Positions 1-64,000 of a stretch of DNA of 64,000 nt are shown piece by piece (within the stretch, counting starts at the first letter, position 1; each line of letters begins with the position of its first letter). The DNA is from an uncultured Candidatus Saccharibacteria bacterium (GTDB taxonomy: Bacteria; Patescibacteriota; Dojkabacteria; B142; OLB20): positions 661,910-725,909 of the forward strand of contig CAYWVD010000001.1 in NCBI GenBank assembly GCA_964461915.1, written 5' to 3'. Below the pieces are notes generated by a model that worked only from the letters and a program-made list of their open reading frames with translations, did not search any database and was not told where the DNA came from. The translations under genes and the position numbers were made by a program.

Positions 1-1329
1 CCAATATATGACATCTTCTATTCTGTTTGCGGGAACTCTTTCAATTAACCATTCAGCCGAATCTCCATGAGGGTCAAGAAAGGCCAATCCCTCACCGTTA
101 ATCATGTCTTGAAGAGCCATTTGTTGCATAAAATATGATTTACCGGTACCTGTTTTACCGACAATATACATGTGTCTTCGCCTATCATCCCTATCTATGT
201 AAATAGGCTTTTGCACATCTCTAAAAACATTCACCCCAAGCCACAAGTCGCCAGTTGATGGAATTTCTCCACTTGCAGGGGCCCTTTTTGCCATAAGCCA
301 ATTAATGTTTGGAACTTCTACTTTGCTATTTGGGAAGTGGATTATCGAAGAAAGTTCCGCGGTATTTAAAGTCATTGATTCATCTGGGATTCTGTTAATA
401 AACTTCTTTAAAAACTTAATTCCCTCTTTACCCTTATCATTTTTTCTTTTAAATGCGTTACCACCCTCTTTTTTAAATTGCGAGAATACGCCGATCATAG
501 TATCGATATATTGTTTGGCAGTCTCCTTTTCGGGAGATGTGGCAACAAAACGAATATCTACATTAAATCCACCCTTTTCGCACTTCTTCTCTATTGCTGC
601 AAGAATATCTTCGCTTACTTTTGGTTTTGATTTTTTTTCGGGATCAGCAAAAGCATTTCGAATTTTTTGGACATAATTTTTTCCTTTATTCCTCCATTTT
701 CCACTACTTGCGGTTAACAAAACTTGATAGCCAATAGATTCGTTGGTTGACAATTTACTCATTGGCGAAAGTATCAAGGACATCGTATCTGTGTTGAGCT
801 CTTCGTAAGTCCTTATGGGTTTATATGTATCAAATTCAAGATTGAGATGAGCATAATCTAAACTGCATCCATCAGAAAATAGATTGTATTCGTTAGTAGT
901 GATTACTTCAGCTGTGGGATATGCTCCATTAATTGCCTTTTCTACAGTATTGGAAATATTTGCAGAAGCAACAACATAAAATTTTATGCTTCCGCTAATT
1001 GCAACTATTTCAAAACTAACAAATGATTTTGCCTTGAACTTATCTCTTAGAGATTTTCCTTTATCCCCCGCCCCTATAGATTGTAATGCGGCAAACATTT
1101 GATCAGCAGCAGATATTTCAACTTCATTATTCTTAGGAACGCGAATTTCAAAAACAACAGCATCAAGTGATTTTTTTTCAGCAGAAGCAAATTTGACTCT
1201 TTTTAAGAAAATTTTAAACAAAAATCGCAACCCGAAAACCAATAGGATTAATCCTATTATTACAACGAGCAGTGTTAACCAAAATACGGGATCAAAAATC
1301 CCATCTAAACCTAATTCTAATTCGTACAT
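1..1329 (-). CDS. FtsK/HerA/VirD4-superfamily P-loop ATPase with N-terminal TM helix (T4SS coupling-protein-like). Partial: the gene runs off the window edge.
   Basis: Minus-strand ORF starts at ATG 1329 (MYELELGLDGIFDPVFWLTLLVVIIGLILLV...) and remains open to position 1, so it is absent from the ORF track. Walker A 'IVGKTGTGKS' is followed by 'LAFLDPHGD', resembling the GxTGxGKS ... (V/I)DPKGD motifs of VirD4/TraG/TrwB and FtsK/HerA ATPases. Confidence 0.5.
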   Translation of the reverse strand, partial: MYELELGLDGIFDPVFWLTLLVVIIGLILLVFGLRFLFKIFLKRVKFASAEKKSLDAVVFEIRVPKNNEVEISAADQMFAALQSIGAGDKGKSLRDKFKAKSFVSFEIVAISGSIKFYVVASANISNTVEKAINGAYPTAEVITTNEYNLFSDGCSLDYAHLNLEFDTYKPIRTYEELNTDTMSLILSPMSKLSTNESIGYQVLLTASSGKWRNKGKNYVQKIRNAFADPEKKSKPKVSEDILAAIEKKCEKGGFNVDIRFVATSPEKETAKQYIDTMIGVFSQFKKEGGNAFKRKNDKGKEGIKFLKKFINRIPDESMTLNTAELSSIIHFPNSKVEVPNINWLMAKRAPASGEIPSTGDLWLGVNVFRDVQKPIYIDRDDRRRHMYIVGKTGTGKSYFMQQMALQDMINGEGLAFLDPHGDSAEWLIERVPANRIEDVIYW

Positions 1330-1393
1330 AAATTAAAATGCCTTGATAATATATTATCACACTAGAAATACTTTTAAACCACCTTGAAGAATT

Positions 1394-1972
1394 TTATTTA
1401 GCTCCTTTATTTATAAACCTCTGAAGCAAAAGTAGAATTGCAGTTCGAGTCAGGTTTGGATCGCCCTTCCCGGCATTGACCCGAATATTTTCGACATCAT
1501 TAAGTATAGATTCGTCAATTGGTAGACCAGTAAATTTTGGCCTAAAAAGTTCTGCAACTTTTTCTTTAACTCCTTTGACTTTTTCTGCAGTATCATCAGT
1601 TGATTGTGTGGTTTGAGTTGATGACTTTTGAACATATACAGGACTTATTAGCGGATTTGGTTTGAACTCCTTCTTTTCAATGTTCTCTACTTGCTCTCTA
1701 ACCGCTTCAACTTCTGGGGTTTTTGCATCACCTTTTTCATAATTTGTCGGACCAGTTTCAACTTTAATTGTTGCGCCACCAGATTCTGCTCCACCTATAC
1801 TTATTTGTTGAGTAGGCGGTTGGTTTTTTGGGATAAAAGACATATTTGTTGGAGAAATTTGTCCCAAACTTGGTATATCCGATAAACCGCCAGAAGAAGA
1901 GCCCTGAAACTGATTATTATTTGATGCAGGTGGCCCAAATAGATTGTTTGAAGTTTGGTTATTATCTTGCAT
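1394..1972 (-). CDS. Hypothetical low-complexity protein, Q/N/S/G/P-rich N-terminal half.
   Basis: 192-aa ORF co-directional with and between smpB and the ATPase. No recognisable domain; likely disordered. Confidence 0.4.
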   Translation of the reverse strand: MQDNNQTSNNLFGPPASNNNQFQGSSSGGLSDIPSLGQISPTNMSFIPKNQPPTQQISIGGAESGGATIKVETGPTNYEKGDAKTPEVEAVREQVENIEKKEFKPNPLISPVYVQKSSTQTTQSTDDTAEKVKGVKEKVAELFRPKFTGLPIDESILNDVENIRVNAGKGDPNLTRTAILLLLQRFINKGAK

Positions 1973-1975
1973 AAT

Positions 1976-2431
1976 TTATTTTAACATACCTAAAGTTTTA
2001 AGATCTCGTTCGATTTCTCTTTTTTGATCTTTTTCTTTTAATTTTGCTCTCTTATCGTATTGCTTTTTACCGCGAACTAAGGCGATTTTTAGTTTTACTC
2101 TTCCGTGAAAAAGATGGGCATCAATAGGAGTAACTGTTTGACCTTTGATCTTTACTCCGCTTAATAATTTTGCAATTTCTTTTTTATTAAGAAGAAGTTC
2201 TTTCTCTCGAGTTTCTCCATCCTTTGGGACATAAGCACCTTCCCATTTGGGAACATTAGCTCCGATTAAATAGGGTCTGTTATTTTTAATAACAATATAG
2301 CTTTCTTTCAAAGACATACGACCACTTTTAATCGATTTTACTTCCCAACCCTGCAAAATTAGCCCCGCTTCGAATGTTTCGAGGAGCTCATAATTAAAAA
2401 GTGCTTTTTTATTCTGCGCTAATAACTTCAT
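1976..2431 (-). CDS. smpB: SsrA-binding protein SmpB.
   Basis: 151 aa with 'LLETFEAGLILQGWEVKSIKSGRMSLKESYIV...KELLLNKKEIAKL...KLKIALVRGKKQYDKR', collinear with SmpB family sequences. A tmRNA gene is present in the same window. Confidence 0.9.
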   Translation of the reverse strand: MKLLAQNKKALFNYELLETFEAGLILQGWEVKSIKSGRMSLKESYIVIKNNRPYLIGANVPKWEGAYVPKDGETREKELLLNKKEIAKLLSGVKIKGQTVTPIDAHLFHGRVKLKIALVRGKKQYDKRAKLKEKDQKREIERDLKTLGMLK

Positions 2432-2445
2432 CTTTGAAAAAAGAA

Positions 2446-5070
2446 TTAATTATACACCGACAATAGACTCATATCCAAAGTAATTATCTTTGTATTGTTA
2501 AGAATAAATATCTTATTATGATTTCGATCTGCAACAATTTCTTTAATATTGGTAAAATCATTCTCGTTAGATCCTGAATAAACATATTGCGCTACTAAAG
2601 GAATATCGGGCGTTCCTTTCTTGAAAACCAAAACCCTTTTATTAATTGGATCGGCAATATAAACATTAACACCATCGACATAAAGAGCTGTAGCGGCCAC
2701 AAAGTTATCCCCTTCATTCATTTTTTGAATATTGATAGTATCTTCCTTTTTATTGTAATCACGATATAATCCCAAATTCTTTTGAAGAGTAATATATATT
2801 CTTCCTTCATCAACTTTAAAATCGGTTGCACTAATTAAATCATCCCAGGTGTTTCTGTTAATCAAAGTACTATAGGTATTACCAGAGCGCGTATAGTATG
2901 AAATGTTCTTTTTTTCTGGATTCAATAAATATAATCTGGGATCTTTACCGCCAATAAGGGCAGCCTCAATTTGCGTTGTGCCAGCGATTTTCGACAAACT
3001 TGTAGCAGACATTTTTTTAACGGAATTATCCGCAAGATTAATTATACTTATTGCATTGTCTGGGGTTTCATCTAAAACCAATAAAGTATTATTGTTGGAA
3101 TCGAAAGTAATGGATTTTGGATTTGTAAAACCAGAAGCTACTTCTGCTCTATTGTTTCCATAATAATCAAAGGAATAAATTTTTCCAGCCTTACCATCAG
3201 CAAGGAATATTTTTGCATTCGCCAATTCAATATCTGTTGGATTTGTATTAGGGAAAATATCACCAAGATCAGCAATTACAGTAGCTTCGGTGATAGGAAT
3301 TATTCGATTAAATTGATTCCTTAGAGTTGTAATAGTTGTTTTTTCAGCAGAAATTTCTTGTGTTAAACTTGAAAAAGACTCGAGCTCTTTCAGTTTATTT
3401 TCTGCATCAGTAAGCTTATTGAGAGCCTGAATTTTCCGTTCATCTCCACCACTTGCTGATGTTAAATAAATTGCTTGTTCTTCAATTGTGTCAATTTCAT
3501 TTTGTACTTCGGTAAATTTTTGTCTTGCTAATTCTTCTTGCTCTTTGGTTTTTTGAGTATTTACTGCCCCATCAATACTATAATAAAGTATGGCTATCAC
3601 GAAAATGATTAAAACAAATAAAAATCCGTATCGTCTTTTTCTTGCCTGCTGTTGTAAATACAGATCACCATAATTTTTACCAAAGCCTAACCAATTATCC
3701 CAAACAAGTTCTTTAATTTTTCTAAAAATTCCAGTGAAGAAATTTTTGATTTTTAAAAGAATTACCTGATAGGTCTTCATGTTGGCAATATCCTTTTGTT
3801 TTTCAATCTGTTCTATTCTCGAAGGAATATTTACTTGCGTAGGCTGTATTTGTTTTATGGAATCACCCTCATGAACTATTAATGCAGGTTTATCTTTTTT
3901 GGTTGTTATGGATTTAATTTTTGTAAAGACACTATCTTTAAGGCCAATCAGCTTTGATTTAAAAGGGCTTATTTTTGTTGCGGTTTCTATTGCTTGTGGC
4001 ACATCTTCTGTGGCAGTTTCTAATCCATCATTTAAATCTTTATCGGTAGGGATTTCTTCTATTTGATCAATCTCAGTAGCTACTTGCTCTTTTTCATGAT
4101 TGTCTTCATTTGCTTCTTCTAAAATTTCTTCCCTATCTAAATCTCCATCTAGATCAAATTCATTTTCCTCATTTATAGTTTCAACTGATTTAGATTCTGC
4201 AATTAAATCTCCCACTGTGAGATCCTCATCTTCCACATCTTCTAATTTTTCGGTTTGGTCAGCTAGTATAATTGGTTCGGGTGGGACCGAGGGTTCTACT
4301 AACTCAGTTGGCTCTTCTTTAATTTCAGAATCAATATTTAGTAAAGCTTCTTCTGGTGTTGGTGATTCTTGTGATTTTTGTGCTTCTTTTACTTCGTCTA
4401 CATTTTTAATCTTATTTTTTCTATCAATATTAAACCCTATTAACATAGTTGCCACCTTTGATGAATCCTCAAAGACTCTGGTTTTTATTGGCTTTTCGTT
4501 AAAATCTTCGGTGACCTCTAAAATATCTTGCTTTAATATTTCTTTATCAAATTCGGGTGTACCTAATAAATATACATCGCCCCTTTTTGCCACTAGACTA
4601 GCCTCTTTGATCAAACCTGCTCCAGTTGGATCTTTTAAAACAGAACTAATTTCATTGAGCTCACCTTCCCGATTTATGTAAAGCTTACCACCCCCTAGAG
4701 ATACAACAAAAATGAGATCACCTTGAATAACCAATGTAATCATACTTAAATCAACACCTTCTTTGTCGGCATCATCATTTTTTAATATTTCTCTAAGAAA
4801 GTCTCCCGTTTTGATAAGTGCCTTTTCTAAAGCAACAATAACTGTATCTTTTTCATTTTCAAAATATGCTTCATGGAATCTATCTAGAAGGAGTCCACCT
4901 GCAGTTCCTAAAGAGAAATTCTCTGGCCCTTTAAGTTGAATAGCGGCAAAGACTTCTCCTCTTTTTTCTCTATACTCAGGATTCTGTGGTTTATATGCAT
5001 ATACGCTTGACCAAGTATCCTTTGAAGAAGTTCCAATAAAATATTTTTTTTGAATCAATGCTTCACTCAT
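2446..5070 (-). CDS. Large membrane-anchored protein. N-terminal PP2C-like (possibly degenerate) domain, acidic linker, single TM, coiled coil, and a C-terminal beta-propeller-like (NHL-type) repeat region.
   Basis: 874-aa ORF. The N-terminal stretch '...LSMITLVIQGDLIFVVSLGGGKLYINREGEL' resembles the PP2C 'tlvaali.gn.lyvanvGDSRayl..dg.l' core, but GGGK replaces GDSR. A D/E-rich low-complexity linker follows, then the TM 'FLFVLIIFVIAILYYSI'. Repeated '(V/I)Y(I/V)ADxxNxR(V/I)' -like strands lie near the C-terminus. Confidence 0.45.
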   Translation of the reverse strand: MSEALIQKKYFIGTSSKDTWSSVYAYKPQNPEYREKRGEVFAAIQLKGPENFSLGTAGGLLLDRFHEAYFENEKDTVIVALEKALIKTGDFLREILKNDDADKEGVDLSMITLVIQGDLIFVVSLGGGKLYINREGELNEISSVLKDPTGAGLIKEASLVAKRGDVYLLGTPEFDKEILKQDILEVTEDFNEKPIKTRVFEDSSKVATMLIGFNIDRKNKIKNVDEVKEAQKSQESPTPEEALLNIDSEIKEEPTELVEPSVPPEPIILADQTEKLEDVEDEDLTVGDLIAESKSVETINEENEFDLDGDLDREEILEEANEDNHEKEQVATEIDQIEEIPTDKDLNDGLETATEDVPQAIETATKISPFKSKLIGLKDSVFTKIKSITTKKDKPALIVHEGDSIKQIQPTQVNIPSRIEQIEKQKDIANMKTYQVILLKIKNFFTGIFRKIKELVWDNWLGFGKNYGDLYLQQQARKRRYGFLFVLIIFVIAILYYSIDGAVNTQKTKEQEELARQKFTEVQNEIDTIEEQAIYLTSASGGDERKIQALNKLTDAENKLKELESFSSLTQEISAEKTTITTLRNQFNRIIPITEATVIADLGDIFPNTNPTDIELANAKIFLADGKAGKIYSFDYYGNNRAEVASGFTNPKSITFDSNNNTLLVLDETPDNAISIINLADNSVKKMSATSLSKIAGTTQIEAALIGGKDPRLYLLNPEKKNISYYTRSGNTYSTLINRNTWDDLISATDFKVDEGRIYITLQKNLGLYRDYNKKEDTINIQKMNEGDNFVAATALYVDGVNVYIADPINKRVLVFKKGTPDIPLVAQYVYSGSNENDFTNIKEIVADRNHNKIFILNNTKIITLDMSLLSVYN

Positions 5071-5300
5071 TGGGGCAAAAAGATGAAGTAAATTATTAAC
5101 AATATAAGTAAAATGGCATGAATGATTCCCCAGCCTTCTACGATAATTTGGTTAAAAGTAGAAAGTTGCTTCTTCATACCATGAATCTGCTTAATTATGT
5201 ACATTAAAAAGAACAGATGCAAGACTGTAAAGATCATTAAACTGATCTTAAAAACAACTATTATCGAAGCTGTAACATCTAAATCCAGTAATGAGTTCAT
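5067..5300 (-). CDS. Small membrane protein (2 predicted TM helices).
   Basis: 77-aa ORF whose start and stop overlap the neighbouring genes (operonic). Hydrophobic helices. Confidence 0.4.
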   Translation of the reverse strand: MNSLLDLDVTASIIVVFKISLMIFTVLHLFFLMYIIKQIHGMKKQLSTFNQIIVEGWGIIHAILLILLIIYFIFLPQ

Positions 5301-6166
5301 GGTTCAATATATCTAGAATTATTTATATCGTTTTTTTCTTCTTTGCCCTCTTTAACTTTCTTAATATCTGAATTTTCTTTGGTACTTTTGACTTCTTTTT
5401 CTCCTTGTATAACTTCAGTTTCAACATCAACAGGACTGTTAGCCATATCCTTTTCCACACTAGTGTTTTCTTCAATTTTATCTGAAAATTCCCTATTTAA
5501 TTCTGTATCTTTAGGGGAATCAGATTTACTTCGAATAAATGCTATAAGATCAACAAAACTATCTCTGTACCAAGTTGGATAGCAAATGTTTTCAATCGAA
5601 ATAAATTTTTCAGAAATGGTTTTAAATTCGATTGTTCCATATCCAAAGATCGAGGGGAAAAAACCATGCACAATTTCGGAAACATCAATAATGTCTGCTA
5701 GTGGAATATCAGTAATCGTTCGACCTTTAAGAATGTCAAAATCAATTGAAATAAATCTCTCGTTTGTAATAATAAAAGCATCATAGAACCAATGAATAAA
5801 CCCAAAATAAGCATAGGTTATGATTAAAAGGAAATAAAAATATAAAAGACCATTTAAAATACCTGAGTTTATACTCAAAATAACTTCATTATTTAATAAT
5901 TGCCCTTCATTAAAATTAGTATCCCAATAATTTAAAATTGTAATAATTAGGATCGGTGCGACTAGAGCAATTATTGTGGTTATTAACCAATTAAAATTTT
6001 TGATAATATGTTTTCGGATCACCATGACTACCTGTTCGTTTTCATTTTGAGTGGCAAAATATGCATCTCCTGGATAAGTATTGATCATACCGAAAAATTT
6101 CATCAGAGCTGCATTTGGAGGCTCTTTAATAATATTCTTTTTTGTTATTTCTTCTAAAATTCCCAT
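5297..6166 (-). CDS. Membrane protein with bacterial PH-like (bPH_2/YdbS-type) domain.
   Basis: 289 aa. A TM pair (...LITTIIALVAPILIITIL... / ...LLYFYFLLIITYAYFGFI...) is followed by 'FIITNERFISIDFDILKGRTITDIPLADIIDV', typical of DUF304/bPH_2. Confidence 0.45.
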   Translation of the reverse strand: MGILEEITKKNIIKEPPNAALMKFFGMINTYPGDAYFATQNENEQVVMVIRKHIIKNFNWLITTIIALVAPILIITILNYWDTNFNEGQLLNNEVILSINSGILNGLLYFYFLLIITYAYFGFIHWFYDAFIITNERFISIDFDILKGRTITDIPLADIIDVSEIVHGFFPSIFGYGTIEFKTISEKFISIENICYPTWYRDSFVDLIAFIRSKSDSPKDTELNREFSDKIEENTSVEKDMANSPVDVETEVIQGEKEVKSTKENSDIKKVKEGKEEKNDINNSRYIEP

Positions 6167-6169
6167 AAT

Positions 6170-7996
6170 TTATTGCGCTGTTGCGATATCATAAGTAATA
6201 CTTTTTATTCCTTCACCTCTCCCCATTCTAATAGCCCAAGTGCTAAAAAGATACCTAAAAAATTGACCCGATACTTGGCCGGTACCCTTAGTGCCAACAA
6301 ACAAAACCTTTGTAGCTCTCCCGGATGCGTCATTTACAACATCGATTCCCTTAAGTGATCCAATTTTATTATTAATCTGATTGCGAACAACATCAGCATT
6401 CCAATAGTTGGGCTCAATGTAATTATAGTCGCCCCAATTGGATTTCTCTTGAGCCCAGAGGAGCATTTGTTGAAAATCATCAATTGTGAATGAGTTTGTT
6501 GAAAAATCCAATCGTCTATAGTTTTGATTACAAAGTTTAGGGAAATATGCAAAGGCCGAATCATTAACTGCAACTAAATATGACCTTGGCGAGGACTTTG
6601 GCCAAACAGTTTCAATATTTGCCGAGCCTCTTCCATTGCTGTTGAATCCTGAATAGAAGGCATCTATTACTGTATCGCCGTTTATTATTACTTTGTCTTT
6701 TGTTTCCCAAGCTGCCCAGGCTTTAGCAAGACCGCCTTTGTATACTTGGCATTTATCTGAGGTACAAATTGAATCGGACCGATTATATGCATATGTTCTT
6801 GCGGCGACTACTTGAGCTTTAATGGCTTCTTCTGGCCAACAATTACCGCCAATTAAATACTTTTGTCTTTTTGGATCATCTTGCGCCCAACCCTGAGAGT
6901 CTGCATAAGCATTCCATTCTTCTACTTTTTGCATTGTTCCGCAGGCCTTATCAGGAACTTCTCCTAAGCCCGAAACATAATCCTCCATGGACATTTTGTC
7001 ATAACCATTAACCCTGATCATCTTTGCAGGACGGACTTGAATTGATGTACCTTGATAATAGAAAGTTAGAATTTCATTATAGTTTTTACCCTTATTGGCG
7101 GCTCCGTAAGCCCCCCATTGGGACATTCCTATTCCGTGACCAAAGGCATCGGTACTAGGATCGATTCCAAAATCATTTGAACATTCTATACGATTTCGAG
7201 GCAAACCAACTGACCCATAAAAATATAATTGACCCGAAACTAAAGGTGCTGAACCAGCATTTGCCTCGGCGATAGCTTTTTCGAGCTCGACATTGTATTC
7301 TTTTTGTTTAGCTTCTAATTGATTATTGGCGCTTGTAAGCTGGTTTTGGGCATTTTTTGTTGAAGCAATAGATTCTTCGGCTAGTTTAATTTGATTTTGC
7401 CAAAATGCTTTTCTTTCTAAAAGGATTTTGAGTTCGGCCTCTTTTTGTTTAACTTGAGATTCAAAATCTAAATTTTGTAAATTTAATTCTTCAATTTGTT
7501 GACCAAGAGTTTTAACTCCTGCAATAGTTTCTTTTGTCAAAAACTCGTAATAGAGTAAGTTTTTCACAATATCACCGGATCCAACCACAACTGAATCCAT
7601 AACATTTTCAGTTTTCCATGTAATATATGAATAAACAACCTGTTCATCTTGAAGCTTTTCTTTTTCCTCCTTTTCTAGAGCTTTTGCTAGCATTTCATTT
7701 TCAAGCTCTTTCTTTTGCAAGGTTAATAAATCATAACTTTTTTCAATTATTTCAAGCTCGTTTTGTACTTTTGAGATCTCGCTTTTTAAGCCTTGTTTGG
7801 TTGTTTGTTTGTCTTTAAGTTCTTGAGAAATTTTTTCTAGATCCGTTTTTATTTTTTCCATTTCTTGCTGAGTCTTTTCTAGATCAGCGTTGATTTCATC
7901 TACAGTCCTTGCGAATACAGGGAGAGGGAAAAGATTGATTAAAATCAGTATAAGGCATAAAAACAACTTGAATTGTCGCAAAGCCAATTCCTTCAT
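6170..7996 (-). CDS. SpoIID/LytB-domain protein with N-terminal signal/TM and a long coiled coil.
   Basis: 608 aa. A heptad-rich N-terminal half is followed by 'DAFGHGIGMSQWGAYGAA', the SpoIID/LytB signature GHG(V/I)GMSQ.G. Confidence 0.7.
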   Translation of the reverse strand: MKELALRQFKLFLCLILILINLFPLPVFARTVDEINADLEKTQQEMEKIKTDLEKISQELKDKQTTKQGLKSEISKVQNELEIIEKSYDLLTLQKKELENEMLAKALEKEEKEKLQDEQVVYSYITWKTENVMDSVVVGSGDIVKNLLYYEFLTKETIAGVKTLGQQIEELNLQNLDFESQVKQKEAELKILLERKAFWQNQIKLAEESIASTKNAQNQLTSANNQLEAKQKEYNVELEKAIAEANAGSAPLVSGQLYFYGSVGLPRNRIECSNDFGIDPSTDAFGHGIGMSQWGAYGAANKGKNYNEILTFYYQGTSIQVRPAKMIRVNGYDKMSMEDYVSGLGEVPDKACGTMQKVEEWNAYADSQGWAQDDPKRQKYLIGGNCWPEEAIKAQVVAARTYAYNRSDSICTSDKCQVYKGGLAKAWAAWETKDKVIINGDTVIDAFYSGFNSNGRGSANIETVWPKSSPRSYLVAVNDSAFAYFPKLCNQNYRRLDFSTNSFTIDDFQQMLLWAQEKSNWGDYNYIEPNYWNADVVRNQINNKIGSLKGIDVVNDASGRATKVLFVGTKGTGQVSGQFFRYLFSTWAIRMGRGEGIKSITYDIATAQ

Positions 7997-8022
7997 AATT
8001 TATTGTAGCCTGTGTCGGATTT

Positions 8023-10005
8023 TCAATCAAGTCTTATGGTGTTTCCCCAACCTTGGTAAATATCATTGTGGGTAAACAAAAGAATTTGTTGTTCTTTATT
8101 AAGATTTTGTAAAAGTTTTTGAGTGGCCATCAGTCTTTCTTTATCAAAAGAAACAAAAGTATCGTCAAGTATTATTGGAACTGATTCTCTAGGACTAATG
8201 AAATTTATAAATCCCAAACGGATTAAAAAATATATTTGATCAACTGTGCCAGTAGATAAAACACTTATAGGGTCCACCCAATCATTTTTCTCTTTTGAAA
8301 AAATTTCAATACTAAAATCATCCTCTATCTTTATATCACTATATCTTCCGTTAGTAATGAGTTTTAGATTTTCACTAATAGATTTTGAAGCTGATTCTTT
8401 AAAATTCTTAACAGTATTTTCAAATGCGAATCTTAAAGCTTCAATTGTCAATTCATATATCTCTTTCTTTTTTTTGAAATATTTAAGCTCTTCTTCAGTA
8501 TTCTCAATTTTTATTAACATTTCATTAAGATCTTCTTCATTAATTGAAAGATTGTTAAAACTTCCTTTTAAATATGTAATATCGCTTTCTGTTTCTGTGA
8601 CTTTAGTATTTATTTTGTCGTATTCTCTTTTACTTGAAATCAATTCGATCGGTGAAATTTCGGTAATGAGATATTCAGGATTCAAGTAGTTGATCTTCAA
8701 ACTTTCGGCATCTTTATATAGAGTTTTTCTGGTTTCTTTTAAATCTTCTAAAGAGGAATCTCCCAATATACCCTTTTCTTCTGATTCAAGAATCATTAAT
8801 TGATTTTTGATAGATTGTTGTGAAGATAATAATTTTTCAAAATCATCAGTAGTTTTGACCTTATATTTTTGAAAATATTGTTCGATATTTTTAAGGGGTT
8901 TGAATTTCTTTGAAAAAACGAATCTAAATAATATTGCTAAAGCCACAAATATAATCCCTATTATCAAAAACCAATTTTTATTTAAAATGATTTCAAAAAG
9001 AATTGATACTATTCCAGAAGCTAAAAATATTAACCAAAGGTAATTCTTTTTTGAATTTTCTTTCTCCAGTTCTATATTTTGATTAGAAAGTTTTAAGTAG
9101 TTTTTATAATCATTTTCGATTTCATCGGCTTCGTACTCAGAGAGTAAACCCATGTTTTTAGTTATTAACTCTTCAATTTCATCTATTCTTTTAAGCTTTT
9201 TATCAATTTCATCTATTTGTGCATTTATTTTATTACTCGACTCTTTAGCTTTAGCTATTTTTTCGTTTGATTCTATTAGTAATTCCAGGTCCCCTTGTTT
9301 CTTTTTTAATTCCGTTAAGTCCCTTTCTAAAATTTTTAATTTACCCTGGCTTGATGATTTTTCTTTTAATTGCACCTCTAGCATTGAATAATCCTTCTTT
9401 AGTTTTTCGATCTGGCTTGTCAGGCTTGGGATTTTACCCGGATTTGCTACCCACCTTTCGGAACCCCTTATAATTTGTTTAAGTTCTTTCTCAAGATATG
9501 AAATATTGTCTTGTATCGACACCGCTGAATCTGATTCTACAGACACATTTTGAATAGCATCTTTCAAATCGCCTCTATCTTGAATCACGGCAATTTCTCT
9601 TTGAGTTATAAATGCAGTATTTTTATAAAGCTCCTTTGAGCCAACCCCTATTTGAGAATTTAAAAATTTTGAAAATTCTGATTGGGTACGAATGGACTTA
9701 GTGTCCTCTCCATTCATTTCTAACGAAAGTTTTTCAAAATCTTTTGAAATAGAATATTTTTTATTTTTTCCTAATACAAAGTCCATTGTTATTAAACCAA
9801 GCGTAGATTCAAACCATGACTGAGTTTCTTTTACATCTTTGGTTTTTGACATTGAGTTTAGAAAAAGCGCATCAAGGATAGCTTTTACTACAGTACTTTT
9901 CCCTGCTTCATTATTTCCGATGATCACATTTATACCCGGCTTGAATTCTAACTCAAGCCCTTTAAACTTTTTGTATTTATCAATTTTTAGCTTACTTATG
10001 TTCAT
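8023..10005 (-). CDS. SbcC/Rad50-like SMC-type ATPase, unusually short, with two central TM helices (YhaN-like).
   Basis: N-terminal Walker A 'VIIGNNEAGKST' and C-terminal signature/D-loop region '...ILDDTFVSFD...LLFTHN'. Coiled-coil arms; mid-protein hydrophobic pair 'YLWLIFLASGIVSILFEII...WFLIIGIIFVALAILFRFVF'. It overlaps the sbcD-like gene by 4 bp. Confidence 0.65.
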   Translation of the reverse strand: MNISKLKIDKYKKFKGLELEFKPGINVIIGNNEAGKSTVVKAILDALFLNSMSKTKDVKETQSWFESTLGLITMDFVLGKNKKYSISKDFEKLSLEMNGEDTKSIRTQSEFSKFLNSQIGVGSKELYKNTAFITQREIAVIQDRGDLKDAIQNVSVESDSAVSIQDNISYLEKELKQIIRGSERWVANPGKIPSLTSQIEKLKKDYSMLEVQLKEKSSSQGKLKILERDLTELKKKQGDLELLIESNEKIAKAKESSNKINAQIDEIDKKLKRIDEIEELITKNMGLLSEYEADEIENDYKNYLKLSNQNIELEKENSKKNYLWLIFLASGIVSILFEIILNKNWFLIIGIIFVALAILFRFVFSKKFKPLKNIEQYFQKYKVKTTDDFEKLLSSQQSIKNQLMILESEEKGILGDSSLEDLKETRKTLYKDAESLKINYLNPEYLITEISPIELISSKREYDKINTKVTETESDITYLKGSFNNLSINEEDLNEMLIKIENTEEELKYFKKKKEIYELTIEALRFAFENTVKNFKESASKSISENLKLITNGRYSDIKIEDDFSIEIFSKEKNDWVDPISVLSTGTVDQIYFLIRLGFINFISPRESVPIILDDTFVSFDKERLMATQKLLQNLNKEQQILLFTHNDIYQGWGNTIRLD

Positions 10006-11105
10006 GACTTTTTCTTCAATAAATTAACCCCTAACTGAAGAGCTTCGTCTCCGATGTCGTTTGCAACTTCACCATTTTTAATTTTATCTTGGATGTATTT
10101 AACGAATTGGCCAATTACTAAATTTGAAGATTGTTGAAGTAATTCTGATTCTGAAAGCTCGATATGCGACTCGTCAACTATATTAATATAATAGAAAAAA
10201 TTACTTAAAGCCTCTTTAACCAGCATAATATCCAAATTCAAATCTATGTTTTTTATACCGGTAAATTTTAGGTTTAGAATGGAAAAATTATCTGAAAGAT
10301 TTTTGATCTTCGTGAGAAGCTCATTAATATCTGTTAAATTCGTTATATCAAATTCATTATTAATAATTTTTATTGAACCTATTTCAACTTCTCTTACAGA
10401 GAGTTTAGAATCGTTGATTTCGATATCTAAAATCTTGCCAGAACCTTTTTGATCCATGGATAGGATCTCTGGGCTACCCGAGTACCAAATATTTTCATCT
10501 ACTTTTAAAGTATTATGCCAGTCACCCATCGCAATGTAGTCAAACCCAAAACTTTTTAATTTATTTAAAGGAATCGTTCTAAGGACAGAGCTTCTACCCA
10601 TATCTATCGAGGCATGAATCAACCCGATATTGTATTGAAAGTCCTGATTCTTTTTAATTTTATTTAAATATTCATCTGAATCGCTTGGCATCTGCATATA
10701 TCCAACTATATTGCATGATAAATCATTCAGTTCAAGATTTTGAACCGGCTTTTGTGATAATGAGTGAATAAATGGATTCTGAGAAAAATCAAATTCGTAT
10801 GAAGTATAAATGCTTTGTTCACGATCATGATCATGATTACCTGGCAAAATCACTACATGTATCGATTTTTCTGCCAATAGTTTAAATTGATCTAATACAA
10901 AACTGACTGTGTATGAAGATGGATTTTTTATATCGAACAAATCTCCAGCAACTAAAAAGATGTCGACTTTGTTTTTAATGGCATAATCAACAGCTTTTAA
11001 AAAAGCTTTTAAAACCATCTTTTTATGCTCCGAAGATTTCTCGCCTAAAAATTTAAAGCTAGCGCCCAAGTGAATATCAGAAAGTTGTATTAATCTCAAT
11101 GACAT
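10002..11105 (-). CDS. sbcD: SbcD/Mre11-family calcineurin-like phosphoesterase nuclease.
   Basis: 367 aa with 'LIQLSDIHLG', 'FLVAGDLFD' and 'ILPGNHDH' metallophosphatase motifs, immediately upstream of the SbcC-like ATPase. Confidence 0.75.
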   Translation of the reverse strand: MSLRLIQLSDIHLGASFKFLGEKSSEHKKMVLKAFLKAVDYAIKNKVDIFLVAGDLFDIKNPSSYTVSFVLDQFKLLAEKSIHVVILPGNHDHDREQSIYTSYEFDFSQNPFIHSLSQKPVQNLELNDLSCNIVGYMQMPSDSDEYLNKIKKNQDFQYNIGLIHASIDMGRSSVLRTIPLNKLKSFGFDYIAMGDWHNTLKVDENIWYSGSPEILSMDQKGSGKILDIEINDSKLSVREVEIGSIKIINNEFDITNLTDINELLTKIKNLSDNFSILNLKFTGIKNIDLNLDIMLVKEALSNFFYYINIVDESHIELSESELLQQSSNLVIGQFVKYIQDKIKNGEVANDIGDEALQLGVNLLKKKS

Positions 11106-11162
11106 AAGAAGGATTGTATTTGATAGTTTAGTGTATATTAGAATCCCTTACTTTGTCTAAAT

Positions 11163-11651
11163 TTAAGGATCTTTTATACAAACATCATAGAAAATAACAG
11201 TAAACCCAGGCACTCTAAGATCATTATAACAGTCGTTATTTTCACTAATTATCAACTTCATTAAAGAAGCAACAATAGGATAAGAAAGAAAAAACAAAAT
11301 AAATCCGATTCCCCATTGGATCATTCTCTTTTGAGCATCTTCAGGATCAATCTTAATAATGTACTTCAACTCATCGTTATAGCTCATGAGGTATAACGAT
11401 CCATTAGTTAGTAAGAGTAAGAAGAAAACTATCCCCCCAATTGCCCATGCAGTCCCAATCAACTGGACGACCATTAACTGTGCGTCACGAATAGTTGCAG
11501 GATTACACTCGGGGTCAATAGAATTAGCAGAACAATCTCTAAAAGAAGGCTCTGGTTCGGCACTAGCACCTAATGAGTAAGTCGGAACAAGCCAGAAAAA
11601 AGTAAATACTAGAAATATTACAAAGATTTGAAATATTTTTTTATTGAACAT
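11163..11651 (-). CDS. Pilin-like membrane protein, paralog 6: signal peptide, Cys-containing N-terminal segment, two-helix hairpin.
   Basis: 162 aa. Signal peptide 'IFVIFLVFTFFWLVPTYSLGA', helix 'LIGTAWAIGGIVFFLLLL', loop '...IDPEDAQKRM', helix 'IGFILFFLSYPIVASLM'. Cys residues lie in the extracellular parts. Confidence 0.4.
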   Translation of the reverse strand: MFNKKIFQIFVIFLVFTFFWLVPTYSLGASAEPEPSFRDCSANSIDPECNPATIRDAQLMVVQLIGTAWAIGGIVFFLLLLTNGSLYLMSYNDELKYIIKIDPEDAQKRMIQWGIGFILFFLSYPIVASLMKLIISENNDCYNDLRVPGFTVIFYDVCIKDP

Positions 11652-11657
11652 TTTTTA

Positions 11658-12242
11658 CTAATTTTGTATTGTTTTACATTCAGTCGGAAGTTCTTTCAAT
11701 ATTGTAGAATCTGAAACATTTTGTCCTCTGTATCTATTACAGACTTCTTGGTATGCATCTTCACAAGTTGTGCAATCATCACTTGAAGTGTCTTCTCTAC
11801 AAGCCTTACAACCAACAGATTCTGCAGCAGAAATACATGTTTGAAATAATTCTGGATTTGTTGGTTTTGCCCCAAAAATCACGAAGACTAAAACTATACC
11901 GATGATAGCAATAATCATTGCAGCTAATCCAAAAAAGATTGCTTTAATAGATTTTTGCGCCTTCTCCATTTCGCCAGGGTCTCCCTCAGATTTAATATAT
12001 TTGAAAGCAGCAATTAAAGCGTAAACGACTGAAATTAAAACTAAGCCACCTAATACTAAAAACAATACTAGTTGGACACGGCTATTTATATAATCAGTAG
12101 CACAAATACCTCCTGGTCCTAGGATTTGTAATATATCCAATAATTGCTTTGGAAGAATACTAACAGCACCAACCAAAGTGCCTGAAATACCAAAAAAGAC
12201 TAGTAATCCTAGTAATACTTTAGAAAGCTTGAATTTTTTCAT
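11658..12242 (-). CDS. VirB2/TrbC-like pilin-fold membrane protein with Cys-rich C-terminal tail (paralog 5).
   Basis: 194 aa. Signal peptide; helix 'LVLFLVLGGLVLISVVYALIAAF'; loop 'KYIKSEGDPGEMEKAQKSIK'; helix 'AIFFGLAAMIIAIIGIVLVFVIF'; then a tail with 7 Cys. Confidence 0.45.
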   Translation of the reverse strand: MKKFKLSKVLLGLLVFFGISGTLVGAVSILPKQLLDILQILGPGGICATDYINSRVQLVLFLVLGGLVLISVVYALIAAFKYIKSEGDPGEMEKAQKSIKAIFFGLAAMIIAIIGIVLVFVIFGAKPTNPELFQTCISAAESVGCKACREDTSSDDCTTCEDAYQEVCNRYRGQNVSDSTILKELPTECKTIQN

Positions 12243-12325
12243 TAAAAAAATTTAATAATTTAATTTATTATAAATAGTAAAACCTAAGATGTCTAATAAT
12301 ATTTATGTCGATATCAATATTGACT

Positions 12326-12850
12326 TTAAAAATCTTCACACTCAGTCGTCCCCGATCCGGGATTAATTATGAAATGATATGTCCCAGACTTAAAATTCGC
12401 ATTCAGATACTCATTTGGCATTTGAGATACATTTTTTATTAAGCAACATTGAACATTTTCACCTGTGATACCCATCTGCTCTTGAGCAGCAATGTCCATA
12501 AAATAGAATCCACCCGTATTGTCATGACATTGAGCAAGCGTATAATTCCATTCGGTAAAATTTCCGACACCTAAAAAAGAACCAATAACCGATAAGACAG
12601 CAAAAAAAACCAAACCAACTGTGGCCGAAATCCATGTGTTTTTAATGAGTGTGAACCCTTCTTCCATGGCCTTTTCCATGCCACTTGTTGTTATTTTGTA
12701 GGCGGCAATAATAGTGAATACTATCCAAATAGCTAGCAACCCCATAAAGGCAAAGCTCAAAAGCCAGCCCACCCCGGCAGCAATTCCATTATCGAAAATT
12801 GTAGTGAAATTTGGTAATCCTAGATCTAAACCCAATGTAGGAAAATCCAT
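12326..12850 (-). CDS. VirB2/TrbC-like pilin-fold membrane protein with Cys-rich C-terminal tail (paralog 4).
   Basis: 174 aa. Helix 'WLLSFAFMGLLAIWIVFTIIAAY'; loop 'KITTSGMEKAMEEG'; helix 'ATVGLVFFAVLSVIGSFLGV'; then a C-terminal tail containing Cys (CC pair). Confidence 0.4.
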   Translation of the reverse strand: MDFPTLGLDLGLPNFTTIFDNGIAAGVGWLLSFAFMGLLAIWIVFTIIAAYKITTSGMEKAMEEGFTLIKNTWISATVGLVFFAVLSVIGSFLGVGNFTEWNYTLAQCHDNTGGFYFMDIAAQEQMGITGENVQCCLIKNVSQMPNEYLNANFKSGTYHFIINPGSGTTECEDF

Positions 12851-12866
12851 TTTTATTTAATAATAA

Positions 12867-13544
12867 TTAATTCGGAACCCACTTACCTTCCACGCAACTA
12901 TGCGAACCATCTTTATCTATTTGTTGCTCATAACAAACCCGGCCTGTATCAAATTCACTTACTTCTACTGTATAGCCACTCTTGGGAATAAAGGTAAAAT
13001 CAAATACAGAATCAGTTACGCCCAAGAAATTCGACAACAATTGAACAACTACAAAAGACATTATTACTATAATTGCCCCAATAATGGCATTGGTGTATAT
13101 TTTCCTTACTTCTTGAACTTTCTCAGGATTACCCTCTGACATTGCATGTTTATACCATCCATAAATTCCAAATAATACGACTCCCAAAGAAACCAATCCA
13201 AGGACAGCGTAAATTGCAGCCCTTAAATATATTAATAGCGCATCTGAACTTCCTACTTCAATTGGAATAGATAAGTCTTGATTCCAAACCATAGGAGAAT
13301 CAGTAGTACCATATTCACAGTATTGGCCTGCATCTACAATTGACCTCTTACATCTACTATTACAAATTGGCTTGCCCTCATCATCAAAAACACCTTCGCC
13401 AATAAGAAGTCTTCTGGCACATTCAGGGTCGACGATAAGATCTTCTGGACTATTTATAGATTCAGCATTAATTGGAAGTGTCGAAACCCGGAAGAATGAG
13501 GTTACGATTAAAAATATTCCGATTAAATTTAAAACTTTTTTCAT
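12867..13544 (-). CDS. VirB2/TrbC-like pilin-fold membrane protein with Cys-containing N- and C-terminal extracellular extensions (paralog 3).
   Basis: 225 aa. Signal peptide; Cys-rich segment; helix 'IYAVLGLVSLGVVLFGIYGW'; loop 'YKHAMSEGNPEKVQEVRK'; helix 'AIIGAIIVIMSFVVVQLL'. Confidence 0.45.
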   Translation of the reverse strand: MKKVLNLIGIFLIVTSFFRVSTLPINAESINSPEDLIVDPECARRLLIGEGVFDDEGKPICNSRCKRSIVDAGQYCEYGTTDSPMVWNQDLSIPIEVGSSDALLIYLRAAIYAVLGLVSLGVVLFGIYGWYKHAMSEGNPEKVQEVRKIYTNAIIGAIIVIMSFVVVQLLSNFLGVTDSVFDFTFIPKSGYTVEVSEFDTGRVCYEQQIDKDGSHSCVEGKWVPN

Positions 13545-13553
13545 AATATATAT

Positions 13554-13904
13554 TTAAAAACAACTTACTCCTAATAGTGCGCACATCGAATTAACAATGA
13601 CACCTGCCAAAGCAATGATTACAAAACCAATAATAGCGGATGTAATTATTTGCATGGACTTTTTTTCTTTTTCAGCATCCCCTGCTGCAGTCATTCTAGT
13701 AAAACCCGCGATGATCAATGCCGCAAGTAATCCGAGTGCTGTTAATGGGAAAATAATTCCAGTGAAAAATTTTATAACTGATGCTAAATCATTAAAGGGG
13801 CCAGGATTAGGAATCTCACTTGGATCTGAAGAAGATGTAGCCGAAACAGTAATTCCGGTGGTTATTAAAAAAGTTGAGATTAATAATAAAGATTTTTTAT
13901 ACAT
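13554..13904 (-). CDS. Minimal VirB2/TrbC-like pilin (paralog 2).
   Basis: 116 aa. Signal peptide 'LLLISTFLITTGITVSATSS'; helix 'FTGIIFPLTALGLLAALIIAGF'; loop 'TRMTAAGDAEKEKKS'; helix 'IITSAIIGFVIIALAGVIV'. This is the classic T4SS pilin topology. Confidence 0.5.
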   Translation of the reverse strand: MYKKSLLLISTFLITTGITVSATSSSDPSEIPNPGPFNDLASVIKFFTGIIFPLTALGLLAALIIAGFTRMTAAGDAEKEKKSMQIITSAIIGFVIIALAGVIVNSMCALLGVSCF

Positions 13905-13924
13905 TTAATTAATAAAATAAAATA

Positions 13925-15121
13925 TTAAAAATCATAAGGCAAAATGCCAAGTACATTTATTCCAATTATTCTAAGTATTAGTGTAGATGAAACCAATACT
14001 ATCGCACCAATTATTACAGACATAATGATATCCCAACTTTCTTGAATATCTTTTGGATCACCAGATTGTCTCAAAATGGCAGCCTGCATTAATCGAAGGA
14101 TCCCCACAGCACCTAGCACACCAATTGCTATTCTCATTATTGTAGTAACTAGTCCATTCATTGAAGTGTTTACACAGCCCAATGCAGAATAGACACAGGC
14201 ATCACATTCTTGTAGACAGCTTGTACAATTATTAAATTCCGCTGTGTCTTGGCCAAAAGCTTTGCATCCGATATATGCATTTAATTTATCTTTCCATTCG
14301 TCATACTCACCAGGAGTAAGAGCATCTCCGGCTACACAATAATATTCTCCACTACCCGTATTAAAAGGTGTGGGATCGGACCCGTCTTGGAAGCTACCAG
14401 ATGAAGTATCAGGGAAGCACTCAAGTCCTAATGAATTAATCTCGTCTTCAGTGTATGTACCCCTTCGAAGACCTGTAGCAGGATCGCCATCTTTAAAAAA
14501 ACAGTCCTGCATACCGCAAGTATATTTTGCTGTTGCTTCAAAAAAAACACCACTTAATTTACTAGCCGAATTTAAAGTTATTCTTGCGATAGGATCTTCA
14601 CCCTCATCACTTTCTGAACACCCTTCAAAACCTGTTCCTTTTAAGACTAAACCCGGATCTTTACAACAAAGCATATTGGTTCCAATCCAATTTTCGTATA
14701 AAAAAGGCCTATCAATTGAGCAACAGGCTTTATCTCCTTTATTAAAGGACATTGGCTCAAGGCCCTTTCTGCCTACAGCCGTGCCCACTGGACAATAGTG
14801 AAGGACTCCATTGCCAATGGCATCGTAGTTATGAATAGCTCCAACCTGAGTAAGATCTATGCACCATCCCTCACCATCTCTAATAAACTTATCCTCCCCT
14901 TTATACGGACTTTGAATCAAACCTGCAGCCTGAGCATCCTTTGGAGAAATTGTATTTTCTTCTGTGCACACAAATTGCCCAGACCATGCTTGATCAGTAC
15001 CTACAGTTGGTAAGACTCTTGGGTTTAATGGAGTATCAGCGAAAACTGAAGATGCATTTAAGTTAAGAACAAAAGCTAAGGGAACTACTAATAAAGATAA
15101 TAATCTTAAGAACTTCTTCAT
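13925..15121 (-). CDS. Secreted Cys-rich ectodomain (about 300 aa) fused to a C-terminal VirB2/TrbC-like two-helix hairpin (paralog 1).
   Basis: 398 aa. Signal peptide; over 25 Cys in the ectodomain; C-terminal 'TIMRIAIGVLGAVGILRLMQAAILRQSGDPKDIQESWDIIMSVIIGAIVLVSSTLILRIIG'. Confidence 0.45.
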   Translation of the reverse strand: MKKFLRLLSLLVVPLAFVLNLNASSVFADTPLNPRVLPTVGTDQAWSGQFVCTEENTISPKDAQAAGLIQSPYKGEDKFIRDGEGWCIDLTQVGAIHNYDAIGNGVLHYCPVGTAVGRKGLEPMSFNKGDKACCSIDRPFLYENWIGTNMLCCKDPGLVLKGTGFEGCSESDEGEDPIARITLNSASKLSGVFFEATAKYTCGMQDCFFKDGDPATGLRRGTYTEDEINSLGLECFPDTSSGSFQDGSDPTPFNTGSGEYYCVAGDALTPGEYDEWKDKLNAYIGCKAFGQDTAEFNNCTSCLQECDACVYSALGCVNTSMNGLVTTIMRIAIGVLGAVGILRLMQAAILRQSGDPKDIQESWDIIMSVIIGAIVLVSSTLILRIIGINVLGILPYDF

Positions 15122-17697
15122 TTTATTTCATATTCTCTTAAAGATTTAAATTCTATAATCCCACCAGATTCTAAGTCTTTTGAGATTATTAATTGAGCAA
15201 TTTTATCTTCGAGTTCATCTTGGATTACTCGATTTAACTCTCTTGCTCCATAAATTGGGTCGTAGCCCTCACTTACTATATCTTGCAATAATTTTTCTGA
15301 AAAATTCAACTCTATACCCTTATCTACTAGTGTAGCTTTAACTTTAAGCATTAGCAAGTTTGCAACCTGTAAGAGCTCAATAGGCCTTAAAGGTTTAAAC
15401 ATTATTACCTTATCAAATCTATTTAAAAATTCAATTCTGAAAATTTGTCTAATCTCTGGTAAAACAGATCTTGAAACATCTAAATATTTATAACCCTTAT
15501 TAATCAACTCTGCTATGCGATTTGAACATGCATTAGATGTCATTATAATAATTGTGTTTTTAAAACTTACTTTACGGCCAGATCCATCAGTAAGATGGCC
15601 CTCATCTAATACTTGCAAGAACAAATCTAAAACTTTGAAATTTGCTTTTTCAACTTCATCTAGTAGGATTAGGGAATACGGCTTACTTCGAACAGCATCG
15701 GTTAAAAATCCGCCCTCAAACTCCTCATCATTAGCTTCCCCTATTAATCTTTTCAAGTTTTCAGCTTCCTGATATTCTGACATATCCAGACGAATCATGA
15801 GTTTTTCATCGCCAAAATATTCCGCTGCAAGTGCCTTTGCAAGCTCTGTCTTACCGACCCCGGTTGGGCCAAAAAATAGAAAACTCGCTATTGGTTTGTT
15901 CGAATTTTGAAGACCAGCTCTTGCTCTTCGCATAGCATTAGATACGGCCTTAACAGCTTCGTCTTGATCAATTAGCCTTTTATGAATCTGATCTTCAAGT
16001 TTTATAAGTTTAGTAGATTCGGATTTAGTAAGGGCGCCAACATTTACGCCAACCTTTGCTGAAACGACCTCATCCACTTGGTGCTCTGATACAAATGAAA
16101 GCCCTTGAATTTGAGATTTAGAACAAGTTTCTTCAAGTAATTCTATAGCCTTATCAGGTAATACCCTATCGAATTGAAATTGATGTGATAGTTTTACGGA
16201 TTTAATTAATGAATCAAACTCAATATGTAGACTATATTTTTTTTCGAACGCAGGCACAACATCCATCAAGATCTGTAAAGCTACTTCGTCGGCTGGCTCA
16301 GCGATTTCAACTGTACCGAATAGAGTAGACAGAGATAATTGAGGTTCAATATTTTTTTTGTAGCCTTCGGGATTTGTCGAAGCTATAATCCTTAATTTGT
16401 AATTATCAATACCTTTAATAATCAAATTAATAATTTCTTGAGAATAGTCATTTCGAATATTAACTATTTGGTCAAAATCTTCGAGAACCAATACAATATT
16501 TCCGGCTTTATGAACTTCTTCGAGGACATTTTCGAGAATAGCTTTGAATTCGTTAATATCTTTTGATAAAGCAAATGCACGATTGAATTCAAAGCTAACT
16601 AGCCTTTTATCCTGTATTACTTTAGGAACATCTTCAACAACCATTTTTACACCAAGGCTTTTTATAAAAGTTGTTTTACCAACTCCTGGAGCCCCGATAA
16701 TTAATGTCGCACTAGCATCACCCTCTTGCACAAGCTGGATTAACTTTTCTAGCTCATTTTCGCGCCCAATTGAATATACAAATCCATCTTTAATAATTTC
16801 GGCAGTAAAATCTCGCGAATACTTTTGAAGAACAGGGCTAAATCTTGATGTAAAGCTTCTATTTACTGTATTTATTGGCTTTAATGCTGATCTTTCTTGA
16901 AATGTATTCTGATATTTAGTCCTTACGGATTCATTTTGAATCCAAAGCTTTAAGGAATTGACATTTTCAGCAGAAATTTCCCTCTTTAAAAGAATATTCT
17001 TTAAAGGTTTTTCGCATAAATACAAAAATACTGCGATTTCATCAAATCTCTCAAAATTTGAAGTTAGAGAAATTATAAAACCCTGTAAAAAAACTTCTTT
17101 GATCCAAATATCTTGATGAATATTCGATTCTAGTGCAAGTCTATTAGACATTTCTTTAAAATCTCTTAAGTTCACACCCAGTCTTGGAATTATCTTTTTT
17201 ACAGATTCTGTATCAAGAATGTAATCTAGTAGAATTTTTAAAAATTGATTTGGATCTTCTATTAAAACATCATCAAAAATATTTAAAAGCTCATTCGAAA
17301 TATAATTATCAATCTGAACTTCTGAAACTTCTTTATCATTAATTCTCTTCAAAAGAACGATCAAATTTTCTAAATGGTATTTATCATAATAATTTTCACG
17401 ATTTCTCTCTAGAAAAAACGCATATAAATAAAGTATAAAAGCACCCCAGAATATAATTCCTCCAAGAACTTTAATATTTAAAAAGTTCCAAATATAGAAT
17501 TCATTTATATTTATTAGATAGACAAAATCGACAAGCACGAGTACTGTAGCTATTATTCTTAGAAGTAATCCCAATCCTTTTTCAAATTTCTCTTTTTCTT
17601 GTCGATACCCATTATGTTTTAATAAGAAGTCCCAATCCACCTTGAGATCAACCCCACTCCAATTGCCTAAATTTTCAATACCCTTCAATATTTTCAT
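15118..17697 (-). CDS. Membrane-anchored ClpB/ClpC-like double AAA+ ATPase.
   Basis: 859 aa. N-terminal 2 TM helices ('LLLRIIATVLVLVDFVYL', 'GGIIFWGAFILYLYAFFL'); two Clp_N-like repeats; D1 Walker A 'IIGAPGVGKTT'; D2 'FFGPTGVGKTELAKALA...LLDEVEKA'; C-terminal ClpB_D2-small-like region. Only a short inter-domain linker is present, with no long M-domain. Stop and start overlap the adjacent pilin-like gene. Confidence 0.7.
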   Translation of the reverse strand: MKILKGIENLGNWSGVDLKVDWDFLLKHNGYRQEKEKFEKGLGLLLRIIATVLVLVDFVYLININEFYIWNFLNIKVLGGIIFWGAFILYLYAFFLERNRENYYDKYHLENLIVLLKRINDKEVSEVQIDNYISNELLNIFDDVLIEDPNQFLKILLDYILDTESVKKIIPRLGVNLRDFKEMSNRLALESNIHQDIWIKEVFLQGFIISLTSNFERFDEIAVFLYLCEKPLKNILLKREISAENVNSLKLWIQNESVRTKYQNTFQERSALKPINTVNRSFTSRFSPVLQKYSRDFTAEIIKDGFVYSIGRENELEKLIQLVQEGDASATLIIGAPGVGKTTFIKSLGVKMVVEDVPKVIQDKRLVSFEFNRAFALSKDINEFKAILENVLEEVHKAGNIVLVLEDFDQIVNIRNDYSQEIINLIIKGIDNYKLRIIASTNPEGYKKNIEPQLSLSTLFGTVEIAEPADEVALQILMDVVPAFEKKYSLHIEFDSLIKSVKLSHQFQFDRVLPDKAIELLEETCSKSQIQGLSFVSEHQVDEVVSAKVGVNVGALTKSESTKLIKLEDQIHKRLIDQDEAVKAVSNAMRRARAGLQNSNKPIASFLFFGPTGVGKTELAKALAAEYFGDEKLMIRLDMSEYQEAENLKRLIGEANDEEFEGGFLTDAVRSKPYSLILLDEVEKANFKVLDLFLQVLDEGHLTDGSGRKVSFKNTIIIMTSNACSNRIAELINKGYKYLDVSRSVLPEIRQIFRIEFLNRFDKVIMFKPLRPIELLQVANLLMLKVKATLVDKGIELNFSEKLLQDIVSEGYDPIYGARELNRVIQDELEDKIAQLIISKDLESGGIIEFKSLREYEIK

Positions 17698-17703
17698 AAA
17701 TAT

Positions 17704-18024
17704 TTAAAAAACAAACAATGATATTAGTGGTAAAACCGGTAAAGCCAAATAAAGAAAAAATCCTAAAAATACTGCTACAGAGTATAAAAATAAAATGATC
17801 GAGCCCAAAAAAGCCCATAAAAGCCTAAAGGGAAAAGCTACAACCTTCCCTTGCCAAGACTCGTCTTGAAATAATGGCACAAATAAGTTTTTTGCCATTG
17901 GAATAATATTTAGATAAGCAAGAAAAAATGACCAATCCGAAAGGATTTTCTTTAAATGTTTTTTAGCCTCGACGAAGTACCACCAGACCCAAAAGTTCAG
18001 TATGTAGTTCTGAATTAATTGCAT
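17704..18024 (-). CDS. Small membrane protein (3 predicted TM).
   Basis: 106-aa hydrophobic ORF directly upstream of the Clp-like gene on the same strand. Confidence 0.4.
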   Translation of the reverse strand: MQLIQNYILNFWVWWYFVEAKKHLKKILSDWSFFLAYLNIIPMAKNLFVPLFQDESWQGKVVAFPFRLLWAFLGSIILFLYSVAVFLGFFLYLALPVLPLISLFVF

Positions 18025-18081
18025 TGGACAGTTAAATATTCAAATATCTTTTATAGTTTAACACAAGGATTTTTAGATATG

Positions 18082-18111
18082 AATAATCCCGACTTTTATG
18101 CCGGGATTATT
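18082..18111 (-). terminator. Perfect 10-bp inverted repeat (AATAATCCCG...CGGGATTATT) downstream of groEL; putative transcription terminator.
   Basis: Stem and loop seen directly in the sequence. The T-tract is weak. Confidence 0.35.
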
Positions 18112-18132
18112 TAAAATTCTTTTCTGGAATTT

Positions 18133-19767
<1,635 letters not shown>

Positions 19768-19785
19768 TTAAAAATTAAAATATGA

Positions 19786-20085
19786 TTAGTTAATAACTGC
19801 AAGAATAGAATCTTCGTCCATTATTAAATATTCTTCGCCATCAACTTCAACTTCATCTGGTGAATATTTTTTAAATATAACTGTATCGCCAACTTTTACA
19901 CTAAAAGGAAGTCTTCTCCCATCCATGCTTAGCCTACCGGCTCCAAGAGCAACAACTTCTCCCTTTTGGGGCTTCTCACCCTCTGATTTATCAGGTAATA
20001 AAATTCCACCTAAGGAATACTTTTCTGGAGAACTTGGCTTGACCAATATATTAGCTCCCATTGGTGTAATCTTTAATTTTGCCAT
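19786..20085 (-). CDS. groES: Co-chaperonin GroES (Cpn10).
   Basis: 99 aa: 'MAKLKITPMGANILVKP...GGILLPD...GEVVALGAG', immediately upstream of groEL. Confidence 0.9.
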   Translation of the reverse strand: MAKLKITPMGANILVKPSSPEKYSLGGILLPDKSEGEKPQKGEVVALGAGRLSMDGRRLPFSVKVGDTVIFKKYSPDEVEVDGEEYLIMDEDSILAVIN

Positions 20086-20114
20086 ATAAAATATTTAAAA
20101 AGTAAAGTTAAAAA

Positions 20115-20141
20115 TTAGCACTCTATTAGTTTATTTGCTAC
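20115..20141 (-). promoter_or_regulatory. Degenerate CIRCE-like element upstream of groES: one perfect half-site, one poor.
   Basis: On the gene sense strand the region reads GTAGCAAAT-N9-GAGTGCTAA, against the CIRCE consensus TTAGCACTC-N9-GAGTGCTAA. Confidence 0.25.
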
Positions 20142-20221
20142 TTCTTTGTTATTCGATTCTAGAGCATCTACGCAATTTTTGTCAAGAAAACAAAGGATTC
20201 GACGCCCCATAAAGACTTTAG

Positions 20222-22135
20222 CTAATCTAGGGCCGAGGTTTTTGTAAGTGAAATTTTTGAGACATCATCAGGAATCATTTGCCAAGCATAAGGGATATAT
20301 GAAGGATTATACCTTATTGTGACCTGCTCTATTCCGCTAATATTCTTAATATATTCTTTAGCTTCATTAACGGATTTACCTTTAATCTCCACTTTAAGAA
20401 TTTCTAAATCGATATCGTTTGCAGTTGATGCATTTGCCTTAATATCGAATGTTGCGATATTGTCTTTTATAACTATATTTTCAATAACCGGCTCACTAAC
20501 GGATACTTTGGCTACGCTATATTCACTTTTTAAGGACTCGGTTAAGATTGTTTTTAGATCAGATTTTGTAACACGCATTATTGAAAGTGTCATCTTAAGA
20601 TCGGCAGTAAAATTATCCGCCTTTTCGTTTTCTTTAACATTGGTAGTAAAAGACACCTCAGTAAATTTTTCACTACCCAATAACAATTGATCATCAACAG
20701 ATAATAAGTTTTTGATATCGGCTAGTAATGTTGTTTTTACTTGTTCGACCATACTTGCTTTTAAAGCCTCAATATCGGATTTTGCCAAAACATTTATTTC
20801 GGTTTTGGTGCCACCTGAAATTTGAGAGATATTTGAAGCGGTTACATCGGCAAAACCAGAAATTGTGAAATCTTGAAGAGTCTCTTTAATATTGTATTGC
20901 TCGCCAAAGGTTTCGGCGACAATTGTTCGAGTGTCACCCTTAAGAGCGTCTATGGTTATATCTTCTTGAGTTTTATACTTTAATGCAGTGTTATTTTGAT
21001 AAGTTAGTATGGTACCAGCCTTAATCGTTACCGGTTTATTAGAAGTGTTCATAAGAGCAACGGATCCTTTTGCGCTTTCACCCTCGGCCCCTTTACCTGT
21101 TGTTAAGGCTTCCGATGACAATGTACTTTCTTTAGTAATTTCGGTAGCAGGTACAATCAAATTTGGGATGTCCAACTGAGTAACATCTTTTTTGCCGGTT
21201 ATGCTCTTTTTAGCACTCAGTTTATTTTCGCTAAATTTGATATTGATATCGACAGAAGAAAAGAAGTAGAAGGAAACACCAAAGAATGCTACAAAAGCCA
21301 ATAAAAATCCGATTATGAATTTTTTAAACGAAACAATTTTGCCTATTTTTTGAAAAAATTCTTTTATCTTAACAAAAAATGCCCCGCTAGAATTGCGGGT
21401 ACGAGTCCTGAATGTATCACCAACACTATTCAATTGTTCTGTAACATCCTGCCCTACAAGGCCGGGATTTCTTCTATCCATATCTTTATCCTGATTCGCT
21501 AATTCTGAATCACTTGTTAAGTTTACTACTTTTTCAGGATTATTTCTATTCCTTTCTAATTCAAGCAATTCAACATGCTCATTAATATCTCCCCCTGAAT
21601 ATATTTTAAGATTACCAATATCAACAACTTTAGCCTTAATTCTGGGTTTTTCAACCGCCGGGAAATTAGTTGGAGTAGGCTCATCAAGAATTTCTGCTTT
21701 TACAAGTTTAGCCGTCTTTTCCTGTCCCTGAATTTGATCAGTTTGAGATTCGATATCTTCATCATCTACTACTCTTTCACCGAGTAGTTCGGCCTTTATA
21801 CGATTAATTTCGTCTATCATCTTGTCCTTATTTACCTTTGAAGCCATCCAGGATTCCTTGGTGATTTCACTAACTCTTTTACTTATAATAAGCCCTGCTT
21901 TTTCGCCCAATCCAAAAGAACCTTCATTATCTGAAACTAAAATTGCTAATTTCGGCGTTCTTAATAATTGCCTTGATAAGATTTTTAAACTGACTGCGCT
22001 ACTAATAAGAGCTGCCGTACTTGGAACAATTAAAATTACTCTATTGGTAGGAGCGTTAAGAATTTTTTCAATTATAAAAACGATTTCTTCGTCCGGTTCT
22101 ACAAATATTTTTAATGGTTTATTAGTATATGTCAT
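20222..22135 (-). CDS. Hypothetical bitopic membrane protein: about 260-aa cytoplasmic N-terminal domain, one TM, about 350-aa extracytoplasmic domain.
   Basis: 637 aa; TM 'FIIGFLLAFVAFFGVSFYFF'. Translationally coupled to the upstream FtsA-like gene (4-bp overlap). Confidence 0.5.
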   Translation of the reverse strand: MTYTNKPLKIFVEPDEEIVFIIEKILNAPTNRVILIVPSTAALISSAVSLKILSRQLLRTPKLAILVSDNEGSFGLGEKAGLIISKRVSEITKESWMASKVNKDKMIDEINRIKAELLGERVVDDEDIESQTDQIQGQEKTAKLVKAEILDEPTPTNFPAVEKPRIKAKVVDIGNLKIYSGGDINEHVELLELERNRNNPEKVVNLTSDSELANQDKDMDRRNPGLVGQDVTEQLNSVGDTFRTRTRNSSGAFFVKIKEFFQKIGKIVSFKKFIIGFLLAFVAFFGVSFYFFSSVDINIKFSENKLSAKKSITGKKDVTQLDIPNLIVPATEITKESTLSSEALTTGKGAEGESAKGSVALMNTSNKPVTIKAGTILTYQNNTALKYKTQEDITIDALKGDTRTIVAETFGEQYNIKETLQDFTISGFADVTASNISQISGGTKTEINVLAKSDIEALKASMVEQVKTTLLADIKNLLSVDDQLLLGSEKFTEVSFTTNVKENEKADNFTADLKMTLSIMRVTKSDLKTILTESLKSEYSVAKVSVSEPVIENIVIKDNIATFDIKANASTANDIDLEILKVEIKGKSVNEAKEYIKNISGIEQVTIRYNPSYIPYAWQMIPDDVSKISLTKTSALD

Positions 22136-23376
22136 TTGTTATTTTCTAAAACCATTCTAGCTAAAGATAGTGGCGTTACATCCATCGGATCGATAATTGA
22201 CCTTGTAAGATCTTCAATTTCATCAAGATTTTTTGGATACAAAAACTCTACCCTCGGAAATTTCATAAAATGTAATACTTGAAGCCAAGGATGTTCCATT
22301 AATGCAGTTTTCACTTCCGGTAAAGCAGACGACCCTCCGCAAAGATAAATAACTGAAGGATAACTCTCAACATCTTCAATTTCTTTTAACCCAAGTTCGA
22401 CTCCATCCGCCCAAACCTGAAAGTCCTTGACCAAAACCGATTTAATTTTATCGGACTCAGCCTTTTGAGCTTTACCATTAGAATAGCTAATTTTCAAATC
22501 TTCCGCGGCATTAAGATCGATACCAAAATCGTGAGCCATCCTTTTAGTGATAACTCTTCCTCCAAAGGCGAACATTTTTGTTCCAGCCACAACTCCCTTT
22601 TCGATGACGGCAATATCGGTAGTTCCACCGCCCAGATCAAGAATAATCGCATTAAAGTCTTCTTTTCTGCCCCCGGCAATAGCCCTAGCCACCGCATAAG
22701 GCTCTACCTCAATATTGATAAGTTGAAGATTTAAGTTTTTCGCAACTTGTTTTAATGAATTGATATGAAGGGATGGGGCAAAAGTTGAAAATACTCTGTA
22801 TGTAATATTTTTACCAGTAAAGTTTGTTGGATCATCGACCTTAACTCCATCAATATATGTTGCGTTAATTTTTGTATTTATCTCCTCGAGGGATTCGGGT
22901 TTAACGCCAATTTCTTCTGCAATATCAATCAATGCGTCGTTAAATGCTTCTTCTTTAATATGTTTTATTACATCGTCAAGTTCTTTCTGGATGATTTTAA
23001 CCTTGGGATTTTCTCTTTCATAATCAGCCATTATGGTAACCCCCCTTACCAACTCGCCTGCAATACCTATTATGCATTTTCGAGGGATCATTAATCTACT
23101 GTTTTTATCTTTGGAAGGATTGTGCTTCTCGGCATAGGCTATTGCCGAACCTATAGCCATATCGCACGCATTTGTTACATTTTCAATATTAATGATCATT
23201 GCTCCCTGCATTGAATTTGTATGCTGTCTGCAACGACCATATCCTTTGACGAATATTTTCTTTTCTATTGAATCTACCGTAAAAAGAACCGCTTTTACAT
23301 ATTCAGTACCGATATCTAGGGCAACTTGAACTTCACCCTCCTTTGATTTCTTTTTAAAAAAACTGAGAAACGACAA
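22132..23376 (-). CDS. FtsA/PilM-like actin-family ATPase.
   Basis: 414 aa with phosphate-1 'VALDIGTEYVKAV', 'ILDLGGGTTDIAVIEKG' and 'FAFGGRVITKRMAHDFGIDLNAAEDLK' motifs of FtsA-type actin homologues. No ftsZ is adjacent. Confidence 0.55.
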   Translation of the reverse strand: MSFLSFFKKKSKEGEVQVALDIGTEYVKAVLFTVDSIEKKIFVKGYGRCRQHTNSMQGAMIINIENVTNACDMAIGSAIAYAEKHNPSKDKNSRLMIPRKCIIGIAGELVRGVTIMADYERENPKVKIIQKELDDVIKHIKEEAFNDALIDIAEEIGVKPESLEEINTKINATYIDGVKVDDPTNFTGKNITYRVFSTFAPSLHINSLKQVAKNLNLQLINIEVEPYAVARAIAGGRKEDFNAIILDLGGGTTDIAVIEKGVVAGTKMFAFGGRVITKRMAHDFGIDLNAAEDLKISYSNGKAQKAESDKIKSVLVKDFQVWADGVELGLKEIEDVESYPSVIYLCGGSSALPEVKTALMEHPWLQVLHFMKFPRVEFLYPKNLDEIEDLTRSIIDPMDVTPLSLARMVLENNK

Positions 23377-23453
23377 TTCTTTTTATTTCTAAAATATATA
23401 TTAGTTTACCAATAATATACCAAAAAGTTAAATCTCAACATATACGATTGGCA

Positions 23454-23483
23454 TTGACTTATTATCAATAACTGATATATAAT
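23454..23483 (+). promoter_or_regulatory. Sigma70-like promoter (TTGACT-N18-TATAAT) in the divergent intergenic region, followed by RBS AGAGG 5 nt before the ATG at 23515.
   Basis: Hexamers read directly from the sequence. No experimental support. Confidence 0.35.
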
Positions 23484-23514
23484 CAGGTCGAATTTTAAAT
23501 ATTACAGAGGTTAA

Positions 23515-24096
23515 ATGAAGGTATCATTTATTTTTTCCCAAACCGATTCAAAATTTAATAAAAACTATACAAACATAACCTCTGCCCTAGAAAATGCTGG
23601 CAATAAAGTTTCTGTTATAAAATTGAATGAAGTTTCCACAGAACCCGAACAAGCAAAAAAAGAATATCAAAAAATAATAAATTCTATTAAAAAATCTGAT
23701 TTTATTGTTATTGAAACTTCTGTACAAGCAAGCATTATTGGGTTTTTAATGTCTACTGCAATAAACGAAAAGAAGCCAATCCTTGCATTAAGTGATGAAA
23801 AACTAGGAAAAGATTCAGAATCATTCTGGAATTATGCTATTAAAAACAAATTATTGTCCTGTAAAACTTATTCACTAAAGAATATTAACGAAGTGATTGC
23901 TGAATTTTTAAATTCAGTTAAAAAGATTATTGATACAAAATTCATTTTAATCATCTCTCCTGAAATTGATTCCTATCTTGAATGGGCATCTGAGAATAGA
24001 AGAATGCACAAGGCTCAAGTAGTTAGAAGAGCCGTCGAAGAAATTATGTCCCTTGATAAGGAATACAAAAAATTCATTACTTCTACCAAGAAATAA
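23515..24096 (+). CDS. Hypothetical protein: flavodoxin-like (nucleoside-deoxyribosyltransferase/YtoQ-like) N-domain fused to a C-terminal ribbon-helix-helix-like segment.
   Basis: 193 aa. The C-terminal 'FILIISPEIDSYLEWASENRRMHKAQVVRRAVEEIM' fits the strand-helix-helix RHH pattern. The N-terminal half has a 'DFIVIETSVQASIIGFLMSTAINEKKPILAL' Rossmann-like pattern. Confidence 0.4.
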   Translation: MKVSFIFSQTDSKFNKNYTNITSALENAGNKVSVIKLNEVSTEPEQAKKEYQKIINSIKKSDFIVIETSVQASIIGFLMSTAINEKKPILALSDEKLGKDSESFWNYAIKNKLLSCKTYSLKNINEVIAEFLNSVKKIIDTKFILIISPEIDSYLEWASENRRMHKAQVVRRAVEEIMSLDKEYKKFITSTKK

Positions 24097-25593
24097 TTAG
24101 GAGAAGACTCCAATATCGAGCGGAATGTATTCCTTGAAATTATCTTTTGTTACTCTGTAAACTTTCCCTTCGTTAAGGACGATTTTCTTTGCTATTTTGC
24201 GGACAAACATCCTTAAAGTCCTTTCGAGTTGTCGAATACCGGCGTCAAAACCTAGAGGCCTAATAACAAGAGGCCAAACATCATCATCGAAAATAATATT
24301 GTCATTAGTAAGCCCCGAATCACTCATTACCTTAGGCAATAAATAATGCCTAGCAATATTTATTTTTTCTTCGTCTGTATACGAAATCATACGAATAATT
24401 TCCAACCTATCCAAAAGTGCTGCAGAAATTCCACCAAGATTATTTGCCGTACAGATAAATACGCATTTAGAAAGATCGACCGGGAAGTCCAGATAATGAT
24501 CTCTAAAAGCATAATTCTGTTCAGGGTCAAGGATTTCCAAAAGAACAGCCATAACATCTGCTTGAACGGAATTTTCTTTTGAAACCTTGTCAATTTCATC
24601 AAGAAGAATTAACGGATTCATTACGCCCGACCTGATAAAAGCCTTAATAATTTGGCCCGGCTCAGCATTTGGCTCACTAGTCACAACACCTCTTAATTCG
24701 GTAACATTGGCAAGGCCTCCTAAAGGTATTCTGATGAATTGTCTATTTAATGCGGCGGCAATAGATTTTGCGATTGAAGTTTTTCCAATACCCTGTACAC
24801 CCACAAAACAAATAACTGGAGCCCTACTTATCGCCTCTTTATTTTTTAAATCCACCTCAAATTTTGTAGGACTTTCTGGAGCGGCTTTTTCTGCTTCTAT
24901 GACAGTTGCTGTTTTGGGATCAATATTTCCTTCCAGAATTTGTTCCGGAGATTTTGCCATATTTTGGATTGAATCCACCTGAGGCTCCTGCTTTGCTCCC
25001 GGAGGCAACACTGCCCTTGCGGCCGATTCAATCGCAGAATCGACCTCTTTTTCTTCAATAATCTCTTCTGGATTTTCTTCTTTTTTTTCGTGGATATCTA
25101 TAACGCCCGATTCATTTACTTGCTGAGTTGGCATTGATGGCGCTGAATCTAATACTTTTGCCTGAGACTCTTTTTGCTCAAGATAAATTTTATTGGATTC
25201 TTCACGAGTAGGAGTACCTGATAAAAACTTCTCTTGATTTGAAAGCAGATTTAACATTGCGACATATTCCAACAACCTTTCCTTTACACCTTCTAATCCA
25301 AAATGGGTACTGTCTAATTGTCTTTTGACATTGCCAAGATCTAAATTGTCTTCGGTGGATTTGTTCCAGGGTATCCTAGTTATCCATCCGATATATTTTT
25401 CGACAGGCTCAAATTCTTTTGAAAAATAGCCATACTTGGCTAACCTCTTAAGTCTGTTAAGCATATTTAAAGACTTAGTTTTTAGTTCCTGTGGAAGGTC
25501 AGCACCTAAGACTTTTGCTTCAAGGGATTCTATTTCGGCTGTTTCTTCAGAAGATATTACTGGAGTATTGTCGGAATTTTGGGGCAATGACAT
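24097..25593 (-). CDS. Lon-like AAA+ ATPase module lacking both the LonN substrate domain and the C-terminal protease domain.
   Basis: 498 aa. 'WITRIPWNKSTEDNLDLGNVKRQLDSTHFGLEGVKERLLEYVA' aligns with the Lon pre-AAA region. 'ICFVGVQGIGKTSIAKSIAAALNRQFIRIPLGGLANVTELRG...PGQIIKAFI...PLILLDEIDKV' is the Lon AAA+ core. The protein ends at '...GIRQLERTLRMFVRKIAKK...', where Lon normally continues into the Ser-Lys protease domain. A convergent gene abuts the stop. Confidence 0.65.
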   Translation of the reverse strand: MSLPQNSDNTPVISSEETAEIESLEAKVLGADLPQELKTKSLNMLNRLKRLAKYGYFSKEFEPVEKYIGWITRIPWNKSTEDNLDLGNVKRQLDSTHFGLEGVKERLLEYVAMLNLLSNQEKFLSGTPTREESNKIYLEQKESQAKVLDSAPSMPTQQVNESGVIDIHEKKEENPEEIIEEKEVDSAIESAARAVLPPGAKQEPQVDSIQNMAKSPEQILEGNIDPKTATVIEAEKAAPESPTKFEVDLKNKEAISRAPVICFVGVQGIGKTSIAKSIAAALNRQFIRIPLGGLANVTELRGVVTSEPNAEPGQIIKAFIRSGVMNPLILLDEIDKVSKENSVQADVMAVLLEILDPEQNYAFRDHYLDFPVDLSKCVFICTANNLGGISAALLDRLEIIRMISYTDEEKINIARHYLLPKVMSDSGLTNDNIIFDDDVWPLVIRPLGFDAGIRQLERTLRMFVRKIAKKIVLNEGKVYRVTKDNFKEYIPLDIGVFS

Positions 25594-25662
25594 ATAAAAT
25601 TCACCTATTAAACAATGATATATCTTAAGTTATAACAGATAGATAATAGTGTCAATTGGTAG

Positions 25663-25697
25663 AAATAAAAACGGCACAAAAATTTTGTGCCGTTTTA
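25663..25697 (-). terminator. Rho-independent terminator downstream of rplY.
   Basis: Perfect 13-bp stem AAACGGCACAAAA/TTTTGTGCCGTTT with a 3-nt loop, followed on the minus strand by TTTTATTT. Confidence 0.55.
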
Positions 25698-25718
25698 AAT
25701 ATTTTTAAGAAAATAAGC

Positions 25719-26369
25719 TTATTTAGCTTCTTCTTTACCCTCTTCGGTTTTAGCTTCACCCTCAGAAGGAGCAGCTTCTTCACCTTCAGCTGTCTTTGTT
25801 TCTTCTTCGATTGCTTTTTGAGGAGCTGAGATTGCAGCCAAGACAATGTCTTTTGCATGACTACCGACTAATTCAACACCTTCTGGCAATTTGATATCTT
25901 TGACAAAGATCTTGTCTCCGACATTATCCAAGCCGTTGATATCAACCACTATTCCTTCTGGAATTTTATTAGGCAAACATTTTACCTCTACTTGCGAAAC
26001 AGAAGTAACTAAAATACCCAAGTTGTTTTTAACTGCCATTGATAAGCCGGTAAATGAAACTGGAAGGAATGTTGCGATCTTCTGTTCCATATCTACTTTG
26101 TAGATTGATACATGTAGGATTTCTGCTCCTAGATAATCATATTGCACATCTTTTAATAAGACCTTCTCAGTTTTACCATCAGGCATTTCAAGATCGAATA
26201 ATTTTGTGAATCCGACTTCTTTAAAAAGAGCTTTGAATTCTTTTTTTCCTAAAGCGAGATTAATGGTTGGTTGTTTTGGACCATAAACCGAAGCAGGAAT
26301 TAAATTTTGCTTTCGAAGATTTTTGACCCCTTTGCCAACAACTTCTCTTTTTTGTGATTTAAGTACCAT
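25719..26369 (-). CDS. rplY: 50S ribosomal protein L25 / general stress protein Ctc form.
   Basis: 216 aa: 'KREVVGKGVKNLRKQNLIPASVYGPKQPTINLAL...' and a C-terminal acidic extension typical of Ctc-type L25. Confidence 0.85.
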   Translation of the reverse strand: MVLKSQKREVVGKGVKNLRKQNLIPASVYGPKQPTINLALGKKEFKALFKEVGFTKLFDLEMPDGKTEKVLLKDVQYDYLGAEILHVSIYKVDMEQKIATFLPVSFTGLSMAVKNNLGILVTSVSQVEVKCLPNKIPEGIVVDINGLDNVGDKIFVKDIKLPEGVELVGSHAKDIVLAAISAPQKAIEEETKTAEGEEAAPSEGEAKTEEGKEEAK

Positions 26370-26395
26370 GTTTATAAAAATAATAATTTATTTAT

Positions 26396-26881
26396 TTATT
26401 TTGATTTAATTATAACTCGTCGATCTTCACCCTCGCCAATACTTTCGGTCTCAAGTTCGGGATCATCTTTCAAGATCATGTGAACTATTCTTCTTTCGAA
26501 TGGCTTCATTGGAGGAAGCTCTAGTGGTTGTTTATTCATTTTAACTTCTTGGGCTGCTCTTTCGGTATATTTTGTTAAATAATCTGTTCTTCTATCTCGA
26601 TAATCATTCACATCAACAATAACTCGATAGCTATTACCTTCGATTGATTTGTTGATAAACAAACCTAAGATATTTTGCAAGCCTTCGAGCATTTTACCAT
26701 GAAACCCGATAAGCTCAGATAGATGCTCACCTTCGAGTTCTATCATAATATATTTGTATGGAACCTCTTCTTTTGAATCGGCATCCATGAAAGATACTTT
26801 GATTTCACCATCTAATCCAAGCTGAGTTAAAAACTCCTCGGTTTGGCTTTTTGCTAAATCTAAAATTTGTGACTCGTCCAT
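26396..26881 (-). CDS. jag: Jag-like KH/R3H RNA-binding protein.
   Basis: 161 aa ending '...ERRIVHMILKDDPELETESIGEGEDRRVIIK' (R3H motif). Sits immediately downstream of yidC, as in the canonical yidC-jag operon. Confidence 0.75.
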   Translation of the reverse strand: MDESQILDLAKSQTEEFLTQLGLDGEIKVSFMDADSKEEVPYKYIMIELEGEHLSELIGFHGKMLEGLQNILGLFINKSIEGNSYRVIVDVNDYRDRRTDYLTKYTERAAQEVKMNKQPLELPPMKPFERRIVHMILKDDPELETESIGEGEDRRVIIKSK

Positions 26882-26895
26882 TTTATTAAAAATAA

Positions 26896-28263
26896 TTATT
26901 TTGTTTTAATTTTAGATACATCATCCGCTTTATTGAAATAAAGCTTTAACTTTGTAAACTTTTCTTGGATTTTCTTAATTAAAGAATCTCTTTGAATAAT
27001 CATCTGTTGAATTATAACAAAGGTATTCTGTGCAGTCCAGAAAAGTGTTACCCCCATAGGGATAAAACTCGATCCGCCAAAATATCCTAAAGAAATTGCA
27101 ACAGTAAAAATCGGGAATAGCATGTTCATCTGTTTAGACGATTGTTGCATCATTTCTGCAAAATCAGGCTCTTCTTCCTCTTTTGTTTTTTTCTTTTTGT
27201 TTTTAGTATTCTTATCCTCTTGTTCTTGGGAAGTTGCTGTTGCCCCAGAGTATAACTTGCTAACAAAGTATTGAGTAATACCACTCAAAACGGCTATTAG
27301 TATATATGGTGCAGTTATCGAAAGATTTAACAGATCAAAATCAGAAGCCACCTTTGATAGATTGACACCTAAGAAGTTTAAACCTAATGGATCTCCTTGT
27401 TGAAATTCAATATTATCAGTTATTAAAATATTATCAATTTTTAACTCAGCTTTTGAATAATCAATTGTTTGATTTGATGGCGGCCTAATAAAAAATGTTA
27501 GATCCGGATTGTTTTTTTCAATTAAATAAGCCTTATCGCTCTCCGTTGTGAAAAATAAGAATTTCGACAATTCAATGCCAGTTAAGCTAGACTCAATATC
27601 TTTATTAAAAACGGATATATCCGAAGCTCTTTCGGCCTGTAATAACTTCTCAAGATTTGTTCTTTTTTCGTTCTTTTGTTCGTCTGAAAGATTTTTCAAT
27701 TCAGTTTTCAACGATTCAACTCTTTCCGTTTTGTTGGAAACGACCTCAAATTCGTATTTTTTTTCAAGAGTATTACCTTCGCTTGAGACAATTTTTAGAT
27801 CAATGCTATGTTTACCTTCGGTAAAATTCTCGGGAAGATTGTATTTAATATAGTCTTCCTTTTTTTCGAGGACCTCGGAATACGAAACTTCATTAAAAGA
27901 GTGATATCCCTTGTTAACCAAGTCTAAAATAACTCCCCTAATTTGAATAAACATTATTATGAAAATAATTATTGAAAAACAACCACCCAACTGACCAGGC
28001 AGAACTTCCGCTTGGACTTTTGCCATTTCTTTGGTTAATTTTTCTTGATTGTTTTTGTATTTTTCCTTAAGTTCTTTGAATTTTACTTGGAGTTTTTTAC
28101 TTTTTTCAGCGTTTTTAACTTGGGCATTAGTTAGGGGTAAAGTTATAAGCTTAGAAAACAATGCTATCAATATAATACTCAAGCCTAAGGAACCAAACCA
28201 ACCGGTGAACAACATCAATAAATTGTATGTTGGCTGATAAAAAAGAACATGAAAAATATCCAT
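26896..28263 (-). CDS. yidC: Membrane protein insertase YidC/Oxa1 family, with a large extracytoplasmic insertion.
   Basis: 455 aa. N-terminal 'FYQPTYNLLMLFTGWFG...ILIALFSKLITLPLTNAQVKNAEKSKKLQ...' and C-terminal 'NMLFPIFTVAISLGYFGGSSFIPMGVTLFWTAQNTFVIIQQMII' match YidC conserved TM regions. Confidence 0.8.
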   Translation of the reverse strand: MDIFHVLFYQPTYNLLMLFTGWFGSLGLSIILIALFSKLITLPLTNAQVKNAEKSKKLQVKFKELKEKYKNNQEKLTKEMAKVQAEVLPGQLGGCFSIIIFIIMFIQIRGVILDLVNKGYHSFNEVSYSEVLEKKEDYIKYNLPENFTEGKHSIDLKIVSSEGNTLEKKYEFEVVSNKTERVESLKTELKNLSDEQKNEKRTNLEKLLQAERASDISVFNKDIESSLTGIELSKFLFFTTESDKAYLIEKNNPDLTFFIRPPSNQTIDYSKAELKIDNILITDNIEFQQGDPLGLNFLGVNLSKVASDFDLLNLSITAPYILIAVLSGITQYFVSKLYSGATATSQEQEDKNTKNKKKKTKEEEEPDFAEMMQQSSKQMNMLFPIFTVAISLGYFGGSSFIPMGVTLFWTAQNTFVIIQQMIIQRDSLIKKIQEKFTKLKLYFNKADDVSKIKTK

Positions 28264-28320
28264 TTAAAATTTCAATAAAATCTATTGATTATAAGCTAAA
28301 GAAGGCATTCTGTCATTAAT

Positions 28321-28677
28321 TTATGTTAAATTCTTTTCGGCTTCTATGGCTTTTTTTGTAAGCACCAAAGCATCATCCAACTTCCCTTCGTTAATTAATT
28401 TAGTAATTTTCTCATTTACAGCTTTTTGCATCTTTTCTTCGTATTCCCTCATTATCGGCATTACTGCAACAGAAAGCTCTTCAAAGGTATCGTCAAGCTT
28501 GGGGATTACCTCTAAGAGCCTTGGTAAATCGATGTTTTCGGGCATCATTTGCAATACATAGCTAGCAATTTCTTTTGAACGATCTTCGCTCATCGACCCA
28601 TCTTCAAGTCCGCGAGTAATTATATCTACTATGGATTTTTGGACCTGCTCTCTTAATAAGACTGGATCATTAATCAT
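28321..28677 (-). CDS. Hypothetical protein.
   Basis: 118-aa ORF, helical and acidic; no recognisable motif. Confidence 0.35.
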   Translation of the reverse strand: MINDPVLLREQVQKSIVDIITRGLEDGSMSEDRSKEIASYVLQMMPENIDLPRLLEVIPKLDDTFEELSVAVMPIMREYEEKMQKAVNEKITKLINEGKLDDALVLTKKAIEAEKNLT

Positions 28678-28814
28678 TTTTTACTATTTTTAATAAGTAT
28701 TTTTACTATAACAAATTCTTTGAAATTGGACTATATCAGTATTTAACCATTCTAATTTTCCTTGCAAAAAGCCTGTAAAATTGACACAATAAAATATATA
28801 AAATTAGACTTGTT

Positions 28815-31169
28815 ATGACTGCCCAAATAACCGATATTAAAAGTCCCGAACTTCTGGTTGCTCTTACCAAATACATGCGCCTAGTAAACTTTATAGGCGT
28901 TGCGGAACTATACCTTAAAGATAACTTCCTGTTAGAACAAGAACTTAAACGAGAACATATTAAAACTAGACCACTAGGTCATTGGGGCACGGTTCCTGGA
29001 TTGAATTTTATCTACGCAAACTTAAATATTTTAATAAAAAGACATAATCAGGAGACCATGTTTATTGCTGGTCCAGGCCATGGTTATCCAGCAATACTTG
29101 CTAATCTCTATATTGAAGGGAGTTTGGGAGAAATCTATCCCGAATACCAAAGGAGCAAACAAGCTTTAGGAAAACTCATTAAAAATTTCAGTTGGCCCGG
29201 AGGATTCCCCTCACATTCAAATCCAGAAACTCCCGGAGCAATACTCGAAGGTGGAGAACTTGGATACTCGCTTGGGACTGCATTTGGTGCGGCTTTTGAT
29301 AATCCAGATCTATTAGTAGCTTGTGTTATTGGAGATGGCGAAGCTGAAACGGCAACTACAGCTACAGCATGGAATAGTATTAAATATTTAAATCCAAAAA
29401 CATCTGGAGCAGTTCTACCTATTGTTCATATAAATAAATTTAAAATTTCTGGCCCAACAATCTTTGGAACCATGAGTCATGAGGAATTGACCAATTTATT
29501 CGAAGGCTATGGCTATCATCCAATTATCGTCGATGGGGACTTTTTGTATGAGCCCATGCTTAATGCCATGGAAGAGGCTTATCAAAAAATTAAAACTATT
29601 CAGAAGGAAGCTCGCGAAAATGGAAAGATCGACAAACCAAAGTGGCCGGTGATCTTACTAATCACTAAAAAAGGCTGGACATGTCCAAAAGAAAGTAAGA
29701 GCCTCATGATTGAAGATAGCTTTAGGTCGCATGGAGTTCCATTTGAAAATGTTCATAAAGACGATGAGGAGTTTGCCTTGTTAAAATCCTGGCTAGAAAG
29801 CTATAAAGTCAATGAACTTCTAAAAGATGATGGATCGCCTATTGATGAAATTCAGAACTTAATCCCCAAAAAAGAATTACTGATGGGATTAAATAAGAAT
29901 GCAAATGGAGAAATGACAAAAGATTTGGTTTTGCCGGATCTTCAAAAATACGAATTTGATTTAGGGAAACCGGGATCAAAACTTACATCCAATATGGCCC
30001 ATCTAAGTAAATATTTAAGGGATATTATCGCTTTAAATAAAGATTCTTTTAGGGTTATGTCACCAGATGAAAGCGTTTCTAATAAACTCTCTCCCCTATT
30101 TGATGTAACCGAAAGAGCCTATGTGTGGCCTAGTTTACCTGGGGCAGAAAAAGTCGGTCCAGATGGACGCGTTATGGAAATTCTTAGCGAAAATCTACTT
30201 ACGGCCTGGATGGAAGGATATATATTAACTGGAAGACATGCTGTTTTGGTGTCTTATGAATCCTTTATGATGATTGTGGCCAGTATGATTGATCAGTATG
30301 TTAAGTTTATAAGTCAAAAAGAAAAGTTCGCATGGAGGAAGCCCCTTCCTTCGCTAAATATCATTTTAACAAGCGGAAGCTGGAGGCAAGAACATAATGG
30401 ATTGTCCCATCAAAACCCCGGGTTTATTAGTTCCTTGCTCAATAATCACTCAAAACATATTGATATTCATTATCCTGTTGATGCAAATATGCTTATCGCT
30501 ACGATGGAAGAATGTTTTAAAAGCAAGGACATGGTTAATATCGTCAGTATTGGCAAAAGAGATCTTCCCCAATATCTCAGTCTAAAACAGGCAAAAGATC
30601 AGATGTATTTTGGAGTTAAGAACTGGAGCAGTAAAAACGAGGAACCTGACATAACAATTGCAGCATCCGGAGATTATATGACGCTTGAAGCTTTAGCAGC
30701 GATTAAAATACTAAAAGTATCTGTTCCTGAGATCAAAGCAAGATTCGTCAGTGTAAGCGAATTGTCCAACTTTAATCTTGGCGATCTAAACGAAAAAGAA
30801 TATCAGCAGATGATTGAAAAATATTTTGGAAAAAATAATCCTGTAATTTATGTTTATCATGGATATACAGAAGATGTTAAACAGCTATTATTTGGGGTTG
30901 AAAATCAAAAAAGATTTCATTTATTTGGCTATGGCGAAATTGGTACAACTACTACCCCATTTGATATGCTTGTTCTAAATAAATGCAGCCGATACCAATT
31001 GGTATTAAAAGCCATAGATTTATATTTAGAAAAGAGTAACATGTCGGTTTCCCCTGAAATTCGAAAAACTATAAACGAGATGAATTCTCTTCTTGAAAAA
31101 CACTCTAAATTCATCCGAGAAATGGGCTACGACATACCAGAAGTAACGGATTTTAAATTGATTGATTAG
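28815..31169 (+). CDS. xfp: Xylulose-5-phosphate/fructose-6-phosphate phosphoketolase (TPP-dependent).
   Basis: 784 aa with 'GHWGTVPGLNFIYANLN...', 'GPGHGYPA' and 'GDGEAETA' phosphoketolase signatures. The length is typical of the family. Confidence 0.9.
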   Translation: MTAQITDIKSPELLVALTKYMRLVNFIGVAELYLKDNFLLEQELKREHIKTRPLGHWGTVPGLNFIYANLNILIKRHNQETMFIAGPGHGYPAILANLYIEGSLGEIYPEYQRSKQALGKLIKNFSWPGGFPSHSNPETPGAILEGGELGYSLGTAFGAAFDNPDLLVACVIGDGEAETATTATAWNSIKYLNPKTSGAVLPIVHINKFKISGPTIFGTMSHEELTNLFEGYGYHPIIVDGDFLYEPMLNAMEEAYQKIKTIQKEARENGKIDKPKWPVILLITKKGWTCPKESKSLMIEDSFRSHGVPFENVHKDDEEFALLKSWLESYKVNELLKDDGSPIDEIQNLIPKKELLMGLNKNANGEMTKDLVLPDLQKYEFDLGKPGSKLTSNMAHLSKYLRDIIALNKDSFRVMSPDESVSNKLSPLFDVTERAYVWPSLPGAEKVGPDGRVMEILSENLLTAWMEGYILTGRHAVLVSYESFMMIVASMIDQYVKFISQKEKFAWRKPLPSLNIILTSGSWRQEHNGLSHQNPGFISSLLNNHSKHIDIHYPVDANMLIATMEECFKSKDMVNIVSIGKRDLPQYLSLKQAKDQMYFGVKNWSSKNEEPDITIAASGDYMTLEALAAIKILKVSVPEIKARFVSVSELSNFNLGDLNEKEYQQMIEKYFGKNNPVIYVYHGYTEDVKQLLFGVENQKRFHLFGYGEIGTTTTPFDMLVLNKCSRYQLVLKAIDLYLEKSNMSVSPEIRKTINEMNSLLEKHSKFIREMGYDIPEVTDFKLID

Positions 31170-32319
31170 TATGGCAATCCTTGTAATAAATGCAGGTAGC
31201 GTTACTATCAAATACAAGTTATTTGACGATGATTTTTCATGTTTAATTTCGGGAGTATTAGATAATAAAAAAGGTCGATTCGTAAGCGAATTAATAAAAT
31301 CCGATATTAAATATGAATGGGAAATTTCAAAAGAACAATTTGATAATGCCCCCGAACTAATACTCAACGAATGTAAAGATTATAAAATTAATAAGATTGG
31401 ATTTAGAATCGTTCATGGGGGCGATAAATATACCGAAGATATTCTTTTAAATGACAAGATAATTTCTGATCTTGAAAAAATTTCGGCGTTAGCACCCCTT
31501 CATAACCCCCCAGCAATTAAGATTATTAAAAAATTTAAATCTATTATTCACGACACTCCATTTTATGCTGTTTTTGATACCGGGTTTTATTCGAAGATGC
31601 CAGAGAAAGCTTTTATGTATGCGATCCCCTATGAATATTATCAACTATACAAGGTCCGCAGATATGGATTTCACGGTATTTCTCACAACTATTTATATAA
31701 TGAATTAAAGAAAATCGAGCCAAATGCAAAGAAGGTGATTTCTTGCCATTTAGGAGGAGGCGCCAGCATCAGCGCCATTAATGATGGTATTTGCATTGAT
31801 ACATCGATGGGATTCACTCCCCAAGAAGGATTAATTATGGCAACTAGGCCGGGCGATGTTGATGATGGCGCAGTCCAATACTTACAATCCGTTACAAAAT
31901 TTAACGATGAAGAATTTGCCAAAATTCAAAATGAAAAAAGTGGACTGCTTGGGATTTCCGGATATACTTCGGATATGCGTACTCTTTTAGAGGATTCTGA
32001 CAAAGGCAATAGTCGCGCTAAACTTGCAATAGACATGTATATTTATCGAATACAAAAATATATAAGCGCCTACATAGGACTATTGAATGGCGTCGATGCA
32101 ATAATAATTTCGGCCGGAGTTGGCGCCGGATCAGACATCATTAGAGAAAAAATCTTTAAAGACCTTTCATACTTTAATCTTTTAATTGATAAAGAAATTA
32201 ATACGGGTAAAATAAATGTTAGCTATAATTTAAAAATTAGTTCGTTTGCTTCTGTTCCGATTTGGATAATCCCCACAAATGAAGAACTACATATAGCAAA
32301 GGAGATCAAAGATAAATAA
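31162..32319 (+). CDS. ackA: Acetate kinase.
   Basis: 385 aa: 'ILVINAGSVTIKYKLF', 'FRIVHGGDKY', 'PLHNPPAI', 'RYGFHGISH' and 'CHLGGGASI' motifs. The start overlaps the xfp stop. Confidence 0.9.
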   Translation: MISMAILVINAGSVTIKYKLFDDDFSCLISGVLDNKKGRFVSELIKSDIKYEWEISKEQFDNAPELILNECKDYKINKIGFRIVHGGDKYTEDILLNDKIISDLEKISALAPLHNPPAIKIIKKFKSIIHDTPFYAVFDTGFYSKMPEKAFMYAIPYEYYQLYKVRRYGFHGISHNYLYNELKKIEPNAKKVISCHLGGGASISAINDGICIDTSMGFTPQEGLIMATRPGDVDDGAVQYLQSVTKFNDEEFAKIQNEKSGLLGISGYTSDMRTLLEDSDKGNSRAKLAIDMYIYRIQKYISAYIGLLNGVDAIIISAGVGAGSDIIREKIFKDLSYFNLLIDKEINTGKINVSYNLKISSFASVPIWIIPTNEELHIAKEIKDK

Positions 32320-32321
32320 GG

Positions 32322-32834
32322 ATGACCGATTTTGAATTAGAACAACTATATAATAAAAACTTCGTTAAGATTTATCGTTTTTTCTACTATAAGGTATTAA
32401 CTAGGGAAATTGCTGAAGATCTAACCAGCGAATCTTTTATGAAGTTCTTAGCAATCTCAAAGACTAAAGACGATATCCTAGACAAAGAAAAGTATTTATT
32501 TGGCGTAGTTAAGCTAGTCTTCATGAGTTATTTGCGAAATAAATACAATTCGATTAAAACAATTCCAATAGAAACTGAACAGGACTTTGGATCATATGTT
32601 GATAATTTCATTAAAGAGGTTGATGAAGAACCCACTCCAGAGGATCTTGCAATAAAATACATTGAAAAGCTTCCAGAAAAACAAAAAATTGTAGTCAAAA
32701 TGAGATTGATCGAGAAGAAAAGCCTTAAAGAAATTTGTCAGATTCTAAACAAAGATATGAATTATGTTAAGACAACTCAAAAAAGAGCTTTAAAAAATCT
32801 AAAGATTTTAATTTCAACATTTAATGTACACTAA
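32322..32834 (+). CDS. ECF-type sigma-70 family RNA polymerase sigma factor.
   Basis: 170 aa. Region 2-like 'FVKIYRFFYYKVLTREIAEDLTSESFMKF' and region 4 HTH 'LPEKQKIVVKMRLIEKKSLKEICQILNKDMNYVKTTQKRALKNLK'. Confidence 0.7.
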   Translation: MTDFELEQLYNKNFVKIYRFFYYKVLTREIAEDLTSESFMKFLAISKTKDDILDKEKYLFGVVKLVFMSYLRNKYNSIKTIPIETEQDFGSYVDNFIKEVDEEPTPEDLAIKYIEKLPEKQKIVVKMRLIEKKSLKEICQILNKDMNYVKTTQKRALKNLKILISTFNVH

Positions 32835-32856
32835 AGCCTACTAATATATTGATACT

Positions 32857-34011
32857 ATGAACGAAGACAAACAATTAGAACAATTTTTAAGATCACTCGA
32901 CAGAAGGAATTCCATGCCTTCAATGGACTTTGAATTCAAACTTAGAGATAAATTATTATCCAAAAATAATACCGAACACCAAGGTTTCTGGAATAAACTA
33001 TTCTTTGGAATGGGTAAAACCAATATGTTCGGCTTAACAAGTGGTATTGCCTTAAGCGCAGTATTCATCGTTGTTATTTTTGGTTTTTACTACAACTTGA
33101 ATAATCAATACACAGTTCACGAGCAGATTAGAACAATTGAAGGTCAAGAAGAATATGGGATTTTAAGCCAGGTTTATGCAAATAATCCACAGATTTTGAT
33201 AAATTATGACAAACCATTAACCACAGAGAACATTGCTGATTCAGTGGACGACCAATCTATTGCACAAGTAATCGCCACCCCGGATATTCAAGAGAGTAAA
33301 AACTTTAACTTTTTCAAATTGGCCACTCAAGTTACATATTCAAGCTTTGCAGAAAACTGTGTAAATCTAAATACTGACAATACAAGCTTGGAATTTTATA
33401 CTTTTGAAGGAGAAATTGATGGCGAAGAAGCTTCTAATGAAAAGCTCTTAAAGACTGTAGAATACACAACTGACAATACCATTCTTGATTACCAATTAGT
33501 AAAAAACAATGAATATTTTAGATATTTTGGGGCCGGAACAACTCAATTAAGTAATATCAATATATTAACCGACAATTCAGTTGTAAACACACCCTCTGTA
33601 ATTGATTTCGCAGAAATTGGGAAACTCTTTGGATCAGACCTTTTAGTGCAAGAAGTGGTTTCGGGAGATAAATTTATTTATAAAATTAAATATTCGACTC
33701 CAAATAATTTCTGTAGTTTTGATTCTCAAACCTCTAAGGGGAAAATTATAAATATATTAATAGCTGATCCTTCACAAAATTTCGCGATAATCGAAGCCCA
33801 ATACTACTTTGAATATCCGACACTTCAAAACCAAATAATGGTTGTTAAAAACAATCAAGAAAGATTAAATCTGTCATTAGACGAAGCCAAGAAATTCTTT
33901 GAATATGACCTGCCCTACCCAATCAAAGTAATTGAAGATGTTAAAGGGATAAAGATAACTAATATCCAAAAGCCCTTAACGATTATTCATAATAAAGAAG
34001 AATCTAAGTAG
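32857..34011 (+). CDS. Putative anti-sigma factor: bitopic membrane protein with an extracytoplasmic domain.
   Basis: 384 aa directly downstream of the ECF sigma gene. About 60-aa cytoplasmic N-terminus, TM 'GIALSAVFIVVIFGFYY', and a large external domain. Called from context only. Confidence 0.4.
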   Translation: MNEDKQLEQFLRSLDRRNSMPSMDFEFKLRDKLLSKNNTEHQGFWNKLFFGMGKTNMFGLTSGIALSAVFIVVIFGFYYNLNNQYTVHEQIRTIEGQEEYGILSQVYANNPQILINYDKPLTTENIADSVDDQSIAQVIATPDIQESKNFNFFKLATQVTYSSFAENCVNLNTDNTSLEFYTFEGEIDGEEASNEKLLKTVEYTTDNTILDYQLVKNNEYFRYFGAGTTQLSNINILTDNSVVNTPSVIDFAEIGKLFGSDLLVQEVVSGDKFIYKIKYSTPNNFCSFDSQTSKGKIINILIADPSQNFAIIEAQYYFEYPTLQNQIMVVKNNQERLNLSLDEAKKFFEYDLPYPIKVIEDVKGIKITNIQKPLTIIHNKEESK

Positions 34012-34678
34012 TTTGAACTTTCTTTTTTTTATTAAGTTTTCTTTGTAATGCAACTCTCAATATTATAATGACTATCCCGAAAAGGAATAGAATTAAATTT
34101 GTTGGAATAAAATTACTTTTTGATGCCCATTCATCAATATTAGTCCAAATGTGAAAATCTTTAATGAAGAAATGTAGAAGTACAAATGAAAAAGCAATGT
34201 ACCCTACTACTCTTAATAATTCCCTCCACAAAACGCCTCCCAATTTAACGACAAATCTTTTCATGGTGATTATAGCCATGAACAAAAACATTATTAAAGC
34301 CGTTTCCCCTAAAGTGTAGGCAAAAGTATTTGAAATACTTAAGCCGCCAATTATTGGCCACATTTTATCGAATTCATAAAATTTCTTATCGGAATTAAAT
34401 AAAAAATAAAAAGCCAATGATGAAGAAGCATGAAGAATAGCAAATAAGAAGCCCATTAATCCAAAATACATTCGATAACTTAAAAGAATATGGAATTTAT
34501 TAGTAAAAAAAACTAGACTTGCAGAAACTAGCGAAATTCCAACCATAATAAAAGCCATCGAGGCAAAAAGCCTATTAAAAAAGTAAATGTCAAAACCCCT
34601 ATCCAGGAAAATTAAAACCCCAAAAAAGAAAGCTAAACCTATCGAAATTATGATAGTCTTGATCCAAAATTTTGCCAT
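34004..34678 (-). CDS. Polytopic membrane protein, possibly ferric-reductase-like/MsrQ-type heme-binding TM domain.
   Basis: 224 aa with 6 predicted TM helices. Conserved-looking His within helices ('AILHASSSLAFY', 'FVLLHFFI'). Confidence 0.3.
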   Translation of the reverse strand: MAKFWIKTIIISIGLAFFFGVLIFLDRGFDIYFFNRLFASMAFIMVGISLVSASLVFFTNKFHILLSYRMYFGLMGFLFAILHASSSLAFYFLFNSDKKFYEFDKMWPIIGGLSISNTFAYTLGETALIMFLFMAIITMKRFVVKLGGVLWRELLRVVGYIAFSFVLLHFFIKDFHIWTNIDEWASKSNFIPTNLILFLFGIVIIILRVALQRKLNKKKKVQTT

Positions 34679-34685
34679 TTTTTAT

Positions 34686-35408
34686 TTAGGATAAAATAAT
34701 ACCCGAAGCTACTATTCCTGCAGTTTCGGTTCTTAAAATAGGCATATCTAAATGAGCTATCGTGAATCCGGCATTTTTTGCTGATTCAACTTCTCTAGGG
34801 GAAAGACCCCCTTCGGGCCCGATTACTAATACAACGGTTTCGTTTTTTTGAATTTGAATTTCTTTTAAATTTATTGAGCCTTCAACATCTCTTGAATGCA
34901 AAATTATTTTCTTATCTGCATCGGCTTTTAATAGATCATTAAATTTGATTGGGCCTTTGAATTCTGGTAAAAGTACGCCTTCGGATTGTCTTAAAGCTTC
35001 TTGGGCGACTTTTTTAAGATGTTCAACTTTAGTCTCGGTGTAATCCTCGACTTTGGGGATACTGTTTTCGGATTCAAAAAGAATAAAACCAATAATTCCA
35101 GCTTCAGTATTCATCCTTACGATATCATCCATTTTGCCAGCTCTTGGTAAGCTTTGGGCAAGTAAAACTTTAGGTTTATCTGGAAGTTGGCATTGATAGG
35201 CTCTTAGTATTAATCCGGCCACCTGTTTTTTATCAATATATCCAATTTTTGCCTCGTATTCTGTACCAAATCCATCAAATAAAATTATCTCGTCACCCTT
35301 TTTTAATCTTAAAACCAAGGAAATATGACCGACAGTCGTCTTGTCAGTTATTAAAAAGTTCCTTGCGGTATGACTTTTACTATCAACAAAAAATCTATAT
35401 TTTTTCAT
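34686..35408 (-). CDS. rsmE: 16S rRNA (uracil1498-N3)-methyltransferase RsmE.
   Basis: 240 aa: 'YRFFVDS...GDEIILFDGFG.EYEAKI...' and C-terminal 'VVLVIGPEGGLSPREVESAKNAGFTIAHLDMPILRTETAGIVASGIIL' match the RsmE SPOUT fold. Confidence 0.8.
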   Translation of the reverse strand: MKKYRFFVDSKSHTARNFLITDKTTVGHISLVLRLKKGDEIILFDGFGTEYEAKIGYIDKKQVAGLILRAYQCQLPDKPKVLLAQSLPRAGKMDDIVRMNTEAGIIGFILFESENSIPKVEDYTETKVEHLKKVAQEALRQSEGVLLPEFKGPIKFNDLLKADADKKIILHSRDVEGSINLKEIQIQKNETVVLVIGPEGGLSPREVESAKNAGFTIAHLDMPILRTETAGIVASGIILS

Positions 35409-35481
35409 ACTTGTATTTTACTACAATTGTCTCAAGCTAACCATAAGTGTATATTGTATAAATATATTCAAACTTAAACCA

Positions 35482-36882
35482 ATGCAAAATTTCATAAAAA
35501 AGATATTCTTTTCTTTTACTCTCTTTATGCTTGTCCTATACCCTCTTTCGAGCCTTAGCGCAAGCGCACTGCTACTTGAATCGGATAAAAATGGAAGTTT
35601 TGATTCAACATCCTTAAAAAAACCATCCTTCATAAACTACGAAAACAATGAAGAAACATTACTTCTGACTTTTGGGAGCTATAAACCAGACTCGGATTTG
35701 GTCTGGATAGTTCCGATCCCTGCTAAAGCAGGTGATATAAAAACATTTAATAGTGTGACTAAACCCCCATATATATTCAATTCGGGTGATATTAATTACA
35801 TTGCTAATTCATCCATAAAGTTCGACATGATTATGCTTTCTGCAGGCGAATTTATCCCATTATTAGCAATGCCAACTTTACTTGAGATTCTTCCATCCGA
35901 GCTAGCAGATGCTTTCTGTTCGAATGTTTATCAAATTTTAAAGGATGATTTGCCTGATGCGAATATTAAGCCTAGCGGAAATTTCAAAATTAATAATAAC
36001 GGCGTTAGTACTTCCGTTTTAGATGCTACTAATGAAAATGATTTAAAAAACTATTTAGTTGAAAACGATCTGATTATCGATGATAAAGATCTCGAGTCGT
36101 TAAAAGATTATTATGGCAAAGGATTTAGTTTTGTAATTTCAATAATTTCTAAAGATTTATTAGACCAGACTCCCATTCGTTATTCAATTGAAAACTCCGA
36201 AATCATTAAAGAATTCGAATATAGGGGGATTATGATTAAATTCCCGACCGACAGAATATTTTTCCCCGCTACTAAAACAAGTGGAGATAATTCCGAACAA
36301 ACAGAAAATTCTGTAAGCATAATTGGCTTATATCAACCATTGATTAATAATGGTATTCGGCCTGGTTCGGAATTTAAATACTTTAGTAACAGGAAGCCAA
36401 TTATTTTCCCAAGTAATTTCTCAAACAAATTAAATTCATTGGGGCAAAATGAAAATTTTGACTACACAACATTTGCATTCTATTTAGAGAATAATTCTAA
36501 CGAAGATATTTATTTTAACTCGAATCCCCCATTAAATTTTTATTTATCAAAATTTATTTATGATAATAATTTTTTATTATTGATATTTATTTGGACATTC
36601 TTCTCAATGCTATCAAGCGGAATAGCCGGATTGATCTGTTTTAAAGAAATGCGATCTAAAAAAATAATTAAATTTGTATTCTTGGGATTAGCAAACCTTT
36701 TTACTTTTTGGGGGTTGGTATTAGTTACATCTCTATTAAAAACCAAAAAGGTCGAAGGGACAGAAAACACATATACTAGGTTAGACATTAGAAAGTTCTT
36801 TTTTTTAATATCATTTTTATTTTTAAATATTTTATTAATAAACCTTAGTGGAATTATCGCACTATGGTTATTAAATTTTTAA
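35482..36882 (+). CDS. Hypothetical secreted/membrane protein (signal peptide, C-terminal TM helices).
   Basis: 466-aa ORF. N-terminal 'IFFSFTLFMLVLYPLSSLSASA' and a C-terminal hydrophobic cluster. Confidence 0.45.
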   Translation: MQNFIKKIFFSFTLFMLVLYPLSSLSASALLLESDKNGSFDSTSLKKPSFINYENNEETLLLTFGSYKPDSDLVWIVPIPAKAGDIKTFNSVTKPPYIFNSGDINYIANSSIKFDMIMLSAGEFIPLLAMPTLLEILPSELADAFCSNVYQILKDDLPDANIKPSGNFKINNNGVSTSVLDATNENDLKNYLVENDLIIDDKDLESLKDYYGKGFSFVISIISKDLLDQTPIRYSIENSEIIKEFEYRGIMIKFPTDRIFFPATKTSGDNSEQTENSVSIIGLYQPLINNGIRPGSEFKYFSNRKPIIFPSNFSNKLNSLGQNENFDYTTFAFYLENNSNEDIYFNSNPPLNFYLSKFIYDNNFLLLIFIWTFFSMLSSGIAGLICFKEMRSKKIIKFVFLGLANLFTFWGLVLVTSLLKTKKVEGTENTYTRLDIRKFFFLISFLFLNILLINLSGIIALWLLNF

Positions 36883-36907
36883 ATTCTTATTGTATAATCT
36901 ACTTATC

Positions 36908-36980
36908 GGCTACGTAGTTCAGCTGGTAGAACGTTCGATTCACATTCGAAAGGTCACAGGTTCGAGTCCTGTCGTAGCCA
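36908..36980 (+). tRNA. tRNA-Val (anticodon CAC).
   Basis: The cloverleaf folds by hand: acceptor GGCTACG/CGTAGCC, anticodon stem TTCGA/TCGAA with loop TTCACAT, T-arm ACAGG-TTCGAGT-CCTGT. No encoded CCA. Confidence 0.85.
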
Positions 36981-36998
36981 TTTAAGTTGAAATGAAAT

Positions 36999-37667
36999 AT
37001 GGAAGTCCCACAATTTCCACATAGTAAAAACTTACCGGTTGCCTCTATCGATAGGAAGGACATTACAAATTTTTTGATTGGAGCCCATAATAAACCGCTG
37101 TCTGAGTATTCTTGTGAGGACTTAAAAATTTTTTCTTCTTCCCAAATTGCCCGTTTACCATATCATATAATTATTGGTCTTTTAGAAAATCCTTTTGTGT
37201 CCGCTTACGTTTTGACACAAATAGAATTAGAAAGGGTGGCAATCGCTGAAAAACACCAATTGGAGGGAGTCACAACTGATAATGATGGAACTAAAAAACT
37301 TGAATTATCTGTAGACACTGTAAGGGCAATTTTTGATGCACATGATATTAGTATGCGTGAAAGGCTCATCTTGGCCGGGAGGATTGCGCCCATTATAGAT
37401 CAAACAAATCCTAGTAACCCAATTAATAAAGTTAACCCTGTGGAATTAACTTTTCGGTCGATATTATTTAATAGAACCTTAGAAAATACAAATTATACAA
37501 AAATTGAAAATGGAGGATTAGATGCATTAGAGTTTTGGCAAATGATCCCAACGGAGTGTAGGGTCAAATACATCGATCGGAAAGCCGATGATGGTAATCC
37601 TTCTTTTCTGTTTGTTACTGAAGGATTAAAAGCAACCTATCCAAAGCTTTTTCCTCAACAGAAGTAA
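36999..37667 (+). CDS. Hypothetical protein.
   Basis: 222-aa ORF between two tRNA genes; no recognisable motif. Confidence 0.45.
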   Translation: MEVPQFPHSKNLPVASIDRKDITNFLIGAHNKPLSEYSCEDLKIFSSSQIARLPYHIIIGLLENPFVSAYVLTQIELERVAIAEKHQLEGVTTDNDGTKKLELSVDTVRAIFDAHDISMRERLILAGRIAPIIDQTNPSNPINKVNPVELTFRSILFNRTLENTNYTKIENGGLDALEFWQMIPTECRVKYIDRKADDGNPSFLFVTEGLKATYPKLFPQQK

Positions 37668-37687
37668 TTTGATATAATTAATGTTGT

Positions 37688-37760
37688 GGGCCTGTAGCTT
37701 AGTTGGTAGAGCGCCGCATTCGCATTGCGGAGATCGTCGGTTCGAACCCGATCAGGTCCA
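37688..37760 (+). tRNA. tRNA-Ala (anticodon CGC).
   Basis: Acceptor GGGCCTG/CAGGTCC with the G3:U70 Ala identity pair; anticodon stem CCGCA/TGCGG with loop TTCGCAT; T-loop TTCGAAC. Confidence 0.85.
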
Positions 37761-37783
37761 TTCAATTTCTCAAAAATTTAAAA

Positions 37784-38653
37784 ATGAATAAATTTGTAAA
37801 AATATTTTTAGTATTAATACTATTAGCTTTGATAGCTAGTTTCTTTGTATTTTCAGATAAAGGTCAAAATGGGCAAAAAGATCCTAAAAAGAAAGTGGCG
37901 GTTACGATAAGTATTCTTGGGGACTTGGTAAAAAAAGTTGGCGGGGAAAATATCGATGTTTTTACAATCATACCCGAAGGAGTTGATCCACACGATTATG
38001 AGCCAAATGTTAGTGATCAAATAAACATAAATGATTCCTCTGCTCTATTGTATGTTGGCATGGGATTTGATGATTGGGCAGTTGATCTTGCTAAACAAAA
38101 TGAAAATATTTCATTGTTCGATATTTCTCTTGAACCGACATTAGAGAAGATCGGAGGTAATCCTCATTATTGGCTTTCCTATACCAACGGCGAAATGATA
38201 GTCAGATCGATAGCAAAGTCTTTAAGCATGATCGATACCGAAAATGCTGAGGTTTTTGTTAATAATGCCAACAAATTAGTTGCAGATATCGAAAAAGAAC
38301 GAGAAGCAAGTTTGCAAAAAATTAATGAAAAACAAACTAAAAAGATAATTACAGAACATAATGCCTATCAATATTTGGCAGAAGATTTAGGACTAGAATT
38401 ATTAGCAGTGGTCGAAAAAGATCATTCAAATGAACCCCTACCCCAAGATTTGGCGAATATTAATACCCTTATTAAAAGTAATGATATTAAATCCATCTTT
38501 GGCGAAGAAGGAAGTTTTTCGTCTTCAGTTGAATCTATTGCATTAAGCAATAATATAAAAATATTAAAACTCGACGCAGAAGGATTCGCCCATAGCGAAT
38601 ATTTAGCCCTAATGAAGTATAATGTAGGGGTTATTATTGAAAGTTTAGATTGA
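37784..38653 (+). CDS. znuA: Metal (Zn/Mn) ABC transporter substrate-binding protein, ZnuA/TroA family.
   Basis: The ORF track starts at 37703, inside the tRNA-Ala gene. The likely true start is the internal Met at 37784 (MNKFVKIFLVLILLALIASFF, a signal peptide). 'EGVDPHDYEP' matches the DPH(x)YE metal-SBP motif. Confidence 0.7.
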   Translation: MNKFVKIFLVLILLALIASFFVFSDKGQNGQKDPKKKVAVTISILGDLVKKVGGENIDVFTIIPEGVDPHDYEPNVSDQININDSSALLYVGMGFDDWAVDLAKQNENISLFDISLEPTLEKIGGNPHYWLSYTNGEMIVRSIAKSLSMIDTENAEVFVNNANKLVADIEKEREASLQKINEKQTKKIITEHNAYQYLAEDLGLELLAVVEKDHSNEPLPQDLANINTLIKSNDIKSIFGEEGSFSSSVESIALSNNIKILKLDAEGFAHSEYLALMKYNVGVIIESLD

Positions 38654-39336
38654 GTAGCGCAATACAAATTAAAAATCTTACGATTTTCCAGAATGGAGGT
38701 ATTCCCCTAATTAAAAATATCAACATCGATATACCCGAAGGTGAGATTACATATATTATTGGGAATAATGGTCTGGGTAAATCCACATTCATTAAAACAA
38801 TTGTTGGCCTACAAAAAGTTTTGGATGGTGAAATTTTAATTTTCGACCAGAAAAACACCCAAGAACAAATTTCCGAAAATATCAGTTACCTAGCCCAAAT
38901 TCCAAAGATTAATAGAAATTTCCCGATAACTGTAGAAGAGATGATCAAACTAGCTTGCGGTAAAGGGAAAGAATGTCCCCTAGATGTTGAAGGTCATCTT
39001 AAAGTTTTTAAAGCTGAAAAGTTGATCCATAAAAAAATTAGTGATTTATCCGGTGGTGAATTTCAAAAAGCCTTAATAGCAAGGTGTTTAATCGGCGACA
39101 AAAAAATTCTTATCCTAGATGAACCTTTCAACAATTTAGACCATCAAAGCGAAAAGGATCTCATTAATTTATTACGAAAACTATCCAACGAATTCAACCG
39201 AACTATAATTCTAGTTACACACGATCTAAACATTATTGATGAAAATGCAGAAAACTGTGTATTACTTTCTCATGGGAATGTATTTATTGGTAAGGCAAAA
39301 GATATTTTTAACAAACATAAATTAGAACGAATTTAA
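38650..39336 (+). CDS. znuC: ABC transporter ATP-binding protein (ZnuC-like).
   Basis: 228 aa: Walker A 'GNNGLGKST', signature 'LSGGEFQKALIARCL', Walker B 'ILILDEP'. Confidence 0.8.
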   Translation: MSSAIQIKNLTIFQNGGIPLIKNINIDIPEGEITYIIGNNGLGKSTFIKTIVGLQKVLDGEILIFDQKNTQEQISENISYLAQIPKINRNFPITVEEMIKLACGKGKECPLDVEGHLKVFKAEKLIHKKISDLSGGEFQKALIARCLIGDKKILILDEPFNNLDHQSEKDLINLLRKLSNEFNRTIILVTHDLNIIDENAENCVLLSHGNVFIGKAKDIFNKHKLERI

Positions 39337-39337
39337 G

Positions 39338-40159
39338 ATGAGTTTAAGTGAACTATTACAAATGTCCTTTGTTCAAAAAGCCTTGATAGGAGGCTTAATA
39401 CTTTCTACGATCACTGCTATTTGTGGAGTTTTTGTAGTTTTAAAAAAAGAAGCTTTTCTAACTGACGCGATAGCACACGTATCGATGGCTGGTGTGGGGA
39501 TTGGCCTCTTGGCAGGAATTTACCCACTTTTTGGAGCAATGTTAATTGCCTTATTGTTTTCAATTGCATTTACCTTTATTAAACACAAAACCATCAATGC
39601 AAATGATTCTCTAATAGGAATACTCTATTCATTCTTCTTTGCGATCGGATTAATTATGATCTCGTTAAGTCGAGGTATACGAGTTGATTTAGAAAGTTTT
39701 CTTTTTGGTTCGTTATATTCAATTTCCTGGGAAGAAATTTTAATTAGCGGGATCTTACTTATCGTAATGATAATTTTCTTGTCCATTAAGTATCAGGATT
39801 TAGTTTTCTCAGTATTCGATACAGAAGGAGCTTTTCTGAAAGGGATCAAAACGAAAAAGTTAGAATATCTTTCCAATATATTGCTCAGCATTGCAATCAT
39901 TGTCGGAATAAAAAGCGTAGGATTAATTTTAGTTACAGCACTCATTTTAGCCCCTGCAAATACCTCGATCAATTTATCAAAAAAATTTAACCAAGTAATA
40001 CCATTGGCAATACTCATTAGTATCATCACTAATACTATCGGGATAATGTTATCGCTAATCTTCAATACGCCCGCTGGACCGACAATCGTAATTACAGCCT
40101 CTATCGCCTACTTTTTGTCAGTTGGCAGAAAGTATTTATTTGATATGCCACGGAAATAA
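39338..40159 (+). CDS. znuB: ABC-3 family metal transporter permease (ZnuB-like).
   Basis: 273-aa polytopic membrane protein immediately downstream of the ATPase gene. Confidence 0.7.
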   Translation: MSLSELLQMSFVQKALIGGLILSTITAICGVFVVLKKEAFLTDAIAHVSMAGVGIGLLAGIYPLFGAMLIALLFSIAFTFIKHKTINANDSLIGILYSFFFAIGLIMISLSRGIRVDLESFLFGSLYSISWEEILISGILLIVMIIFLSIKYQDLVFSVFDTEGAFLKGIKTKKLEYLSNILLSIAIIVGIKSVGLILVTALILAPANTSINLSKKFNQVIPLAILISIITNTIGIMLSLIFNTPAGPTIVITASIAYFLSVGRKYLFDMPRK

Positions 40160-40196
40160 AATTATAATTTGGTAATTAATTAAGTACTTTTTATCT

Positions 40197-40871
40197 ATGA
40201 AAACACTCGTAAAAGTTTTATTTGGCGCAATAGCTGCGATCTCGATAATTATCCTTTTTGTTTTAAGTCTAATTCAAAGTAATCAGATCAATAAGATCAA
40301 CAGCGATTTATCCCATGTTTCTAACCAACTAGAAATATTGATTAATAATCAAGACCCCTCAATTATTACACCAACAGATATTGATGTGCCTGATATTACA
40401 GGTGGCCCATCTGACCCAACAACAACTGTTGCTCCATCAACTTCATCTGAAACAATCAAAATCAAACTCTACTATAAAAATGTCAAAAATGACCCAGAAC
40501 ATTTAAACTGTGAAGCGGACACATTTGTTTATAGGACTATTCCAAAGACATCTAAAGTATTAACAGATACATTAAATTATATGCTTACTAATAAGCTCAC
40601 TGCTGAAGAAAAAGCTTTTGGGTTAGAAAACCCTTTCGAATTCGGACCTGACGATACTAGCTATGCAACTCGTTTTGAAAAGTTCAAAATTAAAAGTGTT
40701 AGTGTAAATAGCACAGGGATGGCAACTATTACACTTGAGGATCCTGAATATTTTTCATCCGGTGGATCTTGCAGAATATCGGAACTTTCCAGCATGTTTG
40801 AATTGACTACTAAACAATTCAGTACAGTAGATGATATTCAATTCTTGCCATTAGATGTGATGCAGCCTTAA
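40197..40871 (+). CDS. GerMN-domain (sporulation/germination-like) lipoprotein/secreted protein.
   Basis: 224 aa with an N-terminal TM/signal. 'IKLYY...DTFVYRTIPKTSKVLTDTLNYML...ATITLEDPEYFSSGGS' fits the GerMN pattern. Confidence 0.45.
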   Translation: MKTLVKVLFGAIAAISIIILFVLSLIQSNQINKINSDLSHVSNQLEILINNQDPSIITPTDIDVPDITGGPSDPTTTVAPSTSSETIKIKLYYKNVKNDPEHLNCEADTFVYRTIPKTSKVLTDTLNYMLTNKLTAEEKAFGLENPFEFGPDDTSYATRFEKFKIKSVSVNSTGMATITLEDPEYFSSGGSCRISELSSMFELTTKQFSTVDDIQFLPLDVMQP

Positions 40872-40937
40872 TAATAGTAGCAAACTAAGCTCTAATCTAA
40901 TATAATCGAAGGGTATTAATTTATACCCTTCTTTTTT

Positions 40938-43445
40938 ATGATAAAGCCAGACAAACAATCATTTTGGGTTATGCGTATTTTTGGTTTAGCAATTTTTATG
41001 CTAATCCCAACAATTATTTCCTCGATTTTTATTTATTTTGAAATAAGCTCGGGCAGCGAAACTAAGGGTCTTTTTGGATTTTTGATATTTTTTGCCTTTC
41101 TCTTTATAGCTTTAATACTAACAATTGAAAATGCTTTCGTATATAAAAAAGAAGAATATTACATCGAGAATAAACAGATTATTACTAAAACCGGTAGGAT
41201 TTTAAGCGATAAGAACACTTCTTTGCCGATCAAAAATATAACTTTCGTTGATTTAGAATTGCCATTTATTGAACATCAGATATTCAAAACCGGAATTATC
41301 CGTATAACTTCCGCTGGAACTGGGCTTGAACAATCAGTTATTAAAATGACAAACCTCAAAGAATACCAAAAAGTTTACGACGAATTAATATCCAAAATGA
41401 AAGCCAATGGCTTTAGTATGCAAAATAAAGAATTACTTTATAAAGCAAAACCTGATTCGATTGGAATTATCTTAAATATTATTAGAAAAACACTTTCGGG
41501 AATTGTTAGTCTTTTTACACTTACCGCATTTGGAGGGATAATTTCTTATGGCATATTTCAAAGCCCCATAATCCCTTTGCTTCTACTTTCCTTAACTATA
41601 ATAGTTTCAATAGTTTCAGTAATAATAAGATACCTAGACCTAAAAAAACGAGAGTATTTGGTATATGAGGATTCTGTAAATTACAAAAAAGGTTTTTTAT
41701 CCAAACATTTAGCCTTTATCCCAGTTGAGAATTTATCCGATTCGACATCTTCACAATCCCTAACTCAAAGAATTTTTGGTGTATATGACATTGAAATTAG
41801 TTCGAAAGGCATACAGACTGAAATTATTTTTAAAAATTTAACCGAAGGAAAAGCTTTAGAAGATTCAATAGACGGTATTATTAGAAACTATCAACGATCA
41901 GATAAGCCTGTTAAGCAAGAATTAATTAAAAATGATAAAGAAAGACCAGTTATCAATTATGAAGAAAAGGAGTGGCAGCCTAGTAGTTTTACTGCCTCTT
42001 TACAGATGAATAAAATGTCAGCTTTTATTCAATTTTTCTTTGGATTTGTGATTGGTGGTGGCATACTTACAGCGATTATTGCTGGTACAACTATTTTAAA
42101 TTCCGAAAATATTGCTGATGGAATAATGCTCATCTTTATAACTGGGTTCACTCTAATATTTGGCTTCTTCACTCAAGTTATTTCAATTTTTGCCACTAAA
42201 TATGAAGTAGCCGAAAACAACATTGTCGAAAACTATAAGTTTTTTTCGATCCGAAAAAAAGAATTCAATATTAAAAAAATCACCACATTTTCAATTAAAC
42301 GGACAATTTTAGACAGATTATTTAAAACTTGTTCTGTAAAATTCATTTCTATCGGCTCAGGCTATGATATCACTTTTAAAAACATTGAATATAATGAGGA
42401 GTTTTTGAAAAATCTAAAGGCTAAATTTGGATTTGATGATAATGAAACGCCAATAGAAATTATTAAGCCTCAATTTTCATTAACAAAAATGTTTTTTAAT
42501 AGCACTAATAGTCTGATATTCTTGTCCATTGCAATAATTATCGGGGTTATAGGTTTGATTATATTCCAATTATTGGCTTCAAATGGAAATGATATTAGCG
42601 GAATTCTACCCACATTTTCATTGATTGTTTTTGGATATATAGGATTATCAATATTTTTAACCATAATAGCTGCAATTTGGAATCATTATTATTATCCCCG
42701 AAGCAGCCTCTGTCTTTTTAAAGACAAGTTAGTTTTTAAAGAAGGGTTATTTGATTTAAGCGAATCTTATGCAAGATATGAAAATATTAAAGATCTAGTT
42801 GGATTAAAAATGCCGGTTTTGAATTGTGGTACTCTCACAATAAACATTGCTGGAGATCAATTGATGCAACAACAAAACCAATATTCTCAATACTCACAAA
42901 AATCCAATAATGTTCAAAATAATAGGAATCAAAGAATTAGGGCTGGCGGCAATGTTCTAAATGTAAGATATATCGACAATCCACATGATATAGTCGATCT
43001 TCTTGAGGAATTTATGCAGTACAAAATCGATCCAAAAAATTACGATAGATCAAAAGTTTTAGAGAAATTTAAATCAGAGAATTTATTAATTACAAAATCT
43101 TCTTTTGCAAATGAATTAGTCACACTATTAATTGTTAGTTTATTCCTTTGGGTCTTGGTAATTGCAATTCCAATAAAAATTCTCGAATTAAACAAAAGAA
43201 GATATTTAATTCAGGGACATCGAGTTTTAGCATTACAGGGAATCATTTACAGATCAAAAACGAGTATTCTCTACTCAAAAATTGATAATATTAATATCCA
43301 GCAAGGGGTGTTTAATAAAATATTCAAGAATTCAACTATAACCTTAGAAACAGCTGGGAGTTTAATGCCAGAGATGTTTTTACAAAACATTAAAGATGCA
43401 AATAATATTCAAGAAATAATTAAACAAAAAATCGAAATATATTAA
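40938..43445 (+). CDS. YdbT-like membrane protein with three TM-pair + bPH_2 (bacterial PH) repeats.
   Basis: 835 aa. Three repeats of two hydrophobic helices followed by a PH-like segment, e.g. 'ENKQIITKTGRILSDKNTSLPIKNITFVDLE'. Confidence 0.5.
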   Translation: MIKPDKQSFWVMRIFGLAIFMLIPTIISSIFIYFEISSGSETKGLFGFLIFFAFLFIALILTIENAFVYKKEEYYIENKQIITKTGRILSDKNTSLPIKNITFVDLELPFIEHQIFKTGIIRITSAGTGLEQSVIKMTNLKEYQKVYDELISKMKANGFSMQNKELLYKAKPDSIGIILNIIRKTLSGIVSLFTLTAFGGIISYGIFQSPIIPLLLLSLTIIVSIVSVIIRYLDLKKREYLVYEDSVNYKKGFLSKHLAFIPVENLSDSTSSQSLTQRIFGVYDIEISSKGIQTEIIFKNLTEGKALEDSIDGIIRNYQRSDKPVKQELIKNDKERPVINYEEKEWQPSSFTASLQMNKMSAFIQFFFGFVIGGGILTAIIAGTTILNSENIADGIMLIFITGFTLIFGFFTQVISIFATKYEVAENNIVENYKFFSIRKKEFNIKKITTFSIKRTILDRLFKTCSVKFISIGSGYDITFKNIEYNEEFLKNLKAKFGFDDNETPIEIIKPQFSLTKMFFNSTNSLIFLSIAIIIGVIGLIIFQLLASNGNDISGILPTFSLIVFGYIGLSIFLTIIAAIWNHYYYPRSSLCLFKDKLVFKEGLFDLSESYARYENIKDLVGLKMPVLNCGTLTINIAGDQLMQQQNQYSQYSQKSNNVQNNRNQRIRAGGNVLNVRYIDNPHDIVDLLEEFMQYKIDPKNYDRSKVLEKFKSENLLITKSSFANELVTLLIVSLFLWVLVIAIPIKILELNKRRYLIQGHRVLALQGIIYRSKTSILYSKIDNINIQQGVFNKIFKNSTITLETAGSLMPEMFLQNIKDANNIQEIIKQKIEIY

Positions 43446-43513
43446 AAACTGGTAAAAGTAGCTTTATTGAAATAAAAGTATTACTATTTTCTTAACTTCT
43501 TAATAACATAAAT

Positions 43514-44626
43514 ATGGCAACAGAAAGAGTAATTTCCAGTAAAGTTCTAGGTAGTTCTAATCCGGTAGCTAAAAAGTTCCGAAGCATTGGCCAATCCATA
43601 AAAGGGGTTGGTTGCGGAATTATTTTCCTAATTATCGGATTAGTGCTAGTTTATCAAAGCGTTTATGGAGTCAAAGAATACTCAAAGATTCTAGAGAACC
43701 TCCCCGTTAATACCGTCTCAGATGTCGCTCAAGATGCGACTTTAGCAAAGTTATCTGGAAAAGCTGAAAGTTCTAGTGCAACAACTTATTCCTATGAAAA
43801 ATGTAACGATACTGCGTGTATAACCAAAGTTGCTCAAAACACAGAACCCGCTTACTATGTAACCATCGATAAACAAAGATTCGAAGTTGTTGAACATGTT
43901 ACAACAGAAACAGTAACAAGGGATGTCGGCGGAAGTGAAATCGAAGAAAAAGTTGAAAAAAGAGAATACAAAGAAGAATGGGTCTCAAAGGAAAAGAAGA
44001 CTCAGTGGGCCGAGATATCAATTGATAATAAAGTAAAATTTGTTGGAAGCGACAGCGTTCGATTGATTACAAATCTTGTTGAAAAAGAAGTTCCCAATGT
44101 ATTTATTGCCAATCTCGGCCCATTAAATAACTATGGCCAAACGGTAAGTCCTGCAGTTGGGACAACAAGATTGGTATATAGCTTCATGCCCATCAGCACT
44201 TCATCTCCCTCAGTAATTGCCGTTGGGCAGATCCGTAATGGTGTAATGAGTGGAGGCGACCCATCAATATTAACGACATTAACCGATGCCGACCTTATAA
44301 AAACTCTTGAGAATGAAGAAAATTTTTCTAGGATCGCTTTTGTTGTAGGAGCCTGGATTCTGACATTTATCGGCCTTGGCATGATTATTGCACCAATATT
44401 AGAATTAGTTAACTGGATTCCTCTTTTTGGTGGAGCTGCAAAATTAGTAGCTGGAGTAATCTCATTCATAGTAACTTCAATATTGGTTTTTGGCGGATGG
44501 ATTGTTCTAAAATTCTGGTGGTTGATACTCCTCTGCATAATGTTGTTAATGGTGGTAGCGATCGTACTTGTTGTTAAATCAAGGACGAAAACGATTGTTG
44601 CAGAGACAAATAAAGCGAGTAAATAA
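43514..44626 (+). CDS. Hypothetical membrane protein: N-terminal TM, large external domain, C-terminal 3-TM cluster. Possibly DUF1625/TMEM43-like.
   Basis: 370-aa ORF. Called from topology only. Confidence 0.3.
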   Translation: MATERVISSKVLGSSNPVAKKFRSIGQSIKGVGCGIIFLIIGLVLVYQSVYGVKEYSKILENLPVNTVSDVAQDATLAKLSGKAESSSATTYSYEKCNDTACITKVAQNTEPAYYVTIDKQRFEVVEHVTTETVTRDVGGSEIEEKVEKREYKEEWVSKEKKTQWAEISIDNKVKFVGSDSVRLITNLVEKEVPNVFIANLGPLNNYGQTVSPAVGTTRLVYSFMPISTSSPSVIAVGQIRNGVMSGGDPSILTTLTDADLIKTLENEENFSRIAFVVGAWILTFIGLGMIIAPILELVNWIPLFGGAAKLVAGVISFIVTSILVFGGWIVLKFWWLILLCIMLLMVVAIVLVVKSRTKTIVAETNKASK

Positions 44627-44679
44627 TTTACTCAGAGTCACTCGAGGTTGATCAGGATTACTCCAAATTAATCAGGGAA

Positions 44680-45474
44680 TTATTTTAGTAGCCTATCTTT
44701 TATCGCGAGGTGAGCTTGCCACTCTATTTTGTCATCTAATTGTAGCCATTCGAATTTATCGCCATACTTGTTTTGCATAGCTTGATAAAGCAAAAAGTCT
44801 GCAAGGTGGGGATTCTTTGGCAATATTGGACCGTGAGAATATGATGCAAAAACATTTTTATACCTAAATCCTTCGAGCATATCTTTAGAATTGTTTCCTC
44901 TACCATAGACTACTCTTCCAAGTGTTTCGAAATGCTCTTCAGTTGAAAAGGTTTGCCCCGAATGATTTTCAAATCCAACAATCGTAGGACTAATAACTTC
45001 TTCGTAAGCTGAACCCATTTGATTCAATAAATCCGGATCTATTTGTGTTAGAAGATTTCCAAGGCATCTATCTTTTACCTGATTCCCCGGAGCTTGAGTT
45101 TGAATGGGAAGAATCCCTAAACCATCAATTTGCCTTCCTGATGAGTCTAAAAAGTATTTTCCAAAAAGCTGAAATCCTCCACAAATTAATAAAAAAACTT
45201 TATTTTTATTAACCTCGGTTTCGATAAATTTTTTCTTTCTCTTTACTAAATCGTCGAAAACCAAATACATATCGTTATCCTGGCCACCACCCATAAAATA
45301 TATATCTCCTTCAGGGATTTCGTTTTTATCTAGTCCAGCATTGATTACTTCGATCTCGATTCCACGCCAATCACACCTCTTTGTCAGGGCAATAATATTA
45401 CCTCTATCACCATAGATATTCATCTCTTTGGGATAGAGATGGACTAGTTTTAAACTAATTTTTTCTTTATTCAT
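44680..45474 (-). CDS. gatD: Lipid II isoglutaminyl synthase glutaminase subunit GatD (CobQ-type glutamine amidotransferase).
   Basis: 264 aa: 'IYGDRGNIIAL', 'DIYFMGGGQD', catalytic 'LLICGGFQLFG', 'GFENHSGQTF' and 'HGPILPKN' collinear with staphylococcal GatD. Overlaps murT by 8 bp. Confidence 0.85.
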   Translation of the reverse strand: MNKEKISLKLVHLYPKEMNIYGDRGNIIALTKRCDWRGIEIEVINAGLDKNEIPEGDIYFMGGGQDNDMYLVFDDLVKRKKKFIETEVNKNKVFLLICGGFQLFGKYFLDSSGRQIDGLGILPIQTQAPGNQVKDRCLGNLLTQIDPDLLNQMGSAYEEVISPTIVGFENHSGQTFSTEEHFETLGRVVYGRGNNSKDMLEGFRYKNVFASYSHGPILPKNPHLADFLLYQAMQNKYGDKFEWLQLDDKIEWQAHLAIKDRLLK

Positions 45475-46780
45475 TTAAAGCCTTTCCCAAGAGTCTTTTT
45501 CTAAACTCAAGCATAGCGGTATAGGTGTGAATAACATAAAAATATTTACTTAATTTTTCTCGCTCGGCAAAATTTACCAATTCCTTAATATCCGGAGTAA
45601 AAAACACCTGGATCTTTTTATCAATCAAATATGCTCTCTCGCCCATCTTAACAACATCCTCGAAAGTATATTTTAGTCTAAGCAACAATTCTTCGGCTCT
45701 ACTACCACCTAAGATAACCATATTAGGACCTATATCTTTTAACAATTCAAAATCCGCATCCCATATCCAAGACACATCCCGTCCATCAGCGATCTTGTCG
45801 TTCAATAAAATGATCAAATTAGGTTTATTTGTATGCTTTAATAATTGAAAAACTAAATTTAATCCTGCAGGATTTTTTGCTAATAGCAATCTATAGGTAA
45901 TTGAATTCTTTTTAAGTACTTCTCCTCTTCCGAAAGGCGTTTTCATTAAAAGAAGTCCCTTTTTAATATCAGGAATCAAAATTTTTAAAGATTTTGCAGA
46001 AGCTACTGCTGCTAAAGCATTATAGACATTAAAAATTCCTGGAGAGGCAAAGGAATATTCCTCATCTTCAATTTGGAATCTTGTACCTAAATCATCATTA
46101 ATCTTTATTTTTGAAGCAACTAAGTCATTTTTTTGATTCTTAAGATGTTCACCTTCGTATTTAAAATCCAGTATATAGCTTGGATCAAGTCCAAATTTCA
46201 AACACTCATTTTCAAGACCTTTTAAAATATCACTAAGCCTTGGATCGTCACCATTAAAAACAACTTTAGCCTGTGGCGAAAGTTTTAGTGCTTTTACAAA
46301 CATCTCTTTTGTCCTATCGATTTCAGCATAAGCATCAAGTTGATCCCTATAAAGATTGGTAAACACTAATACCTCAGGATTAAGTTCCTGAACGACCTTG
46401 GGTAAAGTGGCCTCTTCAATCTCGAGTACCGCATAATCATAATTCAATTTACCCCTTCGATCGCATTTACTTATAAATAATGACAATAAGCCTCTACGCA
46501 TATTTGAACCGGAAGCATTCGCCAATACTCTTTTTCCACTGGCTCTAAGGATAGAACTTAAAGCAATTTGTGTTGTAGTTTTTCCATTTGTTCCTGTTAT
46601 AAGGATTTTATGGGGTATCTGATCAGCAAAAAATTTTAAAAGTTTAGGGGACATTTTCTCAGAAATCAATCCAGGCAATGCGGTACCTTCCCCCCTTCCA
46701 AGTAGCCTTACGGCTTTTTGGACTAACTTCACTACTGAAATTGTAGCTTGATTATTTATTGCCACAACTAATTTTAACAC
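45467..46780 (-). CDS. murT: Lipid II isoglutaminyl synthase MurT (Mur-ligase-like subunit).
   Basis: 437 aa: 'ILITGTNGKTTT', 'VFTNLYRDQLDAYAEID', 'AKNPAGLN', 'NDKIADGRDVSWIWDADFE' and 'GSRAEELLLRLKY' (DUF1727 region) match MurT. No Cys4 ribbon is seen. Confidence 0.85.
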   Translation of the reverse strand: MLKLVVAINNQATISVVKLVQKAVRLLGRGEGTALPGLISEKMSPKLLKFFADQIPHKILITGTNGKTTTQIALSSILRASGKRVLANASGSNMRRGLLSLFISKCDRRGKLNYDYAVLEIEEATLPKVVQELNPEVLVFTNLYRDQLDAYAEIDRTKEMFVKALKLSPQAKVVFNGDDPRLSDILKGLENECLKFGLDPSYILDFKYEGEHLKNQKNDLVASKIKINDDLGTRFQIEDEEYSFASPGIFNVYNALAAVASAKSLKILIPDIKKGLLLMKTPFGRGEVLKKNSITYRLLLAKNPAGLNLVFQLLKHTNKPNLIILLNDKIADGRDVSWIWDADFELLKDIGPNMVILGGSRAEELLLRLKYTFEDVVKMGERAYLIDKKIQVFFTPDIKELVNFAEREKLSKYFYVIHTYTAMLEFRKRLLGKALNE

Positions 46781-46832
46781 ATTTTTAGAACTGCAATAGG
46801 AGTTAAAAGAATAGAAAAAAACACCTTAAAAA

Positions 46833-46841
46833 TGGTATAAT
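46833..46841 (+). promoter_or_regulatory. Extended -10 element (TGGTATAAT), candidate ssrA promoter. The primary transcript would carry a roughly 50-nt leader.
   Basis: Motif read directly from the sequence; the -35 region is weak. Confidence 0.3.
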
Positions 46842-46897
46842 ATCATTGCTCTTTAACAAGTAAGCAATTACTTTTTCAAGCAGGCACATTCATTTTT

Positions 46898-47362
46898 GGG
46901 GGTGTACGGCTTCGACAGGGAATATTGCTGATAAATAGCAAGCAGAAGTTTTTATATATTGCCTTCTTTAAAAAACAATATTTTCCCGATTCATTTCGGG
47001 AACATTGACTAAGCGTCAACAAAGTACAAGGCTTCTTCGATAAAGTAGCCGCAATGTTTAATTTCCAACCGGAATTAAACCTTGCTGTTTTAGCCTAATC
47101 GGAGCAAGTCGTTGCTGATCCCCACAAGGGATTAAAGCAACCCTCTACTTAATTCTCTCTGGGTGGGATTAATTAGGGGTAAAACAGCCCAGATGTGCGA
47201 ATATCTTTTGGATTACGAGGTAGGAACACATAGCTTAATGTAATCCGGCGTTGTATCGTTTCTGCAGGTCTTAATGTTACAACGCTAAAACAGATCTGCA
47301 AAGCTTGTAATACTATCTATCGGGAAATTCTTTGGACGCGGGTTCGATTCCCGCCATCTCCA
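46898..47362 (+). ncRNA. ssrA: tmRNA (ssrA), one-piece; tag ORF ends ...(A)AMFNFQPELNLAVLA-TAA at 47096-47098.
   Basis: 5' GGGGGTGTACGGCTTCGACAGGG. The 3' tRNA-like end is GGACGCGGGTTCGATTCCCGCCATCTCCA (T-arm GCGGG/CCCGC, acceptor GGGGGTG/CATCTCC). An internal reading frame ends in the Ala-rich tag '...LAVLA' plus stop. smpB is present in the window. Confidence 0.8.
47346..47362 (+). repeat. Direct repeat copy 1 (GATTCCCGCCATCTCCA), the 3' end of ssrA.
   Basis: 17-nt exact match to 47517-47533. Confidence 0.8.
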
Positions 47363-47516
47363 AAAGTTTCAGACGAAGTCGGAGACTTTTGGAGATGCAT
47401 AGATTTGAACCGACGGTTCGACAATGAGGGGTTAGCGAAAACGAATGAAATGATGTTTGAGTTTACCCGAATTGATACTTTGCTCTAGAAAATATTTATA
47501 TTTTGTTGAGCGAAGT

Positions 47517-47533
47517 GATTCCCGCCATCTCCA
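47517..47533 (+). repeat. Direct repeat copy 2 (GATTCCCGCCATCTCCA, followed by CCA): displaced duplicate of the tmRNA 3' end, an att-site-like scar.
   Basis: 17-nt exact duplicate 154 bp downstream of ssrA. Only this copy is followed by an encoded CCA. Confidence 0.7.
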
Positions 47534-47537
47534 CCAT

Positions 47538-48101
47538 CTACTTCGGGAAATTCTTTATTGAGTAAATTCCCAAAGCCTTTACTTGTTCGTAAGTATCCAG
47601 TTCTTCTAATTTCTCCAATTCCTGAACTGTAAACCATTTTGAATCTTTAACATCGAGGTCTTGAATTTTCTGGGATTTATTTACCCTTTTGACATAATAG
47701 AACTGAAGGTAGATATCGTGATCGTATCCCATCTTTGTCATTTCTTCGAAATCAGCATAAAATGGTCTTGGCTGTTTTTCCCAAATTCCCCTGTCAGCAA
47801 AAGGATTGTCGCCTATTGCGTCAATTATTTCGATATCTATGCCTAATTCTTCTTGGTATTCCCTCTTTAATGCTTCTTGTGGAAGTTCATTTTCTTCGAT
47901 ATGACCTCCTGATGGCACCCATTTATTTTGTTTGGAATGAAGAGTAAGTAGTACTTTGTCGTTTTCTACTAAATATCCGGAAACAACATATCTTAAAGGT
48001 TTTTCAATAATTTTAGGACTGAACCTTTTTTTGAAAAGATCATTTACTGGTAAGACGGTTTTGGGTGTGTGAGCCTCGATAATTTTGTTAAGTGTAGTCA
48101 A
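47538..48101 (-). CDS. Nudix hydrolase.
   Basis: 187 aa with the Nudix box 'GGHIEENELPQEALKREYQEELGI'. Confidence 0.8.
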   Translation of the reverse strand: MTTLNKIIEAHTPKTVLPVNDLFKKRFSPKIIEKPLRYVVSGYLVENDKVLLTLHSKQNKWVPSGGHIEENELPQEALKREYQEELGIDIEIIDAIGDNPFADRGIWEKQPRPFYADFEEMTKMGYDHDIYLQFYYVKRVNKSQKIQDLDVKDSKWFTVQELEKLEELDTYEQVKALGIYSIKNFPK

Positions 48102-48284
48102 AGTAGAATTAATAAAGATTAAAATATTGTAGCATTGAAAAACTCAAGAAGTCGAAATAATAATGATAAATAAGAACGAATAAAAAGATATGCTACCCCC
48201 ATAGCAAACCCAAACATTACTATTAGTGCATAAAAATCATTTAAAAATCGCACAAAGAATGATATAATACCTATATACTTTAGG

Positions 48285-48689
48285 GTGTTATTAATGTTTA
48301 ATAAAGGAAGTATAGGAAGAGTTTTTAAAGAAGCTCCCGTAACTACACTATCAATATTACCACCACTTATCACTTCCGTCGGATTTGCTATAGCTAATCT
48401 CTTTCCCGATACCAATATGGCTGCACAAAGAGCGATTTTTGATTCAAGTGATGTACTTTCATGGTTAAATTTATCTTCTTTCTTTATAAATACAATTGGA
48501 ATAGCTAAACCTTTTATTTTTGATAAAAATAAGCCACGAATTATAGATTTGATTAAAGATCCCAAATTAGGCTTAAAAGCATTCGGAGCTATTATGGATG
48601 CAGTCGGGTTATATGTCAGCATTCAAATGATGGGGGCTGCTCAAAATAATATGATGCCAGGGCCAATGTACCCACCACAGATTTTCTAG
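48285..48689 (+). CDS. Hypothetical small protein (strand assignment uncertain: it overlaps the minus-strand ORF 48119-48622).
   Basis: 134-aa ORF with a diverse composition (MMGAAQNNMMPGPMYPP C-terminus). The competing antisense ORF is I/L/F-rich. Confidence 0.25.
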   Translation: MLLMFNKGSIGRVFKEAPVTTLSILPPLITSVGFAIANLFPDTNMAAQRAIFDSSDVLSWLNLSSFFINTIGIAKPFIFDKNKPRIIDLIKDPKLGLKAFGAIMDAVGLYVSIQMMGAAQNNMMPGPMYPPQIF

Positions 48690-48808
48690 CAAAATTTCGT
48701 TGTAGAATATTTTACAAGCATAATTATAAAGACAATAACTCAACATGAAAAACTCACTTTGGTATTTTGGTATTTTGGTATTTTAATATTGTTTATAAAT
48801 ACATTCCT

Positions 48809-49090
48809 ATGAAAGAATCTGAAAATCCAAAAGGAGAAAAGGCTTTAAATATCGCCTCTATGGTTTCTGGTCTCCTTGGTGTAGTCGGGTCAGTCTTAGC
48901 ACAAAAAAACGGCGTTTCAGGTCTAGAATTTAATGTTTTAGGTATTGGACTCGCTCTCAATCTACTCTTCTCTATATTCCAATCTGCAAGATGGGTACCT
49001 CATGCATTAGAGCTAAACACAATTGAAGATCCCGTTGAGCGAAAAGCACATTTTTTTCAGCTTTTAACGAAATGGGTTTGGCCTTTCTAA
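48809..49090 (+). CDS. Small membrane protein (start placed at internal Met 'MKESENPKGEK').
   Basis: The ORF track starts at 48767, inside a (GGTATTTT)x3 tandem repeat; the later Met is the likelier start. Two hydrophobic helices. Confidence 0.3.
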   Translation: MKESENPKGEKALNIASMVSGLLGVVGSVLAQKNGVSGLEFNVLGIGLALNLLFSIFQSARWVPHALELNTIEDPVERKAHFFQLLTKWVWPF

Positions 49091-49136
49091 ATGCAACAAG
49101 TGGTATATTATGTGGTTTTGCATCTAATATGTTTCA

Positions 49137-49619
49137 TTAATCTCTATTCACCAAGTGGACAAAATCCTTATCGGATCTGAATAATTCAGGCAAAATTTTT
49201 GGCTTGATATTAAATTCATCTAATCCCTTTGAATCTATATAGACATAACCATCCTGGTTGCTATTCCCCTTAAGAGCCTCAAGATCAGGAGCATTATCCA
49301 AATCAGATTTAAAGACCATATTAATTTCGTGATAATTATTACCATCCATCTTAAAGAAATTCTCAACTATACCAACCATTTTTACAGAAACATTAACTAG
49401 CTCAAGCTCTTCAAAGATCTCTCTTGAGCAAGCCTCTATTGAAGATTCGTTAATTTTAATTCTACCCCCTATTGCAAAATAAAAACCCTCTTTGTGTTTT
49501 TCAAAGATGTAACCTTTTGGCGTATTCATAATAACTAAAACTCTGATGTTAAGGATGGTTCCATCAACATCTACGCACAAATCTTTTTTTCCTTCTTCCA
49601 TTTTAATTTTTAGTAACAA
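49137..49619 (-). CDS. Nudix-family hydrolase (divergent Nudix box).
   Basis: 160 aa with 'GGRIKINESSIEACSREIFEELEL', approximating GX5EX7REUXEEXGU. Confidence 0.5.
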   Translation of the reverse strand: MLLKIKMEEGKKDLCVDVDGTILNIRVLVIMNTPKGYIFEKHKEGFYFAIGGRIKINESSIEACSREIFEELELVNVSVKMVGIVENFFKMDGNNYHEINMVFKSDLDNAPDLEALKGNSNQDGYVYIDSKGLDEFNIKPKILPELFRSDKDFVHLVNRD

Positions 49620-50412
49620 ACTTAATTAATTTAGCATGCATTACCACCTTTTCAGTTGAAGTAAAACATGTCGATAGGGTTAGTATTTTGTCGTTTTGGT
49701 TAACTTCAACTTGAAAATCAAAAGCGCTTTTGCCATCAAGATATTTTAAGAAGTTCAAATATGTTTCGTCATTTTTAAAATCGGTGACTATATAGTCGCT
49801 TGTGGTTTGAGTATGGTAAACGGAAAACACTTGCCAAATAGAGTTACCCGATTCTGTAGACATCTTTATTAAATGATTTTTCGGGGTATCAAGCCAGCCA
49901 CTTTTTAGAATATTTTTAAGGGTTCCAAATAGGACTGAATTTATTCGGCCATGGGCATAGATTATATTATTCCTATCAATATTATCAATATTGTTTCGAG
50001 AGTCCAAAAACACCCAACCTGCGCCATTTTCCTTTTGATCAAAAGAATGATTTAAATAAAACTTATTATCATTATGCTGAACGAATGGATAGTTAATATT
50101 CGTCCCGGGGACCTGGATCCAGCCCTTGGTTTCGCTATTAATATCCCTTAATTTGGCAAGATCAACATCAATCATCGAAACTTTGACAAAATCCCAATAT
50201 GGATTCTCTTTGTCTTCAGGAGGATTTATTAATTCTGAATTATCTGTGGAACTAATTTCAACCGGTCCTACTAAACGATTAATTTCTTCAACCTGATTAT
50301 CAATTTGTTTAGAATCATCCCGCCAAATAAAGATCTGATATATAGCTACTCCCAGACCAATTAAACAAAGAATTATTATTGTGATCCTAATCAGGAGTTT
50401 AAATTTTGACAT
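49603..50412 (-). CDS. srtB: Class B sortase.
   Basis: 269 aa. N-terminal TM; 'NIIYAHG' (catalytic His region); 'IWQVFSVYHTQTTSDYIVTDFKNDETYLNFLKYLDGKSAFDFQVEVNQNDKILTLSTC' is nearly collinear with S. aureus SrtB around the TLSTC catalytic Cys. Confidence 0.85.
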   Translation of the reverse strand: MSKFKLLIRITIIILCLIGLGVAIYQIFIWRDDSKQIDNQVEEINRLVGPVEISSTDNSELINPPEDKENPYWDFVKVSMIDVDLAKLRDINSETKGWIQVPGTNINYPFVQHNDNKFYLNHSFDQKENGAGWVFLDSRNNIDNIDRNNIIYAHGRINSVLFGTLKNILKSGWLDTPKNHLIKMSTESGNSIWQVFSVYHTQTTSDYIVTDFKNDETYLNFLKYLDGKSAFDFQVEVNQNDKILTLSTCFTSTEKVVMHAKLIKFVTKN

Positions 50413-50482
50413 TTTTTGTTTGAAATCTCAAATTTTAATGACTAAACTAATATTAACATAATTAATATTTTATCTTCTTTAT

Positions 50483-52660
50483 ATGAGGATTAATTTATTT
50501 AAACGGTTCAAGCCTAAGGCAATTGCATCAGCAATATTGATGCTTTCGATGCTAATTATGCCTGTAAAAAGTGTTTTTGCATTAGATGCACCTTTACAAA
50601 GCTTGGATATCAACGACATTAGTATTTACACTTCTGGTGGTGGATATAACGCAGGTCACGGAATCGCCGGAGTAACCTTTGACGATGTCGGGAAAGTTTT
50701 AACTTTAACAAACGCCTCTGTGAATAAAATTCACGCATCAGGAGATTTAGACATTGTTATAGTTGGGACAAACACTGTAACAGCACTAACCGATAGTGCA
50801 GCAATACTGGCTATGGGTGGAGACCTGACAATAACCGGAGATTCCTCCACCCTTGATATATCAGCACTTGCACCTAGCTCTCCAGCGATTTCTATTGGAG
50901 CTGGTGGTAGACTCACTATCGGTGGAGTAGGAACGGCAATCACAGTCAATATTACTCAGGGATTTAATGTGAATTGTGAAGATACATATATCGTTGATGG
51001 CAATACATATAATGTTCCAGCTGGCGGCGGTCCGGGAGATCCTCCCCCAGGTGCACCCGTAACCATTTCAATTGGAGATATTGTAGTAATTGACGAAACA
51101 GCCGATCCTCAAGTCCTTTCTAACTCAGGCTTAGGATGGACGATTGAACAAAATCCATATTCAGGGTATCAACTAGATATTGATGCATCGGTTAGTCCTA
51201 CAATTCCTCATATTTCATACACAGGTAACGGATCTATGGGAATTTACCCATTTAATGGAGATGTCACTATACAAAGCAACCCTTCGGGCCCATTGTACGA
51301 ATCTATTTCTATAGAAGGAACAGTACTTTTCGGGATGGGACCAGATGTTGGTGATTTATATCTTGAAGGAGGGATAATTGCCGGTGATGGTGTAATGGGC
51401 GGAGACGGAGATGTCTTTATTGGTTCTCCTACAGTTAAACCTGATTTGGGCGTATTAGCCAATGAACTTAATCTTTCATTCGGCAACATGACTATTTACG
51501 CAGGAGTGACTGGTATTGCAGGATACGGAGACTTGTTGCCAGATCCCACTTACCTAAGTGTTACCGCTCAACAAAATGCAACTCTTACAGTAATTTCCGA
51601 TGATAATGGAGCAACTAATACATCATCCATATTAGTTTTAGGTGGTGGAAAGGTTGATATAACAGCATTTAATGTAGGCACATTTACTCCACGAGCCGGT
51701 TACTGGGCTTGGACAGAATTCACTGGAACAGATATGGAGAACCTCGACCCAATAGTAGTTGATTGTGTTGAAGGCACTGATGCTACAAATAAGTACATAA
51801 TGACGACAAGTGAAGGTACATTCTCTCTAGAATCAACAGCAAAAGCCCTTTATCAACTGGGCTTCAATTATGATGACAGCGATGATTCAAGAGTAGTAAA
51901 TGGTACAGTCAATGTAATTGCAGCAAACGGATATAAATTCGTATCAGGTGGCTTTTATGATTTTAGTATTGAAGAAGGAACAGAAGTCACAATTGAACTT
52001 ATGCCAAACTACGGCTATCAGTATGTATCTGGAGGTATTAATGGAGTTCCGACTTCGCCAGAAGCAGGAAAAGCATCTTACACATTCATAATGCCTGCTA
52101 ATCATGTTCATATTAGCGCAATCTTTGAAAAAACAAATGATGTTATAGATTTAGAAACAGACAAAATTAAAGCCGCAAGTATTACAATGCCAGCCGGCGA
52201 ACTCAATGGGAATGCAGAACTCTTAATCGATGAAGCATCCGAATTTGACACAACAGGATTTGTAGCAGCAGCAGGTGGATTTGAAATCGGTTCATACTTG
52301 GATTTATCTCTAAATGAATTGATCTACAAAGGATCAACAACTGATGCCTGGAGGACTTCATTAACAGACCTAAATTCAGATTCTTCTATCATTTTAGCCT
52401 TAGGCGATGAACTTAAAGGTCACGCAGAATACAAAGTGATAAGGCACCACAATGGCGCAATAGAAGAACTAGATGCCGTCTATGACGCTGCAACCGGGAC
52501 ATTAAGTTTTGATACGGATGGATTTTCCATCTATGCCCTAGCCTACAGTGATCCAGAAAACCCAAACACTTATGATGGGGTTCTAGGAAGCGTTGCTTTA
52601 GGCTTATCAAGCTTAATGGGATTAGTTGGAATTGGATTTGTTACTAGAAAGAAGAAATAA
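50483..52660 (+). CDS. Large surface protein (signal peptide, Gly/Thr-rich beta-rich body) with a C-terminal sorting-signal-like tail. Candidate SrtB substrate.
   Basis: 725 aa. Signal peptide 'AIASAILMLSMLIMPVKSVFA'. C-terminus '...DPENPNTYDGVLGSVALGLSSLMGLVGIGFVTRKKK' carries an NPNTY motif, a hydrophobic stretch and a basic tail. Divergently transcribed from the sortase gene. Confidence 0.65.
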   Translation: MRINLFKRFKPKAIASAILMLSMLIMPVKSVFALDAPLQSLDINDISIYTSGGGYNAGHGIAGVTFDDVGKVLTLTNASVNKIHASGDLDIVIVGTNTVTALTDSAAILAMGGDLTITGDSSTLDISALAPSSPAISIGAGGRLTIGGVGTAITVNITQGFNVNCEDTYIVDGNTYNVPAGGGPGDPPPGAPVTISIGDIVVIDETADPQVLSNSGLGWTIEQNPYSGYQLDIDASVSPTIPHISYTGNGSMGIYPFNGDVTIQSNPSGPLYESISIEGTVLFGMGPDVGDLYLEGGIIAGDGVMGGDGDVFIGSPTVKPDLGVLANELNLSFGNMTIYAGVTGIAGYGDLLPDPTYLSVTAQQNATLTVISDDNGATNTSSILVLGGGKVDITAFNVGTFTPRAGYWAWTEFTGTDMENLDPIVVDCVEGTDATNKYIMTTSEGTFSLESTAKALYQLGFNYDDSDDSRVVNGTVNVIAANGYKFVSGGFYDFSIEEGTEVTIELMPNYGYQYVSGGINGVPTSPEAGKASYTFIMPANHVHISAIFEKTNDVIDLETDKIKAASITMPAGELNGNAELLIDEASEFDTTGFVAAAGGFEIGSYLDLSLNELIYKGSTTDAWRTSLTDLNSDSSIILALGDELKGHAEYKVIRHHNGAIEELDAVYDAATGTLSFDTDGFSIYALAYSDPENPNTYDGVLGSVALGLSSLMGLVGIGFVTRKKK

Positions 52661-52678
52661 GAATCGTAGAGTTAAAAG

Positions 52679-52706
52679 TAAGGGGCGCGACAGCGCCCCT
52701 TTTGTT
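52679..52706. terminator. Bidirectional Rho-independent terminator between convergent genes.
   Basis: GC-rich stem AGGGGCGC-GACA-GCGCCCCT followed by TTTTG. A-rich on the other side. Confidence 0.6.
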
Positions 52707-52723
52707 AGTTATTAGTTAAGATA

Positions 52724-53491
52724 TTAGTTAACTTTAAAAGAAATTAACATTTGATCAAGTAAGTTCATCATTTTTGGATCTTTTGCTCCGGCTGGAACCG
52801 TATAACTTACTAAATGACCTTCAACTGATTCGCCCATGTATTCACCAACTTGGAAATCTTCTGCAGAACAAATTGAGAATTTTGTTCCTGTGGCATCAAG
52901 AGTCCTTCTGAATGACATACCATTTTTGCCATCGATATGGAAGAAATTATCAAGTTCAAAATACATTCCAACCATTGTCATATCATCTGATAAAGGCCTA
53001 GTTGTATCAGGATATATACAGGCCTCTGGCCCCCATGCCTCCATTATCTCTAAATTGAAAATATATCCGCCTTTAAAGATTTTAAATGATTGATTTGTAG
53101 AAGGGCCATCAATAATCCAACCCTTAGGATATTGAATCGTAAAATTATATTGCTGATTTGTATAGGTCAACCATTCAATTTCATCCGAATTAACCGTTGC
53201 AGTTACTGATGGAGTTACATCTTGAGAATCATCAACATCAACTTCTGGAGTCAATGTTGGTGGCCCGTCTTCTTCAGGTGTAGTTGTTATTTCTGTTTTT
53301 ATAGGCTTTTCGGTCTCAATAATGAAAGGATTAGTCCTCAGAACTAAAAAGCTGACCACAAAACCAATTGCTAAAGAAACTAACCCGCATAAAAGCAAAG
53401 CTATAATTAACACCATTAAACTGACCTTTTTAGGGCTTTTTGTGTTTTGATGACTTACCTCTTGTGGCAGTTTTTCGATAGAATTTTCCAT
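52724..53491 (-). CDS. Hypothetical secreted/membrane-anchored protein.
   Basis: 255 aa. N-terminal TM 'MVLIIALLLCGLVSLAIGFVVSFLVL', a Thr/Pro linker, then a globular domain. Confidence 0.45.
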   Translation of the reverse strand: MENSIEKLPQEVSHQNTKSPKKVSLMVLIIALLLCGLVSLAIGFVVSFLVLRTNPFIIETEKPIKTEITTTPEEDGPPTLTPEVDVDDSQDVTPSVTATVNSDEIEWLTYTNQQYNFTIQYPKGWIIDGPSTNQSFKIFKGGYIFNLEIMEAWGPEACIYPDTTRPLSDDMTMVGMYFELDNFFHIDGKNGMSFRRTLDATGTKFSICSAEDFQVGEYMGESVEGHLVSYTVPAGAKDPKMMNLLDQMLISFKVN

Positions 53492-53543
53492 AAAAAAATA
53501 ATTAAATTAAATAAAATATAGCAAAATAATTATATTGGATTAC

Positions 53544-54878
53544 CTAACTTTTTGCACTCCGATGTCTTTTTCTTTGAACTTGAGCTTTAGAATCTGTTCT
53601 TGATTGTTCTAAGGTAGCTATGAATTCCTTCATGAATGGTAAAAAGCCCGGATTTGCTTCTCTAAATGCCTTAGTAATTTGGGCAATTTCGAAAAACAAA
53701 TTATTTTTCGATCCAGTATTTGTTACTTGATCAGACAACTCAAGTGCATAAAGGAATTTTTCCAATTCTTTTTCTAATATCTCATGGTTTGGAATATTCC
53801 TTGGTGTACTATGAGGATCTTCGGGCTTTTTAAGCCCTACCTTACACAACAATGCATGAACTAAAGCCTCTTCAATATAGAAAGCACCTAAATCACCATA
53901 AGTAGCAATCATTATTGGAGAAATTCTTAATTGAATTACTTCTTCAATAGCTGTAGCAAGCATTTGCTCCATATCCTTACTTGACCCATCTTTCTTTTTA
54001 GAGTTGACAATTATTCCATTAGGAATATTTACCCCCCAAATAGTATTTTGTAAAATTTTGTATGCGTCTGGCTGAGCATCAGTCTCGCCAAGTAGTTCTT
54101 GTAGTATTGATAATTCAAGGCCTCCAAAACTACCACCGGTTCCTGATCTAGTAATTCGAACACTTATTGCTCTATCGCCTAACGGAAGACCGAACCTTTT
54201 GCAAAGCCCCATCGAGCTTCCGCCGGCTTCTCCAAAAAAAGCACCCGCCATTAATTTACTCAAATCTAAAGCTTCTAAAAGATCGTTTTCAGCATTTTCT
54301 TCACTGTATGGAGTTTCCACTAAAGTATTGCCTGCATTCATTGCCCTCGCCGTTGGATTCCGAACTCGAGCAGTGGATTGGGTTTCATCTTCCTGAACTG
54401 GATAAAAGATTGTTACCGTGGGATCCCTTTCTAGTCCGACACCCGCTTCAATTCGCATATGATTGTCCATTCTATTAGCAAATGCATAAAACAATCCAAA
54501 TCGTTGAAATCCATTATAGCCAAGCAAATTATTAACTTTTTGGGCGTTTATACAAGAAGCCAAGAAACAATTGATTTCACGCATTGCTTCTTCCGGATTT
54601 AACAGTCCCATACCATAGCCACAACCATGAATGCTTTGTGAAAAAGGAGATTCTCTTGCTAGACCGAACAAATTACATACTTTATCTATGGATAATTCAT
54701 GTTTATACAACTCTGGAGGAGCTACCAAATTGCTCAACAATTCTGAAATTGCGGTTAATCCAGAACGATATTCCTCGGGAGTATCGCCTAGACGCTGAAT
54801 TCCGGCTAAATAATCCATAAATTTTCCAGCCCCACCCTGTTCTAATGATTCACCTAAACTTTGGATATGTCTTTCCAA
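53544..54878 (-). CDS. Hypothetical protein, possibly DUF711/UPF0210-like. Atypical Arg/Ala/Gly-rich composition.
   Basis: 444 aa. 'LSKLMAGAFFGEAGGSSMGLCKRFGL' resembles the 'FMAGAFHGVGEAD' core of UPF0210 proteins. Codons and amino acids look GC-richer than the flanking genes (by eye). Confidence 0.35.
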   Translation of the reverse strand: MERHIQSLGESLEQGGAGKFMDYLAGIQRLGDTPEEYRSGLTAISELLSNLVAPPELYKHELSIDKVCNLFGLARESPFSQSIHGCGYGMGLLNPEEAMREINCFLASCINAQKVNNLLGYNGFQRFGLFYAFANRMDNHMRIEAGVGLERDPTVTIFYPVQEDETQSTARVRNPTARAMNAGNTLVETPYSEENAENDLLEALDLSKLMAGAFFGEAGGSSMGLCKRFGLPLGDRAISVRITRSGTGGSFGGLELSILQELLGETDAQPDAYKILQNTIWGVNIPNGIIVNSKKKDGSSKDMEQMLATAIEEVIQLRISPIMIATYGDLGAFYIEEALVHALLCKVGLKKPEDPHSTPRNIPNHEILEKELEKFLYALELSDQVTNTGSKNNLFFEIAQITKAFREANPGFLPFMKEFIATLEQSRTDSKAQVQRKRHRSAKS

Positions 54879-55056
54879 AGGGACTAAATCTCTTCTTCCA
54901 ATATTTCTATTTATTTGATTAGGATTGTTGATCTTTTTAAATATTCAATACTGAATTATATAACACTTCTAAAACAAATATATTTGTAAAAATCATATTT
55001 TATCTCCGTTATAATGTTTTATTATCCTTCAATACTTTATTCTTTATTTTTTCTAT

Positions 55057-55992
55057 ATGAAAAAAATCCTTGTAACTGGGGCTTTTGGGCAAATTGGCTC
55101 CGAATTAGTCCCGGCCCTTCAAAATAAATTTGGCAAAAAAAATGTTGTTGCATTAGGTCATAGAAATATTCCAAAAGATTTCGATGGGATCGTTGAAAAA
55201 GGTGAGGTAACAGATGAAAAAGCACTCGAGAAAATAATAAAAGCCCATAAAATTGACACAATCTATCATTTGGCATCATTGCTTTCTGCAACTGGCGAAG
55301 CAAACCCCCAGCTTGCTTGGGAAGTTAATATGAACGGATTAAAACTTATACTTGATCTTGCGGTAAAATACAAAATGAGAGTGTTCTGGCCAAGCTCTAT
55401 TGCTGCATTTGGGCCAACTACTCCAAAGGTTAAAACTCCACAAAGAACAGTTTTAGAACCAACAACAATGTATGGTGTTACAAAACTAGCCGGTGAGCTA
55501 TTATGCCAATACTATACAAATAAATATGGCCTCGATATTAGGTCGGTTAGATACCCTGGGCTAATCAGCTACAAAGCCGAACCGGGCGGTGGGACAACCG
55601 ATTATGCAGTAGCAATCTTCTACGAAGCTATTAAAGCGGGGAAATATGAATGTTTCGTTAGTAAAGAAACAACCCTCCCTATGATGTATATGGACGATGC
55701 TATCGAAGGCACTATAAAATTAATGGATGCCGATTGGAAAGATTTGACTGTCCATACAAGTTACAACTTAGCAGCAATTAGCTTTACTGTAGAAGAACTT
55801 GCAAAAGAAATTCAAAAAAGAATGCCTTTAAAGGTAACATATAAGCCTGATTCAAGGCAGAAAATTGCAGATTCATGGCCACAATCCATAGATGATTCTG
55901 TTGCTCGAAAAGATTGGGGCTGGAAACATAAAATTGATTTAAAAAAGATGTGCGATATTATGATCGAAAATTTAACTATTAAATTAAAATAA
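55057..55992 (+). CDS. tdh: NAD-dependent L-threonine 3-dehydrogenase (UDP-glucose-4-epimerase-like SDR type).
   Basis: 311 aa: 'KILVTGAFGQIGSEL' Rossmann motif, 'YGVTKLAGE' (YxxxK), and collinear with epimerase-type TDH. Immediately upstream of kbl. Confidence 0.7.
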   Translation: MKKILVTGAFGQIGSELVPALQNKFGKKNVVALGHRNIPKDFDGIVEKGEVTDEKALEKIIKAHKIDTIYHLASLLSATGEANPQLAWEVNMNGLKLILDLAVKYKMRVFWPSSIAAFGPTTPKVKTPQRTVLEPTTMYGVTKLAGELLCQYYTNKYGLDIRSVRYPGLISYKAEPGGGTTDYAVAIFYEAIKAGKYECFVSKETTLPMMYMDDAIEGTIKLMDADWKDLTVHTSYNLAAISFTVEELAKEIQKRMPLKVTYKPDSRQKIADSWPQSIDDSVARKDWGWKHKIDLKKMCDIMIENLTIKLK

Positions 55993-55993
55993 A

Positions 55994-57250
55994 ATGAGTA
56001 AAAAAGAGTTTTTCAAAGTATTACAATCCGAGATCGATAGAATTGATGGTGTAAAAACCACCAAGAGACAAGAGAAAATCATTACAGGATTCACAAAAGA
56101 CCCATCCCCAAGAGGCATAATTGACGGAAAAAAGGTATTAATTTTTAATTCAAACGACTACTTAGGATTAAGATTCCACCCCGCCCTATTACAAGCCGAA
56201 CAAGAAACAAGCGAAAAATTTGGTACAGGCCCGGGAGCTGTCAGATTCATTTCCGGGAGTTTAAGCCCACACAAAGATCTTGAAAAAGCTTTAGCAAAAT
56301 TCCATGGTCGAGAAGATGCAATGGTTTTTTCCTCGGCCTTTGCCACGAATTTGGCTGTTAACTTTTCCTTAATTGTCGGCCAAAGTAAAGACTCAATGGT
56401 TGAGCCTAATGTACTAGTGGTATCAGATGCATTAAATCACAGAAGCATAATAGATGGTATTCGTATTGCGAACCTTCCAAAAGAACAAAAAGCAATTTTT
56501 GCGCATATGGATACAAAAGACTTAGACAAGGTTTTGGGTGAAGGTGTTAAAACCTACGATCGCGCCATTGTAATCACCGACGGTGTTTTTAGCATGCTTG
56601 GCGAAATTCAAAAGCTAAAAGAAATTCGCGCCATTGTTGATAAATATGACAAAAAATTTAAAAAAGGTGTGCTATTAATTGTTGATGATTGCCATGGAAT
56701 TGGCGCATTAGGCGACAATGGCGCTGGTGCTGAAGAGATTGAAGGCGCAAAAGCCGATGTCTTAGTTGGCACCCTTGGCAAAGGCCTCGGAGCCGATGGT
56801 GGCTATGTTGCCGCAGACAAAGTTGTAATCGACTACCTAAGAGAATCAGCTGCAACATATATTTATTCCAATTCGATTTCACCAGGTACAGCTGCTGCAG
56901 GCACGGCCGCAGTTAATTTACTAGGCAAAGCCGATGGTAAAAAATTAATTAAAAACTTAAAAGAGAATATTATTTACTTTAAATCACTTGTTAAAAAACA
57001 CGGGTTTAAGATGGCGGCCGATTCAATCCATCCTATTCAGCCGCTATTAATTGGTGACCCAGACAAAACAAAAGCGCTGGTTCAATATCTTTTCAAGAAA
57101 AATATTTTGGTTACCAATATTAATTACCCCGTTGTTGCAAAGGGGAATGATGAAATAAGAATTCAAATTTCAGCAACACATACAAAGGCAGATATTGACG
57201 AATTGATTAATGCACTAAATGATGCAAACAAGATAATTCAATTTTGCTAG
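55994..57250 (+). CDS. kbl: 2-amino-3-ketobutyrate CoA ligase (glycine C-acetyltransferase), PLP-dependent.
   Basis: 418 aa. 'FNSNDYLGL', 'DALNHRSIIDG' and 'GTLGKGLGADGGYVAA' (PLP Lys) match the alpha-oxoamine synthase family. Confidence 0.8.
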   Translation: MSKKEFFKVLQSEIDRIDGVKTTKRQEKIITGFTKDPSPRGIIDGKKVLIFNSNDYLGLRFHPALLQAEQETSEKFGTGPGAVRFISGSLSPHKDLEKALAKFHGREDAMVFSSAFATNLAVNFSLIVGQSKDSMVEPNVLVVSDALNHRSIIDGIRIANLPKEQKAIFAHMDTKDLDKVLGEGVKTYDRAIVITDGVFSMLGEIQKLKEIRAIVDKYDKKFKKGVLLIVDDCHGIGALGDNGAGAEEIEGAKADVLVGTLGKGLGADGGYVAADKVVIDYLRESAATYIYSNSISPGTAAAGTAAVNLLGKADGKKLIKNLKENIIYFKSLVKKHGFKMAADSIHPIQPLLIGDPDKTKALVQYLFKKNILVTNINYPVVAKGNDEIRIQISATHTKADIDELINALNDANKIIQFC

Positions 57251-57337
57251 ATTTGTAGAGGCAGAATTAATTGTGTTTATATATTTATTTATATAATATT
57301 TTATTAATAATCTATATTACTTTTAATTCTGCCGAAT

Positions 57338-58606
57338 TTGAAAAACGAAAGATCCTATAAAAGGTTAACCATATTAATTCTCCCTACTTTAGTAGTAATT
57401 GGGCTATTAACTTTTATAAATATCTTCCTTTATCGTTCAGAATCTGAATCTCTAAAATTAAAAGAAGAGAGGGATATTAATATACTCATTCAATCATTGA
57501 ATTTTGAGGTTGAGAGAGTTATCTCTGCTACCACCGCTACTAAAGCCCTGTATATTGCAAGTGATGCTGTTTCTGAAAAAGAATTTAATCTTTTTGCTCA
57601 AGATGTTCTAAATCGCTTTTCTACGCTAAATAAAACAATAACTTTAGAGTGGGTGGACGCAGATAATTTCGTAAGATATATTTACCCATCCACAGAAGAA
57701 AACTTAAAGGTCGTCGGATTTAATAACAATCTTTACCCTAATAGATTAGCTCCATTAAAATTAGCTAAAGAAACAAATACTACAATCGCTACAGAACCAA
57801 TTAATTTAGTTCAGGGTTATCCTGGCATTTTAATTTATGTCCCAATTTACAAAGATTTTAAATATATAGGTTCAGCTGTAAGTATTGTCAAATTGACTGA
57901 TGTGGTTAATGATAATAATTTTGCTCAAGATGATATATATAATCCACGATTAGTTACAGACAATACTATCTTCCCATTGGATGGAAACATCTTATACGAT
58001 CTATATGGCAGGCAAATCACCGGCCCACAGGGATTATTAGGGAACTCTATTGGAGTTCATACAGACACAAATTATGGAGCATATTTAGAGAGCCCCCTTA
58101 TTGTTGCAAATAGGAATTGGAAAATAATAACTCCACTAAATTATCAAGAAGATTCTACTGAGAGGACTTTAATTTATGCGACCATTACTTTTATAGTTTT
58201 TATAATTTCAGAATTTGTAATAATTAATAATTACCAAAAACAACAAGAACTATCTACATTCTTAGAAAATGAAACCATTTTAAGAGGCAAATTAGAATCA
58301 GAAGTTAATCAAAGGCGAGATGCAGAAAAAGCTCTAATAGATAGGAATGCAGAGCTTGAAAAAAAAGAGCTCGAACTTAACAAGAGAAATGTTGAACTAG
58401 AAGAATTAAATAAAGTAATGATGGGTCGCGAAATGAAGATGATCGAACTTAAGAAAGCTGTAGCGAATAGAGACGAAGAAAAAGACCCCGAAAAGCCAGA
58501 ACCAACTGAGGTTCCAGAGGCCCAGGGGGCTCTGGATGTCGCAACCCCACCGGATCCTTCCCTACCAAGCGATGCATCTGATATTTCTAAAGATGTCATA
58601 GGTTAA
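57338..58606 (+). CDS. CHASE-domain membrane sensor with a C-terminal coiled coil and no enzymatic output domain.
   Basis: 422 aa. TM, then extracellular 'ITLEWVDADNFVRYIYPSTEENLKVVGFNNNLYPNRLAPLKLAKETNTTIATEPINLVQGYPGILIYVPIY' fitting the CHASE consensus. A second TM, then a heptad-rich K/E segment and a Pro-rich tail. Confidence 0.5.
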   Translation: MKNERSYKRLTILILPTLVVIGLLTFINIFLYRSESESLKLKEERDINILIQSLNFEVERVISATTATKALYIASDAVSEKEFNLFAQDVLNRFSTLNKTITLEWVDADNFVRYIYPSTEENLKVVGFNNNLYPNRLAPLKLAKETNTTIATEPINLVQGYPGILIYVPIYKDFKYIGSAVSIVKLTDVVNDNNFAQDDIYNPRLVTDNTIFPLDGNILYDLYGRQITGPQGLLGNSIGVHTDTNYGAYLESPLIVANRNWKIITPLNYQEDSTERTLIYATITFIVFIISEFVIINNYQKQQELSTFLENETILRGKLESEVNQRRDAEKALIDRNAELEKKELELNKRNVELEELNKVMMGREMKMIELKKAVANRDEEKDPEKPEPTEVPEAQGALDVATPPDPSLPSDASDISKDVIG

Positions 58607-58648
58607 ATAAAAATGTTAAAATATATAAATTAATTTATTTTTACTAAC

Positions 58649-59449
58649 ATGAGTAAAAAAACAATCTTAATTATTTTAGGAATAGCCGCAGTTTTCTGTT
58701 GTTGCATCTCAACAGTAGTTGGTGGAATTGTTATTTACAATTCTCAAATTAATAAGCCAGCGCCTACTCCATCACCCTTAATTAGCACCACCCCCTTAGT
58801 TACAGGCTCAACAATTGCTGATCCTAGCTCTACCATCTCACCGACATTCAAGCCCAGCTTTAGCTTTGGCGACTTTGTATTTGACGCTTTTAATGACAAT
58901 TCAAAAGGCTGGACAATGGGTAAACAAACCGGCGACTATAGTATTTCTGATGAATATATCGAGGGAGGAAAACTATATTTAGAATTTGAGACAATAAACG
59001 AAGAGGGAGCAATTGTATACGACACTCTTGATAAAACTTTTTCTGGCGATAAATACGAAGTAAGCATAGACGGCAAACTCCAACCTGATTCAACTGATAC
59101 CACAGATTATGGGATCATCTTTAGAATGCTTGATAAAAGTAATTATTACTACTTCATCATCAATGAGCATTATCAAGAGTTTGCTATTACCTCGAAGGTA
59201 AATGGCGAATTTACAGATATCACACAAGATTGGGTACAAACATCATTAATTAGTTCGACAACACCTAATACAATTAAAGTAGTTGCAGACGGAACAAAAT
59301 TCGACTTCTATATTAATGGTCAGATGGTCTACACCACCACCATTTCATCAGTCCCTAATACCGGCAAAGTCGGAATTTTAGGCCAATCTTATGAGGTAGG
59401 AGATAAAGGGACAATTGCTTTTGATAATTTAACTGTATCAGTTGACTAA
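58649..59449 (+). CDS. Membrane-anchored DUF1080/LamG-like (3-keto-disaccharide-hydrolase-family jellyroll) domain protein.
   Basis: 266 aa. N-terminal TM and Pro/Thr linker. 'YGIIFRMLDKSNYYYFII...NGQMVY...GKVGILGQ...IAFDNLTV' follows the DUF1080 strand pattern. Confidence 0.4.
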   Translation: MSKKTILIILGIAAVFCCCISTVVGGIVIYNSQINKPAPTPSPLISTTPLVTGSTIADPSSTISPTFKPSFSFGDFVFDAFNDNSKGWTMGKQTGDYSISDEYIEGGKLYLEFETINEEGAIVYDTLDKTFSGDKYEVSIDGKLQPDSTDTTDYGIIFRMLDKSNYYYFIINEHYQEFAITSKVNGEFTDITQDWVQTSLISSTTPNTIKVVADGTKFDFYINGQMVYTTTISSVPNTGKVGILGQSYEVGDKGTIAFDNLTVSVD

Positions 59450-60842
59450 CTTAGCACCAATAAATATTGGACTAGCCTCAATTTGGGCCGGTGGGGGTCA
59501 TAATGAATTGCGCGACTTCCTATTTGAAGAACTTAAAAAAAATGAAGGATTCAATTTAAAGTCATTCACACATACTAACGCTAGCTATAACTGGTTTAAT
59601 GACAATGTTTTCGGTAATTTACCGACCTATTTGAACTTTTTATACAAACACGCCCCTAACGATTATCCGGGCATTTCGGCGATAAACCTTGTAAAAGAGT
59701 GTGAGAGCTTTGTAAATGAATTCAATCCAGACATAATGATTTCTTCTAATTTTGGAGTCTGTAGTGCTTTTCAATTCATAAAAAAGACTCTAGGCTTAAC
59801 TTTCGTTAACATATATGCGATACCGGATTACGGTCATACAGGAAAATCAATTTTCCCTCAAAATCCATATTTCAAACCGGACTATGTAATTGTTTTTGAT
59901 ATTGAGACTAAAAAGGGCTTGATCGATGACATGGGATTTCCGGCCGAAAAAGTCATAATTTCCGGATCAATCGCTAGAGAATCTTTCCGCAAATTAATTG
60001 AAGATAATAAAACAATTGAAAAAGAGGCTCTCGTTAAATCTATCAACAAAGAGATTTCCGATTGTCCCCCACTATCTCCTGAAAAAGGAACATATATTTT
60101 CTCCGGAGGATCAGGAGGAGTAATCAACAAATCCTTTAAATTACTTAAAAAAATTGCCGAATACCAAGATCAAAATCCAGAAATAATCGAAAAGAAACAG
60201 TATGTCATTATTACAGGACAGAACTCAAAATTTAAGGACAAAATAAATAAGCTTAAAAAAAGATATTCAAATTGGTCGAACTTTCATCCATTGCCATGGA
60301 TCAAGCAAGAAACTTATGCAAAATTAATGCTCATTTCTGACTTCCCAATTCTTATCACTATAGCTCCTGCGACTATAAACCAATTGATGACCGCCGAATG
60401 TGGCCCGTTAGTTATTTACCACTACAGGACTGGTCCTGAACTTGAAAATGTGGCTTTCTCAATCAAGGAAGGCATTGGAATTAAACTTCAAGACCCCGAA
60501 GAAATAATTGATAAAATCGTCAACGGATTTACTCCTGAAGAAGAACTTGCATTCAAGCAAAACGCGAGAGATTACCTATATCTTCGAGAAGAACTACTTA
60601 AGGATCTTGCCCCTACAATTACAATGATCTACAGAAAAGAAATTGAAGGCTTAAAAGAAAGAAAGAAGCCTACGGGCATGAAGATCAATTATGATCTCAT
60701 CTCTCCAAAGGTTTTATTAACCCTATTTGTTCTACTAATACCCTCTTCACTAATATTTGCCTATGCGCAATACTTTAAAGGGAAGAATAAATTCTTGAAT
60801 AACCAAATTGTTCAAAAGATCATAGAGTTAGCTAGGAATTAG
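59442..60842 (+). CDS. GT28/MGDG-synthase-like glycosyltransferase (UgtP/MurG-like fold) with C-terminal TM.
   Basis: 466 aa. N-terminal 'IGLASIWAGGGHNE' (GGGH motif of GT28 N-domain) and a central Rossmann-like 'YVIITGQNSKF'. Called from motif resemblance only. Confidence 0.4.
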   Translation: MTNLAPINIGLASIWAGGGHNELRDFLFEELKKNEGFNLKSFTHTNASYNWFNDNVFGNLPTYLNFLYKHAPNDYPGISAINLVKECESFVNEFNPDIMISSNFGVCSAFQFIKKTLGLTFVNIYAIPDYGHTGKSIFPQNPYFKPDYVIVFDIETKKGLIDDMGFPAEKVIISGSIARESFRKLIEDNKTIEKEALVKSINKEISDCPPLSPEKGTYIFSGGSGGVINKSFKLLKKIAEYQDQNPEIIEKKQYVIITGQNSKFKDKINKLKKRYSNWSNFHPLPWIKQETYAKLMLISDFPILITIAPATINQLMTAECGPLVIYHYRTGPELENVAFSIKEGIGIKLQDPEEIIDKIVNGFTPEEELAFKQNARDYLYLREELLKDLAPTITMIYRKEIEGLKERKKPTGMKINYDLISPKVLLTLFVLLIPSSLIFAYAQYFKGKNKFLNNQIVQKIIELARN

Positions 60843-61216
60843 GCCGGTGTGGCTTCCCGACTCATTTCCTTTTTATTCTTCATCATTTCTACAAACCATT
60901 CTACAAGTCCCCTTGGGGTAAAGAATCGGAATATTTTTAGGACATTATGAAGGGCTTTAAAAAAGGGATGTATATTTTCTCTTACACTTTCCGCACCTTG
61001 TTCGGCAAGCAACCTTGGGGTTATAGGTTTACTAGGCGCCTGAGTAGAACCTGGCTCCGAAGCAGCCGCTAACGCTTCACTTACCTCTTTCTTAGAAGGA
61101 CCTCCTTGTCCATTTGGAGCCACTACTTCAGTAACTGGGGGCGTATTACCTTCATTTGATGGTGTTGACACTTGAGTTGTTATACCCGCTCCTGCACTTG
61201 CCATAATTAATTCCAA
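60839..61216 (-). CDS. Hypothetical protein.
   Basis: 125-aa ORF with a Pro/Ala/Gly-rich N-terminus. The start overlaps the upstream beta-lactamase-family gene. Confidence 0.35.
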   Translation of the reverse strand: MELIMASAGAGITTQVSTPSNEGNTPPVTEVVAPNGQGGPSKKEVSEALAAASEPGSTQAPSKPITPRLLAEQGAESVRENIHPFFKALHNVLKIFRFFTPRGLVEWFVEMMKNKKEMSREATPA

Positions 61217-62553
61217 TATTTTGGATAAAATACTTCACTACCAATCTTTAACGACCTTATTGTATTCTTTTTTGCAAAATCAAATGACACAGCCTCTCCT
61301 TTAGAATCTGATAAAAACCCCTGATCATTTATAAATCCGGTTTTCTCTTTTGTTAGCTTTATGATTTCACCTACAGGATTGATAGATTTAAGATAATAGT
61401 AACACAAAGACTTATTAAGAGGAATTATTTGAATATCTGTTCGTTTGTTCGTAAAAATTCCTTCAAAAATGTCCAATGCGGTATCGACTTCAGAAAGATT
61501 CAAAATTTTAATGTATATTTCAATTAGCACTTCTGCCATGGTTTTTGCCATATCATTTTGGGAGTTAGTTAATACTATTGAACCGATATTGTGCCTTGGA
61601 CAAATGATCATGCAGGACGAAAATCCTCTAAAGGAAGATTCTTGTCCATAGAAAATATTCTTCTTGTATTTCCATATCTTTAAGCCCATAGAATAATCCT
61701 CGCCAGAGGAATTCTCTGCTACATTTATAGGTTTTAAAAAAGCCGACTTTACTTTACTTTGTAAAAGTAGTTCGTTTTTAAGAAACCATTGCTGAGCGAG
61801 CTTTGACATATCGTATACAGAGGTTATTAATCCAAGGGATGGTCTATAAGATTCTGTATCAGCTATTTCAAACCTTTCCATAAAATCCATTAAATTTTTA
61901 TCTGTTTGGGTTTTGCCATATCCTGTGGAAAGTTCTGACCTTCTTATCCCCTTTGGAGTACAGGAACTGTGAATTAATTTTAATTTTTTTAATATTCTTT
62001 CTTGAATAAATTCATCGAATTCCATTCCTGAGACTTTTTCGACAAGGAGTCCTAATATGGCGTACGAAAGATTGGAAAATTTAACTTTCTTACCTTGTTT
62101 ATAGACAAAAAGATCGTCTGAATAGAGTTCATTTTTAAGATCTTCCTTAGAGGGGAAAAAGTCAGAATTCGAAGGATCTAACTTAGTATCCTTAGCAATA
62201 CCCGAAGTATGTGATAAGAGATGTTGAATTTTTATTTCTAAGTTTTTATATTCTTTTAAATATCTATTAACAGGAGCATCTACATCAATTAATCCATCTG
62301 ATACTAACAACGCGACGGCAAAAGCTGTGATTGATTTTGTTAAAGATCCAATTTGAAGTTTAGTTTTAACTGGGCTTATTGGTGTTTTTTCTTCTAAGTC
62401 GGAATAGCCTAACCCGTTTTGAGTTATCAACCCTCCAGAATTAAATATTGAATAAACTAGCCCTGGGATCTTATTTTGCCTTCTTTGAAATTCTAGCCAA
62501 GTCTCGGCCCATTTTTGAAACTTAAGGATATCTACTTTTTTCATGGTTGTCAT
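61207..62553 (-). CDS. Serine hydrolase of the beta-lactamase / PBP4*-like family.
   Basis: 448 aa with the SxxK motif 'QIGSLTKSITAFAV' about 70 aa from the N-terminus and 'HLLSHTSGI' downstream. Confidence 0.7.
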   Translation of the reverse strand: MTTMKKVDILKFQKWAETWLEFQRRQNKIPGLVYSIFNSGGLITQNGLGYSDLEEKTPISPVKTKLQIGSLTKSITAFAVALLVSDGLIDVDAPVNRYLKEYKNLEIKIQHLLSHTSGIAKDTKLDPSNSDFFPSKEDLKNELYSDDLFVYKQGKKVKFSNLSYAILGLLVEKVSGMEFDEFIQERILKKLKLIHSSCTPKGIRRSELSTGYGKTQTDKNLMDFMERFEIADTESYRPSLGLITSVYDMSKLAQQWFLKNELLLQSKVKSAFLKPINVAENSSGEDYSMGLKIWKYKKNIFYGQESSFRGFSSCMIICPRHNIGSIVLTNSQNDMAKTMAEVLIEIYIKILNLSEVDTALDIFEGIFTNKRTDIQIIPLNKSLCYYYLKSINPVGEIIKLTKEKTGFINDQGFLSDSKGEAVSFDFAKKNTIRSLKIGSEVFYPKYWN

Positions 62554-64000
62554 TTAATCTCAACTTCAATTTTTGAAGTCCAGGCATTAGTATTCTCGCT
62601 GACTCTTTGCTCTAAAGGGAATGTTTCGATATTTATGTACTGTCTGAAAGTAAACTCAAGAGTTTTTCCTTTATCCGCTTCGAAAAACACTGAAGGAATA
62701 AAGATTTCTCCTTTTTGTAAGTAAAATGATTTTGCTACTTTACCATTTTCATCAAAAGATTCTAAAAAGCCTGTAAAATTCGGATCGTTTGATTTTAAGT
62801 ATATTCCATTATCAGTAGCTGTATTTAGTTTGGTTCTGCATACATTAGATAAATCACAGATCGTGCTTCCGGAGTTTTCTGATAAAACTATTAAATTATT
62901 TGCACGGGTTTTGTATTCAAGCTCCATTGTTGTGTGAGGGGCGTAAATTGTATCCGAAAGGCAATCCGAGTCTAATTCGCAGGGGACAATGTATGGATAA
63001 TCATACCCCATTCCACCAAAGGCCGAGGCCGAAAAATACTTAGTATCTAACTTGATAAGACCAATACCTTTTGCAAAATACCAGCTTTCTCTGGATATTA
63101 TATCCCCGTTTAGAAAATTCCCTTTGCCTTCAAAAAAATCAATTCTTACATAATCATCATAACTACTTTCTCCGATTTTAATCGGCCAAACACCTCTTTC
63201 AACCCTAACCATAAGGCTTCGATCGGTAGGATTTGAATAGATTAAACTTGGATTTGATTTTTCATCATTACTGTAAAAGTTGTAGATTGAATTGTTTTCA
63301 AAATATGTATAAGGAATGTTTTGTATCTTTTTTCCTAGGAATAACCCCGGGGCTTCTAAATTGGAGTTTGTGTAAACGGCCAAACTATTAAACTGGTTGA
63401 GGTTGATATTTCGAATTCCTTGATCATCAGAGAATCGATGATAGGTTTTGTGACCCAACACCCAGATAAAATCATTATAGTTTTGAAATCTTTTGTCTGA
63501 AACTTTATAGTTTGGCGAAACAAACATATATCTTACAGCCTCGTCGTCAGTTTTATATGTTCCATCACTACTTTGTCCAGCTGGTATTGGATGCCAATAT
63601 AGGTTGGAATCACTTTTTAATACCCTCCAAGGCCTAACCATATAATCTCCCCAAAGTGTATCCTTTTCAATTTCAATCCTTGTTGTGCCTATGGTAGGAG
63701 AAATTAATCTTGTATTAGTAGCTAGATAACTCTTAGAGATGTATGAAAAAATATCACCTTCACTATATATAACATAATCAGCAAGATTAACTGGCTTATT
63801 TACAGTACCATCCTTATCAGAGACTACAATATCTATGGGGCTACTCCATGCATAAAGAGTATTTGCTTCTTTGATTTGAAACTTATATTCTCCGGGAAGT
63901 TTATTAAATAATGGAGAATCTACTCTGGCGATGCCGTTAATATCTGTTGAAAAAGGCCCCCAATCATCCAGCCTTTCTTCATATTGGCATGTGGATAAGT
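62550..64000 (-). CDS. Hypothetical large protein; the 3' portion of a gene that continues beyond the window end.
   Basis: The ORF track gives 62550-63641. The minus-strand frame stays open upstream of the Met at 63641 to position 64000 (...LISPTIGTTRIEIEKDTLWGDY-MVRPW...), so the true start lies outside the window. Confidence 0.45.
   Translation of the reverse strand, partial: LSTCQYEERLDDWGPFSTDINGIARVDSPLFNKLPGEYKFQIKEANTLYAWSSPIDIVVSDKDGTVNKPVNLADYVIYSEGDIFSYISKSYLATNTRLISPTIGTTRIEIEKDTLWGDYMVRPWRVLKSDSNLYWHPIPAGQSSDGTYKTDDEAVRYMFVSPNYKVSDKRFQNYNDFIWVLGHKTYHRFSDDQGIRNINLNQFNSLAVYTNSNLEAPGLFLGKKIQNIPYTYFENNSIYNFYSNDEKSNPSLIYSNPTDRSLMVRVERGVWPIKIGESSYDDYVRIDFFEGKGNFLNGDIISRESWYFAKGIGLIKLDTKYFSASAFGGMGYDYPYIVPCELDSDCLSDTIYAPHTTMELEYKTRANNLIVLSENSGSTICDLSNVCRTKLNTATDNGIYLKSNDPNFTGFLESFDENGKVAKSFYLQKGEIFIPSVFFEADKGKTLEFTFRQYINIETFPLEQRVSENTNAWTSKIEVEIK

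Follow-up and report, generated by a model that had tools for sequence, protein, structure and literature searches.

By sequence and by fold, the best matches of the ATPase analyzed here, TM-Clp, are ClpB and ClpC. Southlakia epibionticum encodes an 860-aa 'AAA family ATPase' (SEML1_0700) whose gene is overlapped at its upstream end by that of a 127-aa hypothetical protein (SEML1_0701); the two genes received identical Tn-seq calls (NE, NE, GD), and the genome also carries canonical ClpC and ClpP (PMC10633639). Dojkabacteria genomes count as VirB4-positive in PMC12102498 Table S1, which means that they have the usual T4SS ATPase at their disposal.

Sources label members of the TM-Clp family 'ClpC' or 'AAA ATPase', and no paper describing the family was found in the literature. 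TM-Clp has lost half of the Clp/Hsp100 catalytic machinery, and it is a previously undescribed membrane machine, not a proven pilus motor. The locus lies in a window of 64 kb (the whole stretch of DNA analyzed), and all coordinates below refer to features on its reverse strand.

Membrane anchor and domain layout of TM-Clp

The TM-Clp gene (15118..17697, ATG start) encodes an 859-aa membrane-anchored, class-I Clp/Hsp100-derived ATPase, as assigned with Pfam, NCBIfam, alignment and Foldseek (best matches ClpC and ClpB, E down to 6e-47). The original prediction covered 15118-18024, that is, this ORF and the upstream 106-aa ORF, termed SMALL here. Two N-terminal TM helices were placed at residues 38-67 and 71-97 by Kyte-Doolittle hydropathy, and at 31-63 and 78-96 in the AlphaFold2 (AF2) model (mean pLDDT 82). 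We annotated TM helix 1 at residues ~31-63 (17509..17607; supported also by family conservation) and TM helix 2 at ~78-96 (17410..17466). With two helices, the N-terminal tail (residues 1-30, 17608..17697; beta-hairpin 7-21 predicted by AF2) and the ATPase would both be cytoplasmic. Within Dojkabacteria, G11 and G30 of the tail are invariant alignment columns, and the conserved R32 and E34 are located just past the tail, at the start of TM1.

Residues ~132-250 (16948..17304), all-helical in the AF2 model, form a divergent Clp_N-like double repeat. In a profile-profile comparison with hhalign, this segment matched both repeats of canonical Clp_N (probability 97.7%, E 1.4e-12); Clp_N was absent from the 25 best Pfam families of TM-Clp, and the relatives P0042, P0125 and P0204 have Clp_N Pfam matches, weak in the first two. 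Pfam placed AAA at 332-452, AAA_lid_9 at 471-537, AAA_2 at 601-763 and ClpB_D2-small at 774-848. The motifs GAPGVGKT (335-342), GPTGVGKT (610-617) and LLDEVEKA (678-685) are all present, as had been quoted. TM-Clp 305-848 is collinear with ClpA 184-731, whereas ClpB residues roughly 408-503 are unmatched, and no M-domain was found in the alignment against ClpA and ClpB. No [ILV]-G-[FL] tripeptide was found between sensor-1 and the Arg finger, although the canonical comparators carry LGF, IGF or VGF at this site in the same alignment, and tblastn found no clpP within the window. The original prediction of an 859-aa, membrane-tethered Clp/Hsp100 derivative with two TM helices and two Clp_N-like repeats, with no ClpP-docking tripeptide and a short D1-D2 linker, is borne out by Pfam AAA domains, Foldseek, hydropathy and these alignments. 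On sequence grounds, TM-Clp is a hairpin-anchored derivative of class-I Clp/Hsp100 that kept a divergent Clp_N docking domain.

With a threshold of E<=1e-3, an N-terminal profile matched 700 clusters (50% identity), of which 354 also passed E<=1e-10; as delineated by this search, the family spans Patescibacteria (CPR). The anchor, whose conservation was to be surveyed, is general: N-terminal hydrophobic/TM segments are present in 85 of the 86 full-length representatives.

Catalytic state of the two AAA+ modules

Motif column frequencies were compared between 122 family members and 7 canonical Clp proteins. In the D1 module (residues ~306-540, 16078..16782; residue alignment to ClpB), TM-Clp retains the Walker A GAPGVGKT. 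Its Walker B reads L-E-D-F-D vs. canonical I-D-E-x-H, with loss of the catalytic glutamate; the Arg fingers are replaced by T-L-F in place of RRF, and the pore loop by K-D-I-N in place of K-Y-R-G, with loss of the tyrosine. The family columns likewise show D1 without its catalytic and pore-loop motifs. D1 is probably a pseudo-ATPase ring that would bind nucleotide and not hydrolyse it.

The D2 module with D2-small (residues ~560-850, 15148..16020; Pfam, ClpB alignment) keeps, in its aligned columns, all catalytic residues, and by this measure it is catalytically intact. The Walker A residues G,T,G,V,G,K,T are present in 122/122 members (P in 119), and so are the Walker B D-E, the sensor-1 Asn, the Arg finger (EFLNRFD) and the sensor-2 GAR Arg. 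At the pore-loop-1 position (residues 653-663, 15709..15741), the acidic GEANDEEFEGG replaces G-A-P-P-G-Y-V-G-Y (GYVG), with F660 as the sole conserved aromatic. A Phe or Tyr is found in 37/37 Dojkabacteria proteins, and the D2 loop lacks an aromatic in 55 of 119 wider-family members (by regex, with 16 unparsed). About half of the family may thus have no D2-loop aromatic, so that classical threading or extraction may not be the conserved activity; alternatively, the family could act as a non-threading ATP-driven switch. The control set, 21 non-anchored Clps from the same DNA pattern, kept IDE.H in 17, GYVG in 15 and [VML]GF in 16. The description of TM-Clp as a 'complete Clp-type unfoldase' was therefore overstated, given a degenerate D1 and a non-canonical pore loop in D2.

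The original prediction went on to propose a new pilus- or secretion-ATPase type, with TM-Clp as a dedicated motor that extracts or polymerises the co-operonic VirB2-like subunits in the manner of VirB4 or PilB/PilT. A probably dead D1, the missing GYVG loop and, more generally, the missing Tyr pore loops for threading count against such a motor, and by Pfam/NCBIfam comparison the protein is unrelated in sequence to VirB4, VirB11 and PilB-type ATPases. In its favour, Dojkabacteria, unlike many relatives, retain both the D1 Walker A and the D2-loop aromatic, and some of their D2 loops read F-V-G, an Ar-phi-G motif.

SMALL and the VirB2-like array in Dojkabacteria

SMALL (17704..18024) is the 106-aa membrane protein noted originally just upstream of TM-Clp; its ORF ends 6 nt before the TM-Clp start codon. 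It carries the motifs F-W-x-W-W-Y, L-x-N-L-F-x-P-L-F/Y-Q-D and G-R/K-I-I-A-F-P-I-R, has a hydrophobic hairpin at its C-terminus, and matched no Pfam or NCBIfam family. Every Dojkabacteria locus has a homologue immediately 5' of the ATPase gene, as do 8/8 distant loci looked up and 38/42 metagenome loci. Of the eight distant homologues, L005 was a marginal match (E 0.009) to a SMALL HMM built only from Dojkabacteria sequences; the other seven matched it at E 3e-15 to 2e-5. The near-universal partner of the TM-Clp family is this small upstream membrane protein, not pilins. By annotation, size and gene order, SEML1_0701/SEML1_0700 is a probable SMALL/TM-Clp pair.

Downstream, the TM-Clp stop and the pil398 start share 4 nt, ATGA (AAAATGAAG, 15118..15121), confirming the predicted overlap; the 4-nt overlap also occurs in L003, L012, L014, L015, L016 and L017. 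The six genes 3' of TM-Clp each encode a small protein with a signal peptide and a two-helix hairpin. In pil398 (13925..15121), a signal peptide precedes a ~290-aa ectodomain containing 18 Cys, and the C-terminal hairpin is VirB2-like (residues 318-385 match Pfam T4SS_pilin, E 6.6e-6); pil398 has an orthologue at the equivalent position in every Dojkabacteria locus. It is followed by pil116 (13554..13904), a minimal VirB2-like protein (signal peptide and hairpin) that exceeds the T4SS_pilin gathering score (E 3.7e-8) and matches the NCBIfam family Mbov_0395 pilin-like conjugal transfer protein (E 7.9e-9), and by pil225 (12867..13544), whose VirB2-like hairpin has flanks that contain Cys (T4SS_pilin E 1.3e-5). 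The hairpin membrane proteins pil174 (12326..12850; weak T4SS_pilin, E 0.0086), pil194 (11658..12242; matched by the array HMM; 1-4 copies of its paralogue in other Dojkabacteria) and pil162 (11163..11651; hydropathy, locus comparison) complete the array. Two of its T4SS_pilin matches reach the gathering score, the third is just below and the fourth is weak.

The order SMALL, Clp, pil398, pil116, pil225, pil174, pil194(n), pil162 was conserved in 12/12 distinct Dojkabacteria loci, all of which come from one class and lack phylogenetic independence. Clp identity among them falls to ~47%, intergenic gaps within the operon range from -4 to 83 nt, and the flanks vary on either side of the block. 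This adjacency, maintained even where groESL linkage is broken, the ATGA coupling and the hairpin nature of all six downstream products argue for the pilus motor. VirB4 has been reported to dislocate VirB2 from the membrane, a precedent for ATP-driven pilin extraction that also counts for it.

The usual, not obligate, upstream neighbours in Dojkabacteria are groES-groEL (18133..20085 in the window); they are split from SMALL by 1-1.4 kb inserts in L011, L012 and L014, and L020 lacks them within 6.9 kb. Between groEL and SMALL lies a gap of 108 nt, in which a perfect inverted repeat of 10 bp (AATAATCCCG, 10 nt, CGGGATTATT; 18082..18111) may mark an operon boundary; because no T run follows it, it was not picked up in the scan for terminators. 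The position of groES-groEL immediately ahead of the block, both in the window and in most Dojkabacteria loci, together with ClpB and ClpC as top matches, would fit a membrane-tethered general heat-shock/proteostasis chaperone, a ClpB/ClpC equivalent of reduced genomes co-regulated with groES-groEL. We consider this very unlikely: linkage is broken in four Dojkabacteria loci, GroEL was found within 5 kb in 0/42 non-Dojkabacteria loci, TM-Clp has neither the M-domain nor either of the Tyr pore loops that disaggregation needs, scores fall far under the NCBIfam equivalog cut-offs (ClpB 494 vs. 1232, ClpA 413 vs. 993), and Southlakia has separate canonical ClpC and ClpP. An FtsA/PilM-like gene is located two to three genes upstream in Dojkabacteria.

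Neighbourhoods outside Dojkabacteria and candidate clients

The predicted pilin-gene neighbourhood held in Dojkabacteria and failed elsewhere. No T4SS_pilin gene was found near the ATPase in 50 sampled non-Dojkabacteria loci, and the array HMM, which recovers 106 Dojkabacteria ORFs, had zero matches elsewhere even at E<0.05. The commonest other neighbours were the dcw genes mraZ-rsmH-ftsL-ftsI, and mraY: mraZ/rsmH lay within 5 kb in 14/42 loci (chance expectation about 1%), and an MraY-like gene downstream of Clp in 5/42.

Type-IV-pilin-like (N_methyl) genes adjoin the ATPase in L023, of an unrelated lineage (seven genes directly after it), and lie within 4 kb in L098, of another lineage (five genes). 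These loci speak for the pilus motor, but 2/50 is about chance level in pilin-rich CPR genomes. The Saccharibacteria pilin array lies within a T4SS cluster and is essential, whereas the probable SMALL/TM-Clp pair there is non-essential. With a Patescibacteria-wide family, SMALL as near-universal partner, dcw genes and mraY as the commonest other neighbours, and VirB4 present in Dojkabacteria, we regard the new motor type as distinctly improbable.

Our preferred reading, held with about even confidence, is that SMALL and TM-Clp form a ClpP-independent, D2-driven membrane remodeller, general in action and with lineage-specific clients, and no dedicated pilus or secretion motor. This two-component, membrane-embedded AAA+ machine, typical of Patescibacteria, would comprise a TM-Clp hexamer at the cytoplasmic membrane face interacting with SMALL, with D1 as nucleotide-binding scaffold and D2 as sole motor. 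It might remodel, extract or help to assemble membrane-embedded clients without degrading them. In Dojkabacteria, translational coupling makes the six VirB2-like hairpin proteins the most likely, and plausible, lineage-specific clients, which might be released from the membrane pool or chaperoned after YidC/Sec insertion. For most Patescibacteria outside this lineage, the neighbours suggest division and cell-wall membrane proteins (dcw cluster, MraY). Since clients would differ with lineage neighbourhood, a general membrane-protein remodeller is favoured; the mixed neighbours (pilins, dcw, MraY, TGT, RRF) may, however, reflect housekeeping synteny, not clients.

Alternatively, the conserved role could be in division or peptidoglycan-precursor synthesis, with, for example, MraY, FtsL, FtsI or FtsW regulated or assembled at the membrane, and the Dojkabacteria pilin adjacency secondary and functionally meaningless. 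This is unlikely: in two-thirds of the sampled loci, many of them on short contigs, dcw genes are absent within 5 kb, the window has none, and the strict coupling to pil398 is left unexplained. Arguing for it are the FtsA/PilM-like gene upstream in Dojkabacteria, a Mur-ligase gene divergently adjoining the pair in Southlakia, a single Clp-MraY fusion (P0204, L025), and two gene orders seen repeatedly (SMALL-Clp-mraZ-rsmH-ftsL-PBP, 9 loci; mraZ-rsmH-ftsL-SMALL-Clp-mraY, 4 loci).

Domain architecture of the membrane-anchored ATPase

The ORF at 15118..17697 on the minus strand encodes the 859-aa ATPase TM-Clp, and a 106-aa ORF for a membrane protein, SMALL (17704..18024, minus strand), ends 6 nt upstream of it. 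The window is assigned to a chromosome of Dojkabacteria (WS6, Patescibacteria/CPR) by its low G+C (~0.31–0.39), its other genes and the names given to homologues. Hydropathy placed TM segments at residues 38–67 and 71–97 of TM-Clp, and the AlphaFold2 model (mean pLDDT 82, pTM 0.67) has long helices at residues 31–63 and 78–96. Pfam set the domain boundaries at 332–452 (AAA), 471–537 (AAA_lid_9), 601–763 (AAA_2) and 774–848 (ClpB_D2-small). The motif GAPGVGKT (335–342) lies in D1, the first AAA+ module, and GPTGVGKT (610–617) and LLDEVEKA (678–685) lie in D2, the second. Clp_N was absent from the Pfam matches listed (best 25 of 40 families), but a double Clp_N repeat was found, at profile level only, at residues ~132–250, when a profile of residues 100–300 from 123 relatives was compared by hhalign with the canonical Clp_N profile (probability 97.7%, E 1.4e-12, both repeats). 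The two TM helices, the Clp_N-like repeats, the D1 and D2 motifs and the upstream ORF had all been proposed in the original prediction, and each was recovered here.

The tandem AAA+ modules, the D2-small domain and the ClpB/ClpC-like fold place TM-Clp among the class-I Clp/Hsp100 proteins. A phmmer search of the PDB retrieved 1qvr (ClpB, E 1.6e-117), and ClpC (E 6e-47) and ClpB were the best Foldseek matches. TM-Clp was aligned residue by residue to ClpB structures, and a second alignment, of 130 sequences, took in 37 homologues from Dojkabacteria, 85 distant representatives and 7 canonical Clp proteins. In D2, the Walker B D-E pair, sensor-1 Asn, Arg finger and sensor-2 GAR arginine are invariant in 122/122 relatives, and Walker A is near-invariant (Pro in 119/122), so that D2 is under strict constraint. 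In D1, the arginine fingers R-R-F have become x-L-F in the family (T-L-F in TM-Clp), Walker B reads (D/E)-D in Dojkabacteria (L-E-D-F-D in TM-Clp) and D/E/N then N/D/E elsewhere, and Walker A is also gone in many distant members. The loss of the fingers and of the Walker-B pair is common to the 122 relatives, whereas IDE.H and RRF are intact in the 7 canonical comparators; neither the Walker-B D-E pair nor the R-R-F fingers of a catalytically competent D1 are present in TM-Clp. By motif content, D1 is predicted to be dead and D2 live.

The pore loops are altered in both modules. In D1, A-G-x-K-Y-R-G is replaced by A-L-S-K-D-I-N (K-D-I-N in place of K-Y-R), and in D2 a shorter polar loop (in TM-Clp GEANDEEFEGG, where Phe occurs once) takes the place of G-A-P-P-G-Y-V-G-Y, so that TM-Clp has neither the aromatic K-Y-R of D1 nor the G-Y-V-G of D2. 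One Phe or Tyr is conserved in the D2 loop of Dojkabacteria, where some loops read F-V-G, and some threading capacity is therefore conceivable there. Across the family, a regular expression counted 55/119 members as having a D2 loop free of aromatics, 16 of these 55 being unparsed. At the ClpP-docking position, TM-Clp reads N-K-G-Y-K (family consensus polar-G-polar) and the canonical comparators read LGF, IGF, VGF or MGF; the [ILV]-G-[FL] tripeptide was not found in TM-Clp in this alignment, and clpP was not found within the 64-kb window. The M-domain was likewise not found: ~95 ClpB residues (roughly 408–503) are unmatched, TM-Clp is collinear with ClpA, and no long coiled coil is seen in the AlphaFold2 model. 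The missing IGF loop, the short D1–D2 linker and the stand-alone character were thus correctly anticipated, but the description as a complete Clp-type unfoldase has to be withdrawn, D1 being degenerate and the D2 pore loop replaced.

Comparison with named families leads to the same picture. TM-Clp has the domain order of ClpC/ClpA (a Clp_N double repeat, then D1, D2 and D2-small; D2 ~35% identical), and neither it nor ClpA has a long M-domain. It differs from ClpC/ClpA in its N-terminal membrane hairpin, in the absent ClpP loop, in a D1 without Arg fingers, Walker-B Glu and pore Tyr, in the replaced GYVG loop of D2, and in a near-universal small membrane partner with no clpP nearby (64-kb window). 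A ClpP partnership was rejected, since both the docking tripeptide and, in the window, clpP are absent. ClpB/Hsp104 is the best-scoring sequence family for D2 and is likewise ClpP-independent, but in TM-Clp the M-domain coiled coil and both pore-loop tyrosines are gone, D1 is predicted to be inactive and a membrane anchor is present. TM-Clp scores far under every NCBIfam equivalog cut-off, including those of ClpB (TIGR03346, 493.9 bits vs. 1232.1) and ClpV/TssH (393 bits vs. 885), and T6SS genes were not seen among its annotated neighbours. A ClpB disaggregase was rejected on the missing M-domain, the missing pore tyrosines and the equivalog score, and ClpV on its equivalog score and the absence of T6SS neighbours. 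TM-Clp therefore belongs to the superfamily by its double AAA+ modules, Clp_N repeats and ClpB/ClpC fold, and lacks the defining features of ClpB, of ClpP partners and of ClpV.

FtsH also anchors its cytoplasmic AAA+ ring in the membrane by two N-terminal TM helices, and its pore loop is of the F-V-G type, as are some Dojkabacteria TM-Clp loops. TM-Clp is, however, a Clp-type double ring without an M41 protease domain (Peptidase_M41 was absent from the Pfam matches listed), and FtsH is a single classic-clade AAA module; FtsH was rejected for want of the M41 metalloprotease domain. Torsins are eukaryotic, membrane-associated relatives of Hsp100 D2 that lack an aromatic pore-loop residue, form a single ring without an Arg finger of their own, and are thought to be non-threading remodellers in need of a membrane partner. 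Unlike torsins, TM-Clp keeps the D2 Arg finger and has the apparently dead D1 ring, and the likeness is that of the general Clp D2 fold. In layout, TM-Clp is nearest to FtsH (TM helices plus ring) and to torsins (D2-like, no pore aromatic), and it is a member of neither.

The VirB2-like array in Dojkabacteria

The stop codon of TM-Clp overlaps the start of pil398, the first of six downstream genes on the minus strand, in the sequence ATGA. The T4SS_pilin model (cut-off 26.6 bits) scored pil398 (13925–15121) at 26.6 bits, equal to the cut-off, pil116 (13554–13904) above it at 33.8 bits, pil225 (12867–13544) just under it at 25.6 bits (E 1.3e-5) and pil174 (12326–12850) weakly and well under it at 16.6 bits (E 0.0086). 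The products of pil194 (11658–12242) and pil162 (11163–11651) have a signal peptide and a two-helix hairpin, as do all array proteins (6/6), several of which carry Cys-rich ectodomains. With two genes at the gathering score and the hairpin in six, the downstream genes are classed by their sequences as VirB2/TrbC-like T4SS pilins, and polymerization into a pilus is putative. The predicted overlap and the six pilin-like neighbours thus both stood.

The order SMALL, Clp, pil398, pil116, pil225, pil174, pil194 (1–4 copies), pil162 is invariant in 12/12 distinct Dojkabacteria loci, which include the window, were drawn from L001–L004 and L008–L020, and extend to ~47% Clp identity. At least 6 of the 12 share the 4-nt overlap of Clp and pil398. 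The flanks of the block vary on both sides; downstream, some loci have sbcD-sbcC and others have unrelated genes. Tandem copies of the pil194-type paralogue number 1–4 (L003, L012, L016, L018 and L020, compared with 11658–12242 in the window) and the other five positions are mostly single-copy, with two pil398-type genes in L001; the variation in pil194-type copies suggests that one surface protein has expanded locally.

Upstream, groES-groEL usually precede the block, which would suit a tethered general heat-shock chaperone. Three loci have inserts of 1–1.4 kb between the chaperonin genes and the block, one lacks these genes within 6.9 kb, and GroEL was found near the ATPase in 0/42 metagenome loci; we consider such a chaperone very unlikely. 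In the window, the 108 nt that separate the groEL stop from the SMALL start contain a perfect 10-bp inverted repeat (18082–18111; AATAATCCCG, 10 nt, CGGGATTATT) with no T run after it, which might mark the edge of an operon or form a regulatory hairpin. Promoter and terminator scans returned sites no more numerous than in shuffled sequence.

Patescibacterial arrays of 2–11 divergent VirB2-like genes have been described; 441 were detected in 383 assemblies, in part by the same T4SS_pilin model (PMC12102498). The six window genes fit that description; the published arrays were discussed as virB4-cluster-related or stand-alone (PMC12102498), whereas the window array is linked to TM-Clp. Southlakia epibionticum has a VirB2-like array inside an essential T4SS cluster (PMC10633639), and a Clp or AAA ATPase is unmentioned in the main texts of both papers (PMC12102498, PMC10633639). 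VirB4, VirB6 and VirD4 were not recognizable among the large ORFs of the window. Table S1 of PMC12102498 includes two VirB4-positive Dojkabacteria genomes, so that the usual T4SS ATPase is available in the class.

A widespread family with a small membrane partner and variable neighbours

Full-length homologues at 45–96% identity are all ~858–862 aa and carry the source names Dojkabacteria or WS6; a hydrophobic N-terminus was also seen in three relatives at ~30% identity. A locus search with the Dojkabacteria-only alignment gave 11 loci, all Dojkabacteria-type. The N-terminal 322 residues of TM-Clp were then used in an exhaustive HMMER profile search of 1.84 billion representative proteins (clusters at 50% identity), which returned 700 clusters at E ≤ 1e-3 and 354 at E ≤ 1e-10; a word-index search with the same N-terminal alignment returned 0 matches, a zero that reflects the limit of that method. 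N-terminal TM segments are present in 85/86 full-length representatives among the matches listed. Databases label the members ‘ClpC’ or ‘AAA family ATPase’, and the named sources are Parcubacteria, ‘Patescibacteria group’ and Dojkabacteria. Our literature search found no paper on a membrane-anchored Clp in CPR or on a Clp-like gene in a CPR division/cell-wall (dcw) cluster. A large family is thus hidden under ‘ClpC’ annotations, with no describing paper found.

Homologues of SMALL share the motifs W-W-Y, L-K-(N/T)-L-F-x-P and G-R-I-I-x-F-x-x-R, and match no Pfam or NCBIfam family. An ORF of 123–133 aa lies directly upstream of the ATPase in 8/8 distant relatives looked up singly; an HMM built from Dojkabacteria SMALL sequences only matched 7/8 of these (E 3e-15 to 2e-5), while L005 was matched only marginally (E 0.009). 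From these profile matches, the small upstream proteins are judged to be homologous across the family.

Metagenome contigs were scanned for the D2 motif EF[LIV]NRFD..[ILV].F..L, which is present in 101/126 family members and 0/16 canonical Clp proteins. The scan gave 120 loci with 74 complete ORFs, 42 of which are ≥780 aa and have N-terminal TM segments; these 42 form 41 distinct clusters and are 30–38% identical to TM-Clp. The DNA pattern also caught non-anchored proteins; these are ordinary Clp ATPases, mostly with intact motifs (IDE.H 17/21, GYVG 15/21, [VML]GF 16/21), and hence provide a useful internal control. SMALL lies directly upstream of the ATPase in 38/42 of the anchored loci.

The genes downstream of the eight distant ATPases are RRF/RseP, a bPH protein, an MraY-like Glycos_transf_4 gene, mraZ-rsmH-PBP or seven N_methyl genes, with T4SS_pilin in 0/8. 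Among the 42 metagenome loci, mraZ/rsmH lie within 5 kb of the ATPase in 14 (9 downstream, 4 upstream), and an MraY-like gene lies downstream in 5. Two dcw arrangements were seen, SMALL-Clp-mraZ-rsmH-ftsL-PBP and mraZ-rsmH-ftsL-SMALL-Clp-mraY. The SMALL/TM-Clp pair is within the dcw cluster, or borders it on the 5′ side, in L077, L079, L083 and L099, and in L052, L067, L070, L091, L094, L095, L096 and L144. The MraY-like gene is separate and downstream in L021, L057, L077, L083 and L099, directly adjacent in all of these except L057; in L025 (4240–7935), a 1231-aa ORF (P0204) is a TM-Clp-like ATPase with a C-terminal Glycos_transf_4 (MraY-like) fusion.

An HMM of the Dojkabacteria hairpin domain recovered 106 Dojkabacteria ORFs, and matched nothing in any of the 120 metagenome loci, even at E < 0.05. 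T4SS_pilin genes adjoin the ATPase in 12/12 Dojkabacteria loci vs. 0/50 elsewhere, so that co-occurrence with pilin or secretion genes does not extend across the ATPase family. Arrays of N_methyl (type IV pilin-like) genes were seen twice: seven consecutive genes directly after a distant TM-Clp (L023, 5769–9731) and five within 4 kb of TM-Clp (L098); such an array is near the ATPase in 1/42 metagenome loci. Since 2/50 loci is about chance level, these arrays were rejected as an independent pilin link and not counted as support. The predicted pilin neighbourhood therefore stood for Dojkabacteria and failed elsewhere (0/50 T4SS_pilin, 2/50 N_methyl arrays).

These data show that (i) the small partner is near-obligate; (ii) the tight VirB2-like operon is lineage-specific; and (iii) dcw/MraY association is frequent elsewhere. 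They do not support the new type of pilus or secretion ATPase that was originally proposed (0/50 T4SS_pilin loci outside Dojkabacteria). That TM-Clp is a dedicated pilin motor would account for its operon position beside VirB2-like genes, a position comparable to that of VirB4, VirB11 or PilB/PilT. The proposed job, handling small hydrophobic pilins at the cytoplasmic membrane face, is otherwise the only likeness to those proteins, which belong to an unrelated ATPase family (T2SSE, VirB4 and TrbE were absent from the TM-Clp matches, best 25 of 40 Pfam and of 46 NCBIfam families), and we regard a dedicated motor as quite improbable. A specifically divisome or cell-wall factor, its pilin linkage being incidental, would fit the dcw and MraY-like neighbours and leaves the translational coupling to pil398 in Dojkabacteria unexplained; we hold it to be unlikely.

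A proposed membrane remodeller and its Southlakia candidate

The reading that we favour, at about even odds, is that SMALL and TM-Clp form a non-degrading membrane remodeller with lineage-specific clients. TM-Clp would form a hexamer at the cytoplasmic membrane face, with D1 as a nucleotide-binding scaffold and D2 as the sole motor; inactive rings are known in other double-ring AAA+ proteins and are comparable to such a scaffold. Together with SMALL, it might remodel, extract or assemble membrane-embedded clients without degrading them. The most plausible clients would be the translationally coupled VirB2-like proteins in Dojkabacteria, and division or cell-wall membrane proteins elsewhere. 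It is equally possible that the whole family is a non-threading ATP-driven switch. A more specific form of the remodeller, in which the pair is an unrecognized Patescibacteria-core machine for membrane-protein extraction or assembly, serving in Dojkabacteria as dislocase or assembly motor for the six hairpin proteins, strikes us as doubtful; if true, a surface-filament or adhesin system would be driven by an Hsp100-derived ATPase and not by VirB4.

Clp/Hsp100 proteins are textbook soluble threading machines. The TM-Clp branch is widespread (700 clusters) and anchored, has a predicted pseudo-ATPase D1 and has lost most of its tyrosine pore loops; these features, together with the near-universal small partner, should surprise AAA+ specialists, for whom the branch offers a natural test case of an Hsp100 ring without canonical substrate-gripping loops. 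Patescibacteria genomes are tiny, and a conserved two-gene module is therefore likely to be important for envelope biology. Its place is often within the division/cell-wall cluster, and one class has it welded to VirB2-like arrays implicated in epibiotic life.

In Southlakia epibionticum, SEML1_0700 is an 860-aa ‘AAA family ATPase’ with a weak D1 match, strong D2 and D2-small matches and no Clp_N match, and the 127-aa hypothetical gene SEML1_0701 lies upstream and shares 22 nt with it (PMC10633639 supplements), the same layout as SMALL/TM-Clp in the window. A Mur-ligase gene divergently adjoins the pair, and the Tn-seq calls of the two genes are identical (NE, NE, GD; PMC10633639 supplements). 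By table description, and not by sequence, SEML1_0700/0701 are a candidate homologous pair and probably belong to the family. Southlakia also has a canonical ClpC (SEML1_0512, two Clp_N plus UVR) and ClpP (SEML1_0493; PMC10633639 supplements); SEML1_0512 was rejected as a TM-Clp homologue on account of this canonical domain set. If membership of the pair holds, the module coexists with a canonical Clp system and is non-essential under those conditions, both genes behaving alike. The module gives CPR biology a concrete envelope candidate open to genetics, and the probable pair has matching mild Tn-seq defects.

Other genes of the window were noted. A 498-aa single-ring AAA+ protein (24097–25593, minus strand) has a Lon_lid domain and no detected protease domain, and the synteny YidC - Jag/KhpB - L25 - 498-aa AAA+ is kept in other Dojkabacteria (L001, L003). 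At 20222–23376 (minus strand), an FtsA/PilM-like 414-aa gene overlaps that of a 637-aa protein whose sole match is Baseplate_J (E 5.5e-6); the pair is usually upstream of groES-groEL in Dojkabacteria loci reaching that far. No Pfam family matched the 874-aa ORF at 2446–5070 (minus strand). An 835-aa protein with four bPH_2 repeats is encoded at 40938–43445 (plus strand), and a full-length phosphoketolase (XFP) is encoded at 28815–31169 (plus strand).
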